Source: an uncultured Actinomycetes bacterium (GTDB lineage: Bacteria > Actinomycetota > Acidimicrobiia > IMCC26256 > DASPTH01). From it: a DNA stretch of 64,000 nt. The notes under the pieces were generated by a model. That model had not been told where the DNA came from. It saw only the letters and a program-made list of their open reading frames with translations, and did no database searches. A program made the position numbers and the translations under genes. The stretch is from the NCBI GenBank assembly GCA_963725775.1, contig CAVRZT010000001.1, forward strand, positions 675,568 to 739,567, in the 5' to 3' direction. The stretch's first letter is position 1; every line of letters starts with the position of its first letter. Of the stretch, positions 1-64,000 are shown one piece after another.

Positions 1-980
1 CGCGTGTCCCGACCTTCGACACCTTCGGGTTGCTCGCCCGATTCGGTCGTGACGTTGCTGGCGCCCCGATCATCAGCGCGAGCGAGCCATCCGAGCGCAC
101 AGCCAGCGTGGACGTGTACGAGGGCGCTCAGCTGCAGGCCGAGATCGAAGGGCTCGAGACTCGGCCGCTCGCGATCTACGACGACAGCGAGCTGTCGATC
201 GCGGGTCTCCAGAACAAGTTGCTCCTCGTCGAAACGCCAGACGGATGGGCGCGACCGGTCGGCGGCTACCCGTCGACCCACATCCTGAAGGTGGAGGACC
301 GCCGGTTCCCCGGACTCGTCACGATGGAAGCGGCATGCCTCCGGCTCGCACGTCAAGTCGGGCTCACGAACATCGACGCAGTCGTGCGGTCCTTCTCGGG
401 AATCGACTGCCTGATCGTCTCGCGTTTCGATCGCATTGCCACGCCACCAGGCGTCCATCGAGTCCATCAGGAGGACGCGTGCCAAGCACTTGGACTCGAT
501 GCCGAGGCTCACGAGGGCGCGGGCAAGTACGAGCGCAGAGGCGGACCGTCGTTCGCTGACGTCGCAGAGATCCTCGATCGCTACGCCCGCGACCCTTCCG
601 GCGAACTCGAGCGGTTGGTGGAAGTCGCGACCTTCACGACGTTGATCGCCAACAGCGATGCCCACGGCAAGAACATCAGCGTGTTGCATGCCGAACCGAC
701 CGAGGTGAGCGTCGCGCCGCTCTACGACACGGTGCCAACTGCGTTGTGGCTGACCCTGCCAGATCGCGCTGCGATGTGGATCAACGGTCACGAAAAGCTG
801 TCGACCGTCACGCTCGATGACATCGTCAGTGAGGCACGCCGTTGGCCTCTCGGGGAGCGCCTTGCGAAACGGGCGGCACTCCGCACAACGGAGCGCGTCA
901 CGGCGGCGGTCGCTGATCTCGACATCCCCGATCGGCTGTCCGACCTCATCACGGCACGCGCCGAAGGCCTGCTCCAGTAG
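1..980 (+). CDS. hipA: HipA-like serine/threonine kinase (type II toxin family), 5' end outside window
   Basis: ORF 30..980 stays open in the same frame back to base 3 (..FDTFGLLARFGRDVAGAPI..). HipA hallmarks: SIAGLQNKLLL, HQEDACQALG, NSDAHGKNISVL, APLYD. Confidence 0.75.
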   Translation, partial: RVPTFDTFGLLARFGRDVAGAPIISASEPSERTASVDVYEGAQLQAEIEGLETRPLAIYDDSELSIAGLQNKLLLVETPDGWARPVGGYPSTHILKVEDRRFPGLVTMEAACLRLARQVGLTNIDAVVRSFSGIDCLIVSRFDRIATPPGVHRVHQEDACQALGLDAEAHEGAGKYERRGGPSFADVAEILDRYARDPSGELERLVEVATFTTLIANSDAHGKNISVLHAEPTEVSVAPLYDTVPTALWLTLPDRAAMWINGHEKLSTVTLDDIVSEARRWPLGERLAKRAALRTTERVTAAVADLDIPDRLSDLITARAEGLLQ

Positions 981-1007
981 ACGGCTCGCTGCGCCGGCCC
1001 TGAGGTT

Positions 1008-1024
1008 CCTGACGGGTCATCAGA
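1008..1024. promoter_or_regulatory. Operator-like palindrome copy 1 (CCTGACGGGTCATCAGA)
   Basis: Matches 13 of 16 arm positions of the TCTGACGG-N-CCGTCAGA motif. Lies 16 nt upstream of the ATG at 1040. Confidence 0.45.
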
Positions 1025-1039
1025 TACGCTCCCGGGCCG

Positions 1040-2230
1040 ATGGATCTCCGCTACACCGCTGACGAGCAGCAGTTCCGAGCCGAGCTGCGCCAGTGGCTCG
1101 CCGACGTGCTGCCGGGTCTCGGGCCCGAGCCGGACCGCGAAGACTGGGATGCCCGCCGCGCCTGGGACACCGGCTGGCAGCGCCTGCTGTTCGACGCCGG
1201 CTACGCCGGCATCAATTGGCCCAGGGAGTACGGCGGTCGCGGCGCCACGCCCACCGAGCACCTCATCTTCATCGAGGAGACCGAACGCGCCCGGGCGCCA
1301 TACGTCGGCATGAACTTCGTCGGCCTGCTGCACGCGGGTCCGACCCTCGTGGCCGAGGCGTCCGACGAGCAGAAGGCCTTCCACCTCCCCGGGATCCTCA
1401 AGGGCGAGCACGTGTGGTGCCAGGGGTTCTCCGAGCCGAACGCCGGGTCCGACCTCGCCAGCCTGCGCACCCGCGCGGTACGCGACGGTGACGACTACGT
1501 GATCTCGGGCCAGAAGATCTGGACCAGCTACGGCCACGTCGCGGACTACTGCGAGATGCTCGTGCGAACCGACGCCGAGGCCCCGAAGCATCGCGGCATC
1601 TCGTGGTTGATCGTGCCGATGGACAGCCCGGGGATCGACGTACGCCCCCTCCTCACCATGGAGGGCACCGCCGAGTTCTGCGAGGTGTTCTTCGACGACG
1701 TACGCGTGCCCGTCGTGAACCGCGTCGGCGACGAGAACGACGGTTGGCGCGTCGCCATGGTCACGTTGAGCTTCGAGCGCGGGACCGCGTTCGTGTCCGA
1801 CGTGCTCGAGTCGATGGAGCTCGTACGCGACCTCGCCGAGCTGGCCAAGACGATCACCAGCAACGGTGCGACCCGCTGGGAAGATGCCGGCCTCCGCCGA
1901 GAGCTCGGGCGCATCGCGGCCGAATTCGACGCGCTGTGGGCGCTCACCAAGCGCAACATCTCGCAAGCGCAGCGCACCGGGCTCGTGGGTGTCGGCGGCA
2001 ACGTGTTCAAGATTGCGTGGTCCGACCTCCGCCAGCATCTCGGCGACATCGCCATGCGCCTCCTCGATCGTGCGTCGCTCTCCCTCGACGATGTGCACGA
2101 GCTCCCGACCGGTCGTCACGTGCACGCGCGCTTCTACGCCCTGTCGATGACCATCGCCGCGGGCACGTCGCAGGTGAACCGCAACATCGTGGGCGAGCGC
2201 GTGCTCGGCCTGCCGAAAGAGCCGCGCTGA
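1040..2230 (+). CDS. Acyl-CoA dehydrogenase (FadE-like, large partner)
   Basis: 396-aa ORF. Motifs WCQGFSEPNAGSDLASLRT, YVISGQKIWTS and C-terminal AAGTSQVNRNIVGERVLGLP are typical of actinobacterial ACADs. Confidence 0.9.
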   Translation: MDLRYTADEQQFRAELRQWLADVLPGLGPEPDREDWDARRAWDTGWQRLLFDAGYAGINWPREYGGRGATPTEHLIFIEETERARAPYVGMNFVGLLHAGPTLVAEASDEQKAFHLPGILKGEHVWCQGFSEPNAGSDLASLRTRAVRDGDDYVISGQKIWTSYGHVADYCEMLVRTDAEAPKHRGISWLIVPMDSPGIDVRPLLTMEGTAEFCEVFFDDVRVPVVNRVGDENDGWRVAMVTLSFERGTAFVSDVLESMELVRDLAELAKTITSNGATRWEDAGLRRELGRIAAEFDALWALTKRNISQAQRTGLVGVGGNVFKIAWSDLRQHLGDIAMRLLDRASLSLDDVHELPTGRHVHARFYALSMTIAAGTSQVNRNIVGERVLGLPKEPR

Positions 2231-3195
2231 TGGACTTCGAGCTCACGTCCGACCAGGAGTCGCTCCAGGAAGGCATGCGGTCGTTCCTCGACGGTCGGTT
2301 CACCCTCGATGCAGTGCGCGACATCGAAGCCGCGGGCACGCTCGACCGGGGGCGGTGGCGCGAGCTCGGTGCAACCGGTGTGTTCTCGCTGACCCTGCCG
2401 GAAGCGGACGGCGGCCTCGAGCTCGGGATCTCCGAGGCGGCACTGGTGTTCGAGGAGCTTGGGCGCGCGCTCGTGCCCGGCCCGCTCGTGGCGACCTTCC
2501 TCGCCGCACCCTTCGTCGACGGCGCGTCAGCGGGCGAGACCATCGTCGGGCTCTTCGAACCGGCCGAGCCGGTCAGCGTGATCGAGCACCAGCCCGACCT
2601 CGACGCGCTCCTGCGCCTCGACGACAGCGGGATCCACCGGCTCGACCCGGCGGCGATCGCCACGACCGCGGTGCGCCGACCGGTCGACGCGCTGACGCCG
2701 GTGTGGCTGGTCGACGGTCCGGTGCCCGAGGGTCAGCTCATCGGCGATGCCGCGGCCGCCCGCCACGCGCGCCTGGTCGGCATGGTGTTGACCGCGGCGC
2801 TCCAACTCGGGCTGGCGCTGCGCGCCACCGAGCTGGCCACCGCGTACGCGAAGGAGCGCGAGCAGTTCGGCCGCGTGATCGGCTCGTTCCAGGCGGTCAA
2901 GCATCTCTGTGCCGACATGCTCGTGCGGGCCGAGGTGGCGCGTGCCGCGGTCTACGCGGCCGCGGTCGCGCTCGACGGCCGGAGCGACGAGGACCCGGCC
3001 CGGGCGGCGGCGGTCGCGAAGGTGATGGCCGGCGATGCCGCGATCGCCAACGGCAAGTCGGGGATCCAGGTGCACGGCGGCATCGGCTTCACCTGGGAGG
3101 TTGACGCGCAGCGGTTCTGGAAGCGCGCCACCGTGCTCGACACGCACTTCGGCAACAGCGACGAGCACGCCGAGGCCGTCGCCGCCCTGCTCTGA
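2230..3195 (+). CDS. Acyl-CoA dehydrogenase-like protein (probable second subunit)
   Basis: The ATG at 2230 overlaps the upstream stop (TGATG). 321 aa with ACAD C-terminal helices (GSFQAVKHLCADM, IQVHGGIGFTWE) but a short N-terminal region. Confidence 0.8.
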   Translation: MDFELTSDQESLQEGMRSFLDGRFTLDAVRDIEAAGTLDRGRWRELGATGVFSLTLPEADGGLELGISEAALVFEELGRALVPGPLVATFLAAPFVDGASAGETIVGLFEPAEPVSVIEHQPDLDALLRLDDSGIHRLDPAAIATTAVRRPVDALTPVWLVDGPVPEGQLIGDAAAARHARLVGMVLTAALQLGLALRATELATAYAKEREQFGRVIGSFQAVKHLCADMLVRAEVARAAVYAAAVALDGRSDEDPARAAAVAKVMAGDAAIANGKSGIQVHGGIGFTWEVDAQRFWKRATVLDTHFGNSDEHAEAVAALL

Positions 3196-3220
3196 CGAAC
3201 GACTGAGAGAGGAACCCACG

Positions 3221-4120
3221 ATGGGCATCTGCGACGGACGCGTCGTCATCGTCACCGGCGGAGGCCGCGGCCTCGGGCGCGCGCACTCGCTGGCGTTCGC
3301 GGCCGAGGGTGCGAAGGTCGTGGTCAACGACCTCGGCGCGTCGCTGCAAGGTGACGTCACCGACGAGTCGCCGGGGGCCGAGGTGGTCAACGACATCCGC
3401 GCTGCAGGCGGCGAGGCGGTCGTCAACGGCGACGACGTCAGCGACTGGGACGGCGCCGGCCACCTGGTCGCGCAGGCGATCGACGAGTTCGGGGGCCTCG
3501 ACACCGTGGTGTGCAACGCGGGCATCGTGCGCGACCGCATGCTGGTGAACATGTCGGTCGACGAGTGGGACGCGGTGATCCGCGTCCACCTGCGGGGGGT
3601 GTTCTGCCCGGTGCGCCACGCCATCGGCTACTGGCGCGACGAGCACAAGGCCGACCGCGGTCGGGCGGCGCGGATCGTCACGACCACGTCGGGGGCCGGG
3701 CTGCGCGGATCGATCGCGCAGTCGAACTACGTCGCAGCGAAGGCCGGGATCGCCGCGTTCACCATCAACGCGGCGGCCGAGCTCGGTCGTTACGGCGTCG
3801 TCGCCAACACGATCGCGCCGTCGGCCCGCAGCCGGATGACGGAGGATGCGATGCCCGAGATGATGGCGCGTCCCGAGACCGGGTTCGACGCGATGGATCC
3901 CGCGAACGTGTCGCCGTTCGTCGTGTGGCTCGGCAGCGCGGACTGCGAGGTGACCGGCCGCGCGTTCGAGATGGCGGGCGGTGACGTCTGCGTGATGAAC
4001 GGCTGGAGCCGGGGGCCGTCGGTCGACGAGGGTCGGCGGTTGGCGCCCGCCGAGGTCGGTCCGCTGCTGCGACGCCTCGTCGCGGACGCTCCGGTGCCCG
4101 AGGCGGTCCACGGAACCTGA
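3221..4120 (+). CDS. Short-chain dehydrogenase/reductase (hydroxyacyl-CoA dehydrogenase-like)
   Basis: ATG 3221 follows GAGAGAGG. Rossmann motif VTGGGRGLG and active-site YVAAK. 299 aa. Confidence 0.85.
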   Translation: MGICDGRVVIVTGGGRGLGRAHSLAFAAEGAKVVVNDLGASLQGDVTDESPGAEVVNDIRAAGGEAVVNGDDVSDWDGAGHLVAQAIDEFGGLDTVVCNAGIVRDRMLVNMSVDEWDAVIRVHLRGVFCPVRHAIGYWRDEHKADRGRAARIVTTTSGAGLRGSIAQSNYVAAKAGIAAFTINAAAELGRYGVVANTIAPSARSRMTEDAMPEMMARPETGFDAMDPANVSPFVVWLGSADCEVTGRAFEMAGGDVCVMNGWSRGPSVDEGRRLAPAEVGPLLRRLVADAPVPEAVHGT

Positions 4121-4132
4121 CAGGTCGTCAGA
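4116..4132. promoter_or_regulatory. Operator-like palindrome copy 2 (CCTGACAGGTCGTCAGA)
   Basis: CTGACA-GGT-CGTCAG overlaps the SDR stop codon. It lies 30 nt upstream of GTG 4162 of the TetR gene. Confidence 0.5.
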
Positions 4133-4161
4133 AACTTCCCGATCGGAGTAGCGTCACGCCC

Positions 4162-4801
4162 GTGACCGAGCCCGCACTCGCCTCCGACGGTCGGGTCATC
4201 GGCGCGCGCGCGCACCAGCACGCGGCGGCGCCTGCTCGACGCCACCGCCAAGTTGTTGGAGGAGCGCGGTGCGCTCGGCGTGCGCGTGGTCGACATCACC
4301 CGCGAGGTCGGGACGTCGCCCGCGACCTTCTACCAGTACTTCCCCGACGTCGAAGAGGCCATCCTGGTGCTCGCCGACGAAGCCACCGACGACATCGGGT
4401 CGTTGCGGCCCTACATCCTCACGCCGTGGAACGACGAGGACGGCGTCGTCCACGTGCAGCAGTTCGTCGCCGCGTTCATGGAGTACTGGGACCGTCACCG
4501 CGTGATCCTGCGGGTCCGCGACCTCCGGGCCGAGGAGGGCGACGACCGCTTCTGGGCCGCGCGCCGCAAGGGGTACGCGGCGATCATCCCCGAGCTCACG
4601 GTCAAGATCGAAGCCGCCCAGACGTCCGGCCGCGTGTCGAAGGAGCTCAACTCCTACGCCGCGGCCGCGGCGGCGATGGCGATGCTGGAACGACTGCTCA
4701 CGTACCGGTCGGTGTTCCGCCGGCGAGGCGTCACCAAGGAAGCGATGGCTGCGACCCTGGCAGCCATCCTGTACGAGACGGTCACCGGTCATCCGAGCTG
4801 A
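4162..4801 (+). pseudogene. TetR-family regulator, reading frame broken near the 5' end
   Basis: The HTH helix-1 sequence RTSTRRRLLDATAKLLEERG..VVDITREVGTSPATFYQYF is open from 4166 but has no ATG/GTG/TTG before TTG 4253. GTG 4162 (MTEPALASDGRVIGARA) is in the adjacent frame. The frames meet in a (GC)6 run at 4202-4213. Confidence 0.6.
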
Positions 4802-4827
4802 GACCGACGATCAGGAGCGAGGAACCC

Positions 4828-6033
4828 ATGGCCCGTGACATCCCCCGGTTCATCAGCGTCGACGACCACGTGGTGGAGCCTCCCCACCTGTTCCAGAAGT
4901 GGTTGCCGAAGAAGTACGCCGACGATCCCCGCGCGCCTCACGTCGAGCGCCGGGGCATCGGCAAGATGGAGTACAAGGGCGGCACGACCTACGAGATCGA
5001 GTGGGACGACACGCAGCCCAAGTCCGACACGTGGTTCTACGAGGAGCTCGTGGCACCGCACAAGCGCCACGTCGCTTCGGTCGGGTTCCCGCGCGACGAG
5101 ATGACGTTGTCGCCGATCACCTACGACGAGATGCGCCCCGGGTGCTTCGACCCGAAGGCGCGACTCGAAGACATGGACCTCGACCACGTCGAGGCGTCGC
5201 TCTGCTTCCCGACCTTCCCGCGGTTCTGCGGCCAGACCTTCGCCGAGGCGAAGGACAAGGACCTCGCCTGGGCGTGCATGCGTGCGTACAACGACTGGAT
5301 GGTCGAGGAGTGGTGCGGCGATTCCGGCGGTCGGCTCATCCCGCTGTGCCTCGTCCCGCTGTGGGACGTCGAGCTCGCGGCCGCCGAGGTGCGGCACAAC
5401 GCGGCGCGTGGGGTGACCGCGGTCGCCTTCTCCGAGATCCCGGCGAAGCTCGGACTGCCCACATTGCACTCCGGCTACTGGGAGCCGTTCTTCCAGGCCT
5501 GCGCCGAGACCGAGACGCTCGTGTGCATGCACATCGGCTCGTCGTCGCAGATGCCGGCGACGTCACCTGACGCGCCGGCCGCGGTGCAGGCGACGCTGAG
5601 CTTCGGCAACGCGATGTCGTCGATGACCGACTACCTGTTCTCGGGTGTGCTCGTGCGCAACCCGCAGCTGCGACTGGCGTACAGCGAGGGCCAGATCGGG
5701 TGGATCCCCTACATCCTCGAGCGCGCCGATGACGTGTGGGTGGAGCACCGGGCGTGGGGTGGCGTGCAAGGCGTGATGACCGAGCCACCGTCGTACTACT
5801 ACCACCGGCAGGTCTTCGGTTGCTTCTTCCGCGATCGTCACGGCCTCGAGTCGCTGCACCGCATCGGCGTCGACAACGTGACCTTCGAGACCGACTACCC
5901 GCACACCGACTCGACGTGGCCGCACACGAAGAAGCTGTTCGAGGAGCAGGTAGCCGACCTCGACGACGAAACCGTCTACAAGCTCGCCCGGGGCAACGCC
6001 ATCCGCATGCTCCGGCTGCCGCTCGACCGCTGA
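4828..6033 (+). CDS. Amidohydrolase_2-type metal-dependent hydrolase (about 400 aa)
   Basis: ATG 4828 follows GGAGCGAGGAA. Motifs ISVDDHVVEPP, MHIGSSS, FETDYPHTDSTWPH. Clear paralog of 20073..21278. Confidence 0.85.
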   Translation: MARDIPRFISVDDHVVEPPHLFQKWLPKKYADDPRAPHVERRGIGKMEYKGGTTYEIEWDDTQPKSDTWFYEELVAPHKRHVASVGFPRDEMTLSPITYDEMRPGCFDPKARLEDMDLDHVEASLCFPTFPRFCGQTFAEAKDKDLAWACMRAYNDWMVEEWCGDSGGRLIPLCLVPLWDVELAAAEVRHNAARGVTAVAFSEIPAKLGLPTLHSGYWEPFFQACAETETLVCMHIGSSSQMPATSPDAPAAVQATLSFGNAMSSMTDYLFSGVLVRNPQLRLAYSEGQIGWIPYILERADDVWVEHRAWGGVQGVMTEPPSYYYHRQVFGCFFRDRHGLESLHRIGVDNVTFETDYPHTDSTWPHTKKLFEEQVADLDDETVYKLARGNAIRMLRLPLDR

Positions 6034-6061
6034 CCCGACTCATCCCTGGGGGGAAACTGCG

Positions 6062-6986
6062 ATGCCGCTCGACGCCGACTTCCTTGAAATAGCTGCGCGC
6101 GTCCGCAACTGGGGCCGCTGGGGTGACGACGACGAGTTGGGCACGCTCAACCTGATCGACGCCGCCGCGATCCGGCGGGGCGCGGCGTGCGTGCAGGACG
6201 GGAAGGCGTTCTCGCTGGCGATCCCGCTCGACGACAACGGGCCGCAGATCGGGTTCATTCCCGGTCGGTACAACCCGATCCACAAGGTGTTCCAGGTCAA
6301 CGAGGTCACCATCGGCGACCCCGACGGCACCCGATTCTCCGACGACCAGATGGATCTCGCGCTGCAGGCGTGCACCCACTGGGACGCGTTCGTCGCACTC
6401 GAGCTACGGCGGCAACCTCTGGAACGGTCATCCCGCCGACTCCATCACCGAAGCCGGCGCGGCCAAGTGCGGCATCGGGATGGTGAAGTCGTTGGTGACA
6501 CGCGGCGTGCTGCTCGACATCGCCCGGCTCAAAGGTGTCGACGTGGTGGAGGCGGGCACGCCGCTGACCGGCGCCGACCTCGACGCCGCGTGCGAGAAGT
6601 TCGGTGTGACCGTCGAACCCGGCGACGTCGTGCTGTTGCGAATGGGTGCGATGTCACTCTTCCTCGCCGGCGACCGCGTGGGGTATGCGTCGACGAACGC
6701 GGGACCGTCGCTGCAGAGCGTCGACTGGTTCCACGATTACGACGTCGCGGCCGTCGCCACCGACAACCCGACGTTCGAGTGCGTCGACTTCGAGCGTTCG
6801 GTGCCGTTGCCGGTGCACGCGCTGCACCTGGTCGAGATGGGGATGACCCAGGGCCAGAACTGGAACCTCGAGGAGCTCGCGGCCGACTGCGCGGCCGACG
6901 GCCGGTACACGTTCCTCCTGTCCGCCGCGCCCGAACCGGTGACCGGTGGCACCGGCGCGCCGGTCGTACCCGTCGCCGTGAAGTAG
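6062..6986 (+). pseudogene. Putative cyclase / kynurenine-formamidase-like protein, one frameshift
   Basis: The N-terminal part (..LQACTHWDAF) ends in garbage. The same protein continues in another frame as SSYGGNLWNGHPADSITEAGAAKCGIGMVKSLVTRGVLLDIAR (ORF 6480..6986). The switch is near 6393-6402. Confidence 0.7.
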
Positions 6987-7005
6987 GGAAGCCGACCCGC
7001 TCCCG

Positions 7006-7057
7006 TTTTGGCGTCACTGGTGCGCGGCGTCTCTACGGCGCACGAACGACGCCAAAA
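7006..7057. other. Nested inverted repeat (TTTTGGCGTC..GACGCCAAAA enclosing GTGCGC..GCGCAC)
   Basis: 10-bp outer arms at 7006-7015 and 7048-7057, 6-bp inner arms at 7020-7025 and 7038-7043. It ends 11 nt before the LLM start. Confidence 0.3.
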
Positions 7058-7068
7058 GGAAGGACACG

Positions 7069-7950
7069 ATGAAGTTCATCGCCAACATCTCGATGTGCGA
7101 CGCGTCGTTCTACGTGCCGCTCGCGCAGGCCGCCGAAGCTGCGGGCTTCGACACCATCGCGGTGCCCGACAGCATCGCGTACCCGAAGGAATCGTCGTCG
7201 ACGTACCCGTACAACTTCGACGGCACGCGCGAGTTCCTGGAGAACAAGCCGTTCATCGAACCCCACATCGCGATGGCGGCGATGAGCGCGGTCACGACCA
7301 CGATCGAGTTCCACACGTTCGTGTTGAAGATGCCGATCCGCCACCCGGTGATCTACGCCAAGGAAGCGACGTCGCTCGCGGTCATCACCGGCGACCGGTT
7401 CGTGCTCGGCGTCGGCACGAGCCCGTGGCCCGACGATTACGAGATCGTGCAGCTGCCGTGGGAAGGGCGCGGCCGCCGCTTCGACGAGTGCATCGCGATC
7501 GTGCGGGGCTTCGCCGCCGGCGGCTACTTCGAGTTCCACGGCGAGTTCTACGACTTCCCGGCGGTGAAGATGGAGCCGGTGCCCTCACGCCCGATCCCGG
7601 TGCTCATCGGTGGTCATGCCGATGCCAACCTGCGGCGCGCCGCGCGCCTGGGTGACGGCTGGATGGGTGCCGGCGGCATGCTCGACGACCTGATCCCGAT
7701 GATCGACCGCATGAACGATCTTCGGCGTGAGTACGGGCGCGAGCGCGAACCGTTCGACATCTACGCCACGGCGCCGGAGTCGTTCACACTCGACGGCATC
7801 AAGCGCCTCGAGGACCTCGGCGTGACCCACACCGCCGGCGGGTTCGGCCGCTTCAACCCCTACGGGCTCGAGACCGACCCCGAGACGCTGCAGGAGAAGA
7901 TCGACAACCTCCACCGCTTCGGCGACGACGTGATCTCCGCCACCCCATGA
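7069..7950 (+). CDS. Luciferase-like (LLM class) F420-dependent oxidoreductase
   Basis: 293 aa. AAGFDTIAVPDS, GVGTSPWPDDYE and PVLIGGHADANLRRAARLGDGWMG are typical of the LLM/F420 subgroup. RBS AAGGAAGGA. Confidence 0.85.
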   Translation: MKFIANISMCDASFYVPLAQAAEAAGFDTIAVPDSIAYPKESSSTYPYNFDGTREFLENKPFIEPHIAMAAMSAVTTTIEFHTFVLKMPIRHPVIYAKEATSLAVITGDRFVLGVGTSPWPDDYEIVQLPWEGRGRRFDECIAIVRGFAAGGYFEFHGEFYDFPAVKMEPVPSRPIPVLIGGHADANLRRAARLGDGWMGAGGMLDDLIPMIDRMNDLRREYGREREPFDIYATAPESFTLDGIKRLEDLGVTHTAGGFGRFNPYGLETDPETLQEKIDNLHRFGDDVISATP

Positions 7951-7987
7951 GCTCTGACGCTCGGACGCCGAACTGCAGTACGCTCCG

Positions 7988-9343
7988 GTGATCCTGCAGA
8001 GGGGGGCCTCGGTGCAGACACTCGATCACGAGCAGCAGATCACGCTCGAACAGCTCGATCGGCGTCCGGACGCCACCGACACCGCTCCACCGCCTCCGGG
8101 CCGGACCATCTCGGTCGCCTGGGTGTTGCGGTGGGCGATGGCGTTGCTGATGCTCGGCGCCGCCGGCATCCACTTCGCGGCGATGGGCGAGCACGCCGGG
8201 GTGTCGTGGACCCACGGTCTCTTCTTCGGGTTCGCCGCGTGGGTGCAGATCATGCTGGCCGCGTTCCTCGTGCTCGGACCGGCACGGCGTTCGATCCAGG
8301 CGATGATCGTGTTCAACTTCGCGGTGATCGCGGTGTGGCTCGTGTCGCGCACCGTCGGCATCGCCGTCGGCACCGACGGCACGCCGGAGTCCATCGAGTT
8401 CGCCGACGCGCTGTGCGCGGCGTTCGAGGTGGTCGCCATCGGGCTCGGGCTCCTCGTCATCTGTGGCGGTGTGGCGCGCAGGCGCATCCGCGTCGGCGCG
8501 GCTTGGGCCTTCACCGGTTTCGTCGCGATCGTCGTCGCGGCGCTGTCCAGCTTCGGGTTCAGCCCCGCGATCGCGGACGGCAGCGGTGGAGGTCACTCGC
8601 ACGCCGACGCGACCGTCGCGGCCGGAGGCGGCGCTGCCGCCGCGGCGGCCGGGGCGTCGGGTGCCGGTGCCGAGACCACCGCGCACGTGCACGGCTCGAC
8701 CGGCTCGACCGGGCTGACCGACCTGAACGGCCACCCGATCAAGGGTGTCAAGGCGGCCGACGTCGCCGCGGAAGCGCAGCCCGACGTGCCGCTCGACCCC
8801 GCGACCCGGGCCACGCTCCAGCAGCAGCTCGTCGTCGCCCGCGACACCGCGATGCGCTACCCGACGACCGCCGACGCGGTGGCGGCGGGCTACCACGTCG
8901 TCGGTGGCTTCGGCCCCGGGAGTGGCGCGCACTACATCGGCGGGTACGGCGGTGTCTTCGGCGGTGCCTTCGACCCCAGTAAGCCCTTGGCACTGATCTA
9001 CGACGGCGCGAGCCCGACCTCCCAGATGGTCGGCCTCATGTACTACGCCATGGGCAACACGGCACCGGAAGGGTTCGCGGGGCCGAACGACCACTGGCAC
9101 CGCCACAGCAACGTGTGCACGAGGGGAGCCGAGGTCTTGTCCCCGCCCGACGCGGACATCTCCCAGGCGGACTGCACGGCGCTCGGCGGGTCTTTCATGA
9201 CGATCACCGGCTGGATGGTGCACGCGTGGGTCGTGCCCTCGTGGGAGAGCCCCGACGGCGTCTTCTCACACGAGAACCCCAACCTGCGCTGCGCCGACGG
9301 CACGTTCAACACCGACAAGATCGGCGCGTGTCAGGGTTCGTAG
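7988..9343 (+). CDS. Hypothetical membrane protein with extracytoplasmic Cys/His-rich domain
   Basis: About 5 predicted TM helices (8080-8560), then a Gly/Ala/His-rich linker (GGGHSHADAT..TTAHVHG), then a C-terminal domain with HWHRHSNVC. The start is uncertain (GTG 7988 or downstream). Confidence 0.6.
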   Translation: MILQRGASVQTLDHEQQITLEQLDRRPDATDTAPPPPGRTISVAWVLRWAMALLMLGAAGIHFAAMGEHAGVSWTHGLFFGFAAWVQIMLAAFLVLGPARRSIQAMIVFNFAVIAVWLVSRTVGIAVGTDGTPESIEFADALCAAFEVVAIGLGLLVICGGVARRRIRVGAAWAFTGFVAIVVAALSSFGFSPAIADGSGGGHSHADATVAAGGGAAAAAAGASGAGAETTAHVHGSTGSTGLTDLNGHPIKGVKAADVAAEAQPDVPLDPATRATLQQQLVVARDTAMRYPTTADAVAAGYHVVGGFGPGSGAHYIGGYGGVFGGAFDPSKPLALIYDGASPTSQMVGLMYYAMGNTAPEGFAGPNDHWHRHSNVCTRGAEVLSPPDADISQADCTALGGSFMTITGWMVHAWVVPSWESPDGVFSHENPNLRCADGTFNTDKIGACQGS

Positions 9344-9354
9344 CGAGATGCGGT

Positions 9355-9378
9355 GTCCGATCACGGATGTGATCGGAC
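9355..9378. terminator. Perfect 10-bp stem / 4-nt loop hairpin between convergent genes
   Basis: GTCCGATCAC-GGAT-GTGATCGGAC lies between the stop at 9343 (+) and the stop at 9402 (-). There is no U-tract. Confidence 0.45.
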
Positions 9379-9401
9379 CCGAGCGGTGCAAACGTCCCGG
9401 G

Positions 9402-10247
9402 TCAGACGCGAGCGCTCACGATGAGTGCTGCAGCCCCCAGCCTGAGCTCGTCGGCTTCGACCCGCTCGACGAGCGCGTTCCGCACGGCCTGCAGGATGGA
9501 CGACGCAGTGTCGCGATCGGCCGTCCGAAGTGCCTCGCGAACCGGTCCGACTCGGCTGGAGAGCGTCACGAGCGACTCGATCTGCGAACGAGGAATCACG
9601 ATCGATTCGTCGTGCACGGTGACCTCGATCTGTGTGAAGTCCGCCTCCGCGAGCAAAGCGGTGACTCGCTGAGGATCTTCCAACGAGAACGGTCCCGGTT
9701 CCCCTGGGCCCGGCATCGGGGGTAGCGCGCCCGTCACGGTGACAACGGCGGATCCCGGAACGAACATCCACTCGTTGGCGAAGACGTTCGCCCAGCACGC
9801 GAACGCCAGCCTTCCCCTTGGGCGCAACGACGAACGGATATTCGTGAACGCGGCCGCAGGATCGGCGAAGAACATCACTCCGAATCGCGAGTACGCCGCG
9901 TCGAAGACCGCATCCCCGAGATCGTCGACTTGTGCATCAGCGGACAGGAAGGTCGCGTGCTCGACGCCGGCTGTGGCCGCACGTTGCCGAGCGGCAGCCA
10001 CCATCGCGGGAGCAATGTCGACCCCGACCGCCTCGCCGTCGGGACCGATGGCTTCCGCAAGAGTGAGCGTCGTCGCGCCGCTGCCGCACCCGATGTCGAG
10101 CACGCGCGCTCCGCTGCGCAGCGCGAGCCGGCTCATGGCGGCGGCACCGAATGGAGCGGACACCATCTCGGTGTGGTCCGCGGAGGCGAGCCAATCGGGC
10201 GCAAGGTTCTCCCAGAACTCGAACTGCTCCCGGTTCGCTGTGGCCAC
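9402..10247 (-). CDS. Class I SAM-dependent methyltransferase
   Basis: 281 aa. SAM-binding motif VLDIGCGSGATT followed by VGVDIAPAM. Confidence 0.85.
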   Translation of the reverse strand: MATANREQFEFWENLAPDWLASADHTEMVSAPFGAAAMSRLALRSGARVLDIGCGSGATTLTLAEAIGPDGEAVGVDIAPAMVAAARQRAATAGVEHATFLSADAQVDDLGDAVFDAAYSRFGVMFFADPAAAFTNIRSSLRPRGRLAFACWANVFANEWMFVPGSAVVTVTGALPPMPGPGEPGPFSLEDPQRVTALLAEADFTQIEVTVHDESIVIPRSQIESLVTLSSRVGPVREALRTADRDTASSILQAVRNALVERVEADELRLGAAALIVSARV

Positions 10248-10350
10248 GCCGCGACACTACGCGGTATGCCCGGCCCCGCCGCAGAGTTGGGCCGACCATG
10301 CGCGTCGGACTCATCGGATCCGCAGCCCGCTCGCTGCCGCTGGTTGATCG

Positions 10351-11760
10351 CTACGGCTTGACGGTGCGGCCCTTGGTGTTCACCGGGATGAGGCAGATGG
10401 TGTCCTCCGGCGGGGCCGGGAGCTTGCAGGGGTAGGTGGCGCGGGCCTCGAACGCGGTGGTCGGCGTCGTCTTCTTGTCGATGTAGACGGCGACGGGCGC
10501 ACCGCCGATCCCGCCGATCGGGTCGGGCGGGAGCTTCCGGAGCGCGTCGACGAACGTCTGCTGCGTCAGGTTCTCACCCGCGTCGTACATCGCGCGCGCC
10601 ACGATCCGCATGTTGGTGCACGAGAGCGCGACGACGCCCCACTTCGTGTAGCCCTCGGTGTCGGGCTCGAACGCGTCGCCGGTCGTGGTGTGCTTGGCGT
10701 AGGTGTCGTTGCACATCACGCCGATGGGTGGAGCCCCGAAACCGGGGAGGCGCCAGTCGCCGGCGACCGTGGCCGACACGACGGTGGCGCCCTTGTAGTA
10801 GTCGGCGACCTCCTTGCCACCCACCTGCAGCACCTTGCTCTGTACGAGGTCGGTGACGAGCGCGTTGTACGACGACTCGTACAACTTCGCCTTCATCCCG
10901 GCGCGCATCATCTCGTTCACGTACCCGGGCAACGTGGTCGCGGTGAGGACCGGGAGTACCACGTCGGGCTTGGCGGCCGCCAGCTTCATCACCGACTGTG
11001 GGATCGGCTGCGTGCAGACGATGTTGCCCTGGCACGGCATCACGTCGTACACGGCCACGTTCACCCCCGCCTTCTTCAGTGGATCCACCAGCGCTCGCTG
11101 GGTCACGTCGGCCTGGTCGGGGAGATCCGTCGCCACGACCGCGACCTTCTTGCCCTTCAGTGCGCCCGTCGCCACGAGGTCACCGGCCAGGAGCCGGAGC
11201 AGCCCGTCACCCGAGGGCCCGTACGACGCCAGGCGGCCGTTGGTCGACTGGTACGCAGAGTCCGGCGCGCCCCCGACGTACACGAGCGGTGTCTTGTGGT
11301 CGCCCGCGACGCAGATCGGCCCGGTGCCGGTGAGCGTGTTCGAATTGACGACGACGAAGGCCTTGTCGTCCTCGGTCGCGGCGATGCAGGCGGCGTCGCG
11401 GCTCGCGGGATTCGTGGGGTCGTACTCCTCGTTCTCCAGGACCACCTTGCGACCCCGGATGCCGCCGCACGCGTTGATCTGGTCGGTGAACACCTGGAAC
11501 ATGTCGTTGACGTCGCCGACGGGGAGCGAGTACCCGAGCGGTTCGTACTTCTCGAGCTGCGACCGGATCTGCACGACCTTGATCGTGCCCTTGGTCGGCG
11601 CGGGGCCCGTCTTGGTGCAGAAGGCGTCGGTCGGCGCGAACGGATTCGCCGACGCGTCGGCTGCGGTGCTCACCGCGCCTGCCGGCGCGACCAGTGCGAG
11701 TGCGACCGCGGCGACGCACGCGGCCACGAGAACACGAGCCCCCCGATTCACGTCGAGCAC
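10351..11760 (-). CDS. ABC-transporter substrate-binding protein (Leu/Ile/Val-binding-like, type 1 PBP)
   Basis: 469 aa. N-terminal signal/anchor RVLVAACVAAVALALVAPAGA. Overall resemblance to branched-chain amino-acid-type binding proteins. No cognate permease or ATPase in the window. Confidence 0.8.
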   Translation of the reverse strand: MLDVNRGARVLVAACVAAVALALVAPAGAVSTAADASANPFAPTDAFCTKTGPAPTKGTIKVVQIRSQLEKYEPLGYSLPVGDVNDMFQVFTDQINACGGIRGRKVVLENEEYDPTNPASRDAACIAATEDDKAFVVVNSNTLTGTGPICVAGDHKTPLVYVGGAPDSAYQSTNGRLASYGPSGDGLLRLLAGDLVATGALKGKKVAVVATDLPDQADVTQRALVDPLKKAGVNVAVYDVMPCQGNIVCTQPIPQSVMKLAAAKPDVVLPVLTATTLPGYVNEMMRAGMKAKLYESSYNALVTDLVQSKVLQVGGKEVADYYKGATVVSATVAGDWRLPGFGAPPIGVMCNDTYAKHTTTGDAFEPDTEGYTKWGVVALSCTNMRIVARAMYDAGENLTQQTFVDALRKLPPDPIGGIGGAPVAVYIDKKTTPTTAFEARATYPCKLPAPPEDTICLIPVNTKGRTVKP

Positions 11761-11778
11761 GCTAGATGCCCGTGGTGC

Positions 11779-12624
11779 TCACGCGCGGTCGCGCGCCTCC
11801 GCGGTGCGGTAGTCGCCGAACGGCGTGTCGCGCTTGGTGAGGGTGTCGGTGAGCCCGCGGGCCTGGATGTCGGCCACGAACTTCTTCATGGTCTCGGTGT
11901 GGGTCGCCAGCGCGCTCAGCTCGGTGCCGGCCCGGATCGACGACCGGAGACCCATGACCTCCATCGCCCGGTGCACGGTGCGCTTGTTGATCTGCACGAG
12001 GTCGCTCGGGATCTGGGCGATGCGGTCGGCGATCGCGAGCACGTTCTGCTCGAGCTCCTCGACCGGATAGGCGCGGTTGGCCCAGCCCAGTTGCGCCGCC
12101 TCGACGCCCGAGAACGAGTCGCCGGTGAGCATCGACTCCATGCCCGCGCGCATGCCGAACAACCACGCGTGGTACTGCATGTCGGGTGTGCCGAAGCGCA
12201 CCGCGGGATAGCCGATCTTGGCGTCTTCCGCGACGTAGACGAGGTCGCACCCGGTGGCGAGCTCGCTGCCGCCGGCGAGGCAGTAGCCGTGCACCTGCGC
12301 GATCACCGGCTTGGCGAGATCCCAGATGCTCATCCAGCCGTTGGTGACCCCGCGCATGTACGAGCCCTCGCCGTCGGCGTTGTAGTCGAGGGGCTCGCCC
12401 TGCGCGTTCGGGTCCCCCGACAGGTCGTAGCCGGCGCTGAAGCACTTGCCCGCGCCGCGGATGATGGTGACGCGCACCTCGGGGTCACGGTCGAGCTCGC
12501 GCGTCGCGGCGAGGATCTCCCGGCGGAGGTCGGCGTTGAGCGCGTTGCGCTTCTCGGGCCGGTTCAGGGTGATGCGACGGACCACGGGCGCGGGGTCGTC
12601 GATCAGGATCAGCGAGTAGCTCAT
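11779..12624 (-). CDS. Enoyl-CoA hydratase/isomerase (crotonase) family
   Basis: Start MSYSLILIDD at 12624. Motifs ITLNRPEKRNAL, FSAGYDL, HGYCLAGGSELA. Confidence 0.85.
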   Translation of the reverse strand: MSYSLILIDDPAPVVRRITLNRPEKRNALNADLRREILAATRELDRDPEVRVTIIRGAGKCFSAGYDLSGDPNAQGEPLDYNADGEGSYMRGVTNGWMSIWDLAKPVIAQVHGYCLAGGSELATGCDLVYVAEDAKIGYPAVRFGTPDMQYHAWLFGMRAGMESMLTGDSFSGVEAAQLGWANRAYPVEELEQNVLAIADRIAQIPSDLVQINKRTVHRAMEVMGLRSSIRAGTELSALATHTETMKKFVADIQARGLTDTLTKRDTPFGDYRTAEARDRA

Positions 12625-12673
12625 GACCGGAACGTAGGTCAGGTCATGACCCCGACGCCACCAGAGCGGGGCG

Positions 12674-14394
12674 CTACCGGGCGGTGACGGTGTCGGTGTC
12701 GCGACCGGAGCGCAGCACGACGCCCGGCGTGGCGCCGGTGGCTGCGCCGTCTTCGACGATCGGCACCCCGCCCACCAGCACGCGCACGATGCCCTTCGAA
12801 CCGGCGGTGAGCCGGGCCGAGTCGCCGGGCAGGTCGGCGACCAGCGTCGCGTCGTCGGCGTCGACGGTGGCGGGATCGAAGACGACGACGTCGGCGACCG
12901 CGCCCTCGCACAGCACGCCGCGGTCGCGCAGCCCGAACAGCGACGCCGGCGCGCTGGTGATGAGCTGGACCGCCCGCTCGAGCGACACCAGCTGACGACC
13001 ACGGAGGCAGTCGGCGAGGAAACGGGTCGTGTAGGGCGCGCCGCACATGCGGTCGAGGTGCGCGCCGGCGTCGGACCCGCCGATCATCGCCCGCGGGTCG
13101 TTCCACACCTCGCGGCGCAGGTCCCACGAGGACTCGTCGTCGTCCTGCGGGATGGGCCACAGGACGGTGCGCAACTCGTCGGCGATCACGATGTCGAGCA
13201 GCGTGCCGAAGTTCGACTGACCGCGCTCGCGCGCGATGTCGCGTACGACCCGACCGCGCAGCTCCTCGTTCTCGGGCGCGTACATGTCACCGAGGCGGTA
13301 GTCGCCGAAGTCGGCGAGGCGACGGAACACACCCGCCTCGGGCGACTGCGACCACTCGAGCATCTGCAGCCGGGTCTCGGGATCGCGGAGACGCACGATG
13401 CGCTCCGGCACCGGCACGCTGAGCACGTCGCTCCAGCCGGGGATCAGCCAGATCCCGCAGAAGTTGAGGAAGCTCATGTTCATCGGGACCTGCACCGGCA
13501 TGGTGAGCGCGACCAGCTGCCCGCCGAGCTCGCGGCGCGGTCGCCGGCCGAGAGCTGGCGCGGCACGCGCTCGGGTTCGCGCGCGTCGACGGTGAGCACG
13601 TTCCAGTTCAGCGGCCGGTTGGCCGCCGCGCTCACCGAGCCGAGCAGCTCGATCTCGTCGTCGGAGAACTGGTCGAGGCAGCCCTGCACGATGCCCTCGA
13701 GCGTGGTGCCCGGGTGCGCGCCCGTCTCCTCGCTCATGGCGAGGAGCTCCTCGGGCGTGGCCCAGCGGCTCGCTACCGGCTGGCCGTCGCCGTCGCTGTG
13801 CGACGACGACTGCGTGAACGAGAAGCCGAGCGCGCCGGCGTCGAGCGCGCGGCCGAGCTCGGCGCGCATCTCGGCGATCTGCTCGGTGGTCGCCTCGCTG
13901 CCGACCGCGTCGGCACCCATCACGTAGCGGCGGATGGCGCAGTGCCCGACGAGGAAGCCGGCGTTGACCGCGATCGTGCCCTCGAACCGGTCGAGGTACT
14001 CGGCGAAGGTCTCCCACTTCCAGTCGACGCCGTGCTCGAGCGCGGGGAGCGGCATGCCCTCGACCCGCGCCATCATCCGGCGCAGGTAGTCGGCGTCGCC
14101 GTCGCGCAACGGGGCGAGGGTGAAGCCGCAGTTCCCGCCGATGACGGTGGTGACGCCGTGCACGCTCGACGGGCTCGCGGTCGGGTCCCACAGCAGCTGC
14201 GCGTCGTAGTGGGTGTGCGGGTCGACGAAGCCGGGGGCGACGACCAGGCCGTCGGCGTCGACGACGGTGGCGGCGGGCTCGTCGATGGTGCCGATGGCGA
14301 CGATGCGCCCGTCGGCGATGCCGACGTCGGCGACCACCCCCGGCGCTCCCGTGCCGTCGACGACCGTCGCGCCCTTGATGATCTCGTCGAGCAT
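12674..14394 (-). pseudogene. N-acyl-D-amino-acid deacylase (D-aminoacylase)-family amidohydrolase, one frameshift
   Basis: The N-terminal piece (MLDEIIKGATVVDGTG..GFVDPHTHYD..NWNVLTVDAREPERVPRQLSAGDRAA) continues in another frame (ELGGQLVALTMPV..GGSDAGAHLDRM..). The switch is near 13530-13538 and is consistent with one missing C. Confidence 0.7.
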
Positions 14395-14423
14395 GGGATC
14401 CCCCGATGTGGCGCCGGCACAAG

Positions 14424-14440
14424 TCTGACGGACCGTCAGA
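14424..14440. promoter_or_regulatory. Operator-like palindrome copy 3, perfect (TCTGACGGACCGTCAGA)
   Basis: Perfect 8+1+8 palindrome in the divergent region between starts 14394 (-) and 14560 (+). Confidence 0.6.
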
Positions 14441-14559
14441 TTGTAGCCTTGGCGCCGCACGATCGATCATGGCGGTACACGACCAGGAGTCGCAGCAGCG
14501 CCGTTGCCGGAGGCGGGACGGCGCTGCGGAGTCGACCGACGAACGAGGGGACCAGGCGA

Positions 14560-16032
14560 ATGGCCGACTGGCAGAACCACGAGTGGAAGCTCCTGATCGG
14601 GGGCGAGCTCGTCGCCGGGGAGGCCGGCACGGCGCCGATCGTGAACCCGGCGACCGAGGAGGTCGTCGGCGAAGCGCCCGAGGCGTCGGTCGCGCAGGCG
14701 CAGGAAGCCGCCCGCGCCGCGCAGGAGGCCTTCCCGGCGTGGTCGGCGACGCCGGCCGAGGAGCGCGCCGCGCTGCTGCTCGCGGCGGCGAACCGCCTGG
14801 GCGAGCTCGGGCCCGACCTCGTGCCGCTGATCATCTCCGAGACCGGCGCGACCGCGACCGTCGGCTCGCGCATGCAGGTGCCGGTCGCGCTCGAGCGCTT
14901 CCACCGCTACGCCCGCGACGCGACGAAGTCGATCGGCATCCCCATGCCGCCCCAGCCGGTGCAGTCGACGCCGCTCGCGCCCGGTGGGCTCATGGGCGCG
15001 TTCGTGAACCGTCAGCCGGTGGGCGCGGTGGCGTGCATCTCGCCGTACAACTTCCCGCTCACCAACATGGTGGGCAAGATCGCGCCCGCGCTCGCGGTCG
15101 GCTGCACCGTGGTGATGAAGCCTGCGCCGCAGGACCCGTTCGCCATCATCGTGCTCGCCGAGGTGCTCCGCGAGGTGGGCTTCCCGCCCGGGGTCGTGAA
15201 CCTGATCACGTCGGCGGCGCCCGACCCCGCGGCCGCGCTGAGCTCGAGCCGCGACATCGACATGGTGTCGTTCACCGGTTCCACCGCGGTCGGCGCCAAG
15301 ATCTACGAGGCCGGTGGCCCCACGATGAAGCGCATGCTGCTCGAGCTCGGCGGCAAGGGTGCCGCGCTGGTGCTCGACGACGCCGACATCGACGGCGCGG
15401 TCACCGCCATCGCCAGCGTGTGGGGGTTCCACAGCGGCCAGATCTGCACCGCGCCCACGCGCGCGATCGTGCACCGCAGCAAGTACGACGAGATGGTCGA
15501 GCGGCTCGCCGCGGTCGCCGGGAACATGAAGGTCGGCGACCCCCTCGACGAGGACACCATCGTCGGTCCGGTCATCTCCGCGGCCCAGCGCGACCGCATC
15601 GAGAGCTACGTCGCCGCCGGCGGCGATGAGGGCGCGGACATCGTGGTCGACGGTCGCCGTCCCGGCCACATGGAACGCGGCTACTACGTGGCGCCCACGC
15701 TGCTCGCCGGGTGCAAGCCGGAGATGAAGCCGGTGAAGGAAGAGATCTTCGGACCGGTGATCGTGGTGCTGCCGTTCGACGACGACGACGAAGCCGTCGC
15801 CGTCGCCAACAGCACCGACTTCGGGCTCTACGACTACGTGATGACCAGCGACACCGAGCGCGGGTTCCGGCTCGCCGGCCGCCTGCGTTCCGGCAACGTC
15901 GGCATCAACACCGCGCAGCGCAACATGGAGACGCCGTTCGGCGGCTTCAAGATGAGCGGCATCGGGCGTGACGGCGGCGACTTCGGGCTCCACGCGTACA
16001 CCGAGATGCAGTCGGTGGTGTGGCCCGCATGA
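14560..16032 (+). CDS. NAD(P)-dependent aldehyde dehydrogenase
   Basis: 490 aa. ELGGKGA, catalytic-Cys context SGQICTAPTR, FGGFKMSGIGR. Confidence 0.9.
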   Translation: MADWQNHEWKLLIGGELVAGEAGTAPIVNPATEEVVGEAPEASVAQAQEAARAAQEAFPAWSATPAEERAALLLAAANRLGELGPDLVPLIISETGATATVGSRMQVPVALERFHRYARDATKSIGIPMPPQPVQSTPLAPGGLMGAFVNRQPVGAVACISPYNFPLTNMVGKIAPALAVGCTVVMKPAPQDPFAIIVLAEVLREVGFPPGVVNLITSAAPDPAAALSSSRDIDMVSFTGSTAVGAKIYEAGGPTMKRMLLELGGKGAALVLDDADIDGAVTAIASVWGFHSGQICTAPTRAIVHRSKYDEMVERLAAVAGNMKVGDPLDEDTIVGPVISAAQRDRIESYVAAGGDEGADIVVDGRRPGHMERGYYVAPTLLAGCKPEMKPVKEEIFGPVIVVLPFDDDDEAVAVANSTDFGLYDYVMTSDTERGFRLAGRLRSGNVGINTAQRNMETPFGGFKMSGIGRDGGDFGLHAYTEMQSVVWPA

Positions 16033-17273
16033 CCGGAGTGTCGGACCGGCCCGCCATGCTCGAGGGCGTGCGCGTAGTCGAGTGCTCGCTGCTCGGCCCC
16101 GCCGCCATCACGTCGCATCTCGTCGACCTCGGCGCCGAGGTCATCAAGGTCGAGGCGCCCGCGGGTGACTACGGGCGCAAGATGACCTGGCCGCTGATGG
16201 AGGGCACGTCGCTGCTACACCTGCACGTGAACCGGGGCAAGCAGTCGCTGGTGCTGAACCTGAAGCAGCCCGAGGCGATCGCGGTGTTCGAGGACCTCGT
16301 GCGCGAGTCCGACGTCGTGATCGAGGCGATGCGCCCCGGCTTCCTCGCCAAGATGGGCCTCGGCTACGACCGGCTGAGGGAGCTCAACCCCAAGATCGTC
16401 ATGTGCACGATCTCGGGGTACGGCGCCACCGGCCCGTACCGCGACCTGCCGAGCCACGGCATCGCCTACGACGCGTGGTCGGGCACCATCCAGCCGGTGG
16501 TCGACGACGAGGGCTTCTGCCGCATCCCCGACCAGGCCAACATCGGGATCACCGCCGGCCCCGCCTTCGGTGCGATCGGCATCCTGGGTGCGCTCCTGCG
16601 TGCCGAGAAGACCGGTGAGGGCGCGTGCATGGAGATCGCGCAGTCCGACAGCTCCGCGTACTTCGACTGGTACCGCATCGAGACGTGGAAGGGCTACGAC
16701 GACTACCCCGATGACATCGTCACCGGGAACCCCAGTGACGACAACGAGCGACGCGCACCCGGACTCGGCGGTATGTGGGAGGGCGTCCGCTACCAGTACT
16801 ACGAGTCGTCCGACGGGCACATCCTCTTCATGGCGTCGGAGCAGTCGTTCTGGAAGAACTTCTGCGAGGGCGTCGGCCGCATGGATCTGTTCGAGAAGTG
16901 GCCGGGCAAGACCATCGCCGACCACGCGCGCGGCAACACGGAGCTCCAGGCCGAGCTGCGCGACATCTTCCGCACGCGCACGTCGCAGGAGTGGATCGAC
17001 TTCGCCGACGAGCACAACACCACCATCGCCCCCGCGAACACGGCGCAGACCGTGCGTCACGACCCGCAGTTCCAGGACCGGTTCCGGTGGACGACCTACG
17101 ACGAGGCCGGCGCCGACATGCTGCTGTTCCCGTTGCACGTCGAGGGCGAGGAGCTGCCGGTGCCGACCAAGGCGCCCGAGGTGGGGGAGCACACGGACCA
17201 GGTGCTCCGAGGTGTGCTCGGCTACGACGACGCCAAGCTCGCTGCGCTCCGCGACGCCGGCGCACTCGGGTAG
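16029..17273 (+). CDS. Family III (CaiB/BaiF) CoA-transferase
   Basis: ATG 16029 overlaps the ALDH stop (ATGA). N-terminal LEGVRVVECSLLGPAA..LGAEVIKVE and overall CaiB-like layout. 414 aa. Confidence 0.9.
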   Translation: MTGVSDRPAMLEGVRVVECSLLGPAAITSHLVDLGAEVIKVEAPAGDYGRKMTWPLMEGTSLLHLHVNRGKQSLVLNLKQPEAIAVFEDLVRESDVVIEAMRPGFLAKMGLGYDRLRELNPKIVMCTISGYGATGPYRDLPSHGIAYDAWSGTIQPVVDDEGFCRIPDQANIGITAGPAFGAIGILGALLRAEKTGEGACMEIAQSDSSAYFDWYRIETWKGYDDYPDDIVTGNPSDDNERRAPGLGGMWEGVRYQYYESSDGHILFMASEQSFWKNFCEGVGRMDLFEKWPGKTIADHARGNTELQAELRDIFRTRTSQEWIDFADEHNTTIAPANTAQTVRHDPQFQDRFRWTTYDEAGADMLLFPLHVEGEELPVPTKAPEVGEHTDQVLRGVLGYDDAKLAALRDAGALG

Positions 17274-17299
17274 TACGCCGACGCACGCAACGCGCATCT

Positions 17300-18649
17300 T
17301 CAGTAGACGTCGAGCTTGACCTCGATCACGTTCTTCTTGGCGCAGTCGAACGTGCCGACCTTGCTCGGGAACACCCGCTGGAACGCACCGCTCTTCACCT
17401 GCATCAGCACGTGACAAGGGGTGGTCGTGCGGCCGGCGAGGTCGATGGTGCCGAACATGCCGTCGGCGCTGAACTCGTGGATGTTGTCGAGCGCCGCGAA
17501 GATCGACTTGCGGGTGACGCCGTTCACGCCATCGGCCTTGACGATGTTGTTCACCGCATCGCGGAACGCGATCATCGCGGACCACGCGTACACGCCGAAC
17601 CCGTCGGCCTTGTCGGCCCCCGTGTACTTCACGAAGTTCCGGAGCATCGGGTTGGCGTTCTGCTCCGCCTTGCTCAGGAACGGCAGGTACAGCGTGTCGA
17701 CGAAGTTGCCGTCGACGTCTTGGCCGCCCTGCGAGAGGAAGTCCCTGCTGTAGCAGCCGGTGGTGCAGTCCCACACCTTCACGTCGGTCAGACCCTGGAG
17801 CGCGGCCTCCTTGCGGAGCGCGACCTGCTGGGGACCCTGCGTCGCCTGGCCGTAGCTCGATCCGGCACTCTTCATCTCCTGGACCACCGGCGTGTACGCC
17901 GACTGCTGGGCGAAGCCCGAGATGTCGAAGTCCTTGTCGGAGGTGCAGCACACCTCGCGCACCTGTCCGATGCCGCTGGCGTACGACGAATCACGGGCCG
18001 ACTTCGAATCGCTGCCGAAGATGTAGATGCCGTGCAGGTCCTTGCCGAACTTCTTGTCGTAGTAGTAGCCGCGACCGACGTTGGGCTGGAAGGTCTGCGG
18101 GTGCTGGTCCTTGGTGGAGCAGATCACCTGCGGCGGGGCCATCGGGAACGACTGGTCCGAGCACTGCTGCGAGAGGTTCGTCGACACGAACGGGATGTCG
18201 GGCAGGCCGGTCACCGCACCGGTCGAGTCCCTGCAGTTGCGCATCTCGTCGACCGACGCCAGCGACACCGCCGACGTCCCCACCGCGGCGACGTCGTTCT
18301 CGCACGCCTGGATCTCGGCATTGGTCGTCGCGTTGGCGTTCAGCTTCGAGTCGTAGAAGTCGACCACGACCTTGCGGCCCGCGAGTCCACCGCCGCCGGC
18401 CTTGCTGTTCAGGTACTTGGCCGCGCCTTCGACCGCGTCCTTCGAACCCTTGAACAGGTTGGGCACGATCGCGTTGTCGACGTCGGCGATGACTGCGACG
18501 TGGATCTCGGTGGCGGTGATGCCGACGTCGGTCGCCTTGGGCGCCTCACCGCCGCTCGACTGCGCTCCTGCGGCGATCGTGGTCGCGGCGAGCGTTCCCA
18601 CCGACACCACCAGCACGAGGACGAGCGCCAACCAGCGAGCCTGCTTCAT
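17300..18649 (-). CDS. ABC-transporter substrate-binding protein (type 1 PBP)
   Basis: 449 aa. Signal peptide MKQARWLALVLVLVVSVGTLAA. Distant paralog of 10351..11760. Confidence 0.8.
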   Translation of the reverse strand: MKQARWLALVLVLVVSVGTLAATTIAAGAQSSGGEAPKATDVGITATEIHVAVIADVDNAIVPNLFKGSKDAVEGAAKYLNSKAGGGGLAGRKVVVDFYDSKLNANATTNAEIQACENDVAAVGTSAVSLASVDEMRNCRDSTGAVTGLPDIPFVSTNLSQQCSDQSFPMAPPQVICSTKDQHPQTFQPNVGRGYYYDKKFGKDLHGIYIFGSDSKSARDSSYASGIGQVREVCCTSDKDFDISGFAQQSAYTPVVQEMKSAGSSYGQATQGPQQVALRKEAALQGLTDVKVWDCTTGCYSRDFLSQGGQDVDGNFVDTLYLPFLSKAEQNANPMLRNFVKYTGADKADGFGVYAWSAMIAFRDAVNNIVKADGVNGVTRKSIFAALDNIHEFSADGMFGTIDLAGRTTTPCHVLMQVKSGAFQRVFPSKVGTFDCAKKNVIEVKLDVY

Positions 18650-18664
18650 GGTTCCTTCCCGAAA

Positions 18665-18681
18665 TCTGACGGGGCGTCAGA
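18665..18681. promoter_or_regulatory. Operator-like palindrome copy 4 (TCTGACGGGGCGTCAGA)
   Basis: 7-bp perfect arms, 16 nt upstream of the binding-protein start at 18649 (-). Confidence 0.55.
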
Positions 18682-18760
18682 TTGCGGACGGCAGCATAGG
18701 CAGACGCTTCGCGTGCACCGGGAATCGAAGGAAGGCGCGATTCGGTCAGGCGCGCCGATC

Positions 18761-19285
18761 TCAGGAGAAGTCCGCGGCGACGAAGAACTCCATGTCGGTC
18801 GGCGCGTCGCGCGGCAGGTCGTCGGCCACGAGCCGGGTCGACGCGGCGGCACGTTCCGCGTCGCTGAACACGACGGTGTCGCACGCCCATTCGATGGTGT
18901 TGCCGTTCGGATCCTCGGTGTAGATCGACGTGCCGTGGCTGTGCTGCATTCTCACGACGTCCTGACCGCATCCGAGCCAACGATCACGCGCGGCATCGAG
19001 CGCGTCGAGGTCGTCGACGCCGAACGCGATGTGGTTCACCCAGGAGGGGAGTCCGAGGCCTCGGGAGATGGCGGGATCGAAGTCGACGCAGCGCTCGTCG
19101 TGGAGCTCCATGAACGCCATGAGCGTGCCGTCGCCCGTGTCGTAGAACGCGTGGTGCAACCAGCCGCCGGGCGCATCGGTGGCGGCGTCTTCGACGTGGA
19201 CGAGGGTGAAGCCCATTGCCTCGGTGTAGAAGCGGTTCGTGGCGGCGAGATCAGTCGTCGCCAGCGCGAGATGATGAAACGCCAT
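18761..19285 (-). CDS. VOC (glyoxalase/dioxygenase) family protein
   Basis: Start MAFHHLALATTDLAATNRFY at 19285. Two beta-alpha-beta-beta-beta modules (second: VNHIAFGVDDLDALD). Confidence 0.75.
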   Translation of the reverse strand: MAFHHLALATTDLAATNRFYTEAMGFTLVHVEDAATDAPGGWLHHAFYDTGDGTLMAFMELHDERCVDFDPAISRGLGLPSWVNHIAFGVDDLDALDAARDRWLGCGQDVVRMQHSHGTSIYTEDPNGNTIEWACDTVVFSDAERAAASTRLVADDLPRDAPTDMEFFVAADFS

Positions 19286-19305
19286 GGACCACGTCCTTGT
19301 TCGAT

Positions 19306-19340
19306 ACACTTTTCATGTGTTCACTACAGAGGCACTGTAG
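19306..19340. promoter_or_regulatory. Two adjacent small palindromes in the VOC/TetR divergent promoter
   Basis: ACAC-TTTTCAT-GTGT (19306-19320) and CTACAG-AGGCA-CTGTAG (19324-19340). Locally AT-rich. The second ends 6 nt before the TetR ATG. Confidence 0.35.
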
Positions 19341-19345
19341 CGAAA

Positions 19346-19996
19346 ATGTCTGAGCCGGTCAAGGCGCGCCCGTACCGCTCGTCGCTGCGGGATCGCCAGC
19401 GAGCGGTGACCCGCGCCGCGGTGGTCGACGCCGCCACGCGTCTGTTCGTCGAGCACGGATACGCGGGAACGTCGATCGCCAAGATCGCGACCGAGGCCGA
19501 CGTGTCACCGGAGACGGTGTACGCGGTGTTCGGCACCAAGCGCGAGCTCCTCAACGCCGTCGTGCACTCGGCCGCGACCGGTGTCGCCGAGGGAGGAGCC
19601 GTGGTCGAGGCGGAGCTGCTCGACCGGGTGCGGGCGGAACCCGACCAACGGCGGCGGTTCGACATGATGGCGGAGGCGACCCGCGACACCCTCCGGCGGG
19701 TGGGCCCGCTCGACGAGGTGGTGCGGGCGGCCGCGGTCGGTGATCCGGAGATCGCCGCGCTGCTGCGGGAACACGAGGCGCAACGCGTGGCCGATGCCCG
19801 GAAGCTCGTCGGGCTGCTGGCCGAGGCCGGTCCGCTCCGGGTGCCCGAACGGGAGGCCGCCGACCTGATGTGGGCGCTGTCGCGCAGCACCGACCTCTAC
19901 CGGGCGCTCACCGTCGACCGGGGGTGGAGCGACGCCCGGGCCTTCCGTGCCCTCAACGACGCCATCGCCCGCGTGCTGTTCCCCGACCCGAAGTGA
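19346..19996 (+). CDS. TetR-family transcriptional regulator
   Basis: 216 aa. HTH GYAGTSIAKIATEADVSPETVYAVFGTKREL. Confidence 0.85.
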   Translation: MSEPVKARPYRSSLRDRQRAVTRAAVVDAATRLFVEHGYAGTSIAKIATEADVSPETVYAVFGTKRELLNAVVHSAATGVAEGGAVVEAELLDRVRAEPDQRRRFDMMAEATRDTLRRVGPLDEVVRAAAVGDPEIAALLREHEAQRVADARKLVGLLAEAGPLRVPEREAADLMWALSRSTDLYRALTVDRGWSDARAFRALNDAIARVLFPDPK

Positions 19997-20072
19997 GCCA
20001 ACTGGTTTCCTCGGTCAAGTAGTCGATCGGCCCGAGACCCGCCATACTGGGGTCACACCAAGGAGTCGCAGC

Positions 20073-21278
20073 ATGGATGTCCCCCTGATCATCTCGGTCG
20101 ACGACCACGTCGTGGAGCCCCCCGATCTCTGGACCGAACGCATCCCGGCGAAGTTCAAGGACCGCGCCCCGCGCGTCGAGCGCGATTCGGCGGTCTTCCA
20201 CTTCGAGGGCGGCGTGTTCTCCTACGAGAAGGGCGTCGAGGGCGGCGAGCCGTGCGACTGGTGGCTCTACGACGACCTCGTGTACCCGTTCCCGAAGTTG
20301 TCGGCCGCGGTCGGCTTCTCCGAGCTCGACGTCACGCCCACCACGTTCGACGAGATCCGCCCGGGGTGCTGGATCAAGTCGGAGCGCATCGCCGACATGG
20401 ACGCCAACCACACCGAGGCGTCGGTCTGCTTCCCCAACACGCTGCCGCGCTTCTGCGGGCAGACGTTCCTCGAGCGTGACGACAAGGAGCTCGCGCTCCT
20501 GTGCGTGCAGGCGTACAACGACTGGATGATCGACGACTGGTGCGTGGGTGAGGGCAAGGGTCGGCTGATCCCGCTCACCATGGTGCCGCTGTGGGACGTC
20601 GAGCTCGCCGCCGCCGAGGTGCGCCGGTCCGCCGACCGCGGCAGCTTCGCGGTGACGTTCCCCGAGAACCCGTTCCCGCTCGGGCTGCCGTCGATCCACG
20701 ACAAGAACCACTACTGGGAGCCCTTCTTCCAGGCGTGCCAGGAGACCGACACCACGATCTGCATGCACATCGGCTCGAGCTCGAAGATGCCGACCACCTC
20801 GCCCGACGCACCGTTCATCGTGAGCTCCACGCTCACGTTCTCGAACGCGATGGGTTCGATGTGCGACTACATCTTCTCGGGCACGCTCGAGCGCTTCCCG
20901 ACGCTCAAGATCGCGTACTCCGAGGGCCAGGTCGGCTGGATGCCCTACGTGATGGAGCGGGCCGACAAGCTCGCGGCGGAGCGGTCCGACAACAGCTTCG
21001 GCACCAGTCTGCCGCAGCCGCCGTCGAGCTACGTGAGCCGGATCTACGGCTGCATCTTCGACGACGAGATCGGCCTCGCCAACCGCGACGTCATCGGTAT
21101 GGACCAGATCTGCTTCGAGACCGACTACCCGCACGCCGACTCGACCTTCCCGCACTCCAAGAAGGTGGCCGACGACATCTGCACCCAGGCCGGGCTCAAC
21201 GAGGAGGAGCGTTACAAGCTGCTCCGCGGGAACGCGATCACCGCGTTCGGCCTGGAGCGGTTCGGCATCACCAGTTAG
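20073..21278 (+). CDS. Amidohydrolase_2-type metal-dependent hydrolase (paralog of 4828..6033)
   Basis: 401 aa. ISVDDHVVEPP, LIPLTMVPLWDVELAAAEVR, MHIGSSSKMPTTSPDAP and FETDYPHADSTFPH are shared almost verbatim with 4828..6033. Confidence 0.85.
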   Translation: MDVPLIISVDDHVVEPPDLWTERIPAKFKDRAPRVERDSAVFHFEGGVFSYEKGVEGGEPCDWWLYDDLVYPFPKLSAAVGFSELDVTPTTFDEIRPGCWIKSERIADMDANHTEASVCFPNTLPRFCGQTFLERDDKELALLCVQAYNDWMIDDWCVGEGKGRLIPLTMVPLWDVELAAAEVRRSADRGSFAVTFPENPFPLGLPSIHDKNHYWEPFFQACQETDTTICMHIGSSSKMPTTSPDAPFIVSSTLTFSNAMGSMCDYIFSGTLERFPTLKIAYSEGQVGWMPYVMERADKLAAERSDNSFGTSLPQPPSSYVSRIYGCIFDDEIGLANRDVIGMDQICFETDYPHADSTFPHSKKVADDICTQAGLNEEERYKLLRGNAITAFGLERFGITS

Positions 21279-21285
21279 TCGTTCG

Positions 21286-22029
21286 TTGGCGGACGACACC
21301 CTGCTCGTCGACGACGCCGACGGCGTCCGCACGATCACGATCAACCGGCCCGAGGTCAAGAACGCGCTGACCGCGGCGATGCGGACGCGGTTCAGCGAGC
21401 TGATCGAGGAGGCCGAGCACGACGACGCGACGCGGGCGATCATCGTGACCGCGGTCGATCCGGTGTTCAGCGCCGGGGTCGACTTCAAGGAGGTGGCGAC
21501 GGGCACCGGGGTCGGTGCGGTCACCAACCCGGGTGCGACGTTGCGAGCGGCGACCACGCCCGTGGTGTGCGCGGTCAACGGCGCCTGTGTCACCGGAGCA
21601 CTCGAGATCGCGCTGAGCTGCACGTTCGTCGTCGCGTCGGAGCGGGCGCGCTTCGCCGACACGCACGCGCGGCTCGACGTCGTCGCCGCGTGGGGCCTCA
21701 CCGCGTTGTTGCCCCGGGTCGTCGGCGTGCGGAAGGCCGCCGAGATGTCGATCACCGGCAACTTCGTCGACGCCGCGGAGGCGTTGCGCCTCGGCCTGGT
21801 CAACCACGTCGTGCCCCACGAGGAGCTGCTGCCGTTCACGCGCGCGCTCGTCGGCGACATCGCACCGACCGGGGCCGTGGCCGAGGTCCTGGATCTCTAC
21901 CGTCGGGGTGACGGCCTCCCACTCGCCGACGCGCTGGCGCTCGAGGCGGCGAACGCCGCGGACCGGCGCGTGGATCCCGCGGCCTTCGGGGCGGCGGGAT
22001 CCGCCGCTGCCGCCCGGAGCACGCCGTGA
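21286..22029 (+). CDS. Enoyl-CoA hydratase/isomerase family
   Basis: TTG start. ITINRPEVKNAL, FSAGVDF, VNGACVTGALE. 247 aa. Confidence 0.8.
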   Translation: MADDTLLVDDADGVRTITINRPEVKNALTAAMRTRFSELIEEAEHDDATRAIIVTAVDPVFSAGVDFKEVATGTGVGAVTNPGATLRAATTPVVCAVNGACVTGALEIALSCTFVVASERARFADTHARLDVVAAWGLTALLPRVVGVRKAAEMSITGNFVDAAEALRLGLVNHVVPHEELLPFTRALVGDIAPTGAVAEVLDLYRRGDGLPLADALALEAANAADRRVDPAAFGAAGSAAAARSTP

Positions 22030-22647
22030 CCGACGACTCGACGCGCGCCCGGGTCGTCGACGCCGCCGTCGCCTGCATCCTCGACGAAGGCTTCTACCGC
22101 GCCAGCTCCAACAAGATCGCGCGCCGCGCCGGCGTCACGTGGGGCGTCATCCAGTACCACTTCGGTACGCGGGAGGCGCTCATGCTGGCGGTGCACGAGC
22201 GCGGCGTCGACGAGCTCGACCGGTGCCTCACCGATGCCGTCATCACCGGCGACACGCTCGAGCAGCGGGTCGACTCGTTCGTCGACGCGCTCTGGACGTA
22301 CTACCGGCGGCCCGAGTTCCTGGCGTACATGCAGGTGATCCTCAACCTGAGCCACGATCCGACCACCGCCGACTCGACGCAGGCCGCGCTCGAAGTCGGT
22401 CGGCGCACGGGTCAACGAGCGGGTGCCGGCGCTGGTGCGCGCGGTGGTCGGGCCCGATCGGTCCGACGCCGAGGTCGAACGGATCGGCCGGTTCTTCTAC
22501 AACGTCGTGCGCGGGCTCGCGCTCGACCAGGAGCTCCTCGAGGCCATGCCCGTCGAGCACTCGACCACGGAGGAGTTCGACGCGCAACGAGCCGAGCTCG
22601 TACGCGTGCTCGCACGCGCGACGGGGGCTACGGGCGCCGCGAGCTGA
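22026..22647 (+). pseudogene. TetR-family regulator, one frameshift
   Basis: GTG 22026 overlaps the upstream stop (GTGA). The HTH FYRASSNKIARRAGVTWGVIQYHFGTREAL is intact. After ..AALEVGRRT the sensible sequence (VNERVPALVRAVVGPDRSDAEVERIGRFFYNVVRGLALDQ) is in another frame (ORF 22423..22647). The switch is at the GGG run near 22408-22410. Confidence 0.65.
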
Positions 22648-23074
22648 GTGCGCCGGCGGCGAGCGCCAGGCAGAGGGGCGAGTACACGCGTCGATCGAGG
22701 CGGCGGAACCGGGTCGACACGCTCCCCGGTGATGCCAGGTCGGTGCGGCCGGCGAACCCGAGCGCGGCGCGGCTCGCGAGCACCGCGGCCACGCCGGTCA
22801 CCCCGGCGCGCTGGATGCCGCGCGGCAGGCCGGGAACATCGGCGACGAGCGCGCCGGCGATGGTCAGCGCGCCGGCGACCGCGAAGCACGCAGCCGGGGA
22901 CGGGACGCTCCCTCGCCCGATCACGGCTTCGCTGAGGTCGTCGCGAGCCGAGAACGGGAACGAGGAGCCGAGCCCCCACGCCACGTGGAGCCCGGCGAGC
23001 GAGCAGAGGGTGGCCGCGGTGAGGCCGCGGACGGGAGCCATCATCGTTCCGGGAGCTGCCCACTTCCGGTCCAC
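22628..23074 (-). CDS. Small integral membrane protein (DUF3995-like)
   Basis: 148 aa with 4 hydrophobic segments. LAGLHVAWGLG resembles the DUF3995 signature as I recall it. Intact, and last gene of the decayed operon. Confidence 0.5.
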   Translation of the reverse strand: MDRKWAAPGTMMAPVRGLTAATLCSLAGLHVAWGLGSSFPFSARDDLSEAVIGRGSVPSPAACFAVAGALTIAGALVADVPGLPRGIQRAGVTGVAAVLASRAALGFAGRTDLASPGSVSTRFRRLDRRVYSPLCLALAAGALSSRRP

Positions 23075-23083
23075 GGTCGTGGA

Positions 23084-24186
23084 CTACGCGGGAACGGGTT
23101 GCGGCAGCTCGGCGAGCTGGTCGAGGTCGAACCCGAACACCTTGGCCGCGTTGCCGCTCACGATGGCGTCGAGGTCTTCCTGGCTGACGCCGTCGAACTG
23201 GTCGGCGTTCACGCTCTGCGACTCCGGCCACGTGCCTTCGGGGTGCGGGTAGTCGTTGCCCCACATGAGCGTCTCGACGCCGGTGATGCCGCGGTTGTTG
23301 ATCGCGACCGGGTCGTACATGAACGTCGCCGCGCACTGGCGCCGGATCAGCTCGCTCGGCTTGAGCGACAGCTTCGGCGACGCGTACATGCTGTGGTCCT
23401 CGTAGATCGCGTCGGCCTGCGTCATGATCCACGCCGAGCCACGACGCGCCGGTCTCGACGGTGACGATCTTCAGCTCGGGGAAGCGGTCGAGCGCGCCAC
23501 CGGCGGCGATCGTGAGCATCACCATGGGGCCGTCGAGCTGCGCGCCCATGAGGTAGTTGACGACCGCGCCGCCGGGGCCGCGCACCACGCGCGGCTCGTG
23601 GCCGGTGCCGGAGTGGAAGGTGAGCGGGAGGCCGAGCTCCTCGGCGACGGCCCAGAACGGGTCGTAGGCCGCGTCGTTGTAGGGCCGCTGACGGCACCTG
23701 GGCGGGAAGGAACAGCGCGCGGAAGCCCTGGTCGGCCACGACCTTGGCGTCTTCGATCGCGCCGTCGATGTCGAGCATCGACACCATGCCGACGGGGAGC
23801 AGCCGGTGGATCGTCGAACACGTCGCCGGCCCACGCGTTGTACGCGCGGCACAGCTGACGCTGGAACTCGGCGTCGTCGCTCGCGAAGCACGCCTGCAGC
23901 GCGAACGTCGGGAAGATCACCTCGGCGCTCACGCCGTCGCGGAGCCTGGTCGCGCAGACGGTCGTCGGCGTCGAAGTCGCCGACGATCGCGACCTCACGT
24001 TCGGACGCCGGCATCAGCTTGCGCGGCCCGAGACCCTTCGATCAGCAGGCGTGCGCCAGTCGCCGACGGTCTCGATGCGCGGGCACGCGGTCGCGGTACG
24101 CGGCGTCGACCCGCTCGCGCGTAGAGCTCGATCGGCTCGGTGACGTGCGAGTCGGTCGAGATGTAGATCGCGTCCCGATAGGTCAT
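23084..24186 (-). pseudogene. Amidohydrolase_2-type hydrolase, multiple frameshifts
   Basis: Recognisable pieces sit in all three frames. They are MTYRDAIYISTDSHVTEPIELY (24186), ERVDAAYRDRVP, RIETVGDWR, EVAIVGDFDADDRLRDQ and GVSAEVIFPTFALQACFASDDAEFQRQLCRAYNAWAGDVFDD. Further pieces are MVSMLDIDGAIEDAKVVADQGFRALFLP, YNDAAYDPFWAVAEELGLPLTFHSGTGHEP..VETGASW and a C-terminal WGNDYPHPEGTW. Confidence 0.75.
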
Positions 24187-24204
24187 GGAGTGAGCCTACG
24201 AGGG

Positions 24205-25364
24205 TCAGGGGGAGAGGACCAGACCGCTCCGCCCCGCCGACACGAGCACGTGCTCGGCGCCGGCGATCTGGTTGGCTGCGGTGCCGCGGAGCTGGCGCAC
24301 GCCTTCGACGATGTTGTTCATCCCGTGGATGTAGCCCTCGCCGAGCAGCCCGCCGTTGGGGTTGACCGGGAGCCTTCCCGCCCACCCGATGTGGCCGTCG
24401 GCGATGAAGTCGCGGGCCTCGCCCCGCCCGCAGAAGCCGAAGGCCTCGAGCTGGAGGAACACGATCGGGGTGAAGTTCTCGTAGATCATGGCGACGTCGA
24501 TGTCGTCGGGCGTGAGGCCGGCTCGGCGTAGAGGCGCCGGCCCATCGCCGCCGCCTCCTGGTGCTCGCCGAGGTCCTGGTCGTAGTAGGCGAACATCTCG
24601 CTGCCGCCCTCGCAGGTGCGCCTGGGTGGCCGAGAGGATGTCGACGGGCACGGTGGATCGAGGTCGCGCGGCCCGGTCTGCTCGGGTGACCACCAGCGCG
24701 ACGCCGCCGTCGCTCTCCTGGCAGCAGTCGAGCTTGCGCAGGATGGGTTCGACGATCCAGCGACTGGCCTGGTGGTCCTCGAGGGTGATGGGCCGCTAGT
24801 AGAACGGGGCGTTCGGGTTGGTGCTGGCCCAGTCGCGGGCGACGACGGGTAGCGCCCGAAGTCGACGTTGGTGAGGTCGTGCTCGTGCATGTAGCGCTGG
24901 AAGCCAGAGGGCGTAGATCTTCGCCGGCGTGTCGAGCCCGAACGGCATGTGGAAGTTCCACGCCGGGTCGGGGTCACCCGCCCGTTGCTGCGGTTGGCCG
25001 AAGCGGTGGCCGGACCGCTCGTTGAAGGCGCGGTAGACGAGCACGGCGTCGGCGTGGCCGCTCTCCACGGCGGCGGCGGCGAGCTGCACGGTGGCGCACG
25101 CGCCGCCGCCGCCGCCACGCGTGCGGGCCGTGAAGCGCAGCTCGGGCACCCCGCGCACCGGATGAGCGCCAGCTCGTCGTTGCACGTCCATCGCGAAGGT
25201 GACGGCGCCGTCGATGTCGGCGCGGGGTGAGCCCGGCGTCGGCGGATCGCGGCGGCGACCGCTTCGGCCGCCAGCTGCAGGGTGCAGCGGCCCGAGTTCT
25301 GCGAGAACTCGGTGTGGCCGATGCCGACGATCACGGCGCGTCGCTCGGCGGGGACGTCGCTCAT
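24205..25364 (-). pseudogene. SCP-x/nsLTP-type thiolase-like protein, multiple frameshifts plus an in-frame TAG
   Basis: Pieces, part 1: MSDVPAERRAVIVGIGHTEFSQNSG, ADIDGAVTFAMDV, PELRFTARTRGGGGGACATVQLAAAAVESGHADAVLVYRAFNE, WNFHMPFGLDTPAKIYALW and FQRYMHEHDLTNVDFG. Pieces, part 2: VVARDWASTNPNAPFY-TAG(24796-24798)-RPITLEDHQASRWIVEPILRKLDCCQESDGG, GSEMFAYYDQDLGEHQEAAAMGRRLY and GLTPDDIDVAMIYENF..LPVNPNGGLLGEGYIHGMN. Confidence 0.75.
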
Positions 25365-25760
25365 CGGCGACTCCGAGCCGGCCGGCAGGAACTGCGGGAG
25401 CACGACGTCGTCGACGGTCGTCGATGCTCAGAGCGTCGACGGCCATGCCGTTGTGGATCCGTCGTCGGGCCGCGTCGATCAGGTTGGAGACGATGCGGGT
25501 GCCCGTCCTCGAGGTCGACGAGGATGACGACCCGCGGCTCGTCGTCGGGCTCGGTCGGATGGTGCGAGACGATCCACGTGGACGGTGCCGCGGCCGGTCG
25601 ACTCCAGCGTGTCGAACTCGAGCGAGCCGCAGCGGGCGCACATCGGCGCGGGAGGGTGGCGCACGATGCCGCACGCCGCGCAGCGCTGGATGAGCAGCGT
25701 CCCGTCGGCGATCGCCTCCCAGAAGAAGGCGTCGTCGCGGTCGGGGATCGGGGGCTTCAC
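25361..25760 (-). pseudogene. DUF35 (Zn-ribbon + OB-fold) protein, frameshifted
   Basis: GTG 25760: MKPPIPDRDDAFFWEAIADGTLLIQRCAACGIVRHPPAPMCARCGS (CxxC..CxxC ribbon). It continues in another frame (IVSHHPTEPDDEPRVVILVDLEDGTRIVSNL..). The 3' end is approximate. Confidence 0.6.
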
Positions 25761-25770
25761 GGCCGGGCAG

Positions 25771-28217
25771 TCATGCGCGCTCCTGGGTCGAGGGTGGCTG
25801 CTTGACGACGCGCGGCGAGCAGCTTGTCGATCGCGTCGTCGTCGTAGCCGAGCTCGTGCAGGATGGCGACGGTGTCCTGGCCGACGCATCAGCGGGGACC
25901 CGTGCACGACGGCCCGGCGTCTCGGAGAGGTCGAACAGGAGGCCCGACCTGCCGATGTCGCCCGACATGCGGGTGGCTGGTACTTCGTGACCCACCCCTT
26001 GTCGATCATCTCGGGGTCGTCGAACAGGTCGAGCACGAAGTCGGGCGTCGACGATCTCGCACGGCACGCCGGCGGCGTCGAGCGCGCGAACCAGTGCTCG
26101 GCGGTGCGCGATGCGGAACGCGGGCTCCGACGCGCGTCGAACGCGGTGTCGGCGGTCGAGCCCCGACGCCGAGGGCCGCCGCCGAGCGCCGGCGCGCTCG
26201 TCGTCGTCGACCGGCGGCGACGCACAGCCAGCCGTCGGCGGTCTCGTAGAGGCGGTGGCACGCGTGCCACCCCAGCTGCATCGCGATCGAGCTGCGGCCG
26301 GTCGCCGCGGTTGCCGTCGGCGTCGACTCCACGCGATCGACGTGTTGAGCAGGTGGGCGTACATGATCGATGGTGTCGACGAACTGGCCCTCGCCGGTGC
26401 GGTCGCGGTGGTAGAGCGCCTGCATGATCCCGATCGCCGACAGGAACCCGTTGCCGGTGTCGCCGAGCGACATGACGGTCCAGAACGGGATGCCGTCGTG
26501 GTCGAGGCCGCCGTCGACCCAGTCGAGGCCGGCGAGCGCGGCACCGGTCTGGTCGTTGCCCGGGGAGACCGTCGCGTTCGCCGGGTCGAAGCCGGCGCGT
26601 GTGGCAGTAGATCAGGTCGGGCTTGATCGCCGCAGGCTCTCGTAGTCGACGCCGAGGCGGACCGCGGCCTCGTAGCGCATGTTGTGCTGCACGACGTCGG
26701 CCGACTCGACGAGGCGGTGCAGGATCGCCATCGCGTCGGGGTCCTTGAGGTTCATCGAGATGCTGCGCTTGCCCCGGTTGCAGCACATCGCGATGTGGGT
26801 GCTCATCCAGTAGAAGTCGTGCAGCGGGTTGACCTTGATGACGTCGGCGCCGAGGTCGGCGAGCATCATCGTGCCCCACGGGCCGGCGATCGCGAGCCCG
26901 AGGTCGAGCACACGCACGCCCTCGAGCGGTGCGGTCAGGCGCCCCGCGTCGGCCGAGCGCGCGACGCGGCGGCCGGGCGCCGCGAGCGCGTCGGCCTCGG
27001 CGAGCACCTCGTCGGTGTCGGCGCCGAGGGCCGGAGGCGCGGCCGGCGCGTCGGTCGGGCACGCGTGCAGCTCGTAGACACGGCCCGACCTGACGGACCG
27101 GACCGAGCTCGGGGTCGATCGACCTCGATGACGCAGCCGTCGGCCAGGAACGCGGGGTCGTGCGAGGGCCTCCTCGGGCGACCGCACCGGCTGGAGGGGC
27201 ACGCCGACCTCGGCGCCGAGCTCGACCCACGGCTCCGCCGGGAACTTGGCGAAGGCCGCGGCCATCACCGGTTGGTAGTGGTGGAGCAGCAGCATCTCGT
27301 TGACGTCGATACCGATGCGCGTCGGTCGCTCTCGCGGGGCCGGGTCGTCTTCTCGGTGCGTGCACGCGGTCGCCCTCGGAGACGCCGAGGACGAAGTCGG
27401 GGAGGGGTACCCACTGGTGGATCCACCGGCCGTCGGCGCAGCGGAACACGCCCTTGCGGCCCGCGCGGATCGCCGATCCAGCTCTGGTAGTTCTCGGTCT
27501 CGACGTGCTCGACGCGCTGCCACGACGACGAGCGTGGTGGCGAGCACCCCCTGCAGCAGCGAGGTCGCGACCCGCTGGCCGCGACCGGTCTGCTCGCGCA
27601 CGCGGAGCGCGGCGCTGATCGCGATGGTGGCCAGGTAGCACGAGGCCAGGCTCACCCACGGCACGCCCGGCGAACAGCGGGCCCGGGCGCGCGGCGCGCC
27701 GACCCAGCAGTCGTCGGGCACGACGAGGTCGGCGAACGCCGGCGGGAGCCCGGCGAGGCGGGCGAGGGTGCCGCCGGGGACGCCGCGGCTCTCCCAGTGG
27801 TGGCCGGTGCGCGCCGCGACCAGGGCGTCGTAGCCGGGGCGATCGGCGTGACGGCCGTCGTCGCCGTAGGCCGTGATCGAGCAGTAGACGAGGCGCGGGT
27901 TGACCGCGTGCAGCGCGTCGAAGTCGAGGCCGAGGTCCGCGGTCGTGCCCGGGCGCGTAGCTCTCGACCAGCACGTCGGCGCGCGTCGCGAGCGCGAGCA
28001 GGCGGTCGCGGTCGGCGGCGTCGCGGAGGTCGAGCTCGACGCTGCGCTTGCCGCGGTGCCAGACCTGCGCGCCCGAGAACGCGCGGGTCGGGTCGCCGCC
28101 GGGCGGCTCGATCTTGGTGACGCGCGCGCCGTGGTCGGCGAGCAGCATGCCGGTCATCGGCCCCGCGATCCCCGTGGTGAGGTCGAGGACGTCGACCCCG
28201 TCGAGCACTCCGGTCAT
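25771..28217 (-). pseudogene. Two tandem family-III CoA-transferase modules (fused or adjacent), more than a dozen frameshifts
   Basis: Module 1 starts MTGVLDGVDVLDLTTGIAGPMTGMLLADHGARVTKIEPPGGD at 28217 (ATGA overlap with the upstream stop). Module 2 starts LEGVRVLDLGLAIAGPWGTMMLADLGADVIKV near 26930 with no stop between the modules in that frame. Conserved pieces alternate among all three frames, for example KGVFRCADGRWIHQWVP, IGIDVNEMLLLHHYQP, IDPELGPVRQVGP, MSLGDTGNGFLSAIGIMQALYHRDRTGEGQ and PDFVLDLFDDPEMIDKGWVTKYQ. Confidence 0.7.
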
Positions 28218-28609
28218 GTAGCCACCGCCGTTCGGTAGACGTCGGGATTCGAGAATTCGCGCCAGCGGAAGACCAGGCCGTCGCGGAACTGCAGGAACAT
28301 GATGTAGTGGTTCTGGTAGCGCTGCCCACCGCCGCGCACGTGGTTGTCGCCGCGCACCTCGACGATCACGAGATCGGGGTCGATGGTGGGGAAGTCGTCG
28401 ACGATCACGTACGACACCGAGTCGAAGCGATCCTGCACCGCGCCGAGCATGGCCGCCAGCTCGGCCTTCCCGTGGCGTTCGATCCCGTAGTACGGCGCCT
28501 CGTACACGACGTCGTCGGTGCACCGGTCGAGCTGACCCTGCGGATCGCCCGCGGAGAAGCAGGCGAGCATCGTGCGCACGGTCTCGAGGTTGCCCATCGG
28601 CGGGAGCAT
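28214..28609 (-). CDS. NTF2/SnoaL-like protein
   Basis: MLPPMGNLETVRTMLACFSAGD.. (alternative start 28597). About 130 aa with an NTF2-like pattern. Intact. Its stop overlaps the CoA-transferase ATG. Confidence 0.7.
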   Translation of the reverse strand: MLPPMGNLETVRTMLACFSAGDPQGQLDRCTDDVVYEAPYYGIERHGKAELAAMLGAVQDRFDSVSYVIVDDFPTIDPDLVIVEVRGDNHVRGGGQRYQNHYIMFLQFRDGLVFRWREFSNPDVYRTAVAT

Positions 28610-28620
28610 AGTAGTTACTA
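28609..28620. promoter_or_regulatory. AT-rich near-palindrome TAGTAGTTACTA in a divergent promoter
   Basis: It sits in the 40-bp gap between starts 28609 (-) and 28650 (+). It is the only A/T-rich stretch locally. Confidence 0.25.
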
Positions 28621-28649
28621 GGGAGCCTGGCTGGGGTAGGTTTCGCCCC

Positions 28650-29138
28650 ATGCCGGAGGTCCAGCCCGAGTCCCAGAAGAGCGAGCCGTTCGAGGAGCCG
28701 CCCCGGGAGGAGATCCCGGGGATCTCCCGCGGCCACGTCCAGTACATGGAGTCGTCCGACGCGGAAGAGGTGTGGTGCATCGCCGGGATGCACCACGTCG
28801 TGCTCCACACCATCGGGCGCAAGAGCGGGAACGAGCACAAGGTCGCGTTGCCCTACTGGGTCGACCGCGACGGACACCGCATCATCGTGGCGTCGTTCTC
28901 GGGCGCGCCCGACCACCCGTCGTGGTACCTCAACCTCAGCGACCGCGACGCCAACCCCGAGGTGAAGTTCCGCGTGCAGCGCGGCGTGTTCTGGGCCGAC
29001 GCGCAGGTCCTCGACGGCGCCGACTACGCCGAGACGTGGACCGCGCTCAACGCCGACCGTCCGTGGTACGACGACTACCAGAGCCGCACCGATCGGCAGA
29101 TCCCGCTGGTGCGCCTCGTCGAGCTCCGTCCCGCCTGA
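28650..29138 (+). CDS. Deazaflavin (F420H2)-dependent nitroreductase/quinone-reductase family (Ddn-like)
   Basis: 162 aa. HTIGRKSGNEHKVALPYW..IIVASFSGAPDHPSWYLNL matches the family signature. Confidence 0.8.
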   Translation: MPEVQPESQKSEPFEEPPREEIPGISRGHVQYMESSDAEEVWCIAGMHHVVLHTIGRKSGNEHKVALPYWVDRDGHRIIVASFSGAPDHPSWYLNLSDRDANPEVKFRVQRGVFWADAQVLDGADYAETWTALNADRPWYDDYQSRTDRQIPLVRLVELRPA

Positions 29139-29145
29139 GGCCGGC

Positions 29146-29871
29146 GTGGACGTCAGCGGCATCATCTTCGCGTCGGTCGACTGCGACGCCGACGCGATCG
29201 AAGACTGGAACCGGTGGTACGACCTCGAGCACCTGCCGCCGAACATCGCGCTGCCGGGGATCATGACCGGCAAGCGCTACGTCGCGCCGCCTGAGCTGCA
29301 CGACGTGCGCGAACCGGCGAACCGGCTCGACGGCTTCGCCGACGGTCGTGGCGTCCACGTCACCGTGTACACGCTCGCCGGCGATCCCGCGCAGGTGCTC
29401 GCCGACATGACGAGTTACCGCGACAAGCTCGAGGACGCCGACCGGATGTTCGCGCCGGAGAAGAAGGTCGTGCGGGCCGGCGACGCGATGACGTGGACGT
29501 GGGGCGTGGCCGATCCGACGTTGAAAGCCGATCCCGGCGACGTGCCCCACGTGCAGCACACCTCGATCCGCGTGGTCCTGCGCCACGGAGGCGACGACGA
29601 AGCGCGTGACACCGTCGCACCCACGGCTGTCGCCGTCGACGGTGTGCACGCGGTGCTCGGTCACCGGTCGATCACCGATACGACGCTCGACTGCGACCTC
29701 TACCTGCTCGAGGGTGACCCCGCGGCGGTGACGCGCGCCGCGCGTGCCGCCGCGCCGTACGGCGCCGGCACCGACGTCGTGCTCGACGCGCCGTTCCGGC
29801 TCATCGTGCCGTTCGACTACGGCTTCGCCGACGCGATCCGGGCGAGCTTGCTGCCCCAGACCATCGCCTGA
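29146..29871 (+). CDS. Hypothetical protein, NRWY-x-x-(D/E)H family (member A)
   Basis: 241 aa, GTG start. N-terminal IIFASVDCDADAIEDWNRWYDLEHLPPNIALPGIMTGKRY. Distant paralog of 51564..52376. Confidence 0.65.
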   Translation: MDVSGIIFASVDCDADAIEDWNRWYDLEHLPPNIALPGIMTGKRYVAPPELHDVREPANRLDGFADGRGVHVTVYTLAGDPAQVLADMTSYRDKLEDADRMFAPEKKVVRAGDAMTWTWGVADPTLKADPGDVPHVQHTSIRVVLRHGGDDEARDTVAPTAVAVDGVHAVLGHRSITDTTLDCDLYLLEGDPAAVTRAARAAAPYGAGTDVVLDAPFRLIVPFDYGFADAIRASLLPQTIA

Positions 29872-29882
29872 AGGGACGCACC

Positions 29883-31105
29883 ATGGAAATCGGCGACTCC
29901 CCGGAAGAAGCGGCGTTCCGGGCCGAAGCCCGGAGCTGGCTCGAGCAGCACGCCACCCGGCTCGACGACGACGCCGCGTCACCCCAGGGGAGCTACGGCG
30001 CCGCGGGGCTCCAGGAGCACATGGACCAGTCGCGCGCGTGGCAGCGCACCCTCTACGACGAGGGCTGGGCCGGCATCACGCTGTCGAAGGACTACGGCGG
30101 GCGCGGCGGCACGGGCATGCAGCAGGCGATCTTCAACGAGGAGCAGGCGCAGTTCGACGTGTCGGTCGGCGCGTTCTCGGTCGCGGTGTCGATGGTGGTC
30201 CCGACGCTGATCGCGCACGGCACCGAACAGCAGAAGAAGGAGCACGTCGACGCCATCCTCCGGGGCGACGAGCTCTGGTGCCAGCTGTACAGCGAGCCTG
30301 GTGCCGGTTCCGATCTCGCGTCGCTCGGTACCGCGCGGGGTGCTCGACGGTGACGAGTACGTCGTCAACGGGCAGAAGGTGTGGAACAGCTTCGCCCAGT
30401 TCGCCGACTACGGCATCCTGCTCGCGCGTACGGATCCCGACGCGCCGAAGCACCGGGGGATCACCTACTTCATCGTCGACATGAAGACGCCCGGCATCGA
30501 CGTGCGCCCCCTCGTGCAGATCACCGGCGTGGCGCACTTCAACGAGGTGTTCCTCACCGACGTGCGCATCCCGGCCGAGAACGTGCTCGGCGATGTGAAC
30601 AACGGATGGGCGCGTCGCGCAGACCACGCTCGGCAACGAGCGCGCCATGATCGGCGGCGCGCAGGGTGGGCGCCAGGTGGCCGACATCATCGCCCTCGCC
30701 CGACGGATGGGCGTAAACGACGATCCGGTCGTCCGTCAGGAGCTCGCGCGGTTGGTGGTGCGCGCCGGGGTCATCCGGTACCTCGGTTTCCGGCTCCGCA
30801 CCGCGATGAGCAAAGGCCAGATGCCCGGGCCCGAGGCGTCGGTGCTCAAGCTCGCGTACTCGGAGCACCTCGCCGCGACCGGTGATCTCGTGCTGAGCCT
30901 CCTCGGACCCGAGGCCACGCTCTGGGGCGACGACGCACCCGACGACGCGCGCTGGCAGGATCAGTTCCTGAGCCAGTGGGCGAGTCGGATCGGTGGGGGG
31001 ACGGACCAGGTGCAGCGCAACGTGATCGGCGAACGGGCGCTCGGCCTGCCGCGTGACCCGTCGAGTGACAAGGACCTGCCGTGGCGCGAGCTGGTGAAGC
31101 CGTGA
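29883..31105 (+). pseudogene. Acyl-CoA dehydrogenase, two frameshifts
   Basis: Three consecutive ORFs (29883.., 30301.., 30647..) carry contiguous ACAD sequence. These are LWCQLYSEPGAGSDLASLGT / VLDGDEYVVNGQKVWNS..NNGW / ..ERAMIGGAQGG..GGTDQVQRNVIGERALGLP. The switches are at G-run 30337-30340 and near 30612. Confidence 0.75.
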
Positions 31106-31893
31106 GGACCGTCGCGATCACCGGTTCCGGGTCGGGCATGGGTGCCGCGTTGGCGGCGCGGCTCGAGGCCGGAGGCGACCGCGTCATCGGCATCGACGTG
31201 AAGCACGCCGAGGTCGAGGCCGACCTCGGCACCGCCGACGGTCGCGCCGAGGCGATCGCGCGGGTCGGTGAGCTCTCGGGCGGCACGCTCGACGGTCTGG
31301 TGACGCTCGCGGGCCTCGCGGGCCTGCCCGAACGCCCGGCGTCGTTGCTGATCTCGGTCAACTACTTCGGCACCGTCGAGCTGCTGGCGGGCCTGCGGCC
31401 CCTCCTCGCCCGCGGCGCGAATCCGGCGGCGGTGGCGATCAGCTCGAACTCGACCACCTGTCAGCCCGGGCTCGACGAGGCGCTCATTGCCAGCTGCCTG
31501 GAGGGCGACGAAGCCGCGACGCGCGCCCTGGCCGGTGAGGGCGAGTCGCTCAGCACGTATCCCGTCACCAAGACCGCGCTGTCCTGGTGGGTGCGGCGCC
31601 ACGCGCCGACGGCCGACTGGGCGGGGGCGGGGATCACTCTCAACGCGGTCGCGCCGGGCGCGATCCAGACGCCGCTGCTCCAGGAAGGGCTCGACCACCC
31701 CACGGTCGGTCCGATGATCGAAGCGTTCAAGTCGCCGCTCGGTCGCAACGGCCGCCCCGAGGAGATCGCCGCGCTCATCGCGTACCTCCTCGGGCCTGAC
31801 GCCCGGTTCTTCTGCGGGTCGGTGCTGTTCTGCGACGGTGGGATGGACGCGCAGTTCCGCAGTGACGACTGGCCCAAACCCTGGAGGCCCTGA
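31102..31893 (+). CDS. Short-chain dehydrogenase/reductase
   Basis: GTG 31102 overlaps the ACAD stop (GTGA). ITGSGSGMGAA Rossmann motif and YPVTK active-site pattern. Confidence 0.8.
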   Translation: MRTVAITGSGSGMGAALAARLEAGGDRVIGIDVKHAEVEADLGTADGRAEAIARVGELSGGTLDGLVTLAGLAGLPERPASLLISVNYFGTVELLAGLRPLLARGANPAAVAISSNSTTCQPGLDEALIASCLEGDEAATRALAGEGESLSTYPVTKTALSWWVRRHAPTADWAGAGITLNAVAPGAIQTPLLQEGLDHPTVGPMIEAFKSPLGRNGRPEEIAALIAYLLGPDARFFCGSVLFCDGGMDAQFRSDDWPKPWRP

Positions 31894-32336
31894 TGGACAC
31901 CCTCGAAGAGCTCGGCGCGATCGAGCAGATCAAGAAGCTGAAGGGGCGGTACTTCCGCTGCATGGACACCAAGGACTGGGACGGCTTCCAAGCGGTGTTC
32001 GCGCCCGACGCGACGATGGACACGACGCAGGAAGCGCCGAACATCGACGTCGTGCACGGTGATGCGAACATCCGCCAGTTCGTCGAGGGGTCGGTCGGTC
32101 CGGTCGTCACCGTGCACCACGGGCACATGCCCGAGATCGAGATCACGTCGCCGACGACCGCGCGCGGCGTGTGGGCGATGCAGGACTTCCTGCAGATGCC
32201 CGAGGGCTCGCCGCTCGGGATGAAGAGCATGACCGGCTACGGCCACTACACCGAGACCTACGAGCTCGTCGACGGTCAATGGCTGATCAAGACGCTCGTG
32301 CTCACCCGCCTGCGGCGCGACGTCGAGATGGCGTGA
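31893..32336 (+). CDS. NTF2/SnoaL-like protein (BaiE-type dehydratase-like fold)
   Basis: 147 aa. IEQIKKLKGRYFRCMDTKDWDGF is typical of the SnoaL_4 group. The start overlaps the SDR stop (TGATG). Confidence 0.75.
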   Translation: MDTLEELGAIEQIKKLKGRYFRCMDTKDWDGFQAVFAPDATMDTTQEAPNIDVVHGDANIRQFVEGSVGPVVTVHHGHMPEIEITSPTTARGVWAMQDFLQMPEGSPLGMKSMTGYGHYTETYELVDGQWLIKTLVLTRLRRDVEMA

Positions 32337-32515
32337 GCGTGAGCGAGCCGGGTATCCCGGTGAGTAGCGAACGCCCAAGAGTGATGGCGTGAGCGTGAGC
32401 GAGCCGGGTATCCCGGTGAGTAGCGAACGCCCAAGAGTGATGGCGTGAGCGTGAGCGAGCCGGGTATCCCGGTGAGTAGCGAACGCCCAAGAGTGATGGC
32501 GTGAGCGTGAGCGAG
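32328..32515 (+). repeat. Perfect 56-bp tandem repeat, 3 full copies + 20-bp partial copy
   Basis: The unit is ATGGCGTGAGCGTGAGCGAGCCGGGTATCCCGGTGAGTAGCGAACGCCCAAGAGTG. Copies at 32328-32383, 32384-32439 and 32440-32495 are 100% identical. A partial copy lies at 32496-32515. Confidence 0.97.
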
Positions 32516-33480
32516 TGACGTACGACCCGAGGTTCCGCCCGCCGCAACCGCCGACGCCGGCACCCGGCGAGCTCACGATCGAGCGCTCGGTGGTGCGCGA
32601 CGACCTCGCCCTCGCGTACGTGCGTGAAGGTGTCGGTGGGTACCCGTTGCTCCTGCTACACGGGTACCCGGAGACCAAGCGCATCTGGTGGCGCAACATC
32701 GCGCCGCTCGCAGCCGCGGGCTTCGAGGTCATCGTCCCTGATCTCCGCGGCTACGGCGACAGCGATCTCTCGCCCGACGACGTCTACGACCTCGCGGTGT
32801 ACTCGCGCGACGTCCACGCGCTCGTGCACGACGTGCTGGGCCACACGCGGTGCGCCGTCGCCGGCGGCGACATCGGCGGTGTCGTCGGCGTCGACCTCGT
32901 GCACCGCTTCGACGGCTTCGTCGAGAAGTTCTGCTTCTTCAACACCGTGCCCCCCGCCGCGATCGAGCAGTACGCGGCCGCGGGGATGGACTACGGCTCC
33001 TTGAGCGCGCTCAGCGACGGCCCGACCGGCGACTACCGCGAGCTCCAGGGCGCGCGGCCCGACGACCTGGCGGCGATGCTGGCCACCGACGCGGCGCGCC
33101 GGCAGTGGATCGCGGGCATGTACCAGAGCCGGCTGTGGGCCTCGCCCGGCACGTTCGGTCGGGCCGACGTCGACTTCATGACGGAGCCGTTCGCCGACGA
33201 AACGAGGTTGCGCGCCGGGTGGTCGGCGTACCAGCTCGGGCACGGTCGTCCGATGACCGAACCGCCCTTGCTCGGCGGAACGGTCGACGTGCCCACGCTC
33301 CTGCTCTACGGCACCGACGACCACGTGGTCGGCGAGGACTTCGTGTGGTTCTGCGAGCGGGCCTTCACCGATCGCATCGGACCGCTCCTGATCCCGGGCG
33401 CCGGCCACTTCCTGCAGTGGGAGCGCGCCGACATCTTCAACCCACTGCTCACCAGCGTCTTCGGCGACCTCGTCCGCTGA
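32515..33480 (+). CDS. Alpha/beta hydrolase (epoxide-hydrolase / haloacetate-dehalogenase-like)
   Basis: GTG start. LLLLHGYPE, VPDLRGYGDS and the Asp-nucleophile elbow GGDIGG. 321 aa. Confidence 0.8.
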   Translation: MTYDPRFRPPQPPTPAPGELTIERSVVRDDLALAYVREGVGGYPLLLLHGYPETKRIWWRNIAPLAAAGFEVIVPDLRGYGDSDLSPDDVYDLAVYSRDVHALVHDVLGHTRCAVAGGDIGGVVGVDLVHRFDGFVEKFCFFNTVPPAAIEQYAAAGMDYGSLSALSDGPTGDYRELQGARPDDLAAMLATDAARRQWIAGMYQSRLWASPGTFGRADVDFMTEPFADETRLRAGWSAYQLGHGRPMTEPPLLGGTVDVPTLLLYGTDDHVVGEDFVWFCERAFTDRIGPLLIPGAGHFLQWERADIFNPLLTSVFGDLVR

Positions 33481-33528
33481 GCCGAGCGTCGAGGTGAAGG
33501 TCTGGCGCGTACGTCGTAACGTCGGGGC

Positions 33529-34521
33529 ATGACCGACACGAACCAGGAGTCCGCGCTCGAGCTGACGCGGACGATTCGTACCCCGAGCTCGGTGAGCCCG
33601 GAGGCCCAGGCTGCGATCGCGGCGGGCAGCGCGATGGTGCCCGGCCGGCTGGCGGAACCCGCGTCGTTCCCGTCGCTCGACGACGCCGCGGGGTGGAAGG
33701 AGCATGTCGCGGTGACCGACCTGTTCATCGCCACGAGCTTCGAGAGCCAGCCGGGGCTGCAGGACACGCCGACCGAGACGGTCCAGGTCGATGGCATCGA
33801 CGTGTTCGTGATCACCCCCGAGGGCGCCGACACCGGCGACGACGCCCTGATGCTCTACGACATCCACGGCGGCGCGCTGATCGCCGGCGGGGGTGACGTG
33901 TGCCGCCTCATGGGAATCATGGCGGCGCGGCGGGCCGGTCTGCACACGTGGGCCGTCGACTACCGCATGCCGCCCGACCATCCGTATCCGACGCCGCTCG
34001 ACGATTGCGTGGCCGTCTACCGCGCGCTGCTCGAGATCAAGCCCGCGGAGAAGATCGTCGTCGCCGGCGGGTCCGCCGGTGGCAACCTCGCCGCGGCGTT
34101 GATGCTCCGCGCGCGCGCCGAGGGTCTCCCGATGCCGAAGGCCCTGATGCTCTTCACCCCCGAGGTGGACCTCACCGAGTCGGGCGACACCTTCGACACC
34201 AACGAGGGCGTCGACTACGTGCTGCTCAAGCGCCTGACCGAGTCGATCGCGCTGTACGCGAACGGCCACGACCTCACCGACCCGTTCCTGTCGCCCGTGT
34301 TCGGTGACGTGAGCGGCTTCCCGCCCACGTTCCTCCAAGCCGGCACGCGCGACCTGTTCCTCTCCAACACCGTCCGCATGCACCGGGCGCTGCGGAAGGC
34401 AGGGGTCGAGGCCGAGCTCCACGTCTGGGAGGCGATGCCGCACGGAGGCTTCTTCGGCGTCGCGCCCGAGGACGCCGAGGTGGGCGTCGAGGCGCGGGCG
34501 TTCATCGCCAAGCACCTCTGA
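33529..34521 (+). CDS. Alpha/beta hydrolase fold-3 esterase/lipase (HSL-like)
   Basis: 330 aa. IHGGALIAGGG oxyanion motif and nucleophile elbow GGSAGGNLAAA. Confidence 0.8.
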   Translation: MTDTNQESALELTRTIRTPSSVSPEAQAAIAAGSAMVPGRLAEPASFPSLDDAAGWKEHVAVTDLFIATSFESQPGLQDTPTETVQVDGIDVFVITPEGADTGDDALMLYDIHGGALIAGGGDVCRLMGIMAARRAGLHTWAVDYRMPPDHPYPTPLDDCVAVYRALLEIKPAEKIVVAGGSAGGNLAAALMLRARAEGLPMPKALMLFTPEVDLTESGDTFDTNEGVDYVLLKRLTESIALYANGHDLTDPFLSPVFGDVSGFPPTFLQAGTRDLFLSNTVRMHRALRKAGVEAELHVWEAMPHGGFFGVAPEDAEVGVEARAFIAKHL

Positions 34522-35566
34522 GCGCGCCGAGGGCGTCGAGATCGTCGAGCGACGCCTGGGCTCGCGCCAGGAACGCGTCGGCGAACACACGCCGACGCTC
34601 CGACGTGTCTTCGGGGAACGTGACCACTTGGCACGACGCGGTGACGTTGTACGCGGCGTGGATGCGGTGCGCCCGCCATGCGTCGTCGAACGTGATCTCG
34701 GTGACCCCGGCGGCGCGCCGCAGATCGAGGTAGAGGCGCAACAGGTCGCGCTCGTGGGCCCTTCGGTCCTCGATCGACATCGCCATCGTCATCAGGTAGC
34801 TGATGTCGCGCATCGGCGTGTTGACGTTGATGATGCCCCAGTCGAGGAAACCGACCCGACCGTCGTCGACGAAGAGGTTCCCGATGTGGACGTCGCCGTG
34901 GATGATCGTCTGCGGCCCCTCGTGCCACAGCCGCTGCAGCTCGTCGTGATGGTCGATGTAGAGCTCGGCGATCTCGACGAACGCGTCGGTGAGGCGATCG
35001 CGGTGATGGTCGATGCCGTAGCGCAGCATCGGGGCCGCGTACGCGCTCGTGGGCCTGCTCACGTGCACCCAGGGCGCGTCGGCGCTCCGGCGCGCCGGAT
35101 CGTCGAAGCGGTTGTGCAGCGCCGCGAGGTCCTCGATCGCGCCCGCCGCCGAGTCGACGGGAATGCCCCAGGTGCCGTCGGACACCGCGCACCCGGTCGT
35201 CACCAGGTCTTCGAGGAGGATGGCGAACATGCCGTCGTCGTCGGTCGCGGCGACGTGGGCCGCGGGCACGCGCATGGCGATCGACGGCGCGAGCTCGGCG
35301 TAGAAGCGGGCTTCACGGTGGCCCATGCCGGTGGCGACGATCTGGTCACGTCGCGCGTCGGTCGGCGCCAGCTTGCAGAACATCATCTCCGGCGCGCCGG
35401 CCGGCTCACGGTACGTGACGCGCAGCCGGGCGTGGGCGTTCGTCAGCTGGTGGTCCTCGACGACGGTGACGGACTCGACGTCGGCACCGGGGTGGCGTGC
35501 CGCGAGGGCCCCGGTGAGCCAGCCGGGCGTGATGTCGGCGGCGGTCGTCGGCCAGTCGGCCGTCAT
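34502..35566 (-). CDS. Phosphotransferase (APH/choline-kinase-like) family protein
   Basis: Start MTADWPTT at 35566. Catalytic IIHGDVHIGNLF and FLDWG motifs. 354 aa. Confidence 0.8.
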   Translation of the reverse strand: MTADWPTTAADITPGWLTGALAARHPGADVESVTVVEDHQLTNAHARLRVTYREPAGAPEMMFCKLAPTDARRDQIVATGMGHREARFYAELAPSIAMRVPAAHVAATDDDGMFAILLEDLVTTGCAVSDGTWGIPVDSAAGAIEDLAALHNRFDDPARRSADAPWVHVSRPTSAYAAPMLRYGIDHHRDRLTDAFVEIAELYIDHHDELQRLWHEGPQTIIHGDVHIGNLFVDDGRVGFLDWGIINVNTPMRDISYLMTMAMSIEDRRAHERDLLRLYLDLRRAAGVTEITFDDAWRAHRIHAAYNVTASCQVVTFPEDTSERRRVFADAFLARAQASLDDLDALGALRGAWR

Positions 35567-35853
35567 CCGACGCGCCGCGGTGGGTCGTCGTGGCGGGTCG
35601 GATCCCACCCGGTGAGCCGTACGAGGCCCGGACCCTCGGGGGACGGGACCCGGACGTGCACGGTCACGAGCTGATCCGGACGGGCCTGGTGCCGCGCCCA
35701 TTCGAGGACCTCGTCGACCTCGGCGTCGTAGATGTCGTTCTCTTCGCAGCTCCAACCGCCGGGCGTCGGCAGGGGAGACCACGTGAGGACCCGGTACACC
35801 GGCTCGTCGACCTCCCAGGTGCTGTCGCGGGGGTCGACCGGCACGACGCGCAT
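35563..35853 (-). CDS. Hypothetical small protein, translationally coupled to the phosphotransferase
   Basis: MRVVPVDPRDSTWEVDEPVYRVLTW.. (alternative start 35871). The stop overlaps the downstream ATG (ATGA at 35563-35566). No recognisable motif. Confidence 0.5.
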   Translation of the reverse strand: MRVVPVDPRDSTWEVDEPVYRVLTWSPLPTPGGWSCEENDIYDAEVDEVLEWARHQARPDQLVTVHVRVPSPEGPGLVRLTGWDPTRHDDPPRRVG

Positions 35854-35892
35854 GGCCCCAGCTTGCCCCATGCCTGCATCGCGTGCGCCAAG

Positions 35893-37494
35893 ATGTCCCG
35901 CATGGAAACCGCCGCCATCGAACAATTCCAGACCTCCGGCCAGGACGTCCCGTGGCTCCTCGAGCACTGGGCCGACGCCAAGCCCGACCACCCCGCGCTG
36001 GTGTGGGCACCCCGAGAGGGTGCGGTCCGCCAGTGGACCTACGCCGAGCTGCTGACCGACGTGCGGCGACTCGCCGCCGGGCTCGCCGCCCGATCGGTGA
36101 GCACGGGTGACAAGGTGCTCGTCCACTCGGAGAACTGCCCCGAGATGGTGTTGTCGTGGCTCGCGTGCGCGACCCTCGGGGCGGTCGCAGTCACCACGAA
36201 CACCAAGTCGGTGGGCGCGGAGATGACGTACTTCGCCGAGCACACCGGAGCCATCGCCGCGATCACCCAACCGCAGTACGCGGCGATGATCGCCGCCGCC
36301 GCACCGGCGCTGAAGTGGATCGCGGTCACCGACGACAACAGCGGCGAGCCCGCCACCGCCGACGAACGGGCCCATGGCTTCGACGCGTTCGACACGCTGT
36401 TCGCCGATGCCGGCGAGTGGACGCCGCGGGCAGCGGAACCGATGCTGCCGTTCGGGATCATGTTCACCTCGGGCACCACCAGCCGCCCGAAGGCCGTCGT
36501 GCACACCCACGCCAACGCGATCTGGGCGAGCCGGACCGGGCCGCGCAACATCGACCTCACCACCGACGACACCTACCTCATCTACCTCCCGTTCTTCCAC
36601 ACCAACGCGCAGAGCTGGAGCTTGTGGCCCGTCCTCGGCGTCGGCGCCACGGCGGTGCTCATGCCGAAGTGGTCGCAGAGCCGCTTCTGGCCGACGGTCG
36701 TCGAGCACGACGTCACCCACATCTCGCTGATGCCGTTCGTGATGGGCGCGCTCGGCAGTCCCGACAAGCCGGAGCAGCACAAGCTGCGCGTCGGCGTGTT
36801 CGGGCTGATCATGCCGGACCTCGACACGATGTTCGGGATCTCGGTGTACGCCGCGTACGGCATGACCGAGACGGTCACGCACTGCGTCACCGGCAAGCCG
36901 CAGGAGCGGTTGCCCACACGGTCGATGGGCCACGTGACACCCGGCTACGAGATCGCGGTGGTCGACAAGGAGACCGGCGAGCTCTGCACCGACGGCCAGA
37001 CCGGCGAGCTGTGGATGCGCGGCACCCGGGGGATCCAGCTCTTCCTCGAGTACTTCGACAACGACGAGGCCAACGCCAAGGCGTTCGAGGACGGTTGGTT
37101 CAAGACCGGCGACATGGTGAAGATGGGTGAGGGCGGCAACGTCTTCTACCAGGAGCGCGACAAGGACCTGCTCAAGGTCGGGGGCGAGAACGTGTCGGCC
37201 AAGGAGGTCGAGGACCTCATCGTCGCCCATCCCGCGGTGCAGGCCGTCGCGGTGGTCGGCAAGGAGCACGAGTTCCTCAGCGAGGTCGTCGTCGCCTTCG
37301 TCGTCAAGGCGCCGGGTGAGCACGACGAGGAGGTCGTCGCCGTCGAGATCATCGAGACCTGCCACGAGAACCTGGCGACGTTCAAGGTGCCACGGGCGGT
37401 CTACTTCGTCGACGAGTTCCCCACCGGCACGCTCGACAAGATCCTCAAGAACAAGCTCCGCGAGATGGCCGACGAGCGACCGGCCGTCGACTAA
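35893..37494 (+). CDS. AMP-dependent acyl-CoA synthetase/ligase
   Basis: 533 aa. AMP-binding motifs MFTSGTTSRPKAV and YGMTET, and C-terminal FKVPR. Confidence 0.9.
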   Translation: MSRMETAAIEQFQTSGQDVPWLLEHWADAKPDHPALVWAPREGAVRQWTYAELLTDVRRLAAGLAARSVSTGDKVLVHSENCPEMVLSWLACATLGAVAVTTNTKSVGAEMTYFAEHTGAIAAITQPQYAAMIAAAAPALKWIAVTDDNSGEPATADERAHGFDAFDTLFADAGEWTPRAAEPMLPFGIMFTSGTTSRPKAVVHTHANAIWASRTGPRNIDLTTDDTYLIYLPFFHTNAQSWSLWPVLGVGATAVLMPKWSQSRFWPTVVEHDVTHISLMPFVMGALGSPDKPEQHKLRVGVFGLIMPDLDTMFGISVYAAYGMTETVTHCVTGKPQERLPTRSMGHVTPGYEIAVVDKETGELCTDGQTGELWMRGTRGIQLFLEYFDNDEANAKAFEDGWFKTGDMVKMGEGGNVFYQERDKDLLKVGGENVSAKEVEDLIVAHPAVQAVAVVGKEHEFLSEVVVAFVVKAPGEHDEEVVAVEIIETCHENLATFKVPRAVYFVDEFPTGTLDKILKNKLREMADERPAVD

Positions 37495-38399
37495 GCGACT
37501 GCCGTGCCGGTCGCGCGCGCGATCGCCTCGGGGATCTTGAAGACGCGGAGTGCGTTCTCGCGCAGGAACTTGGGCCACACGTGGTCGCGGAACGGGACGT
37601 TCGGCATGTCGGCGAACTGCCGCTCGAGCGTGAGGCCGGCGGGGAAGTAGCCGCAGAACATGATCTTGTCGGCGCCGCGCGTGTTGGCGTAGTCGATGAT
37701 CGCCTTCGGGTAGTGCTTGGGCGCGAACGCGCTGGTCATGTAGTGGAGGCCCGGCCACTTCAGCATCAGCTTGACCGCGAGGTCCTCCCAGGGCTCGCCG
37801 CCGTGCATCATCACGATGGTGAGGTCGGGGAAGTCGTAGCAGACCTCGTCGAAACGGAACACCTGCTGGGGCCAGCTCGGCATGCGCGGACCGACGATGC
37901 CTCCGTTCACGCACATCGGGATGTCGAGCTCGACGCACTTCGCGTACAGCGGGTACATCTTCGGATCGTCGATCGCGACCTGGGGCACGCACCCCGACGG
38001 GAAGACCATCGCCGACACGACGTCGTGCTCGACCTTGGCGGCCTCGATCTGACGGATCGCGCCCATGACGTCGTTCGGATCGACCGACATCCCGATCACG
38101 AAGCGGTCGGGATACCGTCGCTGCGCCTCGATGCCGTTGGGTGAGAGTCCGACGCGGGCGATGCGGATGTTGTACGCGTCCATCCGCTCGACGAGCCACT
38201 CGACCAGGTCGGTCCCCTCGTCGACGATGTCGGGGACGCCCTTGAACATGTACTGGACGGGGAACTCCATCTCGCGCACGCTCTGGGCGTCCTTGAGGTT
38301 GGCGCGGAAGAAGTCGTACGCGCCCATCTTCTGCTCGATCGACGTGTAGGGGAAGCCGATCCCCAGGTCGACGATCTCGATGTCGGTCGGCATGGTCAT
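37491..38399 (-). CDS. Amidohydrolase_2-type hydrolase (about 300 aa subgroup)
   Basis: Start MTMPTDIEIVDLG at 38399 overlaps the upstream stop (ATGA). TIM-barrel hydrolase pattern (..MMHGGEPW.., ..ADKIMFCGYFP..). Confidence 0.75.
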   Translation of the reverse strand: MTMPTDIEIVDLGIGFPYTSIEQKMGAYDFFRANLKDAQSVREMEFPVQYMFKGVPDIVDEGTDLVEWLVERMDAYNIRIARVGLSPNGIEAQRRYPDRFVIGMSVDPNDVMGAIRQIEAAKVEHDVVSAMVFPSGCVPQVAIDDPKMYPLYAKCVELDIPMCVNGGIVGPRMPSWPQQVFRFDEVCYDFPDLTIVMMHGGEPWEDLAVKLMLKWPGLHYMTSAFAPKHYPKAIIDYANTRGADKIMFCGYFPAGLTLERQFADMPNVPFRDHVWPKFLRENALRVFKIPEAIARATGTAVA

Positions 38400-39091
38400 G
38401 CGACGGTCACCTCGGATGCGATCCGGACCAGGATGTCGGCGACTTCGTCGGGTCGTCGCCACAACGGGAAGTGATCGCCCGGCAGTTCGATCACGGCGCC
38501 TGCTCGAGCTGCGCAGAAGTCCCGAAGCTCGCGGGACATCTCGCTGTCCTGGCACGACACGAACGTCGACGAGACCGTTCGCCATGCCGCGACCGTCGGC
38601 TCGATCACCTGAGCGGCCAGCCGCTGGGGCCGAGACCCCCGTACGAATTCCTCGGCATCGCGCTCCGTCCATCCTCGACTGAGGAAGTAGGACGTCAACA
38701 CCTCGGTGTCGACGTCCATGACGCCTCCAGCGACGTGGAAGCCCGCGATGAAGTCCTCATCGAAGTTGCCGTTCGTCAGCGTGAACAGGTTCTCCCCGAC
38801 ATCCGCCATGGCCGCGTCGAGATACACGAGGTGCTCGACCGAGGGGTGGTCGCCCGCCACCGTGAGCGTCATGCCGCCGGACGAGTGACCGACGAGCACG
38901 ACCGGTCCGTGGATGCGGTCGAGCACGGACCTCACGCCGTCGCCATCGTCCAGCTCCGAATCGGGCAGGGAACTCGGGAGCTCGACCGCGAGGTTCGTGA
39001 TGCCCTGGTCGTCGAGTACAGGGACGACGCGGGCCCAGGCCGCGGGCGACCCACACATGCCGTGAACGAGGATCACCGTCGCTGCTGTCAT
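38396..39091 (-). CDS. Alpha/beta hydrolase
   Basis: 231 aa. VILVHGMCGS and nucleophile elbow VGHSSGG. Confidence 0.8.
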   Translation of the reverse strand: MTAATVILVHGMCGSPAAWARVVPVLDDQGITNLAVELPSSLPDSELDDGDGVRSVLDRIHGPVVLVGHSSGGMTLTVAGDHPSVEHLVYLDAAMADVGENLFTLTNGNFDEDFIAGFHVAGGVMDVDTEVLTSYFLSRGWTERDAEEFVRGSRPQRLAAQVIEPTVAAWRTVSSTFVSCQDSEMSRELRDFCAARAGAVIELPGDHFPLWRRPDEVADILVRIASEVTVA

Positions 39092-39174
39092 CGGCCCCCC
39101 ACACGTCCACGACGACTTGACCGTAGCGGAACGGCACGCGAGACACTGGTGGTGTCGAGACCGGAGGGGGACCA

Positions 39175-40335
39175 GTGACCGCGGACGAAGGAACAGCGGG
39201 TGGCGGCCCGCTCTCGGGCGTGACGCTGGTCGGGCTCGGAGGCATCGGACCGCTCCCGCTCCTGACGATGCTGTTCGCCGACATGGGCGCCCGCATCATC
39301 CGGATCGACCCGGTGGGCACCTCGCCGTCGCGCATCTCGCCCCGGCTCTGGATCTTCCGCGGCCACGAGTCGGTCACCCTCGACCTCCGGCAGGAGCCAG
39401 GCCGCGAGGCGCTCTTCCGCCTGCTCGACGGCGCCGACATCCTGGTCGAGGGCTACCGCGCCGGGGTGACCGAGCGGCTCGGTGTCGGTCCCGAGGAGTG
39501 CCTGGCCCGCAACCCGGCGTTGGTCTACGGGCGCATGACCGGCTGGGGATCGTCCGGGCCCCTCGCCGACAAGGGCGGCCACGACCTGAACTACATCGCC
39601 ATCACCGGCGCGCTCCACGCCATGGGCACCGACGGGACGCCGCCACCGGTGCCACTCAACCTGGTCGGCGACTTCGGGGGCGGCGCCATGATGCTGGCGA
39701 TGGGCCTGCTCGCCGCGCTCCACGAGCGGCGGCACAGCGGGCGGGGCCAGGTCGTCGAGTCGGCCATGTCCGACGGTTCGCTGGGCCTCATGGCGTTGTT
39801 CTTCGCGATGCGCGACGGAGGTTCGTGGATCGACGGTCGCGGGGTGAACCAGATCCAGGGGGGCGCGCACTTCTACCGCTGCTACGAGACCAGCGACGGT
39901 GAGTACATGGCGATCGGCGCGGTCGAGAACAAGTTCTACGCGCAGTTGATCGACGGGCTCGGGCTCGATCCCGCACTGGTCGCGACGCAGAACGACCAGT
40001 CGAAGTGGCCCGAGCTCCAAACGGTCTTCGCATCGGTGTTCGCGACCCGGACCCGCGCCGAGTGGGAGACGGTCTTCGCGTCGCGCGACGTGTGCGTCAC
40101 TCCGGTGCTCAGCATGCTCGAGGCGATGGAGTACCCGCACAACACCGAGCGCGACGCGTTCGTGGAGGCCAACGGGTACGTGCAGGTCGCGCCGCCGGTG
40201 CGGTTCGGCCGCACGCCGGCGTCGATCGGTGGCCCGACGCCGCAGCCCGGGGCCGACAACGAGCGGATCCTCGCCGGGCTCGGGTACACGGCCGACGACA
40301 TCGCGCACCTCCGCGCCGCGGCGGTCACCGATTAG
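39175..40335 (+). CDS. Family III CoA-transferase, alpha-methylacyl-CoA racemase-like
   Basis: 386 aa, GTG start. GHDLNYIAITGALHAMG and VGDFGGGAMMLAMGLLAAL resemble the racemase (MCR/AMACR) subgroup. Confidence 0.8.
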   Translation: MTADEGTAGGGPLSGVTLVGLGGIGPLPLLTMLFADMGARIIRIDPVGTSPSRISPRLWIFRGHESVTLDLRQEPGREALFRLLDGADILVEGYRAGVTERLGVGPEECLARNPALVYGRMTGWGSSGPLADKGGHDLNYIAITGALHAMGTDGTPPPVPLNLVGDFGGGAMMLAMGLLAALHERRHSGRGQVVESAMSDGSLGLMALFFAMRDGGSWIDGRGVNQIQGGAHFYRCYETSDGEYMAIGAVENKFYAQLIDGLGLDPALVATQNDQSKWPELQTVFASVFATRTRAEWETVFASRDVCVTPVLSMLEAMEYPHNTERDAFVEANGYVQVAPPVRFGRTPASIGGPTPQPGADNERILAGLGYTADDIAHLRAAAVTD

Positions 40336-40366
40336 CGTCCGGAGCTTCGATCGCGAGGGGGCACAC

Positions 40367-40867
40367 ATGCGGCGGGTGGTGACGGGTGTCGGCGCCGACG
40401 GTCGTTCGACGGTGTTCTCCGATGGGCACGCGCCGGTTGCGTTCGCGCCGCGGCCCGACGGCGCCGGCGCCTTCGGGCTCACCCGGGTCGCGGGCGGCAC
40501 GGTCGATCCCGCTACGGGTTCGTCGGTCGTCAACGAGCTCTGGTCGCTCACCGACGATCCGTCGGTGACGACCGATGACCCCACGCTCGACCTCGAGTCG
40601 TTCGGCGTCGACGTTCCCGCCGGCGAGACGCGGTGGATCATCACCCAGATGGGACCCGGTCTCGCCGCGCCGATGCACAGCACCCCGACGATCGACTACG
40701 GCGTCGTGGTGGCGGGTGACGTCGAGTTGGGTCTCGACGACGGATCGGTCCGCCTCTACGCGGGTGACTCGGTCGTGGTGAACGGGGTCGAGCACTCCTG
40801 GTTGGCGGGTCCGAGCGGTTGTGTGATCGCCACGGTCATGGTCGGACTCCGCGAGTCCGAGCGCTGA
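40367..40867 (+). CDS. Cupin-domain protein
   Basis: ATG follows GAGGGGG. 166 aa. C-terminal beta-barrel pattern (MHSTPTIDYGVVVAGDVELGLDDGSVRLYAGDSVVVNGVEHSW). Confidence 0.6.
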   Translation: MRRVVTGVGADGRSTVFSDGHAPVAFAPRPDGAGAFGLTRVAGGTVDPATGSSVVNELWSLTDDPSVTTDDPTLDLESFGVDVPAGETRWIITQMGPGLAAPMHSTPTIDYGVVVAGDVELGLDDGSVRLYAGDSVVVNGVEHSWLAGPSGCVIATVMVGLRESER

Positions 40868-41010
40868 ATCAGCACGCACGCCGCGACGCGGTACGCACGC
40901 TGGAGTACGGCACCGAGGACACGCCCTATAGGGGTGGCAAGATGTGCGGTAGTCGCTCGCGGGGGCGGGCGCATGCGGATGTGGGTGGTGGAAGAACCGT
41001 GCCTGATCTC

Positions 41011-41334
41011 ATGGGGTTTTCTCACATCGATCTCACCGTCACAGACTGCGCGCGGTCTGCCGCGTGGTGGCAAGAGGTCCTTGGATTCAGACTCATGACG
41101 CACACCGAGGACGAGACCTTTGACGTCTGGTCCTTGAGGCATTCGTCCGGCATCGTCGTTGATGTGATGACGCACCAGGAGACGCCGCACGAGAGGTTCG
41201 ACGAGCGTCGGGTCGGGCTCGATCACTTCTCGTTGCAAGTCACTGACCGTGAAGAGTTGGACAACATCCAGCTCGAACTCTTTGTGCATCCCACTCCGCA
41301 GGAACTCGCCGAGCTTCTGGCCAAGCAAGGCTGA
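41011..41334 (+). CDS. VOC-family protein, short or truncated
   Basis: MGFSHIDLTVTDCARSAAWWQEVLGF..LDHFSLQVTDREELD is a normal first 1.5 VOC modules, but the ORF ends early. Codon usage is visibly more A/T-rich than in the neighbours. Confidence 0.45.
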   Translation: MGFSHIDLTVTDCARSAAWWQEVLGFRLMTHTEDETFDVWSLRHSSGIVVDVMTHQETPHERFDERRVGLDHFSLQVTDREELDNIQLELFVHPTPQELAELLAKQG

Positions 41335-41477
41335 GCGCATCTCTGTCGCTCGGCGCTCGCACTCGGGGGGAACATTTGCCCACCGTCGCTTGGTCAGGCG
41401 TTTCCTACCCGGAGGTGATGACGATGGCGGCACGACGACGACAGACTGGCGCTCATGCGCGGGTGCGAGGGGAATGA

Positions 41478-41702
41478 GTGATGCCGTCGCCGCCGTGGCC
41501 GTGGGACTTCGAGTGGGGCGAATTCGATGCGACGGCGCGCGAGCTCGCGGACCTGCGGGTGCGGCTCCGGACGAGAGTGCTCGCCGACCTGGCTGTCGAG
41601 ACGGATCCGGACCGCATCGCCGAGCTGCAGCTGATGTTGGAACGCCTCGACGCGCCCGGAAGCCCGACTCGGGCCGCACGATGGTGGCGACGACGTCGCT
41701 GA
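41478..41702 (+). CDS. Hypothetical 74-aa ORF
   Basis: ORF only. Helical-looking sequence (ELADLRVRLRTRVLADLAVETDPDRIAELQLMLERL). No family recognised. Confidence 0.2.
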   Translation: MMPSPPWPWDFEWGEFDATARELADLRVRLRTRVLADLAVETDPDRIAELQLMLERLDAPGSPTRAARWWRRRR

Positions 41703-41707
41703 GCGCA

Positions 41708-42793
41708 TCAGGAAGGCGGATGGATCCCCGGGCCGTCGATGTCGTGGCGGACGAGGATCTTCACGTGTTCGATGTCGCGGTAGTTGCCCGGCCGCAGGTG
41801 CGCGAACACCTCTTCGACGCCTTCGAGCCCGGCGTACCCGGTGACGAGCTTGGTGACGTCGATGCGGCCGTCGGCGATGCGCTCGAACGTCTGCGCGAAC
41901 GGGTATTCCTCGCCGTCGGGACCCATGCCGACGCAGAACTCGATGGTGACGTTCTTGTAGATGCCGACGATCGGGCGGATCGGGTCGTCGACCATGCACG
42001 CGCCGACCACGGTGATGCGGGTATACGACGGCACCGTGTAGAGGAGGGAGTCGAGGATGCCGGGCTTGCCCGACGCCTCGTACACGTAGAGGCGTTGGTC
42101 GGGCGCGGCGAGATCGCGCCACGCGGCGACCGGGTCGTCGTCCGCGGGGTCGACGACCACGTGCGCACCGAAGGCGGCGGCGATCGCGCGGCGCGCCGCC
42201 GACGGGTCGGATGCCACGATCGGGGAGATGCCGCGCTCGGCGAGGGCGGCGACCGAGCCCAGACCCACCGGGCCGCACCCGGTGACGATCGCACCGGCCG
42301 GCGGCTCGATCTTGGACCGCCACACGCCGTTGAGCCCGGTGGCCACCGGGTCGACGCTGGCGGCGTCGTACGGGGAGACGCCGTCGGGGATCTTCACGTG
42401 CCCGTAAGGCGAGACCACGACCTGCTCGGCCAGGGCGCCCGGGTAGTCGGTGGCGTACCCCACGCAGTGCACGACCCCGGCGGGGTCGACGACAGCCGGT
42501 GACACGAGCAGCACGTCGCCGGCCGCGTAGCCCTCGACGTTGGCGCCGACCTCACGCACACGCGCCGTGAACTCGTGACCGAACACCAGATCGCGGTCGG
42601 GGTCGAACAGGAACAGCGGCGTGCCGCTGGCTCGCGACGCGTGCAGGAAGTCGTCGGCGTGGTCCATCGCGTTGAGATCGCCGCCGCACACGCCCGCCGA
42701 CAACGGCTCGACCAGCAGGTGGTCGTCGGTCATCGGTGGCTCGGGGATGTCCTTCAGCTGGAGATGACCGCGCCGCATGGTGACGGCCCGCAT
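41708..42793 (-). CDS. Zn-dependent medium-chain alcohol dehydrogenase family
   Basis: Start MRAVTMRRG at 42793. GVCGGDL, GHEF and GCGPVGLG Rossmann motifs. 361 aa. Confidence 0.85.
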   Translation of the reverse strand: MRAVTMRRGHLQLKDIPEPPMTDDHLLVEPLSAGVCGGDLNAMDHADDFLHASRASGTPLFLFDPDRDLVFGHEFTARVREVGANVEGYAAGDVLLVSPAVVDPAGVVHCVGYATDYPGALAEQVVVSPYGHVKIPDGVSPYDAASVDPVATGLNGVWRSKIEPPAGAIVTGCGPVGLGSVAALAERGISPIVASDPSAARRAIAAAFGAHVVVDPADDDPVAAWRDLAAPDQRLYVYEASGKPGILDSLLYTVPSYTRITVVGACMVDDPIRPIVGIYKNVTIEFCVGMGPDGEEYPFAQTFERIADGRIDVTKLVTGYAGLEGVEEVFAHLRPGNYRDIEHVKILVRHDIDGPGIHPPS

Positions 42794-44022
42794 CACCGCA
42801 CCCCACTCCAGCGAACGGGCATCTCGGCCAGACCGTCGATGAGGTTCGAGTTGACCCGGGGGAGCGATGCGGGATCGGCCGTCATCTCGAGCCCTTCGAA
42901 GCGGGTGAGGATGGCTTCGAACATCAACCTCGCCTCGAGCCGCGCCAGGTGCGAACCCAGGCAGAAGTGCGGGCCACCGGCGCCGAACGCGACGTGGTCG
43001 TTGGGATCGCGCCGGATGTCGATCACGTCGGGACGGTCGAAGGCACGCTCGTCGCGGTTGGCCGACGCGTAGACCATCAGCACGTGGTCGCCCTCGGCGA
43101 TCGCCTGACCACCGACCTCGGTGTCCTTGGTCGCCATCCGGGTGAACGACATCACCGGGGTCGCGTGACGCAGCAGCTCCTCGATCGCGACGGGCAGCAG
43201 CTCGGGGTCGTCGCGCAGTGCTTCGAGTTGTTCGGGGCGTTCGAGCAGCGAGAGCATGCCGGTGGTGATGAGGTTGCGGGTCGTCTCCGATCCCGCGTTC
43301 TGCAACAACATGAAGAACACCGAGATCTGCATCTGGGTGAGGCGTTCGCCGTCGACCTCGGCGTGGAGCAGCACACTCATCAGGTCGTCGCGCGGTTCGT
43401 CGGCCCGCTCGGCGCACATGGCGTCGGCGTAGACGAACATCGACTGCGCCGCCTCGGCGCGTTCTGCGGGAGTGGTGTCGGCTTCGAACCCGAAGGTGAG
43501 CTCGGTCCACTCGAAGATCTGCTTCCGGTCCTCCTCGGGCACCCCGACAAGGTCGGCGATGGCGTGCAACGGGAGCCACAACGCGACGTCGCGCACGAGG
43601 TCGCACTCGCCGCGCTCGGCGACCGAGTCGATCACCGAGTCGACGCGCGCCTTCACCTGCGCCGCGAGGTCGTTGATGCGACGGGGCGTGAAGCCGGAGC
43701 TGATGAGCTTGCGCAGCTTCGTGTGCTCGGGCGGATCGAGGCTGATCATGAGGAGTGACGCACCCGACTCGTCGCCGAAGTCGGCGCGGTCGGGGAGGAA
43801 GGGGTTGGGCGCGTTCTGGAAGCCGTTCCAGTCGCGCGAGACGCGCTGCACGTCGGCGTGGCGGCTCACCGCCCAGTAGCCGTCGTCCCAACCGGGATGG
43901 TCGTGGTGCGAGACCGGGTCGGTGTCGCGCAGCTCCCGGAACACCTCGTACGGGAACCCCTGGGCATAGGTCGCGGGGTCGTGCAGGGCCGGGCCGTCGT
44001 ACGTGTTGCTGCTCATGCTCAT
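42793..44022 (-). CDS. Cytochrome P450 (CYP124/125/142-like group)
   Basis: 409 aa. Heme-binding FGAGGPHFCLGSHLARLE, I-helix NAGSETTRN, EELLR K-helix. Confidence 0.9.
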   Translation of the reverse strand: MSMSSNTYDGPALHDPATYAQGFPYEVFRELRDTDPVSHHDHPGWDDGYWAVSRHADVQRVSRDWNGFQNAPNPFLPDRADFGDESGASLLMISLDPPEHTKLRKLISSGFTPRRINDLAAQVKARVDSVIDSVAERGECDLVRDVALWLPLHAIADLVGVPEEDRKQIFEWTELTFGFEADTTPAERAEAAQSMFVYADAMCAERADEPRDDLMSVLLHAEVDGERLTQMQISVFFMLLQNAGSETTRNLITTGMLSLLERPEQLEALRDDPELLPVAIEELLRHATPVMSFTRMATKDTEVGGQAIAEGDHVLMVYASANRDERAFDRPDVIDIRRDPNDHVAFGAGGPHFCLGSHLARLEARLMFEAILTRFEGLEMTADPASLPRVNSNLIDGLAEMPVRWSGVR

Positions 44023-44100
44023 GTTCCCCCTGGATCCAGCCGTAGGTTACCGACGACCCACCATCCGAGCTTCACGTTCTCCTGACGTGCCCGTCCGAAG

Positions 44101-45096
44101 ATGACTCGCATGCGTACCCGACTGCTGGCACTCCTCCTCGCCGCCGCGACAGCAGCAGTTGCCGTCCCGGCCGTGGTGGTGCCGAGTGTGGTCGCCGGCG
44201 CCGCCACCAGGACCGGCGGCGGGTGCGGGAAAGGGGCCACGTCCGGGGTCACCACCGAGCAGCTCACCGTCGACGGCACGACCCGTGACTACCTTCTCTC
44301 GATCCCCGATTCGTACGACCCGTCGACCCGGGCGCCGCTGATCTTCAACTTCCATGGGCTCGGCTCGAACAAGGAGCAGCAGGCGCTCTATACGGGGATG
44401 AACCAGAAGGCGGGCGCCGACGGCTACGTGGTGATCACGCCCGACGGGACCGGTGCCGACCTGCGGCACTGGACGTTCCCGCCCCTCCCGGGCTCGGCGG
44501 TCGACGTCGCGTACGTGAAGGCGCTGCTTGCGACGACGGCGCGCTCGCTCTGCATCGACCCGAAGCGCGTGTACGCGACCGGCATGTCGAACGGCGCGAT
44601 CTTCTCGACCGCGCTGGCGTGTGCACTACCGGGACGGTTCGCCGCCATCGCACCGGTCGCAGGGGTGAACGCGACCAAGGTGTGCAGCAGCGGTTCGCCG
44701 CGCACGTCGGTGCTCGCGTTCCACGGCACCGCCGACCCGATCGTGCCCTATGCAGGGGGCCGGTACTTCGCCGGGGCCAACCCGCTCGACGACACCCCGC
44801 CTCGCGCCGGTGCAGCCCGCGCACAGCCCGTCGACGACGCGGTGGCGGGCTGGGCGGCCTTCGACGGCTGTGGCACTCCCGCGACCACCACGCCGGAGGC
44901 AGGGGGGATCGAGCACGTCGTGTACCCCGACTGCCCGACCGGCGGCGCCGTCGAGCTCTACCGGGTCGTCGACGGCGGCCACACGTGGCCGGGTGCCTTC
45001 CCGATCAACACCGCGCGACTGGGCCCGACGACCTCGGCGATCGACGCCACCGCCCTGATGCTCGCCTTCTTCGACGCCCACCCGCGCAAGGCCTGA
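44101..45096 (+). CDS. Secreted esterase, PHB-depolymerase/LpqC-like family
   Basis: Signal peptide MTRMRTRLLALLLAAATAAVAVPA. GMSNGA nucleophile elbow. FHGTADPIVPY. Confidence 0.8.
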   Translation: MTRMRTRLLALLLAAATAAVAVPAVVVPSVVAGAATRTGGGCGKGATSGVTTEQLTVDGTTRDYLLSIPDSYDPSTRAPLIFNFHGLGSNKEQQALYTGMNQKAGADGYVVITPDGTGADLRHWTFPPLPGSAVDVAYVKALLATTARSLCIDPKRVYATGMSNGAIFSTALACALPGRFAAIAPVAGVNATKVCSSGSPRTSVLAFHGTADPIVPYAGGRYFAGANPLDDTPPRAGAARAQPVDDAVAGWAAFDGCGTPATTTPEAGGIEHVVYPDCPTGGAVELYRVVDGGHTWPGAFPINTARLGPTTSAIDATALMLAFFDAHPRKA

Positions 45097-45124
45097 GCAC
45101 CCGACCGGAGTGCGGGCCAGACCC

Positions 45125-45158
45125 TCCCCTTAGGTACAGTCCACCTTACCGAAGGGGG
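45125..45158 (+). promoter_or_regulatory. Inverted repeat overlapping the ZIP-transporter ribosome-binding site
   Basis: TCCCCTTAGGTA (45125-45136) pairs with TACCGAAGGGGG (45147-45158) at 10 of 12 positions. The right arm contains GAAGGGGG, 5 nt before GTG 45163. Confidence 0.3.
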
Positions 45159-45162
45159 TCTC

Positions 45163-46014
45163 GTGAGTAGTTGGGAAATCGTCGCGCTCGGGGCGATCGC
45201 AGGCTTCACCATCTTCCTGGGGCTCCCCATCGGCCGGATGCGGCGACCGGCCCCAGGGCTCCGGGCGCTGCTGAACGCGACGGCCATCGGCATCCTGATC
45301 TTCCTGCTCTGGGACGTGCTGTCCGCCGGGATCGAGCCGGTCGAGAGCTCGTTGGTCGCGGCGACCGACCATGGCGGATCGTGGTGGCGCTTCGTCGGGT
45401 TCAGCGTGTTGTTGACGGCCAGCGTGTCGGTCGGACTCGTCACCCTCGTGTACTACGACCGCTGGTTGCGACGCGCGACCGTGACGCGTCCGGATGGGCC
45501 CGGTGCAGCCACGGCGACCAGGCGCAACCTGTCCGCCGGTCCGATCGCTCGTCTGACGGAACCGAAGCGGTTGGCCTTCTTCATCGCGCTCGGGATCGGG
45601 TTCCACAACTTCTCCGAAGGCCTCGCGATCGGTCAGTCCGCAGCGGCCGGTGAGATCACACTCGCGGTGCTGCTCATCGTCGGGTTCGGACTGCACAACG
45701 CCACGGAGGGGTTCGGGATCGTCGCGCCGCTCGCGGCCGAGGGCGAACGGCCGTCGTGGGCATTCCTCGGGCTGATGGGTCTGATCGGCGGCGGCCCCAC
45801 CTTCGTCGGCACGATCATCGGTCAGACCTGGGTGAACGAGTGGCTGTTCACCGCGTTCCTCGGGCTCGCCGCGGGATCGATCCTCTACGTGGTGATCGAG
45901 CTTCTCGCGGTGGGGCGCAAGCTCGGGTACCGGGAGCTTGCGACGTGGGGGATCCTGCTCGGGTTGTTCCTCGGCTTCGCCACCGACATGGTGCTCGTCG
46001 CGGCGGGCACCTGA
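45163..46014 (+). CDS. ZIP-family divalent metal transporter
   Basis: 283 aa, multi-TM. Paired motifs GFHNFSEGLAIG and GLHNATEGFGI. Confidence 0.85.
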   Translation: MSSWEIVALGAIAGFTIFLGLPIGRMRRPAPGLRALLNATAIGILIFLLWDVLSAGIEPVESSLVAATDHGGSWWRFVGFSVLLTASVSVGLVTLVYYDRWLRRATVTRPDGPGAATATRRNLSAGPIARLTEPKRLAFFIALGIGFHNFSEGLAIGQSAAAGEITLAVLLIVGFGLHNATEGFGIVAPLAAEGERPSWAFLGLMGLIGGGPTFVGTIIGQTWVNEWLFTAFLGLAAGSILYVVIELLAVGRKLGYRELATWGILLGLFLGFATDMVLVAAGT

Positions 46015-46044
46015 GGCCCGCTCGTCGTCAGGTCGCCGCGCTCC

Positions 46045-46965
46045 TCATGAGACCGTGGTGACGACGATCATCACGATGCCGAAGACGATGCTGTAGACCG
46101 CGAACGGCACGAGGGTGCGCGTGCGGAAGAACCGGGTGAGGAAGCGCACGGCGACGTACGCCGCGAGACCGGCCGCGATGCTCCCGACCAGCACCTGCCC
46201 GCGGATGCCGTCGCCGTTGTGGCCGATCAGATCGGGCAGCTTGTAGACGCCGGCGGCGAAGATCACGGGCGTCGCGAGCATGAACGACAACTTCGCCGCG
46301 TCCTCGTGATCGAGCCCGCGGAGGAGACCCGCGACCATGGTGACGCCCGAGCGGCTGATCCCCGCGAAGAGGGCGAGGATCTGCGCGCTTCCGACGAACA
46401 CGCCTTCGCGCAGTTCGAGCGTGTCGAGATCTCGACCGACGTCATGGCCGGCGTCGGTGTGGTGGGCGTGCTCGTCGACCAGCTCGCGGGTCTCCGACCG
46501 CCGTCGGAGACGCTCGCCGGCGAGCAGGATCAACCCGTTGATCGTGAGGAAGACCGCCGCGGCGGTCGGATTGGCGAAGACGGTGCGCAAGCTGTGCTCG
46601 AACGCGAGCCCGACGATCGCCACCGGCAAGGTTCCGAGCACGAGAAGCCAGGCCATCCGCTCGGGCGCGGTCTCGATCCGACGCTTCCGGATGGACGCGA
46701 AGAATCCCTTGATCACCTCGATCCAGTCGCGTCGGTAGAAGACGAGCAGCGCGATCGCGGTGGCCACGTGCAACCCGACGAGAAACGCGAGGTAGAACGA
46801 CTCGTCGGCAGCTGCGCCGGCGACGAGCGAGTGCCAGCCGAGCAGCTCGGGCACGAGCACCGAGTGCCCGAGACTCGACACCGGGAAGAGTTCCGTGATC
46901 CCCTGGAGGATCCCGATGACGATCGCCTGGAGGTAGGTCAGGGGCGTCGTCGCCAGCGTCAACAT
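46045..46965 (-). CDS. uppP: Undecaprenyl-diphosphate phosphatase
   Basis: GILQGITELFPVSSLGH and AGISRSGVTMVAG signatures. 8 TM-like segments. Start MLTLATTPL at 46965. Confidence 0.85.
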   Translation of the reverse strand: MLTLATTPLTYLQAIVIGILQGITELFPVSSLGHSVLVPELLGWHSLVAGAAADESFYLAFLVGLHVATAIALLVFYRRDWIEVIKGFFASIRKRRIETAPERMAWLLVLGTLPVAIVGLAFEHSLRTVFANPTAAAVFLTINGLILLAGERLRRRSETRELVDEHAHHTDAGHDVGRDLDTLELREGVFVGSAQILALFAGISRSGVTMVAGLLRGLDHEDAAKLSFMLATPVIFAAGVYKLPDLIGHNGDGIRGQVLVGSIAAGLAAYVAVRFLTRFFRTRTLVPFAVYSIVFGIVMIVVTTVS

Positions 46966-46992
46966 CGCCGCCGGGAAAGTAGGGAAGTCCAG

Positions 46993-47008
46993 CTGAATCC
47001 CGGCTGAA
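46993..47008 (-). promoter_or_regulatory. Direct repeat TTCAG-N6-TTCAG (candidate response-regulator box) upstream of uppP
   Basis: The minus strand reads GCTTCAGCCGGGATTCAGCT. The proximal repeat lies 28 nt upstream of the uppP start. Confidence 0.45.
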
Positions 47009-47030
47009 GCCTCGGCGAGCGACGCTCCGA

Positions 47031-47330
47031 TCAGCCCTGGCCTTCGTGCTCCGTGGTGTCGGCCGCGCCATCTTCGTGTTCGGTGCCGGGCGTCTCCGTG
47101 GCGTCGGCCTGCTCGCCGTGCTCGGGCGCGTCCGGGACGTCGTTGGCCTCGGGCGTGTCCGGCGCGTCCGGTGCGTCGTTCGTCGTGCCTGCATGCTGGG
47201 CGGGCAGCGCCGGTGTCCGCGCCGGGGCGGAGCTCCCGGTCGTGGCGGCGGCGATCCCGGCGGCGCCTCCGAGCACCCCGAGGAGCACGGCTCCGGTCGC
47301 GACCAACTTCTTGGTGGGCAGGGATCTCAC
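47031..47330 (-). CDS. Small membrane-anchored/secreted acidic protein
   Basis: GTG 47330 lies 7 nt after AGGAGG. One hydrophobic segment (LVATGAVLLGVLGGAAGIAAA), then an acidic tail with NDAPDAPDTPEANDVPDAPEHGE repeats. High GC3. Confidence 0.5.
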   Translation of the reverse strand: MRSLPTKKLVATGAVLLGVLGGAAGIAAATTGSSAPARTPALPAQHAGTTNDAPDAPDTPEANDVPDAPEHGEQADATETPGTEHEDGAADTTEHEGQG

Positions 47331-47452
47331 GGGTGGGCCTCCTGGCGAGGTGGTCGATCGACCACGGATGGCCGAGTTGTCGGGCGGCACCATGGGACAC
47401 TCGTGCTGACCGCACGCTGAACGGACCGGAGCCCCCGGGGCGGTCGATCCCG

Positions 47453-47479
47453 CTCAGCCGTCGTTCAAGCCTCGTTCAG
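47453..47479 (+). promoter_or_regulatory. Three phased direct repeats CTCAG-N6-TTCAA-N6-TTCAG upstream of the response regulator
   Basis: 11-bp phasing. The last repeat lies 52 nt upstream of ATG 47531. Confidence 0.5.
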
Positions 47480-47530
47480 GTTCCCGGCGCGAGGCTGGGG
47501 TGTTCGGACCGGCAACTGCGAGGCCCAGGC

Positions 47531-48208
47531 ATGCGGGTGCTGATCGTCGAGGACGAGAAGAAGGTCGCGGCGGCGGTTCGGCGCGGGCTCGAGGCGGAAG
47601 GATTCGCGGTCGACGTCGCCCTCACCGGGACCGACGGACTGTGGATGGCGACCGAGCACAGCTACGACATCATCGTGCTCGACATCATGCTGCCGGGCAT
47701 GAACGGCTACAAGCTCTGCGAACAGCTCCGCGACAACGGGGACTGGACCCCGATCCTGATGCTCACCGCCAAGGACGGCGAGTACGACCACGCCGAGGCC
47801 CTCGACACCGGTGCCGACGACTTCCTCACCAAGCCCTTCTCGTTCGTGGTGTTGCTGGCGAGGATCCGAGCGCTGCTGCGCCGCACGGGCCGCTCGCGAC
47901 CGGTGATCTCGCGTGCCGGTGACCTCACGATCAACCCGGTGACCCATCGCTGCGCGCGTGGCGACGTGGAGGTGGAGTTGACCGCGCGCGAGTTCGCGGT
48001 GCTCGAGTTCCTGATGCGGCGCGCCGGCGAGGTCGTGCCGAAGTCGGAGATCCTCGACAACGTATGGGACTTCGCGTTCGAAGGTGATCCGAACATCGTC
48101 GAGGTCTACGTCCGCCATCTCCGGAAGAAGCTCGACGAGCCGTTCGGACGACAGCTGATCCAGACGATCCGGGGTGCGGGATACCGTCTCGATCCGGCAG
48201 GCGGATGA
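47531..48208 (+). CDS. OmpR/PhoB-family response regulator
   Basis: 225 aa. Receiver domain (VLDIMLPGMNG, LMLTAKD) and winged-helix (LTAREFAVLEFLM..VEVYVRHLRKKL). Confidence 0.9.
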   Translation: MRVLIVEDEKKVAAAVRRGLEAEGFAVDVALTGTDGLWMATEHSYDIIVLDIMLPGMNGYKLCEQLRDNGDWTPILMLTAKDGEYDHAEALDTGADDFLTKPFSFVVLLARIRALLRRTGRSRPVISRAGDLTINPVTHRCARGDVEVELTAREFAVLEFLMRRAGEVVPKSEILDNVWDFAFEGDPNIVEVYVRHLRKKLDEPFGRQLIQTIRGAGYRLDPAGG

Positions 48209-48212
48209 CGTG

Positions 48213-49574
48213 ATGCGGCGCATCGCGACCGTTCGCGTCCGCGTCACGCTGGCCGCGGTCGTGGTCGTCGCGGTCGCGCTCGCCGCGGGGGCGGCGTGGC
48301 TGGTCCAGGCCCATCGTGATTCGTTGACGCAGAACGTGGAGACCGCCGCCCGGCTGCGTTCCCGCGACATCGCCACGACCATCGCCGACGGCGCGTTCCC
48401 CGACGTCCTCGCGGTACCCCGAGGCGACGAGAACCTCGTGCAGGTGGTCGACGCGAGCGGCACCGTCGTCGCGGCGTCCACGAACCTCCGCGGCGACTCG
48501 CGCATCAGCACCCTCGAGCCCGGTCCGAGTGGCTACGCCGCCCGCAACCAGGTCGAGTTCGCGCAAGGCGACGGACCGTTCCGCGTCGTCGCCCGGCGGG
48601 TCGTCACCGATGCCGGCGCGTACACGGTGTACGTCGCAGGGTCGCTCGAACGCGTCGACCAGAGCACGTCGAGCCTGATCCGGCTGCTCGCGTTCGGGCT
48701 TCCCGCATTGCTCCTGATCGTCGGACTCACGACCTGGGTGGTCACCGGACACGCGCTGCGCCCGGTGGAATCGATCCGGCGCGAGGTCGAAGCCATCGGT
48801 GCGCAGGGTCTCCATCGCCGGGTCCCGGAACCGACGACGGCCGACGAGATCGGCCGGCTCGCCCGAACGATGAACGCGATGCTGGCGCGGCTCGAGGACG
48901 CCACCGAGCGTCAGCGTCGGTTCGTCGCCGACGCGAGCCACGAGCTGCGCAGCCCTCTCACCGGGATCCGGGCTCAGCTCGAGGTCGACCTCGCGCACCC
49001 GGAACACGCCGACTGGCAGGCCACCGAACGCGACGTCCTCGACGACGCGGTCCGTTTGCAGCGTCTCGTCGACGATCTGCTGGCGCTCGCGACCGTCGAC
49101 GCCGCAGGGCAGGACTCGTCGCGCCGCGAACCGGTCGACCTCGACGAGATCGTGCTCACCGAAGCCCGACGACTCCGGAGCCGAACTTCCCACGACATCG
49201 ATACCCGGGCGGTCTCCGGCGCGCAGCTCGTCGGGAACAGCGGTCAGCTCGTACGCGCCGTGCGCAACCTGCTCGACAATGCCGCGCACCACGCCGCGTC
49301 GACCGTGACCGTGACCCTGCGGGAGTCGGCGTCGAACGCGGTGCTGAGCGTCGCCGACGACGGCCCCGGCATTCCCACCGACCAGCGGGAGCGGATCTTC
49401 GAACGGTTCGCGCGCCTCGACGGCGCCCGGACCCGGGACGATGGGGGGACCGGGCTCGGGCTCGCGATCACCCACGACGTCGTGACCCTCCACGGTGGGA
49501 CGATCACGATCGACGACTGCACCGATGCAGGTGCCTGCTTCGTCGTGTCGCTGCCCCTCGCGCCCACGTCGTAG
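48213..49574 (+). CDS. Sensor histidine kinase (HAMP-HisKA-HATPase)
   Basis: H-box SHELRSPLTGI, N-box NLLDNAAHH, DDGPGIP, GTGLGLAI. Two TM segments. Alternative GTG start at 48210. Confidence 0.9.
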   Translation: MRRIATVRVRVTLAAVVVVAVALAAGAAWLVQAHRDSLTQNVETAARLRSRDIATTIADGAFPDVLAVPRGDENLVQVVDASGTVVAASTNLRGDSRISTLEPGPSGYAARNQVEFAQGDGPFRVVARRVVTDAGAYTVYVAGSLERVDQSTSSLIRLLAFGLPALLLIVGLTTWVVTGHALRPVESIRREVEAIGAQGLHRRVPEPTTADEIGRLARTMNAMLARLEDATERQRRFVADASHELRSPLTGIRAQLEVDLAHPEHADWQATERDVLDDAVRLQRLVDDLLALATVDAAGQDSSRREPVDLDEIVLTEARRLRSRTSHDIDTRAVSGAQLVGNSGQLVRAVRNLLDNAAHHAASTVTVTLRESASNAVLSVADDGPGIPTDQRERIFERFARLDGARTRDDGGTGLGLAITHDVVTLHGGTITIDDCTDAGACFVVSLPLAPTS

Positions 49575-49580
49575 CCGCGC

Positions 49581-49596
49581 TTCAGCGCCCGTTCAG
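49581..49596 (+). promoter_or_regulatory. Direct repeat TTCAG-N6-TTCAG upstream of the glycosyltransferase
   Basis: TTCAGCGCCCGTTCAG begins 7 nt after the kinase stop and ends 28 nt before ATG 49624. Confidence 0.45.
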
Positions 49597-49623
49597 GGAC
49601 GCGCGCCGACAGTCACCACTGTG

Positions 49624-50907
49624 ATGAAGCTCACGGCACGGCCCGTACCGCGTCGCGAGCTGATGGTCGCAGCGACCCTGATGCTCCTGTTGGCTGCGTT
49701 GGCCCTGCAGCTCGTCTTCTACCGCGACGGCGGGCACCACTCGATCAGCGACCTCCCGCGGGTCTTTCTCCATCGCGGGATCCGCCCGGGCGTTCTCCCC
49801 TTCGTCGACCGACCGGTCGAGTACCCGGTGCTGGCGGGCGTGTTCCTGTACCTGGCGTCATTGGTGTGGGCATCACCCTTTGGTGTCCTCCTCGTCACCG
49901 CGCTCGCAGCGAGCGCGGTGTGTGTCGCAGTGACGCTCGTGCTCGAGCGGAGGTTCGGGGCGCGGGCGTGGCGGTGGGCGCTCGCCGCACCGCTCGTGCT
50001 CTACGCGTTCCAGAACTGGGACGTGTTCGCGGTCGCGGCGATGCTCGCCGGGCTGCTCGCCTTCGAACGGCACCGGGACGGCGCGGCAGGGGTCTGGCTC
50101 GGTGTCGGTGCGGCCATCAAGCTCTTTCCCGCGGTCGTCGTGCTACCCCTCGCCGCGCTGCGGTGGTCGGTCGGGGACCGACGCGGGGCGATCCGGCTCG
50201 TCGTGGGCGCGCTCGGCACGCTCGCGCTCGTCAACCTGCCGTTCCTGATCGTCAATCCGCCGGGATGGTGGTGGCCGCTGGCGTTCCAGTCGCATCGCAA
50301 CGCGACCTGGGGCAGTGCGTGGTTCTTGCTCCTCCGCGTAGCGGAGCTCCCGGTCCACGGCGTCGGGGGTGCGCACGTGGCGAACCTCGTGTCGCTGCTC
50401 GCACTCGTCGCCGCGCTGGCGTGGCTCACGTTCGTGACCTTCGAGCGGAAGCTGCCGCCATTCCACGCCGCCGCGGCGGCGGTCGTGATCTTCGTGCTGT
50501 GCAACAAGGTCTACTCACCGACGTACGACGTGTGGCTCGTCGTGTTCTTCGTGGCCGTTCCCCTGAGCCGTCGGCTCTGGGTCGCGTTCTGCGCAGTGGA
50601 CCTCGCGGTGTTCGTCACGGTGTACGGCTACTTCGCCGCGATCGAACCGGTCTCGTTCGTGCGCACCGTGCTGCCCGTCCTCGTCATCGTCCGTACCGGT
50701 GTCCTGCTGGCCGTGGTCGCGGTGGCGACGCGCCGAACCAACGCCGGGAGAGATCTCGAAGCGGTGCCGGTCGGTGCCGACGCCCGCGGCTGGCTCCGCG
50801 CAACTCAGCCGGTGGCGAACTCGTCGTCGGCGTCGTGGGGGAGCAGCTCCGGCGTCCAGCGGTGGTCGCCGTCGTGGTCGGGTGTCAGGAGGCACCGCAG
50901 CCGGTAG
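49624..50907 (+). CDS. GT-C-fold membrane glycosyltransferase (DUF2029/GT87-like, polyprenol-phosphate-sugar dependent)
   Basis: About 10 TM segments with a conserved early loop (VEYPVLAGVF) and FQNWDVFAV..GAAIKLFPAVV. The last 40 or so codons look non-protein-like, so the 3' end is uncertain. Confidence 0.65.
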   Translation: MKLTARPVPRRELMVAATLMLLLAALALQLVFYRDGGHHSISDLPRVFLHRGIRPGVLPFVDRPVEYPVLAGVFLYLASLVWASPFGVLLVTALAASAVCVAVTLVLERRFGARAWRWALAAPLVLYAFQNWDVFAVAAMLAGLLAFERHRDGAAGVWLGVGAAIKLFPAVVVLPLAALRWSVGDRRGAIRLVVGALGTLALVNLPFLIVNPPGWWWPLAFQSHRNATWGSAWFLLLRVAELPVHGVGGAHVANLVSLLALVAALAWLTFVTFERKLPPFHAAAAAVVIFVLCNKVYSPTYDVWLVVFFVAVPLSRRLWVAFCAVDLAVFVTVYGYFAAIEPVSFVRTVLPVLVIVRTGVLLAVVAVATRRTNAGRDLEAVPVGADARGWLRATQPVANSSSASWGSSSGVQRWSPSWSGVRRHRSR

Positions 50908-50966
50908 TGCAGGCGCGTCGAACGGACCTCGTCACAGGTCGCGGTTCGGGTCACGTGCGTTTCCAC
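50805..50966 (-). CDS. Possible 53-aa ORF (hypothetical)
   Basis: GTG follows GGAGAG. High GC3 from the start codon on (METHVTRTATCDEVRSTRLHYRLRCLLTPDHDGDHRWTPELLPHDADDEFATG). It overlaps the glycosyltransferase tail convergently. Confidence 0.2.
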   Translation of the reverse strand: METHVTRTATCDEVRSTRLHYRLRCLLTPDHDGDHRWTPELLPHDADDEFATG

Positions 50967-51071
50967 CTCTCCATGATCGGCATCGCGGGCGACATCATTG
51001 AGACCAACGTGTAACCAACAGGTGAACAGCTCCAAGCCGTCTGGGGGCGTGTGACCTGATTCACTGGGGCC

Positions 51072-51563
51072 GTGCACGCTGTCGTGTTGTCCGACACCCA
51101 TCTCCGCGACGACGGTGGTCGTCGGCTCCCGGATGTCGTGTACGAGGCCCTGCTGGTCGCCGACGCGGTCTTCCACTGCGGCGATGTCGTGGAACGGACC
51201 CTACTCGACGAGCTCGCGAACTACGGACCGGTCTACGCCGTGCTCGGCAACAACGACGTGACGTTGCGGGGCACACTCCCCGAACGTCTGGTGGTCGAGC
51301 TCGACGGTGTGCGCGTCGGCATGGTGCACGATTCCGGTCTGACCAAGGGTCGCGCCGCGCGCATGCGGCGCGCGTTCCCGACGTGCGATCTCGTGGTGTT
51401 CGGTCACAGCCACGCACCGGTCGACGAGCTCGGCATCGACGGCCAGCGGTTGCTCAACCCCGGATCGCCGACACAACGCCGTCGGCAACCGCTTCCGAGC
51501 TTCGCCACGTTCACCGTCGACGCCGACCGGATCACCGACCACCGTGTCATCGAGGTGGTGTGA
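51072..51563 (+). CDS. YfcE/MJ0936-type metallophosphoesterase
   Basis: 163 aa. VLSDTH, HCGD, GNND and GHSH metal-ligand motifs in canonical order. Confidence 0.8.
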   Translation: MHAVVLSDTHLRDDGGRRLPDVVYEALLVADAVFHCGDVVERTLLDELANYGPVYAVLGNNDVTLRGTLPERLVVELDGVRVGMVHDSGLTKGRAARMRRAFPTCDLVVFGHSHAPVDELGIDGQRLLNPGSPTQRRRQPLPSFATFTVDADRITDHRVIEVV

Positions 51564-52376
51564 CTACCAGAGCTCGTCGGTGTACTTGTCGGTGCCGAAC
51601 TCGGTCTGGATGAACGGGCCGGTCCAGACGTGGGTGGCGAGACCGCTGTCGTTGATCGCCTGGCCGATCTTGGCGTAGCCGTCGGCCCAGCCCTCCTCGG
51701 GGTCGTGATCGAGGAAGTGCAGCTGGAGGAACCGGTTCGGTCCGGCCGCCGGGGGCGGCACGTCGGCGGGACGGTCGTCGAGGAGGGGCAGCGTCGTCGC
51801 GTCGAGCACGACGTCGGGACCCCACGGCTCGCCGAACGTGCCCGGGAGGTATGTGTCGCGGAACCAGGCGTCGACCTCGTCGTGCGTGTGACCCTCCTTC
51901 ACGTCACCCGCGACCACGACGAGGCCCGGGTAGTTGTGGTCGAGCGCGAGCTCGATGGTGCACGTGTCGTCGGCCTTGCGCTCGGCCCACCGCTTCTCGT
52001 AGAGCAGCGTGTGGACGTGGGTGCGCTGCTCGAACATGCGCCCGTTCTGGTGCAACCAGGTCACCTGCTCGACCGCCCACCGGTTCCACTCGTCGTGCTT
52101 GCCTTCGAGCACCCAGTAGATCGCGAGGTACGAGCCGACCTGGTTGTCGGCGGTCATGTCGCTGCCCGCGGGGTAGCGCAACGCCTTCATCCGCCGGGTC
52201 GCGACGAACCGGTCTCCCGCGAACTGCCATTCGCCGACCATGCAGCCTGAATAGAAGTGATCGTGCTCGTACCAGCGGTTGTACTCGACCTCCCGGCCCT
52301 TCTCGGGCTCGACCATCGTGAAGAGCAGGGTCCCGAGCTTGATCGGGTAGTCCTCCATGCCGGGAATCGCTTCCAT
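51564..52376 (-). CDS. Hypothetical protein, NRWY-x-x-(D/E)H family (member B)
   Basis: 270 aa. LLFTMVEPEKGREVEYNRWYEHDHFY, with a second EWNRW further in. RBS GAGGGAG. Confidence 0.7.
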   Translation of the reverse strand: MEAIPGMEDYPIKLGTLLFTMVEPEKGREVEYNRWYEHDHFYSGCMVGEWQFAGDRFVATRRMKALRYPAGSDMTADNQVGSYLAIYWVLEGKHDEWNRWAVEQVTWLHQNGRMFEQRTHVHTLLYEKRWAERKADDTCTIELALDHNYPGLVVVAGDVKEGHTHDEVDAWFRDTYLPGTFGEPWGPDVVLDATTLPLLDDRPADVPPPAAGPNRFLQLHFLDHDPEEGWADGYAKIGQAINDSGLATHVWTGPFIQTEFGTDKYTDELW

Positions 52377-52393
52377 GTTCTGCTCCCTCGCTG

Positions 52394-52440
52394 CGACCCG
52401 GGATACCCGGCTCGCGGCCGCTCGCTCGCGGTCCGGCGGG
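52394..52440 (-). repeat. Solitary diverged copy of the 56-bp repeat core
   Basis: The minus strand reads GCGAGCGAGCGGCCGCGAGCCGGGTATCCCGGGTCGCAGCGAGGGAG. An 18-nt exact match (GCGAGCCGGGTATCCCGG) to the 32.3-kb unit has about half of the next 21 nt matching. Here the palindrome extends to GCGAGCCGGG-TAT-CCCGGGTCGC. Confidence 0.35.
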
Positions 52441-52455
52441 CGACGCTAGCTTGTT

Positions 52456-52472
52456 TCTGACGGACCGTCAGG
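52456..52472. promoter_or_regulatory. Operator-like palindrome copy 5 (TCTGACGGACCGTCAGG)
   Basis: Matches 16 of 17 positions of the perfect copy at 14424. About 80 nt upstream of the start at 52376 (-). Confidence 0.55.
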
Positions 52473-52652
52473 TCCGGCGGAGGACGCCAACGCTATCTGT
52501 GAGTACCGCTACCTGCTGGGCAGCCCTGACGTACGCCAGGCACTCTTGCTAGCTACTCTCCGTGAGCAGGGCGGGATACTCACCAGAGGGCGGGGAGTTC
52601 AAGGGCGTCTCTCTGGCCGTCTTCATCAATCGACGTGCCAGAGGGGCAGGAC

Positions 52653-53138
52653 ATGAAAAAGGTCACTCAAGGAATCGCAGCGCTGGCAGTGGGCGTTGGA
52701 ATCGTCACCGGAGTCGGGGGGACCGCCTTCGCAGCCAAGGCCAAGCCCGCCACCGTGGCCCAGGTCACGGAAGCGGTCGGGCTCATCGTCAAGGACCAGC
52801 AGGACGTCACCCAAGCCTTCACCGGGTACTACCTGGACCAGATGCAGGTCGGCTGCAAGAACCAGCAGGCCCACGCCGCCGCCGTCAAGGCCATGGGTCG
52901 CCCGAAGCAGTACTCCAAGGCGAACTGGAAGACCCTGATGCAGGGCGTGGACTCCTACGCCAATGGAGCGACGATCTGCGTGGCGACCACGCAGATCGGC
53001 ATCGACGGCAAGGGTCAGGGAGCTGCCGTCAACAGCCAGGTCGATGCTGGCCTCAAGCAAGTCAAAGCCGCCTGGGCGACCGGCAACCAACTGGTCAACC
53101 AGGCCATCGCCAACGCCAACAAGACGGCCAAGCACTGA
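52653..53138 (+). CDS. Hypothetical secreted protein (orphan, lower-GC)
   Basis: ATG follows GAGGGGCAGG. Signal peptide MKKVTQGIAALAVGVGIVTGVGGTAFA. Mature part is Q/A/K-rich with two Cys. Codon usage is atypical for the window. Confidence 0.6.
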   Translation: MKKVTQGIAALAVGVGIVTGVGGTAFAAKAKPATVAQVTEAVGLIVKDQQDVTQAFTGYYLDQMQVGCKNQQAHAAAVKAMGRPKQYSKANWKTLMQGVDSYANGATICVATTQIGIDGKGQGAAVNSQVDAGLKQVKAAWATGNQLVNQAIANANKTAKH

Positions 53139-53165
53139 TGCGTCTCTAGCACCGGCAGAGACGCA
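53139..53165 (+). terminator. Hairpin immediately after the stop codon (TGCGTCTCT-N9-AGAGACGCA)
   Basis: 9-bp perfect stem starting at the base after TGA 53136-53138. No U-tract. Confidence 0.45.
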
Positions 53166-53261
53166 GTTGTCGGGTCGACCATCAACTTCGACGACCTGGG
53201 CGAATATGAACTCGAGGGCGTGCCCGGACGATGGAAGCTGCTCTCCATCACCTACGCGTAA
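53160..53261 (+). pseudogene. 3'-terminal fragment of a class III nucleotidyl (adenylate/guanylate) cyclase-like gene
   Basis: ..[31 protein letters not shown]-stop resembles the usual cyclase C-terminus (F.DLGEHELKGV...W.L). No upstream catalytic domain. Same frame as the preceding secreted-protein gene. Confidence 0.4.
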
Positions 53262-53288
53262 GTCCTGACGCTCGCTCATATCTGCCTG

Positions 53289-53390
53289 ATGCGCCGCCTG
53301 GTCGCCCGCGGCGAGCTGGAGGCCGTGAAGCTCCCGCGACGCCGGCGCCCGAAGGCGCAGCCGCGGACCTTCGTGCTCCTCGCGACCTGA
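53289..53390 (+). pseudogene. Remnant of an excisionase/MerR-like HTH gene
   Basis: MRRLVARGELEAVKLPRRRR.. resembles the recognition-helix/wing part (..YRLVARGELPAVKLGRR..) of Xis-type HTH proteins. The N-terminal half is missing. Confidence 0.3.
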
Positions 53391-53574
53391 CGGAACCTGG
53401 CGGTTCCCGAGGGCTCCCGTGGGCGCGCCGTAGGCACACGACGGCGTACACGCCCACCGCAACACCGCGCGACGGGCTGCGCACCGATCCCTTGGAACAT
53501 GCGCCATTCCGGGGCGTGGCGCTCTAGCCTGCGACACCGTGCGACAGTCGCAAACGTTCATCCAGAACGACACC

Positions 53575-53817
53575 ATGAAGATCGAGCTGTTGCACTTCGT
53601 GGAGCCGGGGGTCGGCGGCACGCCGTCGGCGACGCGCAACCAGGTCGGGCTCACGCACCGCTCCTTCTACGTCGACGACCTCGACGCCGCGACGGCGCAC
53701 CTCGTCGACTGCGGCGCGATCGTGATCGAGGAGACGCGGGCGACTCCCAGGATCGACCTTCTGTTCCTGGCCGACCCCGACGGTGTACACGTCGAGCTCA
53801 TGGCGCTCCCGGTCTGA
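53575..53817 (+). CDS. VOC-family protein, single module (short or truncated)
   Basis: MKIELLHFVEPG..GLTHRSFYVDDLDAATAHLVDCGAIVIEE..LFLADPDGVHVELM. Only about 80 aa. Confidence 0.5.
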   Translation: MKIELLHFVEPGVGGTPSATRNQVGLTHRSFYVDDLDAATAHLVDCGAIVIEETRATPRIDLLFLADPDGVHVELMALPV

Positions 53818-53820
53818 CCG

Positions 53821-54996
53821 ATGCCCGACGTCGAGCTCACCGACGACGACCCACGCTTCCGGAGCGACGTCGCGGCCTGGTTGGCCGACCACGTCGTCGG
53901 TGAGTACGCGGAGCTGAAGGGGCGCGGCGGCCCGGGCGACGAGGACGTCGGCTTCGACGTGCGTGTCGCGTGGGAGCACGAGCTGGGCAAGGCCGGCTTC
54001 ATCGGTCTCGGCTGGCCGGTCGAATTCGGCGGGCGCGGCGCGACCCTCGAGCAGCAGGTGATCTGGGCCGAGGAGTACACACGCGCGCAGGCGCCGGCGC
54101 GCGTCAACCACATGGGGGAGAACCTGCTCGCCCCGACCCTGATCGCCTACGGCACGCCCGACCAGCAGGAGCGGTTCCTGCCCGGGATCCTCCGCGGTGA
54201 CGAGCGCTGGTGCCAGGGTTACAGCGAGCCGAACGCGGGGTCCGACCTCGCCAACGTGGCGACACGCGCGCAGCTCGACGGCGACGAGTGGGTGATCAAC
54301 GGGCAGAAGGTGTGGACGTCGCTCGCGCACGTCTCCCACTGGTGCTTCGTGGTGGCGCGCACCGATCCCGAGTCGGCGCGGCACAAGGGGCTGTCGTTCC
54401 TGCTGGTGCCGATGGACCAGCAGGGCGTCGAAGTGCGCCCGATCGAGCAGATCACCGGCGGCGGCGAGTTCAACGAGGTGTTCTTCGACGACGCGCGCAC
54501 CGAGGCGGGGCTGATCATCGGCGAGGTGAACGACGGTTGGCGCATCGCGATGGGCCTGCTGGGCTTCGAGCGCGGCGTGTCGACGCTCGCGCAACAGGTC
54601 GGCTTCGAACGCGAGCTGGACCACGTGCTCGCGCTGGCGCGCGAGCACGGTCGTGCCGGTGACCCCGTCGTTCGCCAACGCTTGGCCGACGCCTGGATCG
54701 GCCTCCGGCTCATGAAGTGGAACGCGATGCGCAGCATGGCGGCCAAGGGCGTGCCGGGCCCCGAGGCGTCGATCTCGAAGCTGTTCTGGGGATCGTGGCA
54801 CCGCGACCTCGGCAACCTGATGATCGACCTGCTCGGCGCCGACGGCTTGGTCGCCGAAGCCCTGCCGTACGAGCTGACGCTGGAGCAGAAGCTGTTCCTC
54901 TTCAGCCGGTCCGACACGATCTACGGCGGCTCCAACGAGATCCAACGGAACGTGCTCGGTGAGCGTGTGCTCGGTCTCCCCAAGGAACCGTCGTGA
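53821..54996 (+). CDS. Acyl-CoA dehydrogenase (FadE-like)
   Basis: 391 aa, intact. RWCQGYSEPNAGSDLANVAT, WVINGQKVWTS, GGSNEIQRNVLGERVLGLPKEP. Confidence 0.9.
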   Translation: MPDVELTDDDPRFRSDVAAWLADHVVGEYAELKGRGGPGDEDVGFDVRVAWEHELGKAGFIGLGWPVEFGGRGATLEQQVIWAEEYTRAQAPARVNHMGENLLAPTLIAYGTPDQQERFLPGILRGDERWCQGYSEPNAGSDLANVATRAQLDGDEWVINGQKVWTSLAHVSHWCFVVARTDPESARHKGLSFLLVPMDQQGVEVRPIEQITGGGEFNEVFFDDARTEAGLIIGEVNDGWRIAMGLLGFERGVSTLAQQVGFERELDHVLALAREHGRAGDPVVRQRLADAWIGLRLMKWNAMRSMAAKGVPGPEASISKLFWGSWHRDLGNLMIDLLGADGLVAEALPYELTLEQKLFLFSRSDTIYGGSNEIQRNVLGERVLGLPKEPS

Positions 54997-55038
54997 CGTT
55001 GCGGATGACGCGAGCCCGAATCGGGTAGGTCGTCCGCC

Positions 55039-55905
55039 GTGAAGTTCCGCACCGGAGGGAGGCTCGACACCGGCCAGGTGTCCGACCGCCGGGGCATGGG
55101 CGGCCTCGGGGGCCTTGGCGGCCGCGGGGTCGCGTACGGCGGCGGCGGGATTGCCGGCGTCATCCTCGTGCTGGTCCTGCTGCTGGCCAACGGGCTCGGC
55201 GGCGGGGGAGGGTCGGGCTCGGCGAGCTTCAGCGGCGCCGGCGAGCTGAGCGCGAACTGCCAGACCGGCGCCGACGCCAACCAGCGCACCGACTGCCTCG
55301 TTACCGGCGTCGTCAACTCGGTGCAGGAGTACTGGTCCGGCGCGGTGCAGGGATATACGCCGGCACAGACCGTCCTGTTCGACGGCCAAGTCTCCACGGG
55401 GTGCGGAGTCGCGGACTCCTCGGTCGGCCCTTTCTACTGCCCGGGTGACGGGCAGGTGTACCTCGACCTCGGCTTCTACGACGAGCTGCGCACACGCTTC
55501 GGCGCGCAGGGCGGGCGCTTCGCTGAGGCCTACGTGCTCGCACACGAGTACGGCCACCACGTGCAGGACCTGCTCGGCACCGAGGCGCGCGTCGGCAACG
55601 ACCGCGAGGGCCCGACGTCGGCGTCGGTGCGGTTGGAGCTGCAGGCCGACTGCTTTGCCGGGGTGTGGGCCGCCCATGCGGTCGACACCGCGCTGATCGA
55701 GGAGATCACGGCGGCCGACATCGCCGATGGGCTCGACGCCGCGGCTGCGGTCGGCGACGACCGGATCCAGCGCGCCGCCACCGGCCGGGTCGACCGCGAG
55801 TCGTGGACCCACGGGTCGTCGCAGCAGCGCCGGCACTGGTTCTCGACCGGGTACGACGGGGGCGACCCGAACGCCTGCGACACATTCGCCTCGGATGCGC
55901 TCTGA
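55039..55905 (+). CDS. Neutral zinc metallopeptidase (YpfJ-like), membrane-anchored
   Basis: GTG start. N-terminal TM ([13 protein letters not shown]), Gly-rich linker and HEYGHHVQ zinc motif. Confidence 0.8.
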
Positions 55906-55922
55906 CCTCTAGCGTCCCGGCC

Positions 55923-57111
55923 ATGGCTGCTGAGATCGGCGGACAGGTCGAACCGGGCTTCGAAGGAGTGCGCGACGCGTTCGCGAGCAACTTCGAGGAA
56001 CAGGGCGAGGTCGGGGCGAGCTACGCGTTCTACGTCGAGGGGACCAAGGTCGTCGACCTCTGGGGTGGGGTCCGCACCGACACCGGTGGCGCGTACGACC
56101 ATGACACGTTGCAGATCGTGTTCTCGTCGACCAAAGGTGCCACCGCCGCGTGCGCCCACCTGCTCGCACACCGCGGGCTCCTCGACGTCGACGCGCCGGT
56201 GGTCACGTACTGGCCCGAGTTCGGTCAGGCGGGCAAGGAGCACATCCCGGTGCGCTGGTTGCTCAGCCACCAGGCCGGGTTGCCGACGGTCGACGCCAAG
56301 CTGACGCGGGAAGAGGCGTTGGCGTGGGAGCCGGTGATCCACGCGCTCGAGGTCCAGGCGCCCTATTGGGAACCGGGCGTCGCGCACGGGTACCACACGC
56401 TCACGTACGGACACCTCGTGGGTGAGGTCGTGCGGCGCATCGACGGCCGGAGCCTCGGCACGTTCTTCCACGACGAGATCGCCGAGCCGCTCGGGCTCGA
56501 GTTCTGGATCGGGCTGCCCGAGGAGCTCGACGCACGCGTCGCGCCGATGATCCCGATGGGCACCGCCGACGGGCCGAGCGTCGAGGACCTGCTCGGTGCC
56601 GACGCGATGGTGGTGCGCGCGCTCACGCTCAACGGTGCGCTGTCGGGCGACCTCGCCTCGAACGCCAACCAGCGCGACTTCCGCGCCGCCGAGCTCCCGG
56701 CGGCCAACGGCGTCGCCAACGCGCGGTCGCTGGCACGGTTGTACGCCGGCCTGATCGGCGGTGTCGACGGCGGTCCGTCGGAGGGGCTCCTGTCGCCGGA
56801 GCAGATCGATCATGCCGCGCACGTTGCAGACGGCGGGTGCCGACCAGGTGCTGTCGTTCCCGGGCATCGATGTCGAGTCGACGATCGCGCTCGGCTTCTG
56901 GTCGGCGTCGCCGTTCGCGCCGATGGGTGGCGTGCACTCGTTCGGGCACTTCGGCGCCGGAGGCTCGGTCGGCTTCGCCGATCCCGAGCACCGCGTCGCC
57001 GGCGGCTACGTGATGAGCAAGATGAACATGGGCATCTCCGCCGACCCGCGATCGAGCGCGCTCATCCGGGCCAGCTACGAAGCCGCCGGGGCCACCATCA
57101 CCCACGTGTGA
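55923..57111 (+). pseudogene. Serine hydrolase (beta-lactamase/EstB family), one frameshift
   Basis: SSTKG (SxxK) and YHTLTYG motifs. After ..LLSPEQIDHA the sequence continues in ORF 56761..57111 (RTLQTAGADQVLSFPGIDVES..HFGAGGSVGFADP). The switch is near 56813. Confidence 0.75.
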
Positions 57112-58114
57112 GCGCGCGCGTGAGCCAGTCGACATCCTCCAGCCCGCGGAGGACGTCGTTGAGGTGGGTGCACGTGGTCGGGCCCACGAGCTGCGTACGC
57201 ACCTCGGGCCGGAGGTCGAGCACGCGCACGCCGACGATCCGCTCCGCGCTCCCGATCGCCTGTGGGCACTCGCGCCACGGCAGGACGCGCGGCACTGCAA
57301 TGCACGCCACGACGGTCATCGTCTCGGGGTCGACGGTCGTGTCGACGGTGTACTCGTGCACCACCGTCTCCTGACCCTCGGGTGACATGACGCTGTCGCG
57401 GAAGAACACGTCGGCGTGCACGAGGTCGTCGCGCCACACGTCGATCCGGCGGGCGCGCCGCGTCGCATCACCGGGGAGCGGCGCCACCTGGTGCCAGGCC
57501 TCCGGATCGTCGTCGTCGAGCACGGGGAGCGCCACCGGACCGAGCAGCATCGGCGGACGGCCGTCGACCAGGTTGTCGAGCAGGGTGCCGTCGGCCTGCC
57601 AGCCGGCGCAGAGATCGGCGATCTGTAGCCTCGGCTGGGATCGCATGCGCTCCCGGAACTCCTCGAGTTCGGCGTCGCCGCGGTCGGCGGCGGTCGTCAT
57701 CGCCACGCCGGACACCAAGGTCGCGCCGGGCACGTCGTCGAGGAGCAGGTAGGGGAGCGAGCCGCGCCGGGCGCCGGTCTGGAGATCGAGGACCTTGCGG
57801 AAGCCACCGCCGGCGCGCGCGCCGATCAGCGTGTCGAGCCCGTCGACCGCGGGCGTCATCGTGAGCTCGCGCACGAGCGTGCCGAGCGTGTAGTCGGTCA
57901 CGACGTGCATCTCCGCCGTCGCCACCACCGCGGCGGTGCCGTCGGCGCCGGTGAAGAGGTCGCGGGCCAGCCCGAGCTGGTGCACCGGACCGGTGAAGCC
58001 CTCGGGACGCGACGAATCGATGGTCGACGTGCGGCGGATGGATCCAGGACGGCGGGCGGGGGTCCCCGAGGTGGGATCAGCGGTGCCCTGCCGGGGGTCG
58101 GCGGGTTCAGGCAC
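57098..58114 (-). CDS. DUF2889-like protein
   Basis: C-terminal GPTTCTHLNDVLRGL resembles the DUF2889 signature as I recall it. The start is uncertain (GTG 58114 overlaps the upstream gene end by 8 nt). Confidence 0.55.
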   Translation of the reverse strand: MPEPADPRQGTADPTSGTPARRPGSIRRTSTIDSSRPEGFTGPVHQLGLARDLFTGADGTAAVVATAEMHVVTDYTLGTLVRELTMTPAVDGLDTLIGARAGGGFRKVLDLQTGARRGSLPYLLLDDVPGATLVSGVAMTTAADRGDAELEEFRERMRSQPRLQIADLCAGWQADGTLLDNLVDGRPPMLLGPVALPVLDDDDPEAWHQVAPLPGDATRRARRIDVWRDDLVHADVFFRDSVMSPEGQETVVHEYTVDTTVDPETMTVVACIAVPRVLPWRECPQAIGSAERIVGVRVLDLRPEVRTQLVGPTTCTHLNDVLRGLEDVDWLTRALTRG

Positions 58115-59279
58115 CCGGAGCCGGCGGCACGTGCGGGAACAGCTCGGCGAAGGCGCCGACGGTGATGCGGCGGCGGGCCGCGTCGTCGACGTCGTCGAAC
58201 AATTCGTGCAGCACCTTCTGGCTGTGGCCGAACGTGCCTTCGAGGTGCGGGTAGTCACTGCCCCACATCACGTTCTGCCAACCCATCGCGGTGTTGGCGT
58301 GCACCGCCGAGCGGTCGTGCTGGAACGATGCGTACACCTGGTCGTAGAGGTACTCGCTCGGCAGCTTCGAGAGCTTCGGTCGGGTGGCGAACCCGTGCTG
58401 GCGGTAGGCCTCGTCCATGCGGTCGGCGAGGAACGGCCCCCACGTCGCGCCGCCCTCCGACACGAGCACCTTGAGATCGGGGTGACGGTCGAGTGCACCC
58501 GACGCGATCAGCTGGGTCGTGCAGCGCTGACCGCCGTAGGTCGTCTCGACGTAGTTGAGCACCGCGCCGCCCGGGCCGCGGAAGTAGACGCCGGTCGACT
58601 CGTCGGGGGTGTGCGGCTCGGTGCCGATGTGGAAGCCGAGCACCATGCCGGTCTCCTCGGCGGCCGCCCACACGGGGTGCCACAGGTCGTGGTGGTACGG
58701 CGGCATGTCGAACGGCTGACCGGTCGTCATGAAGACGACCTTGAAGCCGAGGTCGGCGGCGCGGTGGATCTCGGCGACGGTGTCGTCGACGTCGAGCAGG
58801 GGCAGGGTCGCCGCGCACACGAACCGCGGCGAGGTGCGCTGGAACTCGATCGCCCAGTCGTTGAGCACCTTCACGCCCTCGCGCACGAGCTTGGGGTCGC
58901 GGATCGAGAACGCCCACGTCGCGAGCGACGGGTAGATCACCTCGCCCCAGATGCCTTCCTCGTCGAGGTCCACGAGGCGCAGCTTCGGGTCGTTGGCGCC
59001 GGGCGCGCGTGTGAACACCTCGACGAAGCCGACGGCCTCCGCGTCCTTCGGCTTCTTGCTCAGCTCCTCGATCTCCTCGGGGGTGTAGTCGGTACGGATC
59101 CGCGGCATGCGCCGCCGGAACGTCTGGCCGTCGACGTGGATCGTCTCGTGGCTGCCGTCGTCGTCCTTGACGCTGCGGGGCATGCGCTCGGCCAGATCGG
59201 CGGGGAGGTTCTTGGCGAACAGATCCGCCGGCTCGGTCAGGTGGGAATCTCCGGAGTTGGCCCAGATCTTGCCGTCCAT
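58107..59279 (-). CDS. Amidohydrolase_2-type metal-dependent hydrolase
   Basis: 390 aa, intact. NSGDSHLTEP, FHIGTEP, WGSDYPHLEGTF. Confidence 0.85.
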   Translation of the reverse strand: MDGKIWANSGDSHLTEPADLFAKNLPADLAERMPRSVKDDDGSHETIHVDGQTFRRRMPRIRTDYTPEEIEELSKKPKDAEAVGFVEVFTRAPGANDPKLRLVDLDEEGIWGEVIYPSLATWAFSIRDPKLVREGVKVLNDWAIEFQRTSPRFVCAATLPLLDVDDTVAEIHRAADLGFKVVFMTTGQPFDMPPYHHDLWHPVWAAAEETGMVLGFHIGTEPHTPDESTGVYFRGPGGAVLNYVETTYGGQRCTTQLIASGALDRHPDLKVLVSEGGATWGPFLADRMDEAYRQHGFATRPKLSKLPSEYLYDQVYASFQHDRSAVHANTAMGWQNVMWGSDYPHLEGTFGHSQKVLHELFDDVDDAARRRITVGAFAELFPHVPPAPGA

Positions 59280-59346
59280 GCGCGCGCTCCTTCAGGTGGG
59301 CTCGGGCCCCGTGCGGGTGCCCGGCCGTGATCCCGTCAGCATAACC

Positions 59347-59361
59347 GAAAACTGCGTTTTC
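59347..59361. other. A/T-rich palindrome GAAAAC-TGC-GTTTTC
   Basis: 6-bp perfect arms overlapping the DUF35 stop codon. Followed by an 80-nt gap before the amidohydrolase start. Confidence 0.25.
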
Positions 59362-59806
59362 AGATAGCCGACGGCCGGAAGACGGGCAGAGCCGATTCGC
59401 CGTCGCCGAGAGGCTCGAAGCCGACCGTCACCGCGAGGCCGATCACGAGCTCGTCGCGGGTGACACCGTCGACCCGGGTCAGCACCCGCACCGGTTCGCC
59501 CTGGGTGCCGTCGAGCTCGACGACGGTGATGTTGTACACGCCGAGGTGCGCCAGCTGCGGGGTCACCGGCCGGTCGACCCAGGTGTAGGTGTACACGTGG
59601 CCGGTGCCCGGCACGTCGGCCCACGACCACTGCAGCGACTGGCACGAGTAACACGCCTCGGTCGGAGGGTGGCGGTGGGTTCCGCAGTCGTCGCAGCGCT
59701 GGATGACGAGCCGGCCGTCGCGCGCGGCGCGCCAGTAGCCCTCGCTGGTCGGTTCGAGCGCGGGCCAGGGCAGCCCGCGCGGGGCGACGGCGTCACTTGT
59801 GGTCAT
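59360..59806 (-). CDS. DUF35 (Zn-ribbon + OB-fold) protein
   Basis: 148 aa. GRLVIQRCDDCGTHRHPPTEACYSCQS ribbon followed by an OB-fold region (YTYTWVDRP..NITVVELD). Confidence 0.8.
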   Translation of the reverse strand: MTTSDAVAPRGLPWPALEPTSEGYWRAARDGRLVIQRCDDCGTHRHPPTEACYSCQSLQWSWADVPGTGHVYTYTWVDRPVTPQLAHLGVYNITVVELDGTQGEPVRVLTRVDGVTRDELVIGLAVTVGFEPLGDGESALPVFRPSAI

Positions 59807-59808
59807 GA

Positions 59809-61010
59809 TCACCGGTCCTTGCTGATGATGAGGCCGCTGCTGGGCGACGGGCTGGAGCCGGCGATGACCAACACGTTCTCGGCGTCGGGCACCTGGTTGT
59901 TGGCGTCGCCCCGCACCTGATGCACCGCTTCGAACACGTGGGTCATGCCGTGGGCGTAGACCTCGGCGAGATTCCCGCCGTGGGTGTTCACCGGCAATCT
60001 GCTCCCGAGGCGCAGGTTCCCGTCGGCGACGTACGGGCCACCCTCGCCCTTCGGGCAGATGCCGAAGTCCTCGAGCGACATGATCGCCATCGCGGTGAAG
60101 TGGTCGTACACCATGACCGCGTCGAGATCGGCGACGTCGCGACCGCTCACGCGGTAGAGCTCCTCGGCGGCGGCGCGCTGTCCCGCGGACGCGAAGTCGT
60201 CGTCGGGCATGTTGTAGCTGCCCATCAACGCGTGGCCGTACCGGTAGGGCGCCGCGCCGACCGCACCCGCGAGGTACGCAGGCGACTGGCGGAGGTCCTT
60301 CGCGCGTTCGGCGGTGGTGACGATCGCCGCGCAGCCGTAGTCGGATTCCATGCAGAAGTCGAAGAGGCGCAGGGGATCGGCGATCATCGGGCTGGCGTGA
60401 TGGTCCTCGATCGTGCACGGAACGCGGAAGCGCGCTTCGGGGTTGTTGGCGGCCATGAGCCGCGCGTTGATCGTGACCTCGGCGAACTGGTCGTGGGTCG
60501 TGCCGTACCGGTGCATGTGCCGGCGCGCCGCCAATGCGAACATCTGGCCCGGCGACTGCAGGCCGTAGGGCACCGCGAACGCCATCGGTCCCGGGATCAC
60601 CGGGTTCTTCATCCCGATCTGCCCGAACGCCTGCCCGTAGCGGTTGTGGCCCTCCATGGTCATGACCTTGTGGACCACGACGTAGTTGGCCTGCCCGCTC
60701 GCGACCGCGAGCGTGGCGTTGAGGAAGGCTCCCCCCATGGCCCCACCGCCGCCACCCCAGGTCTGGGTCGCGAAGCGCAGTTGCTCCGCGCCGAACGCGG
60801 TGAAGAGCTCGGCCGGGTCGATGTTGGTGACGTACGAGCTGTACCCGTCGACCTCGCGGGCGAGATGCCGGCGTCCTCGCACGCGTTCGTGATCGCCTCG
60901 ACCACGAGGCGCAGGTGACCCTTCGCCGTGTGCTCGCCCCGCTTGCCCCAGGGCGTGTGCCCGATGCCGGCGACGGCGGTGCGGCCGCGCAACCACGTGC
61001 CGGCGTCCAT
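59809..61010 (-). pseudogene. SCP-x/nsLTP-type thiolase-like protein, one frameshift near the 5' end
   Basis: The N-terminus MDAGTWLRGRTAVAGIGHTPWGKRGEHTAKGHLRLVVEAITNACEDAGISP is in ORF 60660..61208. The rest (REVDGYSSYVTN..THGGNLAEVYAHGMTHVFEAVHQVRG) is in ORF 59809..61047. The switch is at the CCC run near 60866. Confidence 0.75.
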
Positions 61011-61112
61011 CAGGCGCACGCTTGCACGCCGCAACGGATGCGGGCAAGGAGAGCAGTGCGGCGCGCCGCGATCTGTCTGACCTTTCCCTCCGGTTCGGGT
61101 AGCGTCGCCGCC

Positions 61113-62235
61113 GTGTTGCAACTCGGACTCCGACTCGAGCTCTACCGGTCCGCGACCATCCGGGTGCCCTACGACCTGGTGCAGCTCGCCGAGCGGCTCG
61201 GCTTCCACTCGGTGTGGACAGCCGAGGCGTACGGGGCCGATGCGATGACCCCGCTGGCGGCGATCGCGGCCACCACCGAGCGCATCAAGCTGGGAACGGC
61301 CGTGGTGCAGCTGGCCGGTCGCCCGCCGGCGATGCTCGGCATGCAGGCGATGACGGTCGACGCGCTGGCCGGCGGCGGGCGCATGATCGTGGGCATCGGC
61401 CTCTCGGGCCCGCAGATCGTCGAGGGGTGGTACGGCCAGCCGTGGGGCAAGCCCAACGCGCGGTCTGCGCGACTACGTCACGATCCTGCGTGACGTCCTG
61501 CGGCGCGAAGGTCCGGTCACCCACGACGGTCCGGAGATCTCGCTGCCGTACGCCGGTCCCGGCGCGCTGGGCCAGGGCAAGCCGCTGAAGTCGATCCTGC
61601 ACGCGCTGTCCGACATCCCGATCTGGCTGGCGTCGGTAGGTCCGCGCAACACCGCGCTCTGCGCCGAGCTGTGCGACGGCTGGTTGCCGATGGGCCTGCC
61701 GCCTCGGGGCACCGACGACCCCGACGTCGCCACCGCCCTCGACGCCGGCTTCGCCCGTCGCACCGACGGCCGCGGTCCCGGCACCTTCGACGTGTTCAAC
61801 GGGCTCACCGTGAAGATCACCGACGACGTCAAGGGCTGGCTCGACAGCATCCGCCCGTACCGCGCCACGTACGTCGGCGGCATGGGCAGCGCGTCGCACA
61901 ACTACCACGTCGAGTCGATGGCCAAGCGCGGCTTCGCCGACGACGCGGCGCGCATCCAGGAGCTGTTCCTCGCCGGCCGGCGCGAGGACGCGATCGCGGC
62001 GATGCCCGATGAGGCGCTGCTCCAGGGCACGCTGGTCGGCACGCCCGCGAGCATCCGGCAGCAGTGGGAAGCGGGTGGCATCGTGCCGCCGGGCGTCACC
62101 GGTGTCATCGTGGGAGCAGATCGGCCCGACGAGCTCGAGCTCGTCGCCGAACTCACGGGAGCACGAGAAGATGCAGTGGAGGCGTGGCCGGATGGCCGGG
62201 ACGCCGGAACGGAATCGACCGATCGAAATGGCTGA
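61113..62235 (+). pseudogene. LLM-class F420-dependent oxidoreductase, one frameshift
   Basis: MLQLGLRLELY..FHSVWTAEAYGADAMTPLAAIAATTERIKLGTAV..GWYGQPWGKPNAR then continues in another frame (LRDYVTILRDVLRREGPVTHDG..DGWLPMG..). The switch is near 61461. The 3' end is uncertain. Confidence 0.7.
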
Positions 62236-63727
62236 GCTGCGCGACGACTGGGACTCCACCCTCGCCGACCTCGAGCAGCGCCGGGCCGCCGGTCGCGCCA
62301 TGGGCGGGCCCGAGCGGCTGGCCAAGCACCACGGTCAAGGGAAGCTCGACGCCCGCGCCCGCATCGACGCGCTCGTCGACCCCGGTTCCTTCATGGAGCT
62401 GGGCACGTTGACGGGAGGCGACGAGGCACCGTCCGAAGCCATCGTGCTCGGCTCGGGTCGCGTGAGCGGTCGTCCCGTGATCGTCGCCGCCGAGGACTTC
62501 ACCGTGCTCGCGGGCACGATCAGCCACACCGCGAACTCGAAGCGCTACCGCGCCGCGGAGCTCGCGGTGCGCGACCGGGTGCCGTTGGTGATGATGCTCG
62601 ACGGCGCCGGCTTCCGGGCCGACGGCAAGGTGTACGGCCGGGCACCGACCGACCTGCTGTCGCAGTCGCGCTGCTCGGGCCAAGTGCCGCTCATCACCGC
62701 GGTGCTCGGCTCGTCGGCCGGTCACGGCGCGTTGGTCGCACCCATGTCCGACTTCTCGGTGATGAGCGCGGACGCGGCCATCTTCACCGCCGGCCCGCCG
62801 GTGGTGCTCGAGTCGCTGGGCGAGACGGTCACCAAGGAGGACCTCGGCGGACCGTCGGTCGCGATTCCGAGTGGCCTCATCCACAACGTGGCGCCCGACG
62901 ACGAGGCCGCGCTCGAGCTCGTGCGGCTCTACCTCAGCTACTTCCCGTCGTCGGCGTGGTCGTACCCGCCCGACTACACCCACGACGACACCGCGCCGCG
63001 CCTCGTCGAGGAGATCCTCGACATCGTGCCTCGCGACGGCAAGCGCGTGTACGACGTGCGTGACGTCATCGACGTGGTCGTCGACCAGTCGTCGTGGTTC
63101 GAGGTGCAGCCCGACTTCGGCAAGTCGGTCGTCACCGCGCTCGCGCACCTCGGGGGCCACCCGGTCGCGGTCATCGCCAACCAGCCCCAGGTGTTCGCGG
63201 GCTCCATCGACGTCGACGGCGCCGACAAGGCATCGCACTTCATCACCGTCGCCGACTCCTTCCACCTGCCTCTGGTGTTCCTCGCCGACAACCCCGGCGT
63301 GCTGCCCGGCACCGCGTCGGAGCGCCGCGGCATCCTGCGCGCCGGTGCGCGGATGTTCGCGGCGCAGACGATGGCGACGGCACCGAAGTTCGAGGTGACC
63401 CTGCGTAAGGCCTACGGCTTCGGCTCCATGGTGATGGGCATGATCGGCTTCGACAACCAGTCGGCCGTGTTCGCACTGCCCGGCGCCACGATGGGCGCGA
63501 TGGGCGCGGCGGCGATGAGCCGGTCGCGCGGCTCCGACGTCGACGAGGCCGAGTTGCTCAAGAAGATGGAGCTCGAGGCGTCGTACCGCTCGGCGCAGGG
63601 CTTCGGCTTCGACGAGCTCATCGACCCGCGGGAGATCCGCAACGTGCTGCTGCACTCGCTCGAGCGCGCGCTGTACCAGCGCCAGACACCGGCCGAGCCG
63701 GTCCGGCGCGTGGCGATCACGCCGTAG
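62228..63727 (+). CDS. Acyl-CoA carboxylase carboxyltransferase (beta) subunit
   Basis: About 499 aa. GGPERLAKHHGQGKLDARARIDALVDPGSF and paired crotonase-like domains. Alternative start ATG 62171. Confidence 0.85.
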   Translation: MAELRDDWDSTLADLEQRRAAGRAMGGPERLAKHHGQGKLDARARIDALVDPGSFMELGTLTGGDEAPSEAIVLGSGRVSGRPVIVAAEDFTVLAGTISHTANSKRYRAAELAVRDRVPLVMMLDGAGFRADGKVYGRAPTDLLSQSRCSGQVPLITAVLGSSAGHGALVAPMSDFSVMSADAAIFTAGPPVVLESLGETVTKEDLGGPSVAIPSGLIHNVAPDDEAALELVRLYLSYFPSSAWSYPPDYTHDDTAPRLVEEILDIVPRDGKRVYDVRDVIDVVVDQSSWFEVQPDFGKSVVTALAHLGGHPVAVIANQPQVFAGSIDVDGADKASHFITVADSFHLPLVFLADNPGVLPGTASERRGILRAGARMFAAQTMATAPKFEVTLRKAYGFGSMVMGMIGFDNQSAVFALPGATMGAMGAAAMSRSRGSDVDEAELLKKMELEASYRSAQGFGFDELIDPREIRNVLLHSLERALYQRQTPAEPVRRVAITP

Positions 63728-63730
63728 CGG

Positions 63731-64000
63731 CTACGTCGCTTCCAACAGCCGGTCGAGCGCGTTGCTGATGGGGTTGTCGTAGCCGAACGGCTCGGGCGAA
63801 TAGCCCATCGCGACCAGCAACGTGCTCAGGCGCAGCATCACGACGGTGAAGCGCAGCGCGGCGAACACCAGGAACCATTGCAGATCGCCGGCCTCGCGTC
63901 CGGTGAGCTCCTCCCAGCGCTCGACCGTCGCCGCGGCGCTCGGGAAGCCGGGCAGGCGCGATCCGCCCGTCCCGGTGGAGAGCACGTCGTCGCAGAAGAT
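63731..64000 (-). CDS. Phosphotransferase (APH-like) family protein, C-terminal part only
   Basis: The frame stays open to the window edge (IFCDDVLSTGTGGSRLPGFPS..ERWEELTGREAGDLQWFLVFAALRF). This is the typical tail of ACAD-associated APH-family proteins. Confidence 0.55.
   Translation of the reverse strand: MFCDDVLSTGTGGSRLPGFPSAAATVERWEELTGREAGDLQWFLVFAALRFTVVMLRLSTLLVAMGYSPEPFGYDNPISNALDRLLEAT

Follow-up and report, generated by a model that had tools for sequence, protein, structure and literature searches.

What is the function of a minus-strand operon whose products are labelled as an amidohydrolase, a DUF35 protein and a thiolase? The operon lies at 58–61 kb of a 64 000 nt stretch of DNA (the window) from an uncultured actinomycete. 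Pfam analysis recovered all four gene families that the earlier note had placed here (Table 1), although the gap between the thiolase-like stop codon and the DUF35 ATG is 2 nt rather than 3 nt. The Pfam labels of the cassette genes are misleading. In our interpretation, the operon is probably a two-step, O2-dependent C–C cleavage cassette for a CoA-activated carboxylic acid.

Table 1. Positions of the cassette genes, the flanking genes and the second copy in the window.
Feature	Position	Strand	Evidence
DUF2889 protein	57098–58114	−	338 aa; PF11136, E = 7.8e-25
Predicted PtmU3-type ARO (amidohydrolase-related dinuclear oxygenase), intact	58107–59279	−	390 aa; PF04909, E = 2e-27
DUF35 protein, stand-alone, zinc ribbon and OB fold	59360–59806	−	148 aa; zf-ChsH2 and OB_ChsH2_C
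Thiolase-like gene (predicted Ltp2-type thiolase-fold aldolase)	59809–61010	−	Thiolase_C_1, E = 1.5e-31
Luciferase-like monooxygenase gene, divergent	61113–62235	+	Bac_luciferase matches in two frames
Acyl-CoA carboxylase carboxyltransferase subunit	62228–63727	+	Carboxyl_trans, E = 5e-101
Second copy, ARO	23084–24186	−	D-S-H and D-Y-P-H-P-E; at least four frame segments
Second copy, thiolase-like	24205–25364	−	Motif Y-E-N-F and second Tyr
Second copy, DUF35	25400–25790 (approximate)	−	tblastn 25778–25435; at least two frames

The Amidohydro_2 protein can be aligned from end to end with PtmU3 (PDB 6OMP, E = 1.5e-113), the founding ARO member, from platensimycin/platencin biosynthesis in Streptomyces platensis (PDB 6OMP/6OMQ). 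The two proteins have the TIM-barrel PF04909 fold, the D-S-H and D-Y-P-H-L-E motifs (with Glu as the last residue) and about 50% identity in common, and identity to the PtmU3-type protein of locus L084 is also about 50%. No substitution occurs among 24 homologues at D11-S-H13, H217, E275 and D342-Y-P-H345-L-E347, which include every ligand of the dinuclear site. The D-x-H and D-x-P-H-x-E motifs are reported from no characterised PF04909 hydrolase or decarboxylase, and Ser as the central residue of D-x-H, found here as in PtmU3, marks the diiron (high-potential) class (PMC13154177). The protein is thus most likely a PtmU3-type non-haem diiron oxygenase. It differs from PtmU3 by an insertion of about 33 residues (approximately residues 57–89) and by its genetic context, a catabolic-looking operon without terpene synthases in which it is coupled to DUF2889.

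The earlier note had considered decarboxylation, hydration or ring hydrolysis for this protein. Its Pfam family is indeed that of LigW, ACMSD, gamma-resorcylate decarboxylase and LigI/LigJ, with which it shares the TIM-barrel fold, and LigW and ACMSD appear as weak PDB matches (E = 1e-8 to 1e-11). However, PtmU3 is closer than any decarboxylase by more than 100 orders of magnitude, and the decarboxylases and hydrolases of PF04909 have a mononuclear or metal-free site and lack D-x-P-H-x-D/E (PMC10811679, PMC13154177). The protein is therefore probably not a decarboxylase or hydrolase, and we consider it very improbable that a non-oxidative decarboxylase, hydratase or lactonase operates here beside a retro-Claisen or retro-aldol step of the thiolase-like and DUF35 proteins. 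The DitZ diterpenoid hydroxylases (PDB 8UYR) belong to the same superfamily and diiron class, but are only distant matches (E = 1.6e-26); in the EPR experiments with DitZ, dehydroabietic acid was supplied and no CoA ester (PMC13154177). Two further paralogues in the window are DitZ-like (D-D-H and D-Y-P-H-x-D), and ARO-type genes in the window number four in all.

The thiolase-like gene is split over two frames, with residues 1–52 encoded from 61010 to about 60855 and the remainder from 60855 to 59812. The lesion is a 1 nt deletion near 60855–60858, where the window has CCC and its relatives have CCCC. Restoring one base yields a protein of 400 aa which shares 90% identity with the intact 400 aa orthologue of L087 over the entire length. 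The frameshift reflects either an assembly miscall or a recent inactivation. The claim that one of two copies of the gene set in the window is decayed holds for the copy at 23–25.8 kb, but the implied intactness of the other does not, as its thiolase-like gene is frameshifted in the assembled sequence.

The best PDB match of the thiolase-like protein is Ltp2 of Thermomonospora curvata (TcLtp2, 6OK1_A, E = 2e-80). Much weaker matches (E = 1e-18 to 1e-21) are obtained with two systems that the earlier note had cited, the benzoylsuccinyl-CoA thiolase BbsAB and the archaeal thiolase/HMG-CoA synthase/DUF35 complexes (PDB 7PXP, 6ESQ), which likewise combine a thiolase-fold subunit with a DUF35 scaffold. 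The sequences VYDHF and EVYAHG are retained; they contain the Y-D-H-F base/oxyanion motif and the second catalytic Tyr of Ltp2-type aldolases, for which the roles of the catalytic residues have been described (PMC12329534). The nucleophile Cys motif of thiolases is absent, no Cys occurring between residues 60 and 130, whereas true thiolases that are neighbours at the loci L002 and L034 have the motif C-A-T-G. Since the protein has the catalytic motif of Ltp2 and lacks the thiolase-type one, retro-aldol cleavage appears the better of the two reactions considered in the earlier note, the other being retro-Claisen cleavage. That note had regarded thiolase-like/DUF35 pairs as C–C bond-forming or -cleaving modules, and the sequence fits the cleaving type.

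The DUF35 protein matches zf-ChsH2 (E = 9.8e-13) and OB_ChsH2_C (E = 5.3e-12) in Pfam and, as its best PDB hit, ChsH2(DUF35) (6OK1_B, E = 2.5e-20). It carries a Cys4 zinc ribbon (Cys-x2-Cys-x10-Cys-x2-Cys) and is presumed to be the partner of the Ltp2-type aldolase. The pair thus resembles the Ltp2–ChsH2(DUF35) systems of T. curvata and Mycobacterium tuberculosis in thiolase fold, Y-D-H-F, second Tyr, missing nucleophile Cys motif and Cys4 zinc-ribbon partner. It differs in that DUF35 is a free protein instead of the C-terminal domain of a MaoC hydratase, that the aldolase gene is frameshifted, and that it adjoins an oxygenase gene where the Ltp2 system has ChsE/ChsH. Another DUF35-bound retro-aldolase of thiolase fold, the bile-acid aldolase Sal–Shy(DUF35) of Comamonas testosteroni, has Y-D-C-Y, a catalytic Cys and a Cys3His zinc finger in place of the Ltp2-type residues and Cys4 finger found here (PMC12329534).

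The proposal that the three families form a functional unit gained support from a neighbourhood analysis, which revealed synteny in many genomes and in several gene orders. A thiolase-like/DUF35 pair is located within 10 kb of close ARO homologues at 22 of 38 genome loci (within 3 kb at 14, adjacent at seven, absent from this range at 16), but at none of 36 loci with distant homologues (Fisher's test, P = 1.2e-8, for loci that are not phylogenetically independent). Among 80 metagenome loci retrieved by searching with the thiolase-like protein, an ARO gene is directly adjacent in 28; the orders ARO–T–D, T–D–ARO and T–ARO–D occur on this side (T, thiolase-like; D, DUF35). Co-occurrence of the three families exceeds chance. 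That the families meet by coincidence, without any functional link, in genomes that have many members of each is the least probable of the alternatives. This reading would draw on the density of such genes at acidimicrobial loci and on the number of ARO-type genes in the window (four), which also holds several CoA-transferase, ACAD and hydratase genes. Against it stand the frequency of the pair at closer ARO loci (25/46) compared with distant ones (0/36), the recurrence of the same orthologous pair in direct adjacency, in several gene orders and several phyla (among the carriers are sphingomonads and a Myxococcota MAG), and the presence of the trio in a biosynthetic cluster.

This platensimycin/platencin-type cluster carries PtmU3 followed, after 1.6 kb and in the same orientation, by Thiolase_C_1 and DUF35 genes, all within 4 kb. 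The earlier note, which knew of no characterised pathway coupling the three families, is not supported on this point. Its thiolase-like protein has Y-D-P-N instead of Y-D-H-F and is only 35% identical to that of the window.

Conserved neighbours of the cassette are enzymes of CoA pathways: SDR, ACAD, fused CoA-transferase III, enoyl-CoA hydratase and acyl-CoA ligase. A gene for an electron donor (Rieske ferredoxin or reductase) is not conserved near it, which speaks against the two-step reading, as do the frameshift in the aldolase gene, its product's score below the NCBIfam cut-off for the Ltp2 family and the divergent motif of the platensimycin-type thiolase-like protein.

Homology suggests a first step in which the PtmU3-type diiron monooxygenase would place a hydroxyl group on the beta-carbon of an acyl-CoA, consuming O2 and two electrons. 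Such a step would serve where the usual dehydrogenase/hydratase route is closed, as when the alpha-carbon is quaternary and the beta-carbon is a ring-junction C–H. PtmU3 itself hydroxylates the beta position, and it accepts substrates linked to CoA (PMC7782822). A tertiary beta-hydroxyacyl-CoA is not oxidisable to a ketone and would therefore undergo retro-aldol cleavage, a second step for which homology and linkage point to the complex of Ltp2-type aldolase and DUF35. Cleavage would release a ketone together with an alpha-branched acyl-CoA; where both carbons belong to a ring, the ring would be opened.

It is the linkage that suggests hydroxylation and cleavage as consecutive steps. Alternatively, ARO and the thiolase-like/DUF35 pair may serve non-consecutive steps of one catabolic route, the pair acting for instance on a side chain that a normal dehydrogenase and hydratase have already processed, and their proximity would then be pathway clustering only. 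We regard this as unlikely, yet as the most serious of the alternatives. At many loci the linkage is loose (1–7 kb) or lacking. In the nearest relative (L085/L086), in which ARO is 92% identical, the thiolase-like and DUF35 genes are mostly deleted while ARO and DUF2889 are intact; L087 has the thiolase-like, DUF35 and DUF2889 genes without ARO. ACAD pairs, enoyl-CoA hydratases and MaoC-type proteins, which could feed the aldolase, are common nearby. Consecutive action is favoured by the tight co-directional adjacency at about 28 metagenome and seven genome loci, including those with ARO between the thiolase-like and DUF35 genes, and by the fact that beta-hydroxylation yields the type of tertiary beta-hydroxyacyl-CoA which Ltp2 cleaves (PMC12329534).

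Leading candidates for the substrate of the two-step cassette are polycyclic terpenoid acids carrying a C-4 carboxyl on ring A. C-5 hydroxylation by PtmU3 prepares A-ring cleavage, and a sequence of CoA ligation, C-5 hydroxylation and retro-aldol cleavage, with an aldolase that is only postulated and not assigned to an enzyme, has been proposed for Ambrox catabolism (PMC13599519). The steroid C-17 side chain is an alternative: ARO would replace ChsE/ChsH by hydroxylating C-17 of a pregnene-20-carboxyl-CoA-type ester, and the aldolase would release propionyl-CoA. The aldolase and DUF35 proteins are indeed closest to TcLtp2–ChsH2(DUF35), the top-ranking model in NCBIfam is that of the Ltp2-type ‘lipid-transfer protein’ (PRK07855), and relatives have ACAD gene pairs near the cassette, of a type that we infer to act on bulky CoA esters. 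However, the NCBIfam score is below the family cut-off (368 versus 469 bits), DUF35 is not fused to a ChsH2 hydratase, and no steroid ring-degradation genes were found among the window genes scanned. As the alpha-carbon of the steroid bears a hydrogen, an oxygenase would also be unneeded. A role in steroid side-chain degradation is therefore improbable.

The DUF2889 protein would be a fourth component of the cassette, translationally coupled to the oxygenase. Its most likely start codon is GTG at 58114, which creates an 8 nt overlap with the end of the ARO gene and a product as long as the homologues (330–345 aa). Invariant residues include C169, C271, C283, C315, H253, H317, E254 and E282, and the protein may be a metal-binding partner. 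Comparison of the sequence and of an AlphaFold model (pLDDT 83.8) with the PDB revealed neither a sequence nor a fold match.

The same three families do recur in another order at 23–25.8 kb, as had been noted: DUF35, thiolase-like, Amidohydro_2. This copy is paralogous to the first (35–45% identity) and badly broken. Its thiolase-like gene is interrupted by an in-frame stop (24796–24798), has its N-terminus in another frame and shows local frame changes; identity is 35–40%, both to the first copy and to homologues from metagenomes. The C-terminal part of its ARO matches best the AROs of L048, L103 and the L091 type (62–69% identity). The CoA-transferases and NTF2-like protein described beside this operon correspond to CoA-transferase III and SnoaL fragments upstream of it.

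On the other side of the first cassette, the luciferase-like gene is frameshifted by a 1 nt insertion at 61464, an extra T compared with the intact 354 aa orthologue of L085. Its divergent position is the same in L085/L086, where the position of the carboxyltransferase-subunit gene is also kept.

The four-gene cassette on the minus strand of the window encodes a thiolase-like, a DUF35, an Amidohydro_2 and a DUF2889 protein. Comparison with solved structures placed the Amidohydro_2 protein closest to PtmU3 (E = 1.5e-113), followed by DitZ (1.6e-26) and decarboxylases (1e-8 to 1e-11). Both PtmU3 and DitZ belong to the amidohydrolase-related dinuclear oxygenases (AROs), whose defining motifs are D-x-H (N-terminal) and D-x-P-H-x-D/E (C-terminal); characterised hydrolases and decarboxylases of PF04909 reportedly lack the latter loop (PMC10811679, PMC13154177). 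In the window protein, D11-S12-H13 aligns with the D-S-H of PtmU3, D342-Y-P-H345-L-E347 is identical to its DYPHLE, and H217 (FHIGT) and E275 (VSEGG) align with its IHIGT and IAEAG. D11, H13, the DYPHLE stretch, H217 and E275 are invariant among 24 homologues. H217 and E275 were set as the remaining His and the bridging carboxylate ligand by analogy with AibH2 (PMC7782822). The Ser in D-S-H, shared with PtmU3, fits the diiron, high-potential class of AROs (PMC13154177).

The window protein carries every sequence feature of the PtmU3 subgroup that was compared and is predicted to be a diiron enzyme catalysing O2-dependent hydroxylation of a CoA thioester. PtmU3 is described as a beta-hydroxylase of CoA-linked diterpenoid intermediates, and its hydroxylation at C-5 prepares A-ring cleavage (PMC7782822, PMC13599519). 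A role as decarboxylase, hydratase or lactonase, considered in the earlier note, does not agree with these data. The PF04909 enzymes with such activities (LigW, ACMSD, LigI/J) have a mononuclear or metal-free site and lack the D-x-P-H-x-D/E loop, whereas the window protein has the loop and matches decarboxylases far more weakly than PtmU3.

The best solved relatives of the thiolase-like and DUF35 proteins (hereafter the pair) are both chains of one complex, TcLtp2 (6OK1_A, E = 2e-80) and ChsH2(DUF35) (6OK1_B, E = 2.5e-20). This complex is a steroid side-chain retro-aldolase with assigned catalytic residues: within Y-D-H-F of TcLtp2, Tyr294 is the catalytic base and the His forms the oxyanion hole, and Tyr344 is the second catalytic Tyr (PMC12329534). 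The window sequence MVYDHFTAM aligns with ILYDHFTPL of TcLtp2, and AEVYAHGM with GEAYIHGM. The DUF35 protein contains the zinc ribbon Cys-x2-Cys-x10-Cys-x2-Cys (RCDDCGTHRHPPTEACYSCQ) plus an OB fold. With all Ltp2 catalytic features kept, the pair is predicted to act as a retro-aldolase on beta-hydroxyacyl-CoA. The thiolase-like protein does not fit the true SCP-x or BbsAB-type thiolases: the nucleophilic Cys and the C-terminal catalytic His/Cys, both present in the true thiolases of comparison loci L002 and L034, are absent. Residues 60–130 contain no Cys, and the aligned nucleophile site reads GGGGGAMGG versus C-A-T-G in those thiolases.

In the canonical steroid system, DUF35 is a domain of ChsH2, a MaoC hydratase, and ChsE/ChsH are the neighbours, whereas the window encodes a free DUF35 protein next to the ARO and DUF2889. 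Because of this free-standing DUF35 and a score of 368 bits against the NCBIfam model PRK07855 ('lipid-transfer protein'), under its cut-off of 469, we assign the thiolase-like protein by sequence to a related subfamily and not to the strict Ltp2 orthologues.

Features of the window and of the platensimycin-type contig L084 (positions refer to the window unless L084 is named)
Feature	Position	Strand	Domain or remark
Thiolase-like protein gene	61010-59809	-	Thiolase_C_1
DUF35 protein gene, 148 aa	59806-59360	-	zf-ChsH2 + OB_ChsH2_C
Amidohydro_2 protein (ARO) gene, 390 aa	59279-58107	-	Amidohydro_2, E = 2e-27
DUF2889 protein gene, 338 aa	57098-58114	-	likely GTG start at 58114, 8-nt overlap with ARO stop
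Luciferase-like monooxygenase (LLM) and acyl-CoA carboxyltransferase genes	61113-63727	+	divergent from cassette
DitZ-type ARO gene	4852-6030	+	Amidohydro_2
DitZ-type ARO gene	19947-21275	+	Amidohydro_2
Second copy of the trio	~25.8-23.1 kb
Protein gene, unnamed family	29146-29871	+	no Pfam match
Protein gene, unnamed family	51564-52376	-	no Pfam match
L084, ARO gene (99% PtmU3)	10001-11071	+
L084, thiolase-like protein gene	12671-13828	+	Thiolase_C_1
L084, DUF35 protein gene	13828-14229	+

The window has a G+C content of ~70%, and its proteins find their best matches in MAGs of Acidimicrobiia/Acidimicrobiales. Within the cassette, the DUF35 start lies 2 nt past the thiolase-like stop, which corrects the 3-nt gap given previously. 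To the left come genes for an acyl-CoA dehydrogenase (ACAD), a zinc peptidase and a beta-lactamase-like protein, followed by housekeeping genes; the cassette is thus a small one and belongs to no large island on this side. The divergent arrangement of the LLM and carboxyltransferase genes is kept in the window and in the contigs L085/L086 (L085:5587-8149); relatives have an APH-like kinase gene and two adjacent ACAD genes after them. The window encodes four ARO-type oxygenases in all. The two of DitZ type have the motifs S-V-D-D-H-V-V-E-P and D-Y-P-H-T-D or D-Y-P-H-A-D.

Linkage between ARO and pair was surveyed from both sides. On the ARO side, 80 GTDB genome loci were analysed, 38 of them with a 'close' ARO (at least 50% identity to that of the window). 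The pair was located within 10 kb of the close ARO in 22 of the 38 loci, within 3 kb in 14, and directly adjacent in seven, whereas it was found near none of the distant AROs (0/36 loci; Fisher 1.2e-8). Three loci, including that of the cultured Acidiferrimicrobium sp. IK, have exactly the gene order of the window. Most pairs near AROs are of the Ltp2 type (Y-D-H-F), and a few loci have true C-A-T-G thiolases instead. On the aldolase side, among 80 metagenome loci, DUF35 comes after the thiolase-like gene in 74, and 28 loci have an ARO with D-Y-P-H-x-E as its immediate neighbour (15 of the 43 with sufficient flank). Synteny outside this genome, which the earlier note had named as its own test of the triad, is thus conserved in both surveys. 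With T for the thiolase-like gene and D for DUF35, the orders were ARO-T-D (14), T-D-ARO (6), T-ARO-D (3–4) and divergent (3). In the metagenome loci L094, L096 and L101 the ARO gene is placed between the two genes of the pair, which hints at co-expression of the three as one complex. Frequent neighbours are genes for SDR, ACAD, fused CoA-transferase III, enoyl-CoA hydratase and acyl-CoA ligase.

Near relatives reveal how variable the set is. In the closest one, represented by the two Illumina contigs L085 and L086, the ARO is 92% identical and the flanks are the same as in the window. The pair is reduced to a remnant in which thiolase residues 1–99 are fused to DUF35 residues 106–146, with a +1 frameshift of its own. 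Compared with window 61010-59360, ~1.2 kb are deleted (L085:8242-8659, L086:3007-3424), the same deletion occurring in two independent samples; despite the loss of the pair, the ARO and DUF2889 genes are intact. Locus L087 (5287-8032) has the thiolase-like gene (90% identical), DUF35 and DUF2889 in a row without ARO. As only 30 nt occupy the ARO site there, the ARO gene is present or absent between close lineages. The absence of an intact pair in L085/L086 and of the ARO in L087 indicates that the composition of the four-gene set varies and that it is not an obligate operon.

The trio also occurs in a biosynthetic setting. On a metagenome contig (L084; ENA ERZ25039530 contig_6170, 123296-144366), a platensimycin/platencin-like cluster encodes a 99% match to PtmU3 together with terpene synthases, P450s, TauD, ACAD and MaoC. 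On the same strand after PtmU3 follow genes for an acyl-CoA ligase, a Thiolase_C_1 protein (385 aa) and a DUF35 protein (133 aa). The acyl-CoA ligase and TauD genes were each called as two pieces. The thiolase-like protein of this cluster has 35% identity to that of the window and reads Y-D-P-N where the latter has Y-D-H-F. The window lacks the ptm-type context of terpene synthases, tailoring P450s/TauD and ADHBA genes; its neighbours are ACAD, peptidase, beta-lactamase-like, LLM and carboxyltransferase genes instead, and the locus is therefore no ptm-type cluster. Both enzyme types are already known and the trio already exists in a platensimycin-type cluster, while the window set is catabolic-looking.

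As assembled, the thiolase-like gene is split over two frames near 60858. Restoring one base yields a 400-aa protein that is 90% identical end to end to the intact 400-aa L087 orthologue; relative to the CCCC of the relatives, one C is missing (60855-60858). This lesion reflects either an error in sequencing or a true mutation. A frameshift common to the window and L085/L086, as expected for an old pseudogene or programmed frameshifting, was refuted by nucleotide alignment, which revealed that the lesions are independent: L085/L086 have one extra nucleotide at codon ~44, and the window lacks one at codon ~51. Further, the LLM gene has one extra T at 61464 and the beta-lactamase-like gene a frame change at about 56800.

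The earlier note had described the triad as present twice with one copy decayed. The second copy is real, has another order (DUF35' > thiolase' > Amidohydro_2') and is heavily broken, but the first copy is affected by a frameshift too. The CoA-transferase and NTF2-like genes described for the decayed operon could be confirmed as CoA-transferase III and SnoaL fragments upstream of the second copy. Its genes share only 35–45% identity with those of the first copy, which makes the two copies old paralogues. Frame changes break the oxygenase gene into at least four pieces and DUF35' into at least two, and thiolase' contains an in-frame stop (24796-24798) and frame changes; ARO' keeps D-S-H and D-Y-P-H-P-E. 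Frame lesions number about three in 9 kb in the cassette background versus at least ten in 2.7 kb in the second copy. The frame breaks of the window stem either from errors in long-read assembly or from genuine, uneven pseudogenisation. Indel density is much higher across the operon at 22–28.5 kb than elsewhere noted. Split genes are likewise seen in the long-read MAG relatives L046, L033, L039 and L008.

In the DUF2889 protein, C169, C271, C283, C315, H253, H317 and two Glu are invariant in the alignment of homologues. The structure was modelled with confidence, and the predicted two-repeat beta/alpha fold has no counterpart in the PDB. The gene is linked to Amidohydro_2/ARO genes in L085/L086, L088 (4-nt overlap), L089 and L008, and to the aldolase pair in L087, L033, L134 and L153. 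Translational coupling to Amidohydro_2 genes is frequent (window, L088). The invariant residues include a C-T-H-L stretch that is similar to box I of Rieske proteins from cytochrome bc1. We speculate that DUF2889 might be a metal-binding or electron-transfer partner. Our literature search on DUF2889 returned no account of a link to oxygenase or aldolase genes; the cassette gives the family a testable context.

From family identities, catalytic motifs and gene linkage we infer a hydroxylation and a cleavage step. The ARO would hydroxylate the beta-carbon of an acyl-CoA at which dehydrogenation and hydration are impossible, and the Ltp2-type aldolase/DUF35 complex would cleave the resulting tertiary beta-hydroxyacyl-CoA into a ketone and an alpha-branched acyl-CoA; where the carbons belong to a ring, this cleavage would be ring opening. 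The same sequence of beta-hydroxylation and retro-aldol cleavage has been put forward for the opening of the platensimycin A ring and, in a 2026 study that lists the aldolase as a postulated enzyme, for Ambrox catabolism (PMC13599519). The accessible literature yielded no assignment of the enzyme for ring-A opening after C-5 hydroxylation, and the Ltp2-like/DUF35 pair adjoining the ARO is a concrete, testable candidate. For the substrate of the cassette, our favoured guess is terpenoid acids with a C-4 carboxyl, with a steroid C-17 side chain as a possible alternative. If the assignments hold, a large group of proteins annotated as 'amidohydrolase' or 'lipid-transfer protein/thiolase', in Acidimicrobiia as well as other bacteria of soil and water, would be reinterpreted as an oxygenase–aldolase pair. 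The cassette also points to a route by which abundant uncultured Actinomycetota could break down terpenoid or resin-type acids that contain quaternary carbons.

Taken as a whole, these data allow a tentative joint reading, which we hold to be possible but rather doubtful. ARO, Ltp2-like aldolase and DUF35, with or without DUF2889, might constitute a widespread and hitherto undescribed bypass, in which hydroxylation and then retro-aldol cleavage circumvent a block of beta-oxidation at quaternary alpha-carbons. Sphingomonads and Actinomycetota, among them uncultured Acidimicrobiia, would use it to open the A ring of terpenoid acids. The pair would then supply the ring-opening aldolase that is unassigned in platensimycin biosynthesis and in labdanoid/Ambrox catabolism, and DUF2889, with its four invariant Cys and two invariant His, would be a new metal-binding partner of AROs and possibly the missing electron donor. 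The literature searched contained no description of a pairing of PtmU3-type oxygenase and Ltp2-type aldolase, nor of its wide distribution.

Apart from the cassette, the window encodes two proteins of ~240–270 aa with a common N-R-W-Y-x-x-E-H motif, which may represent an unnamed family with two copies in the window.
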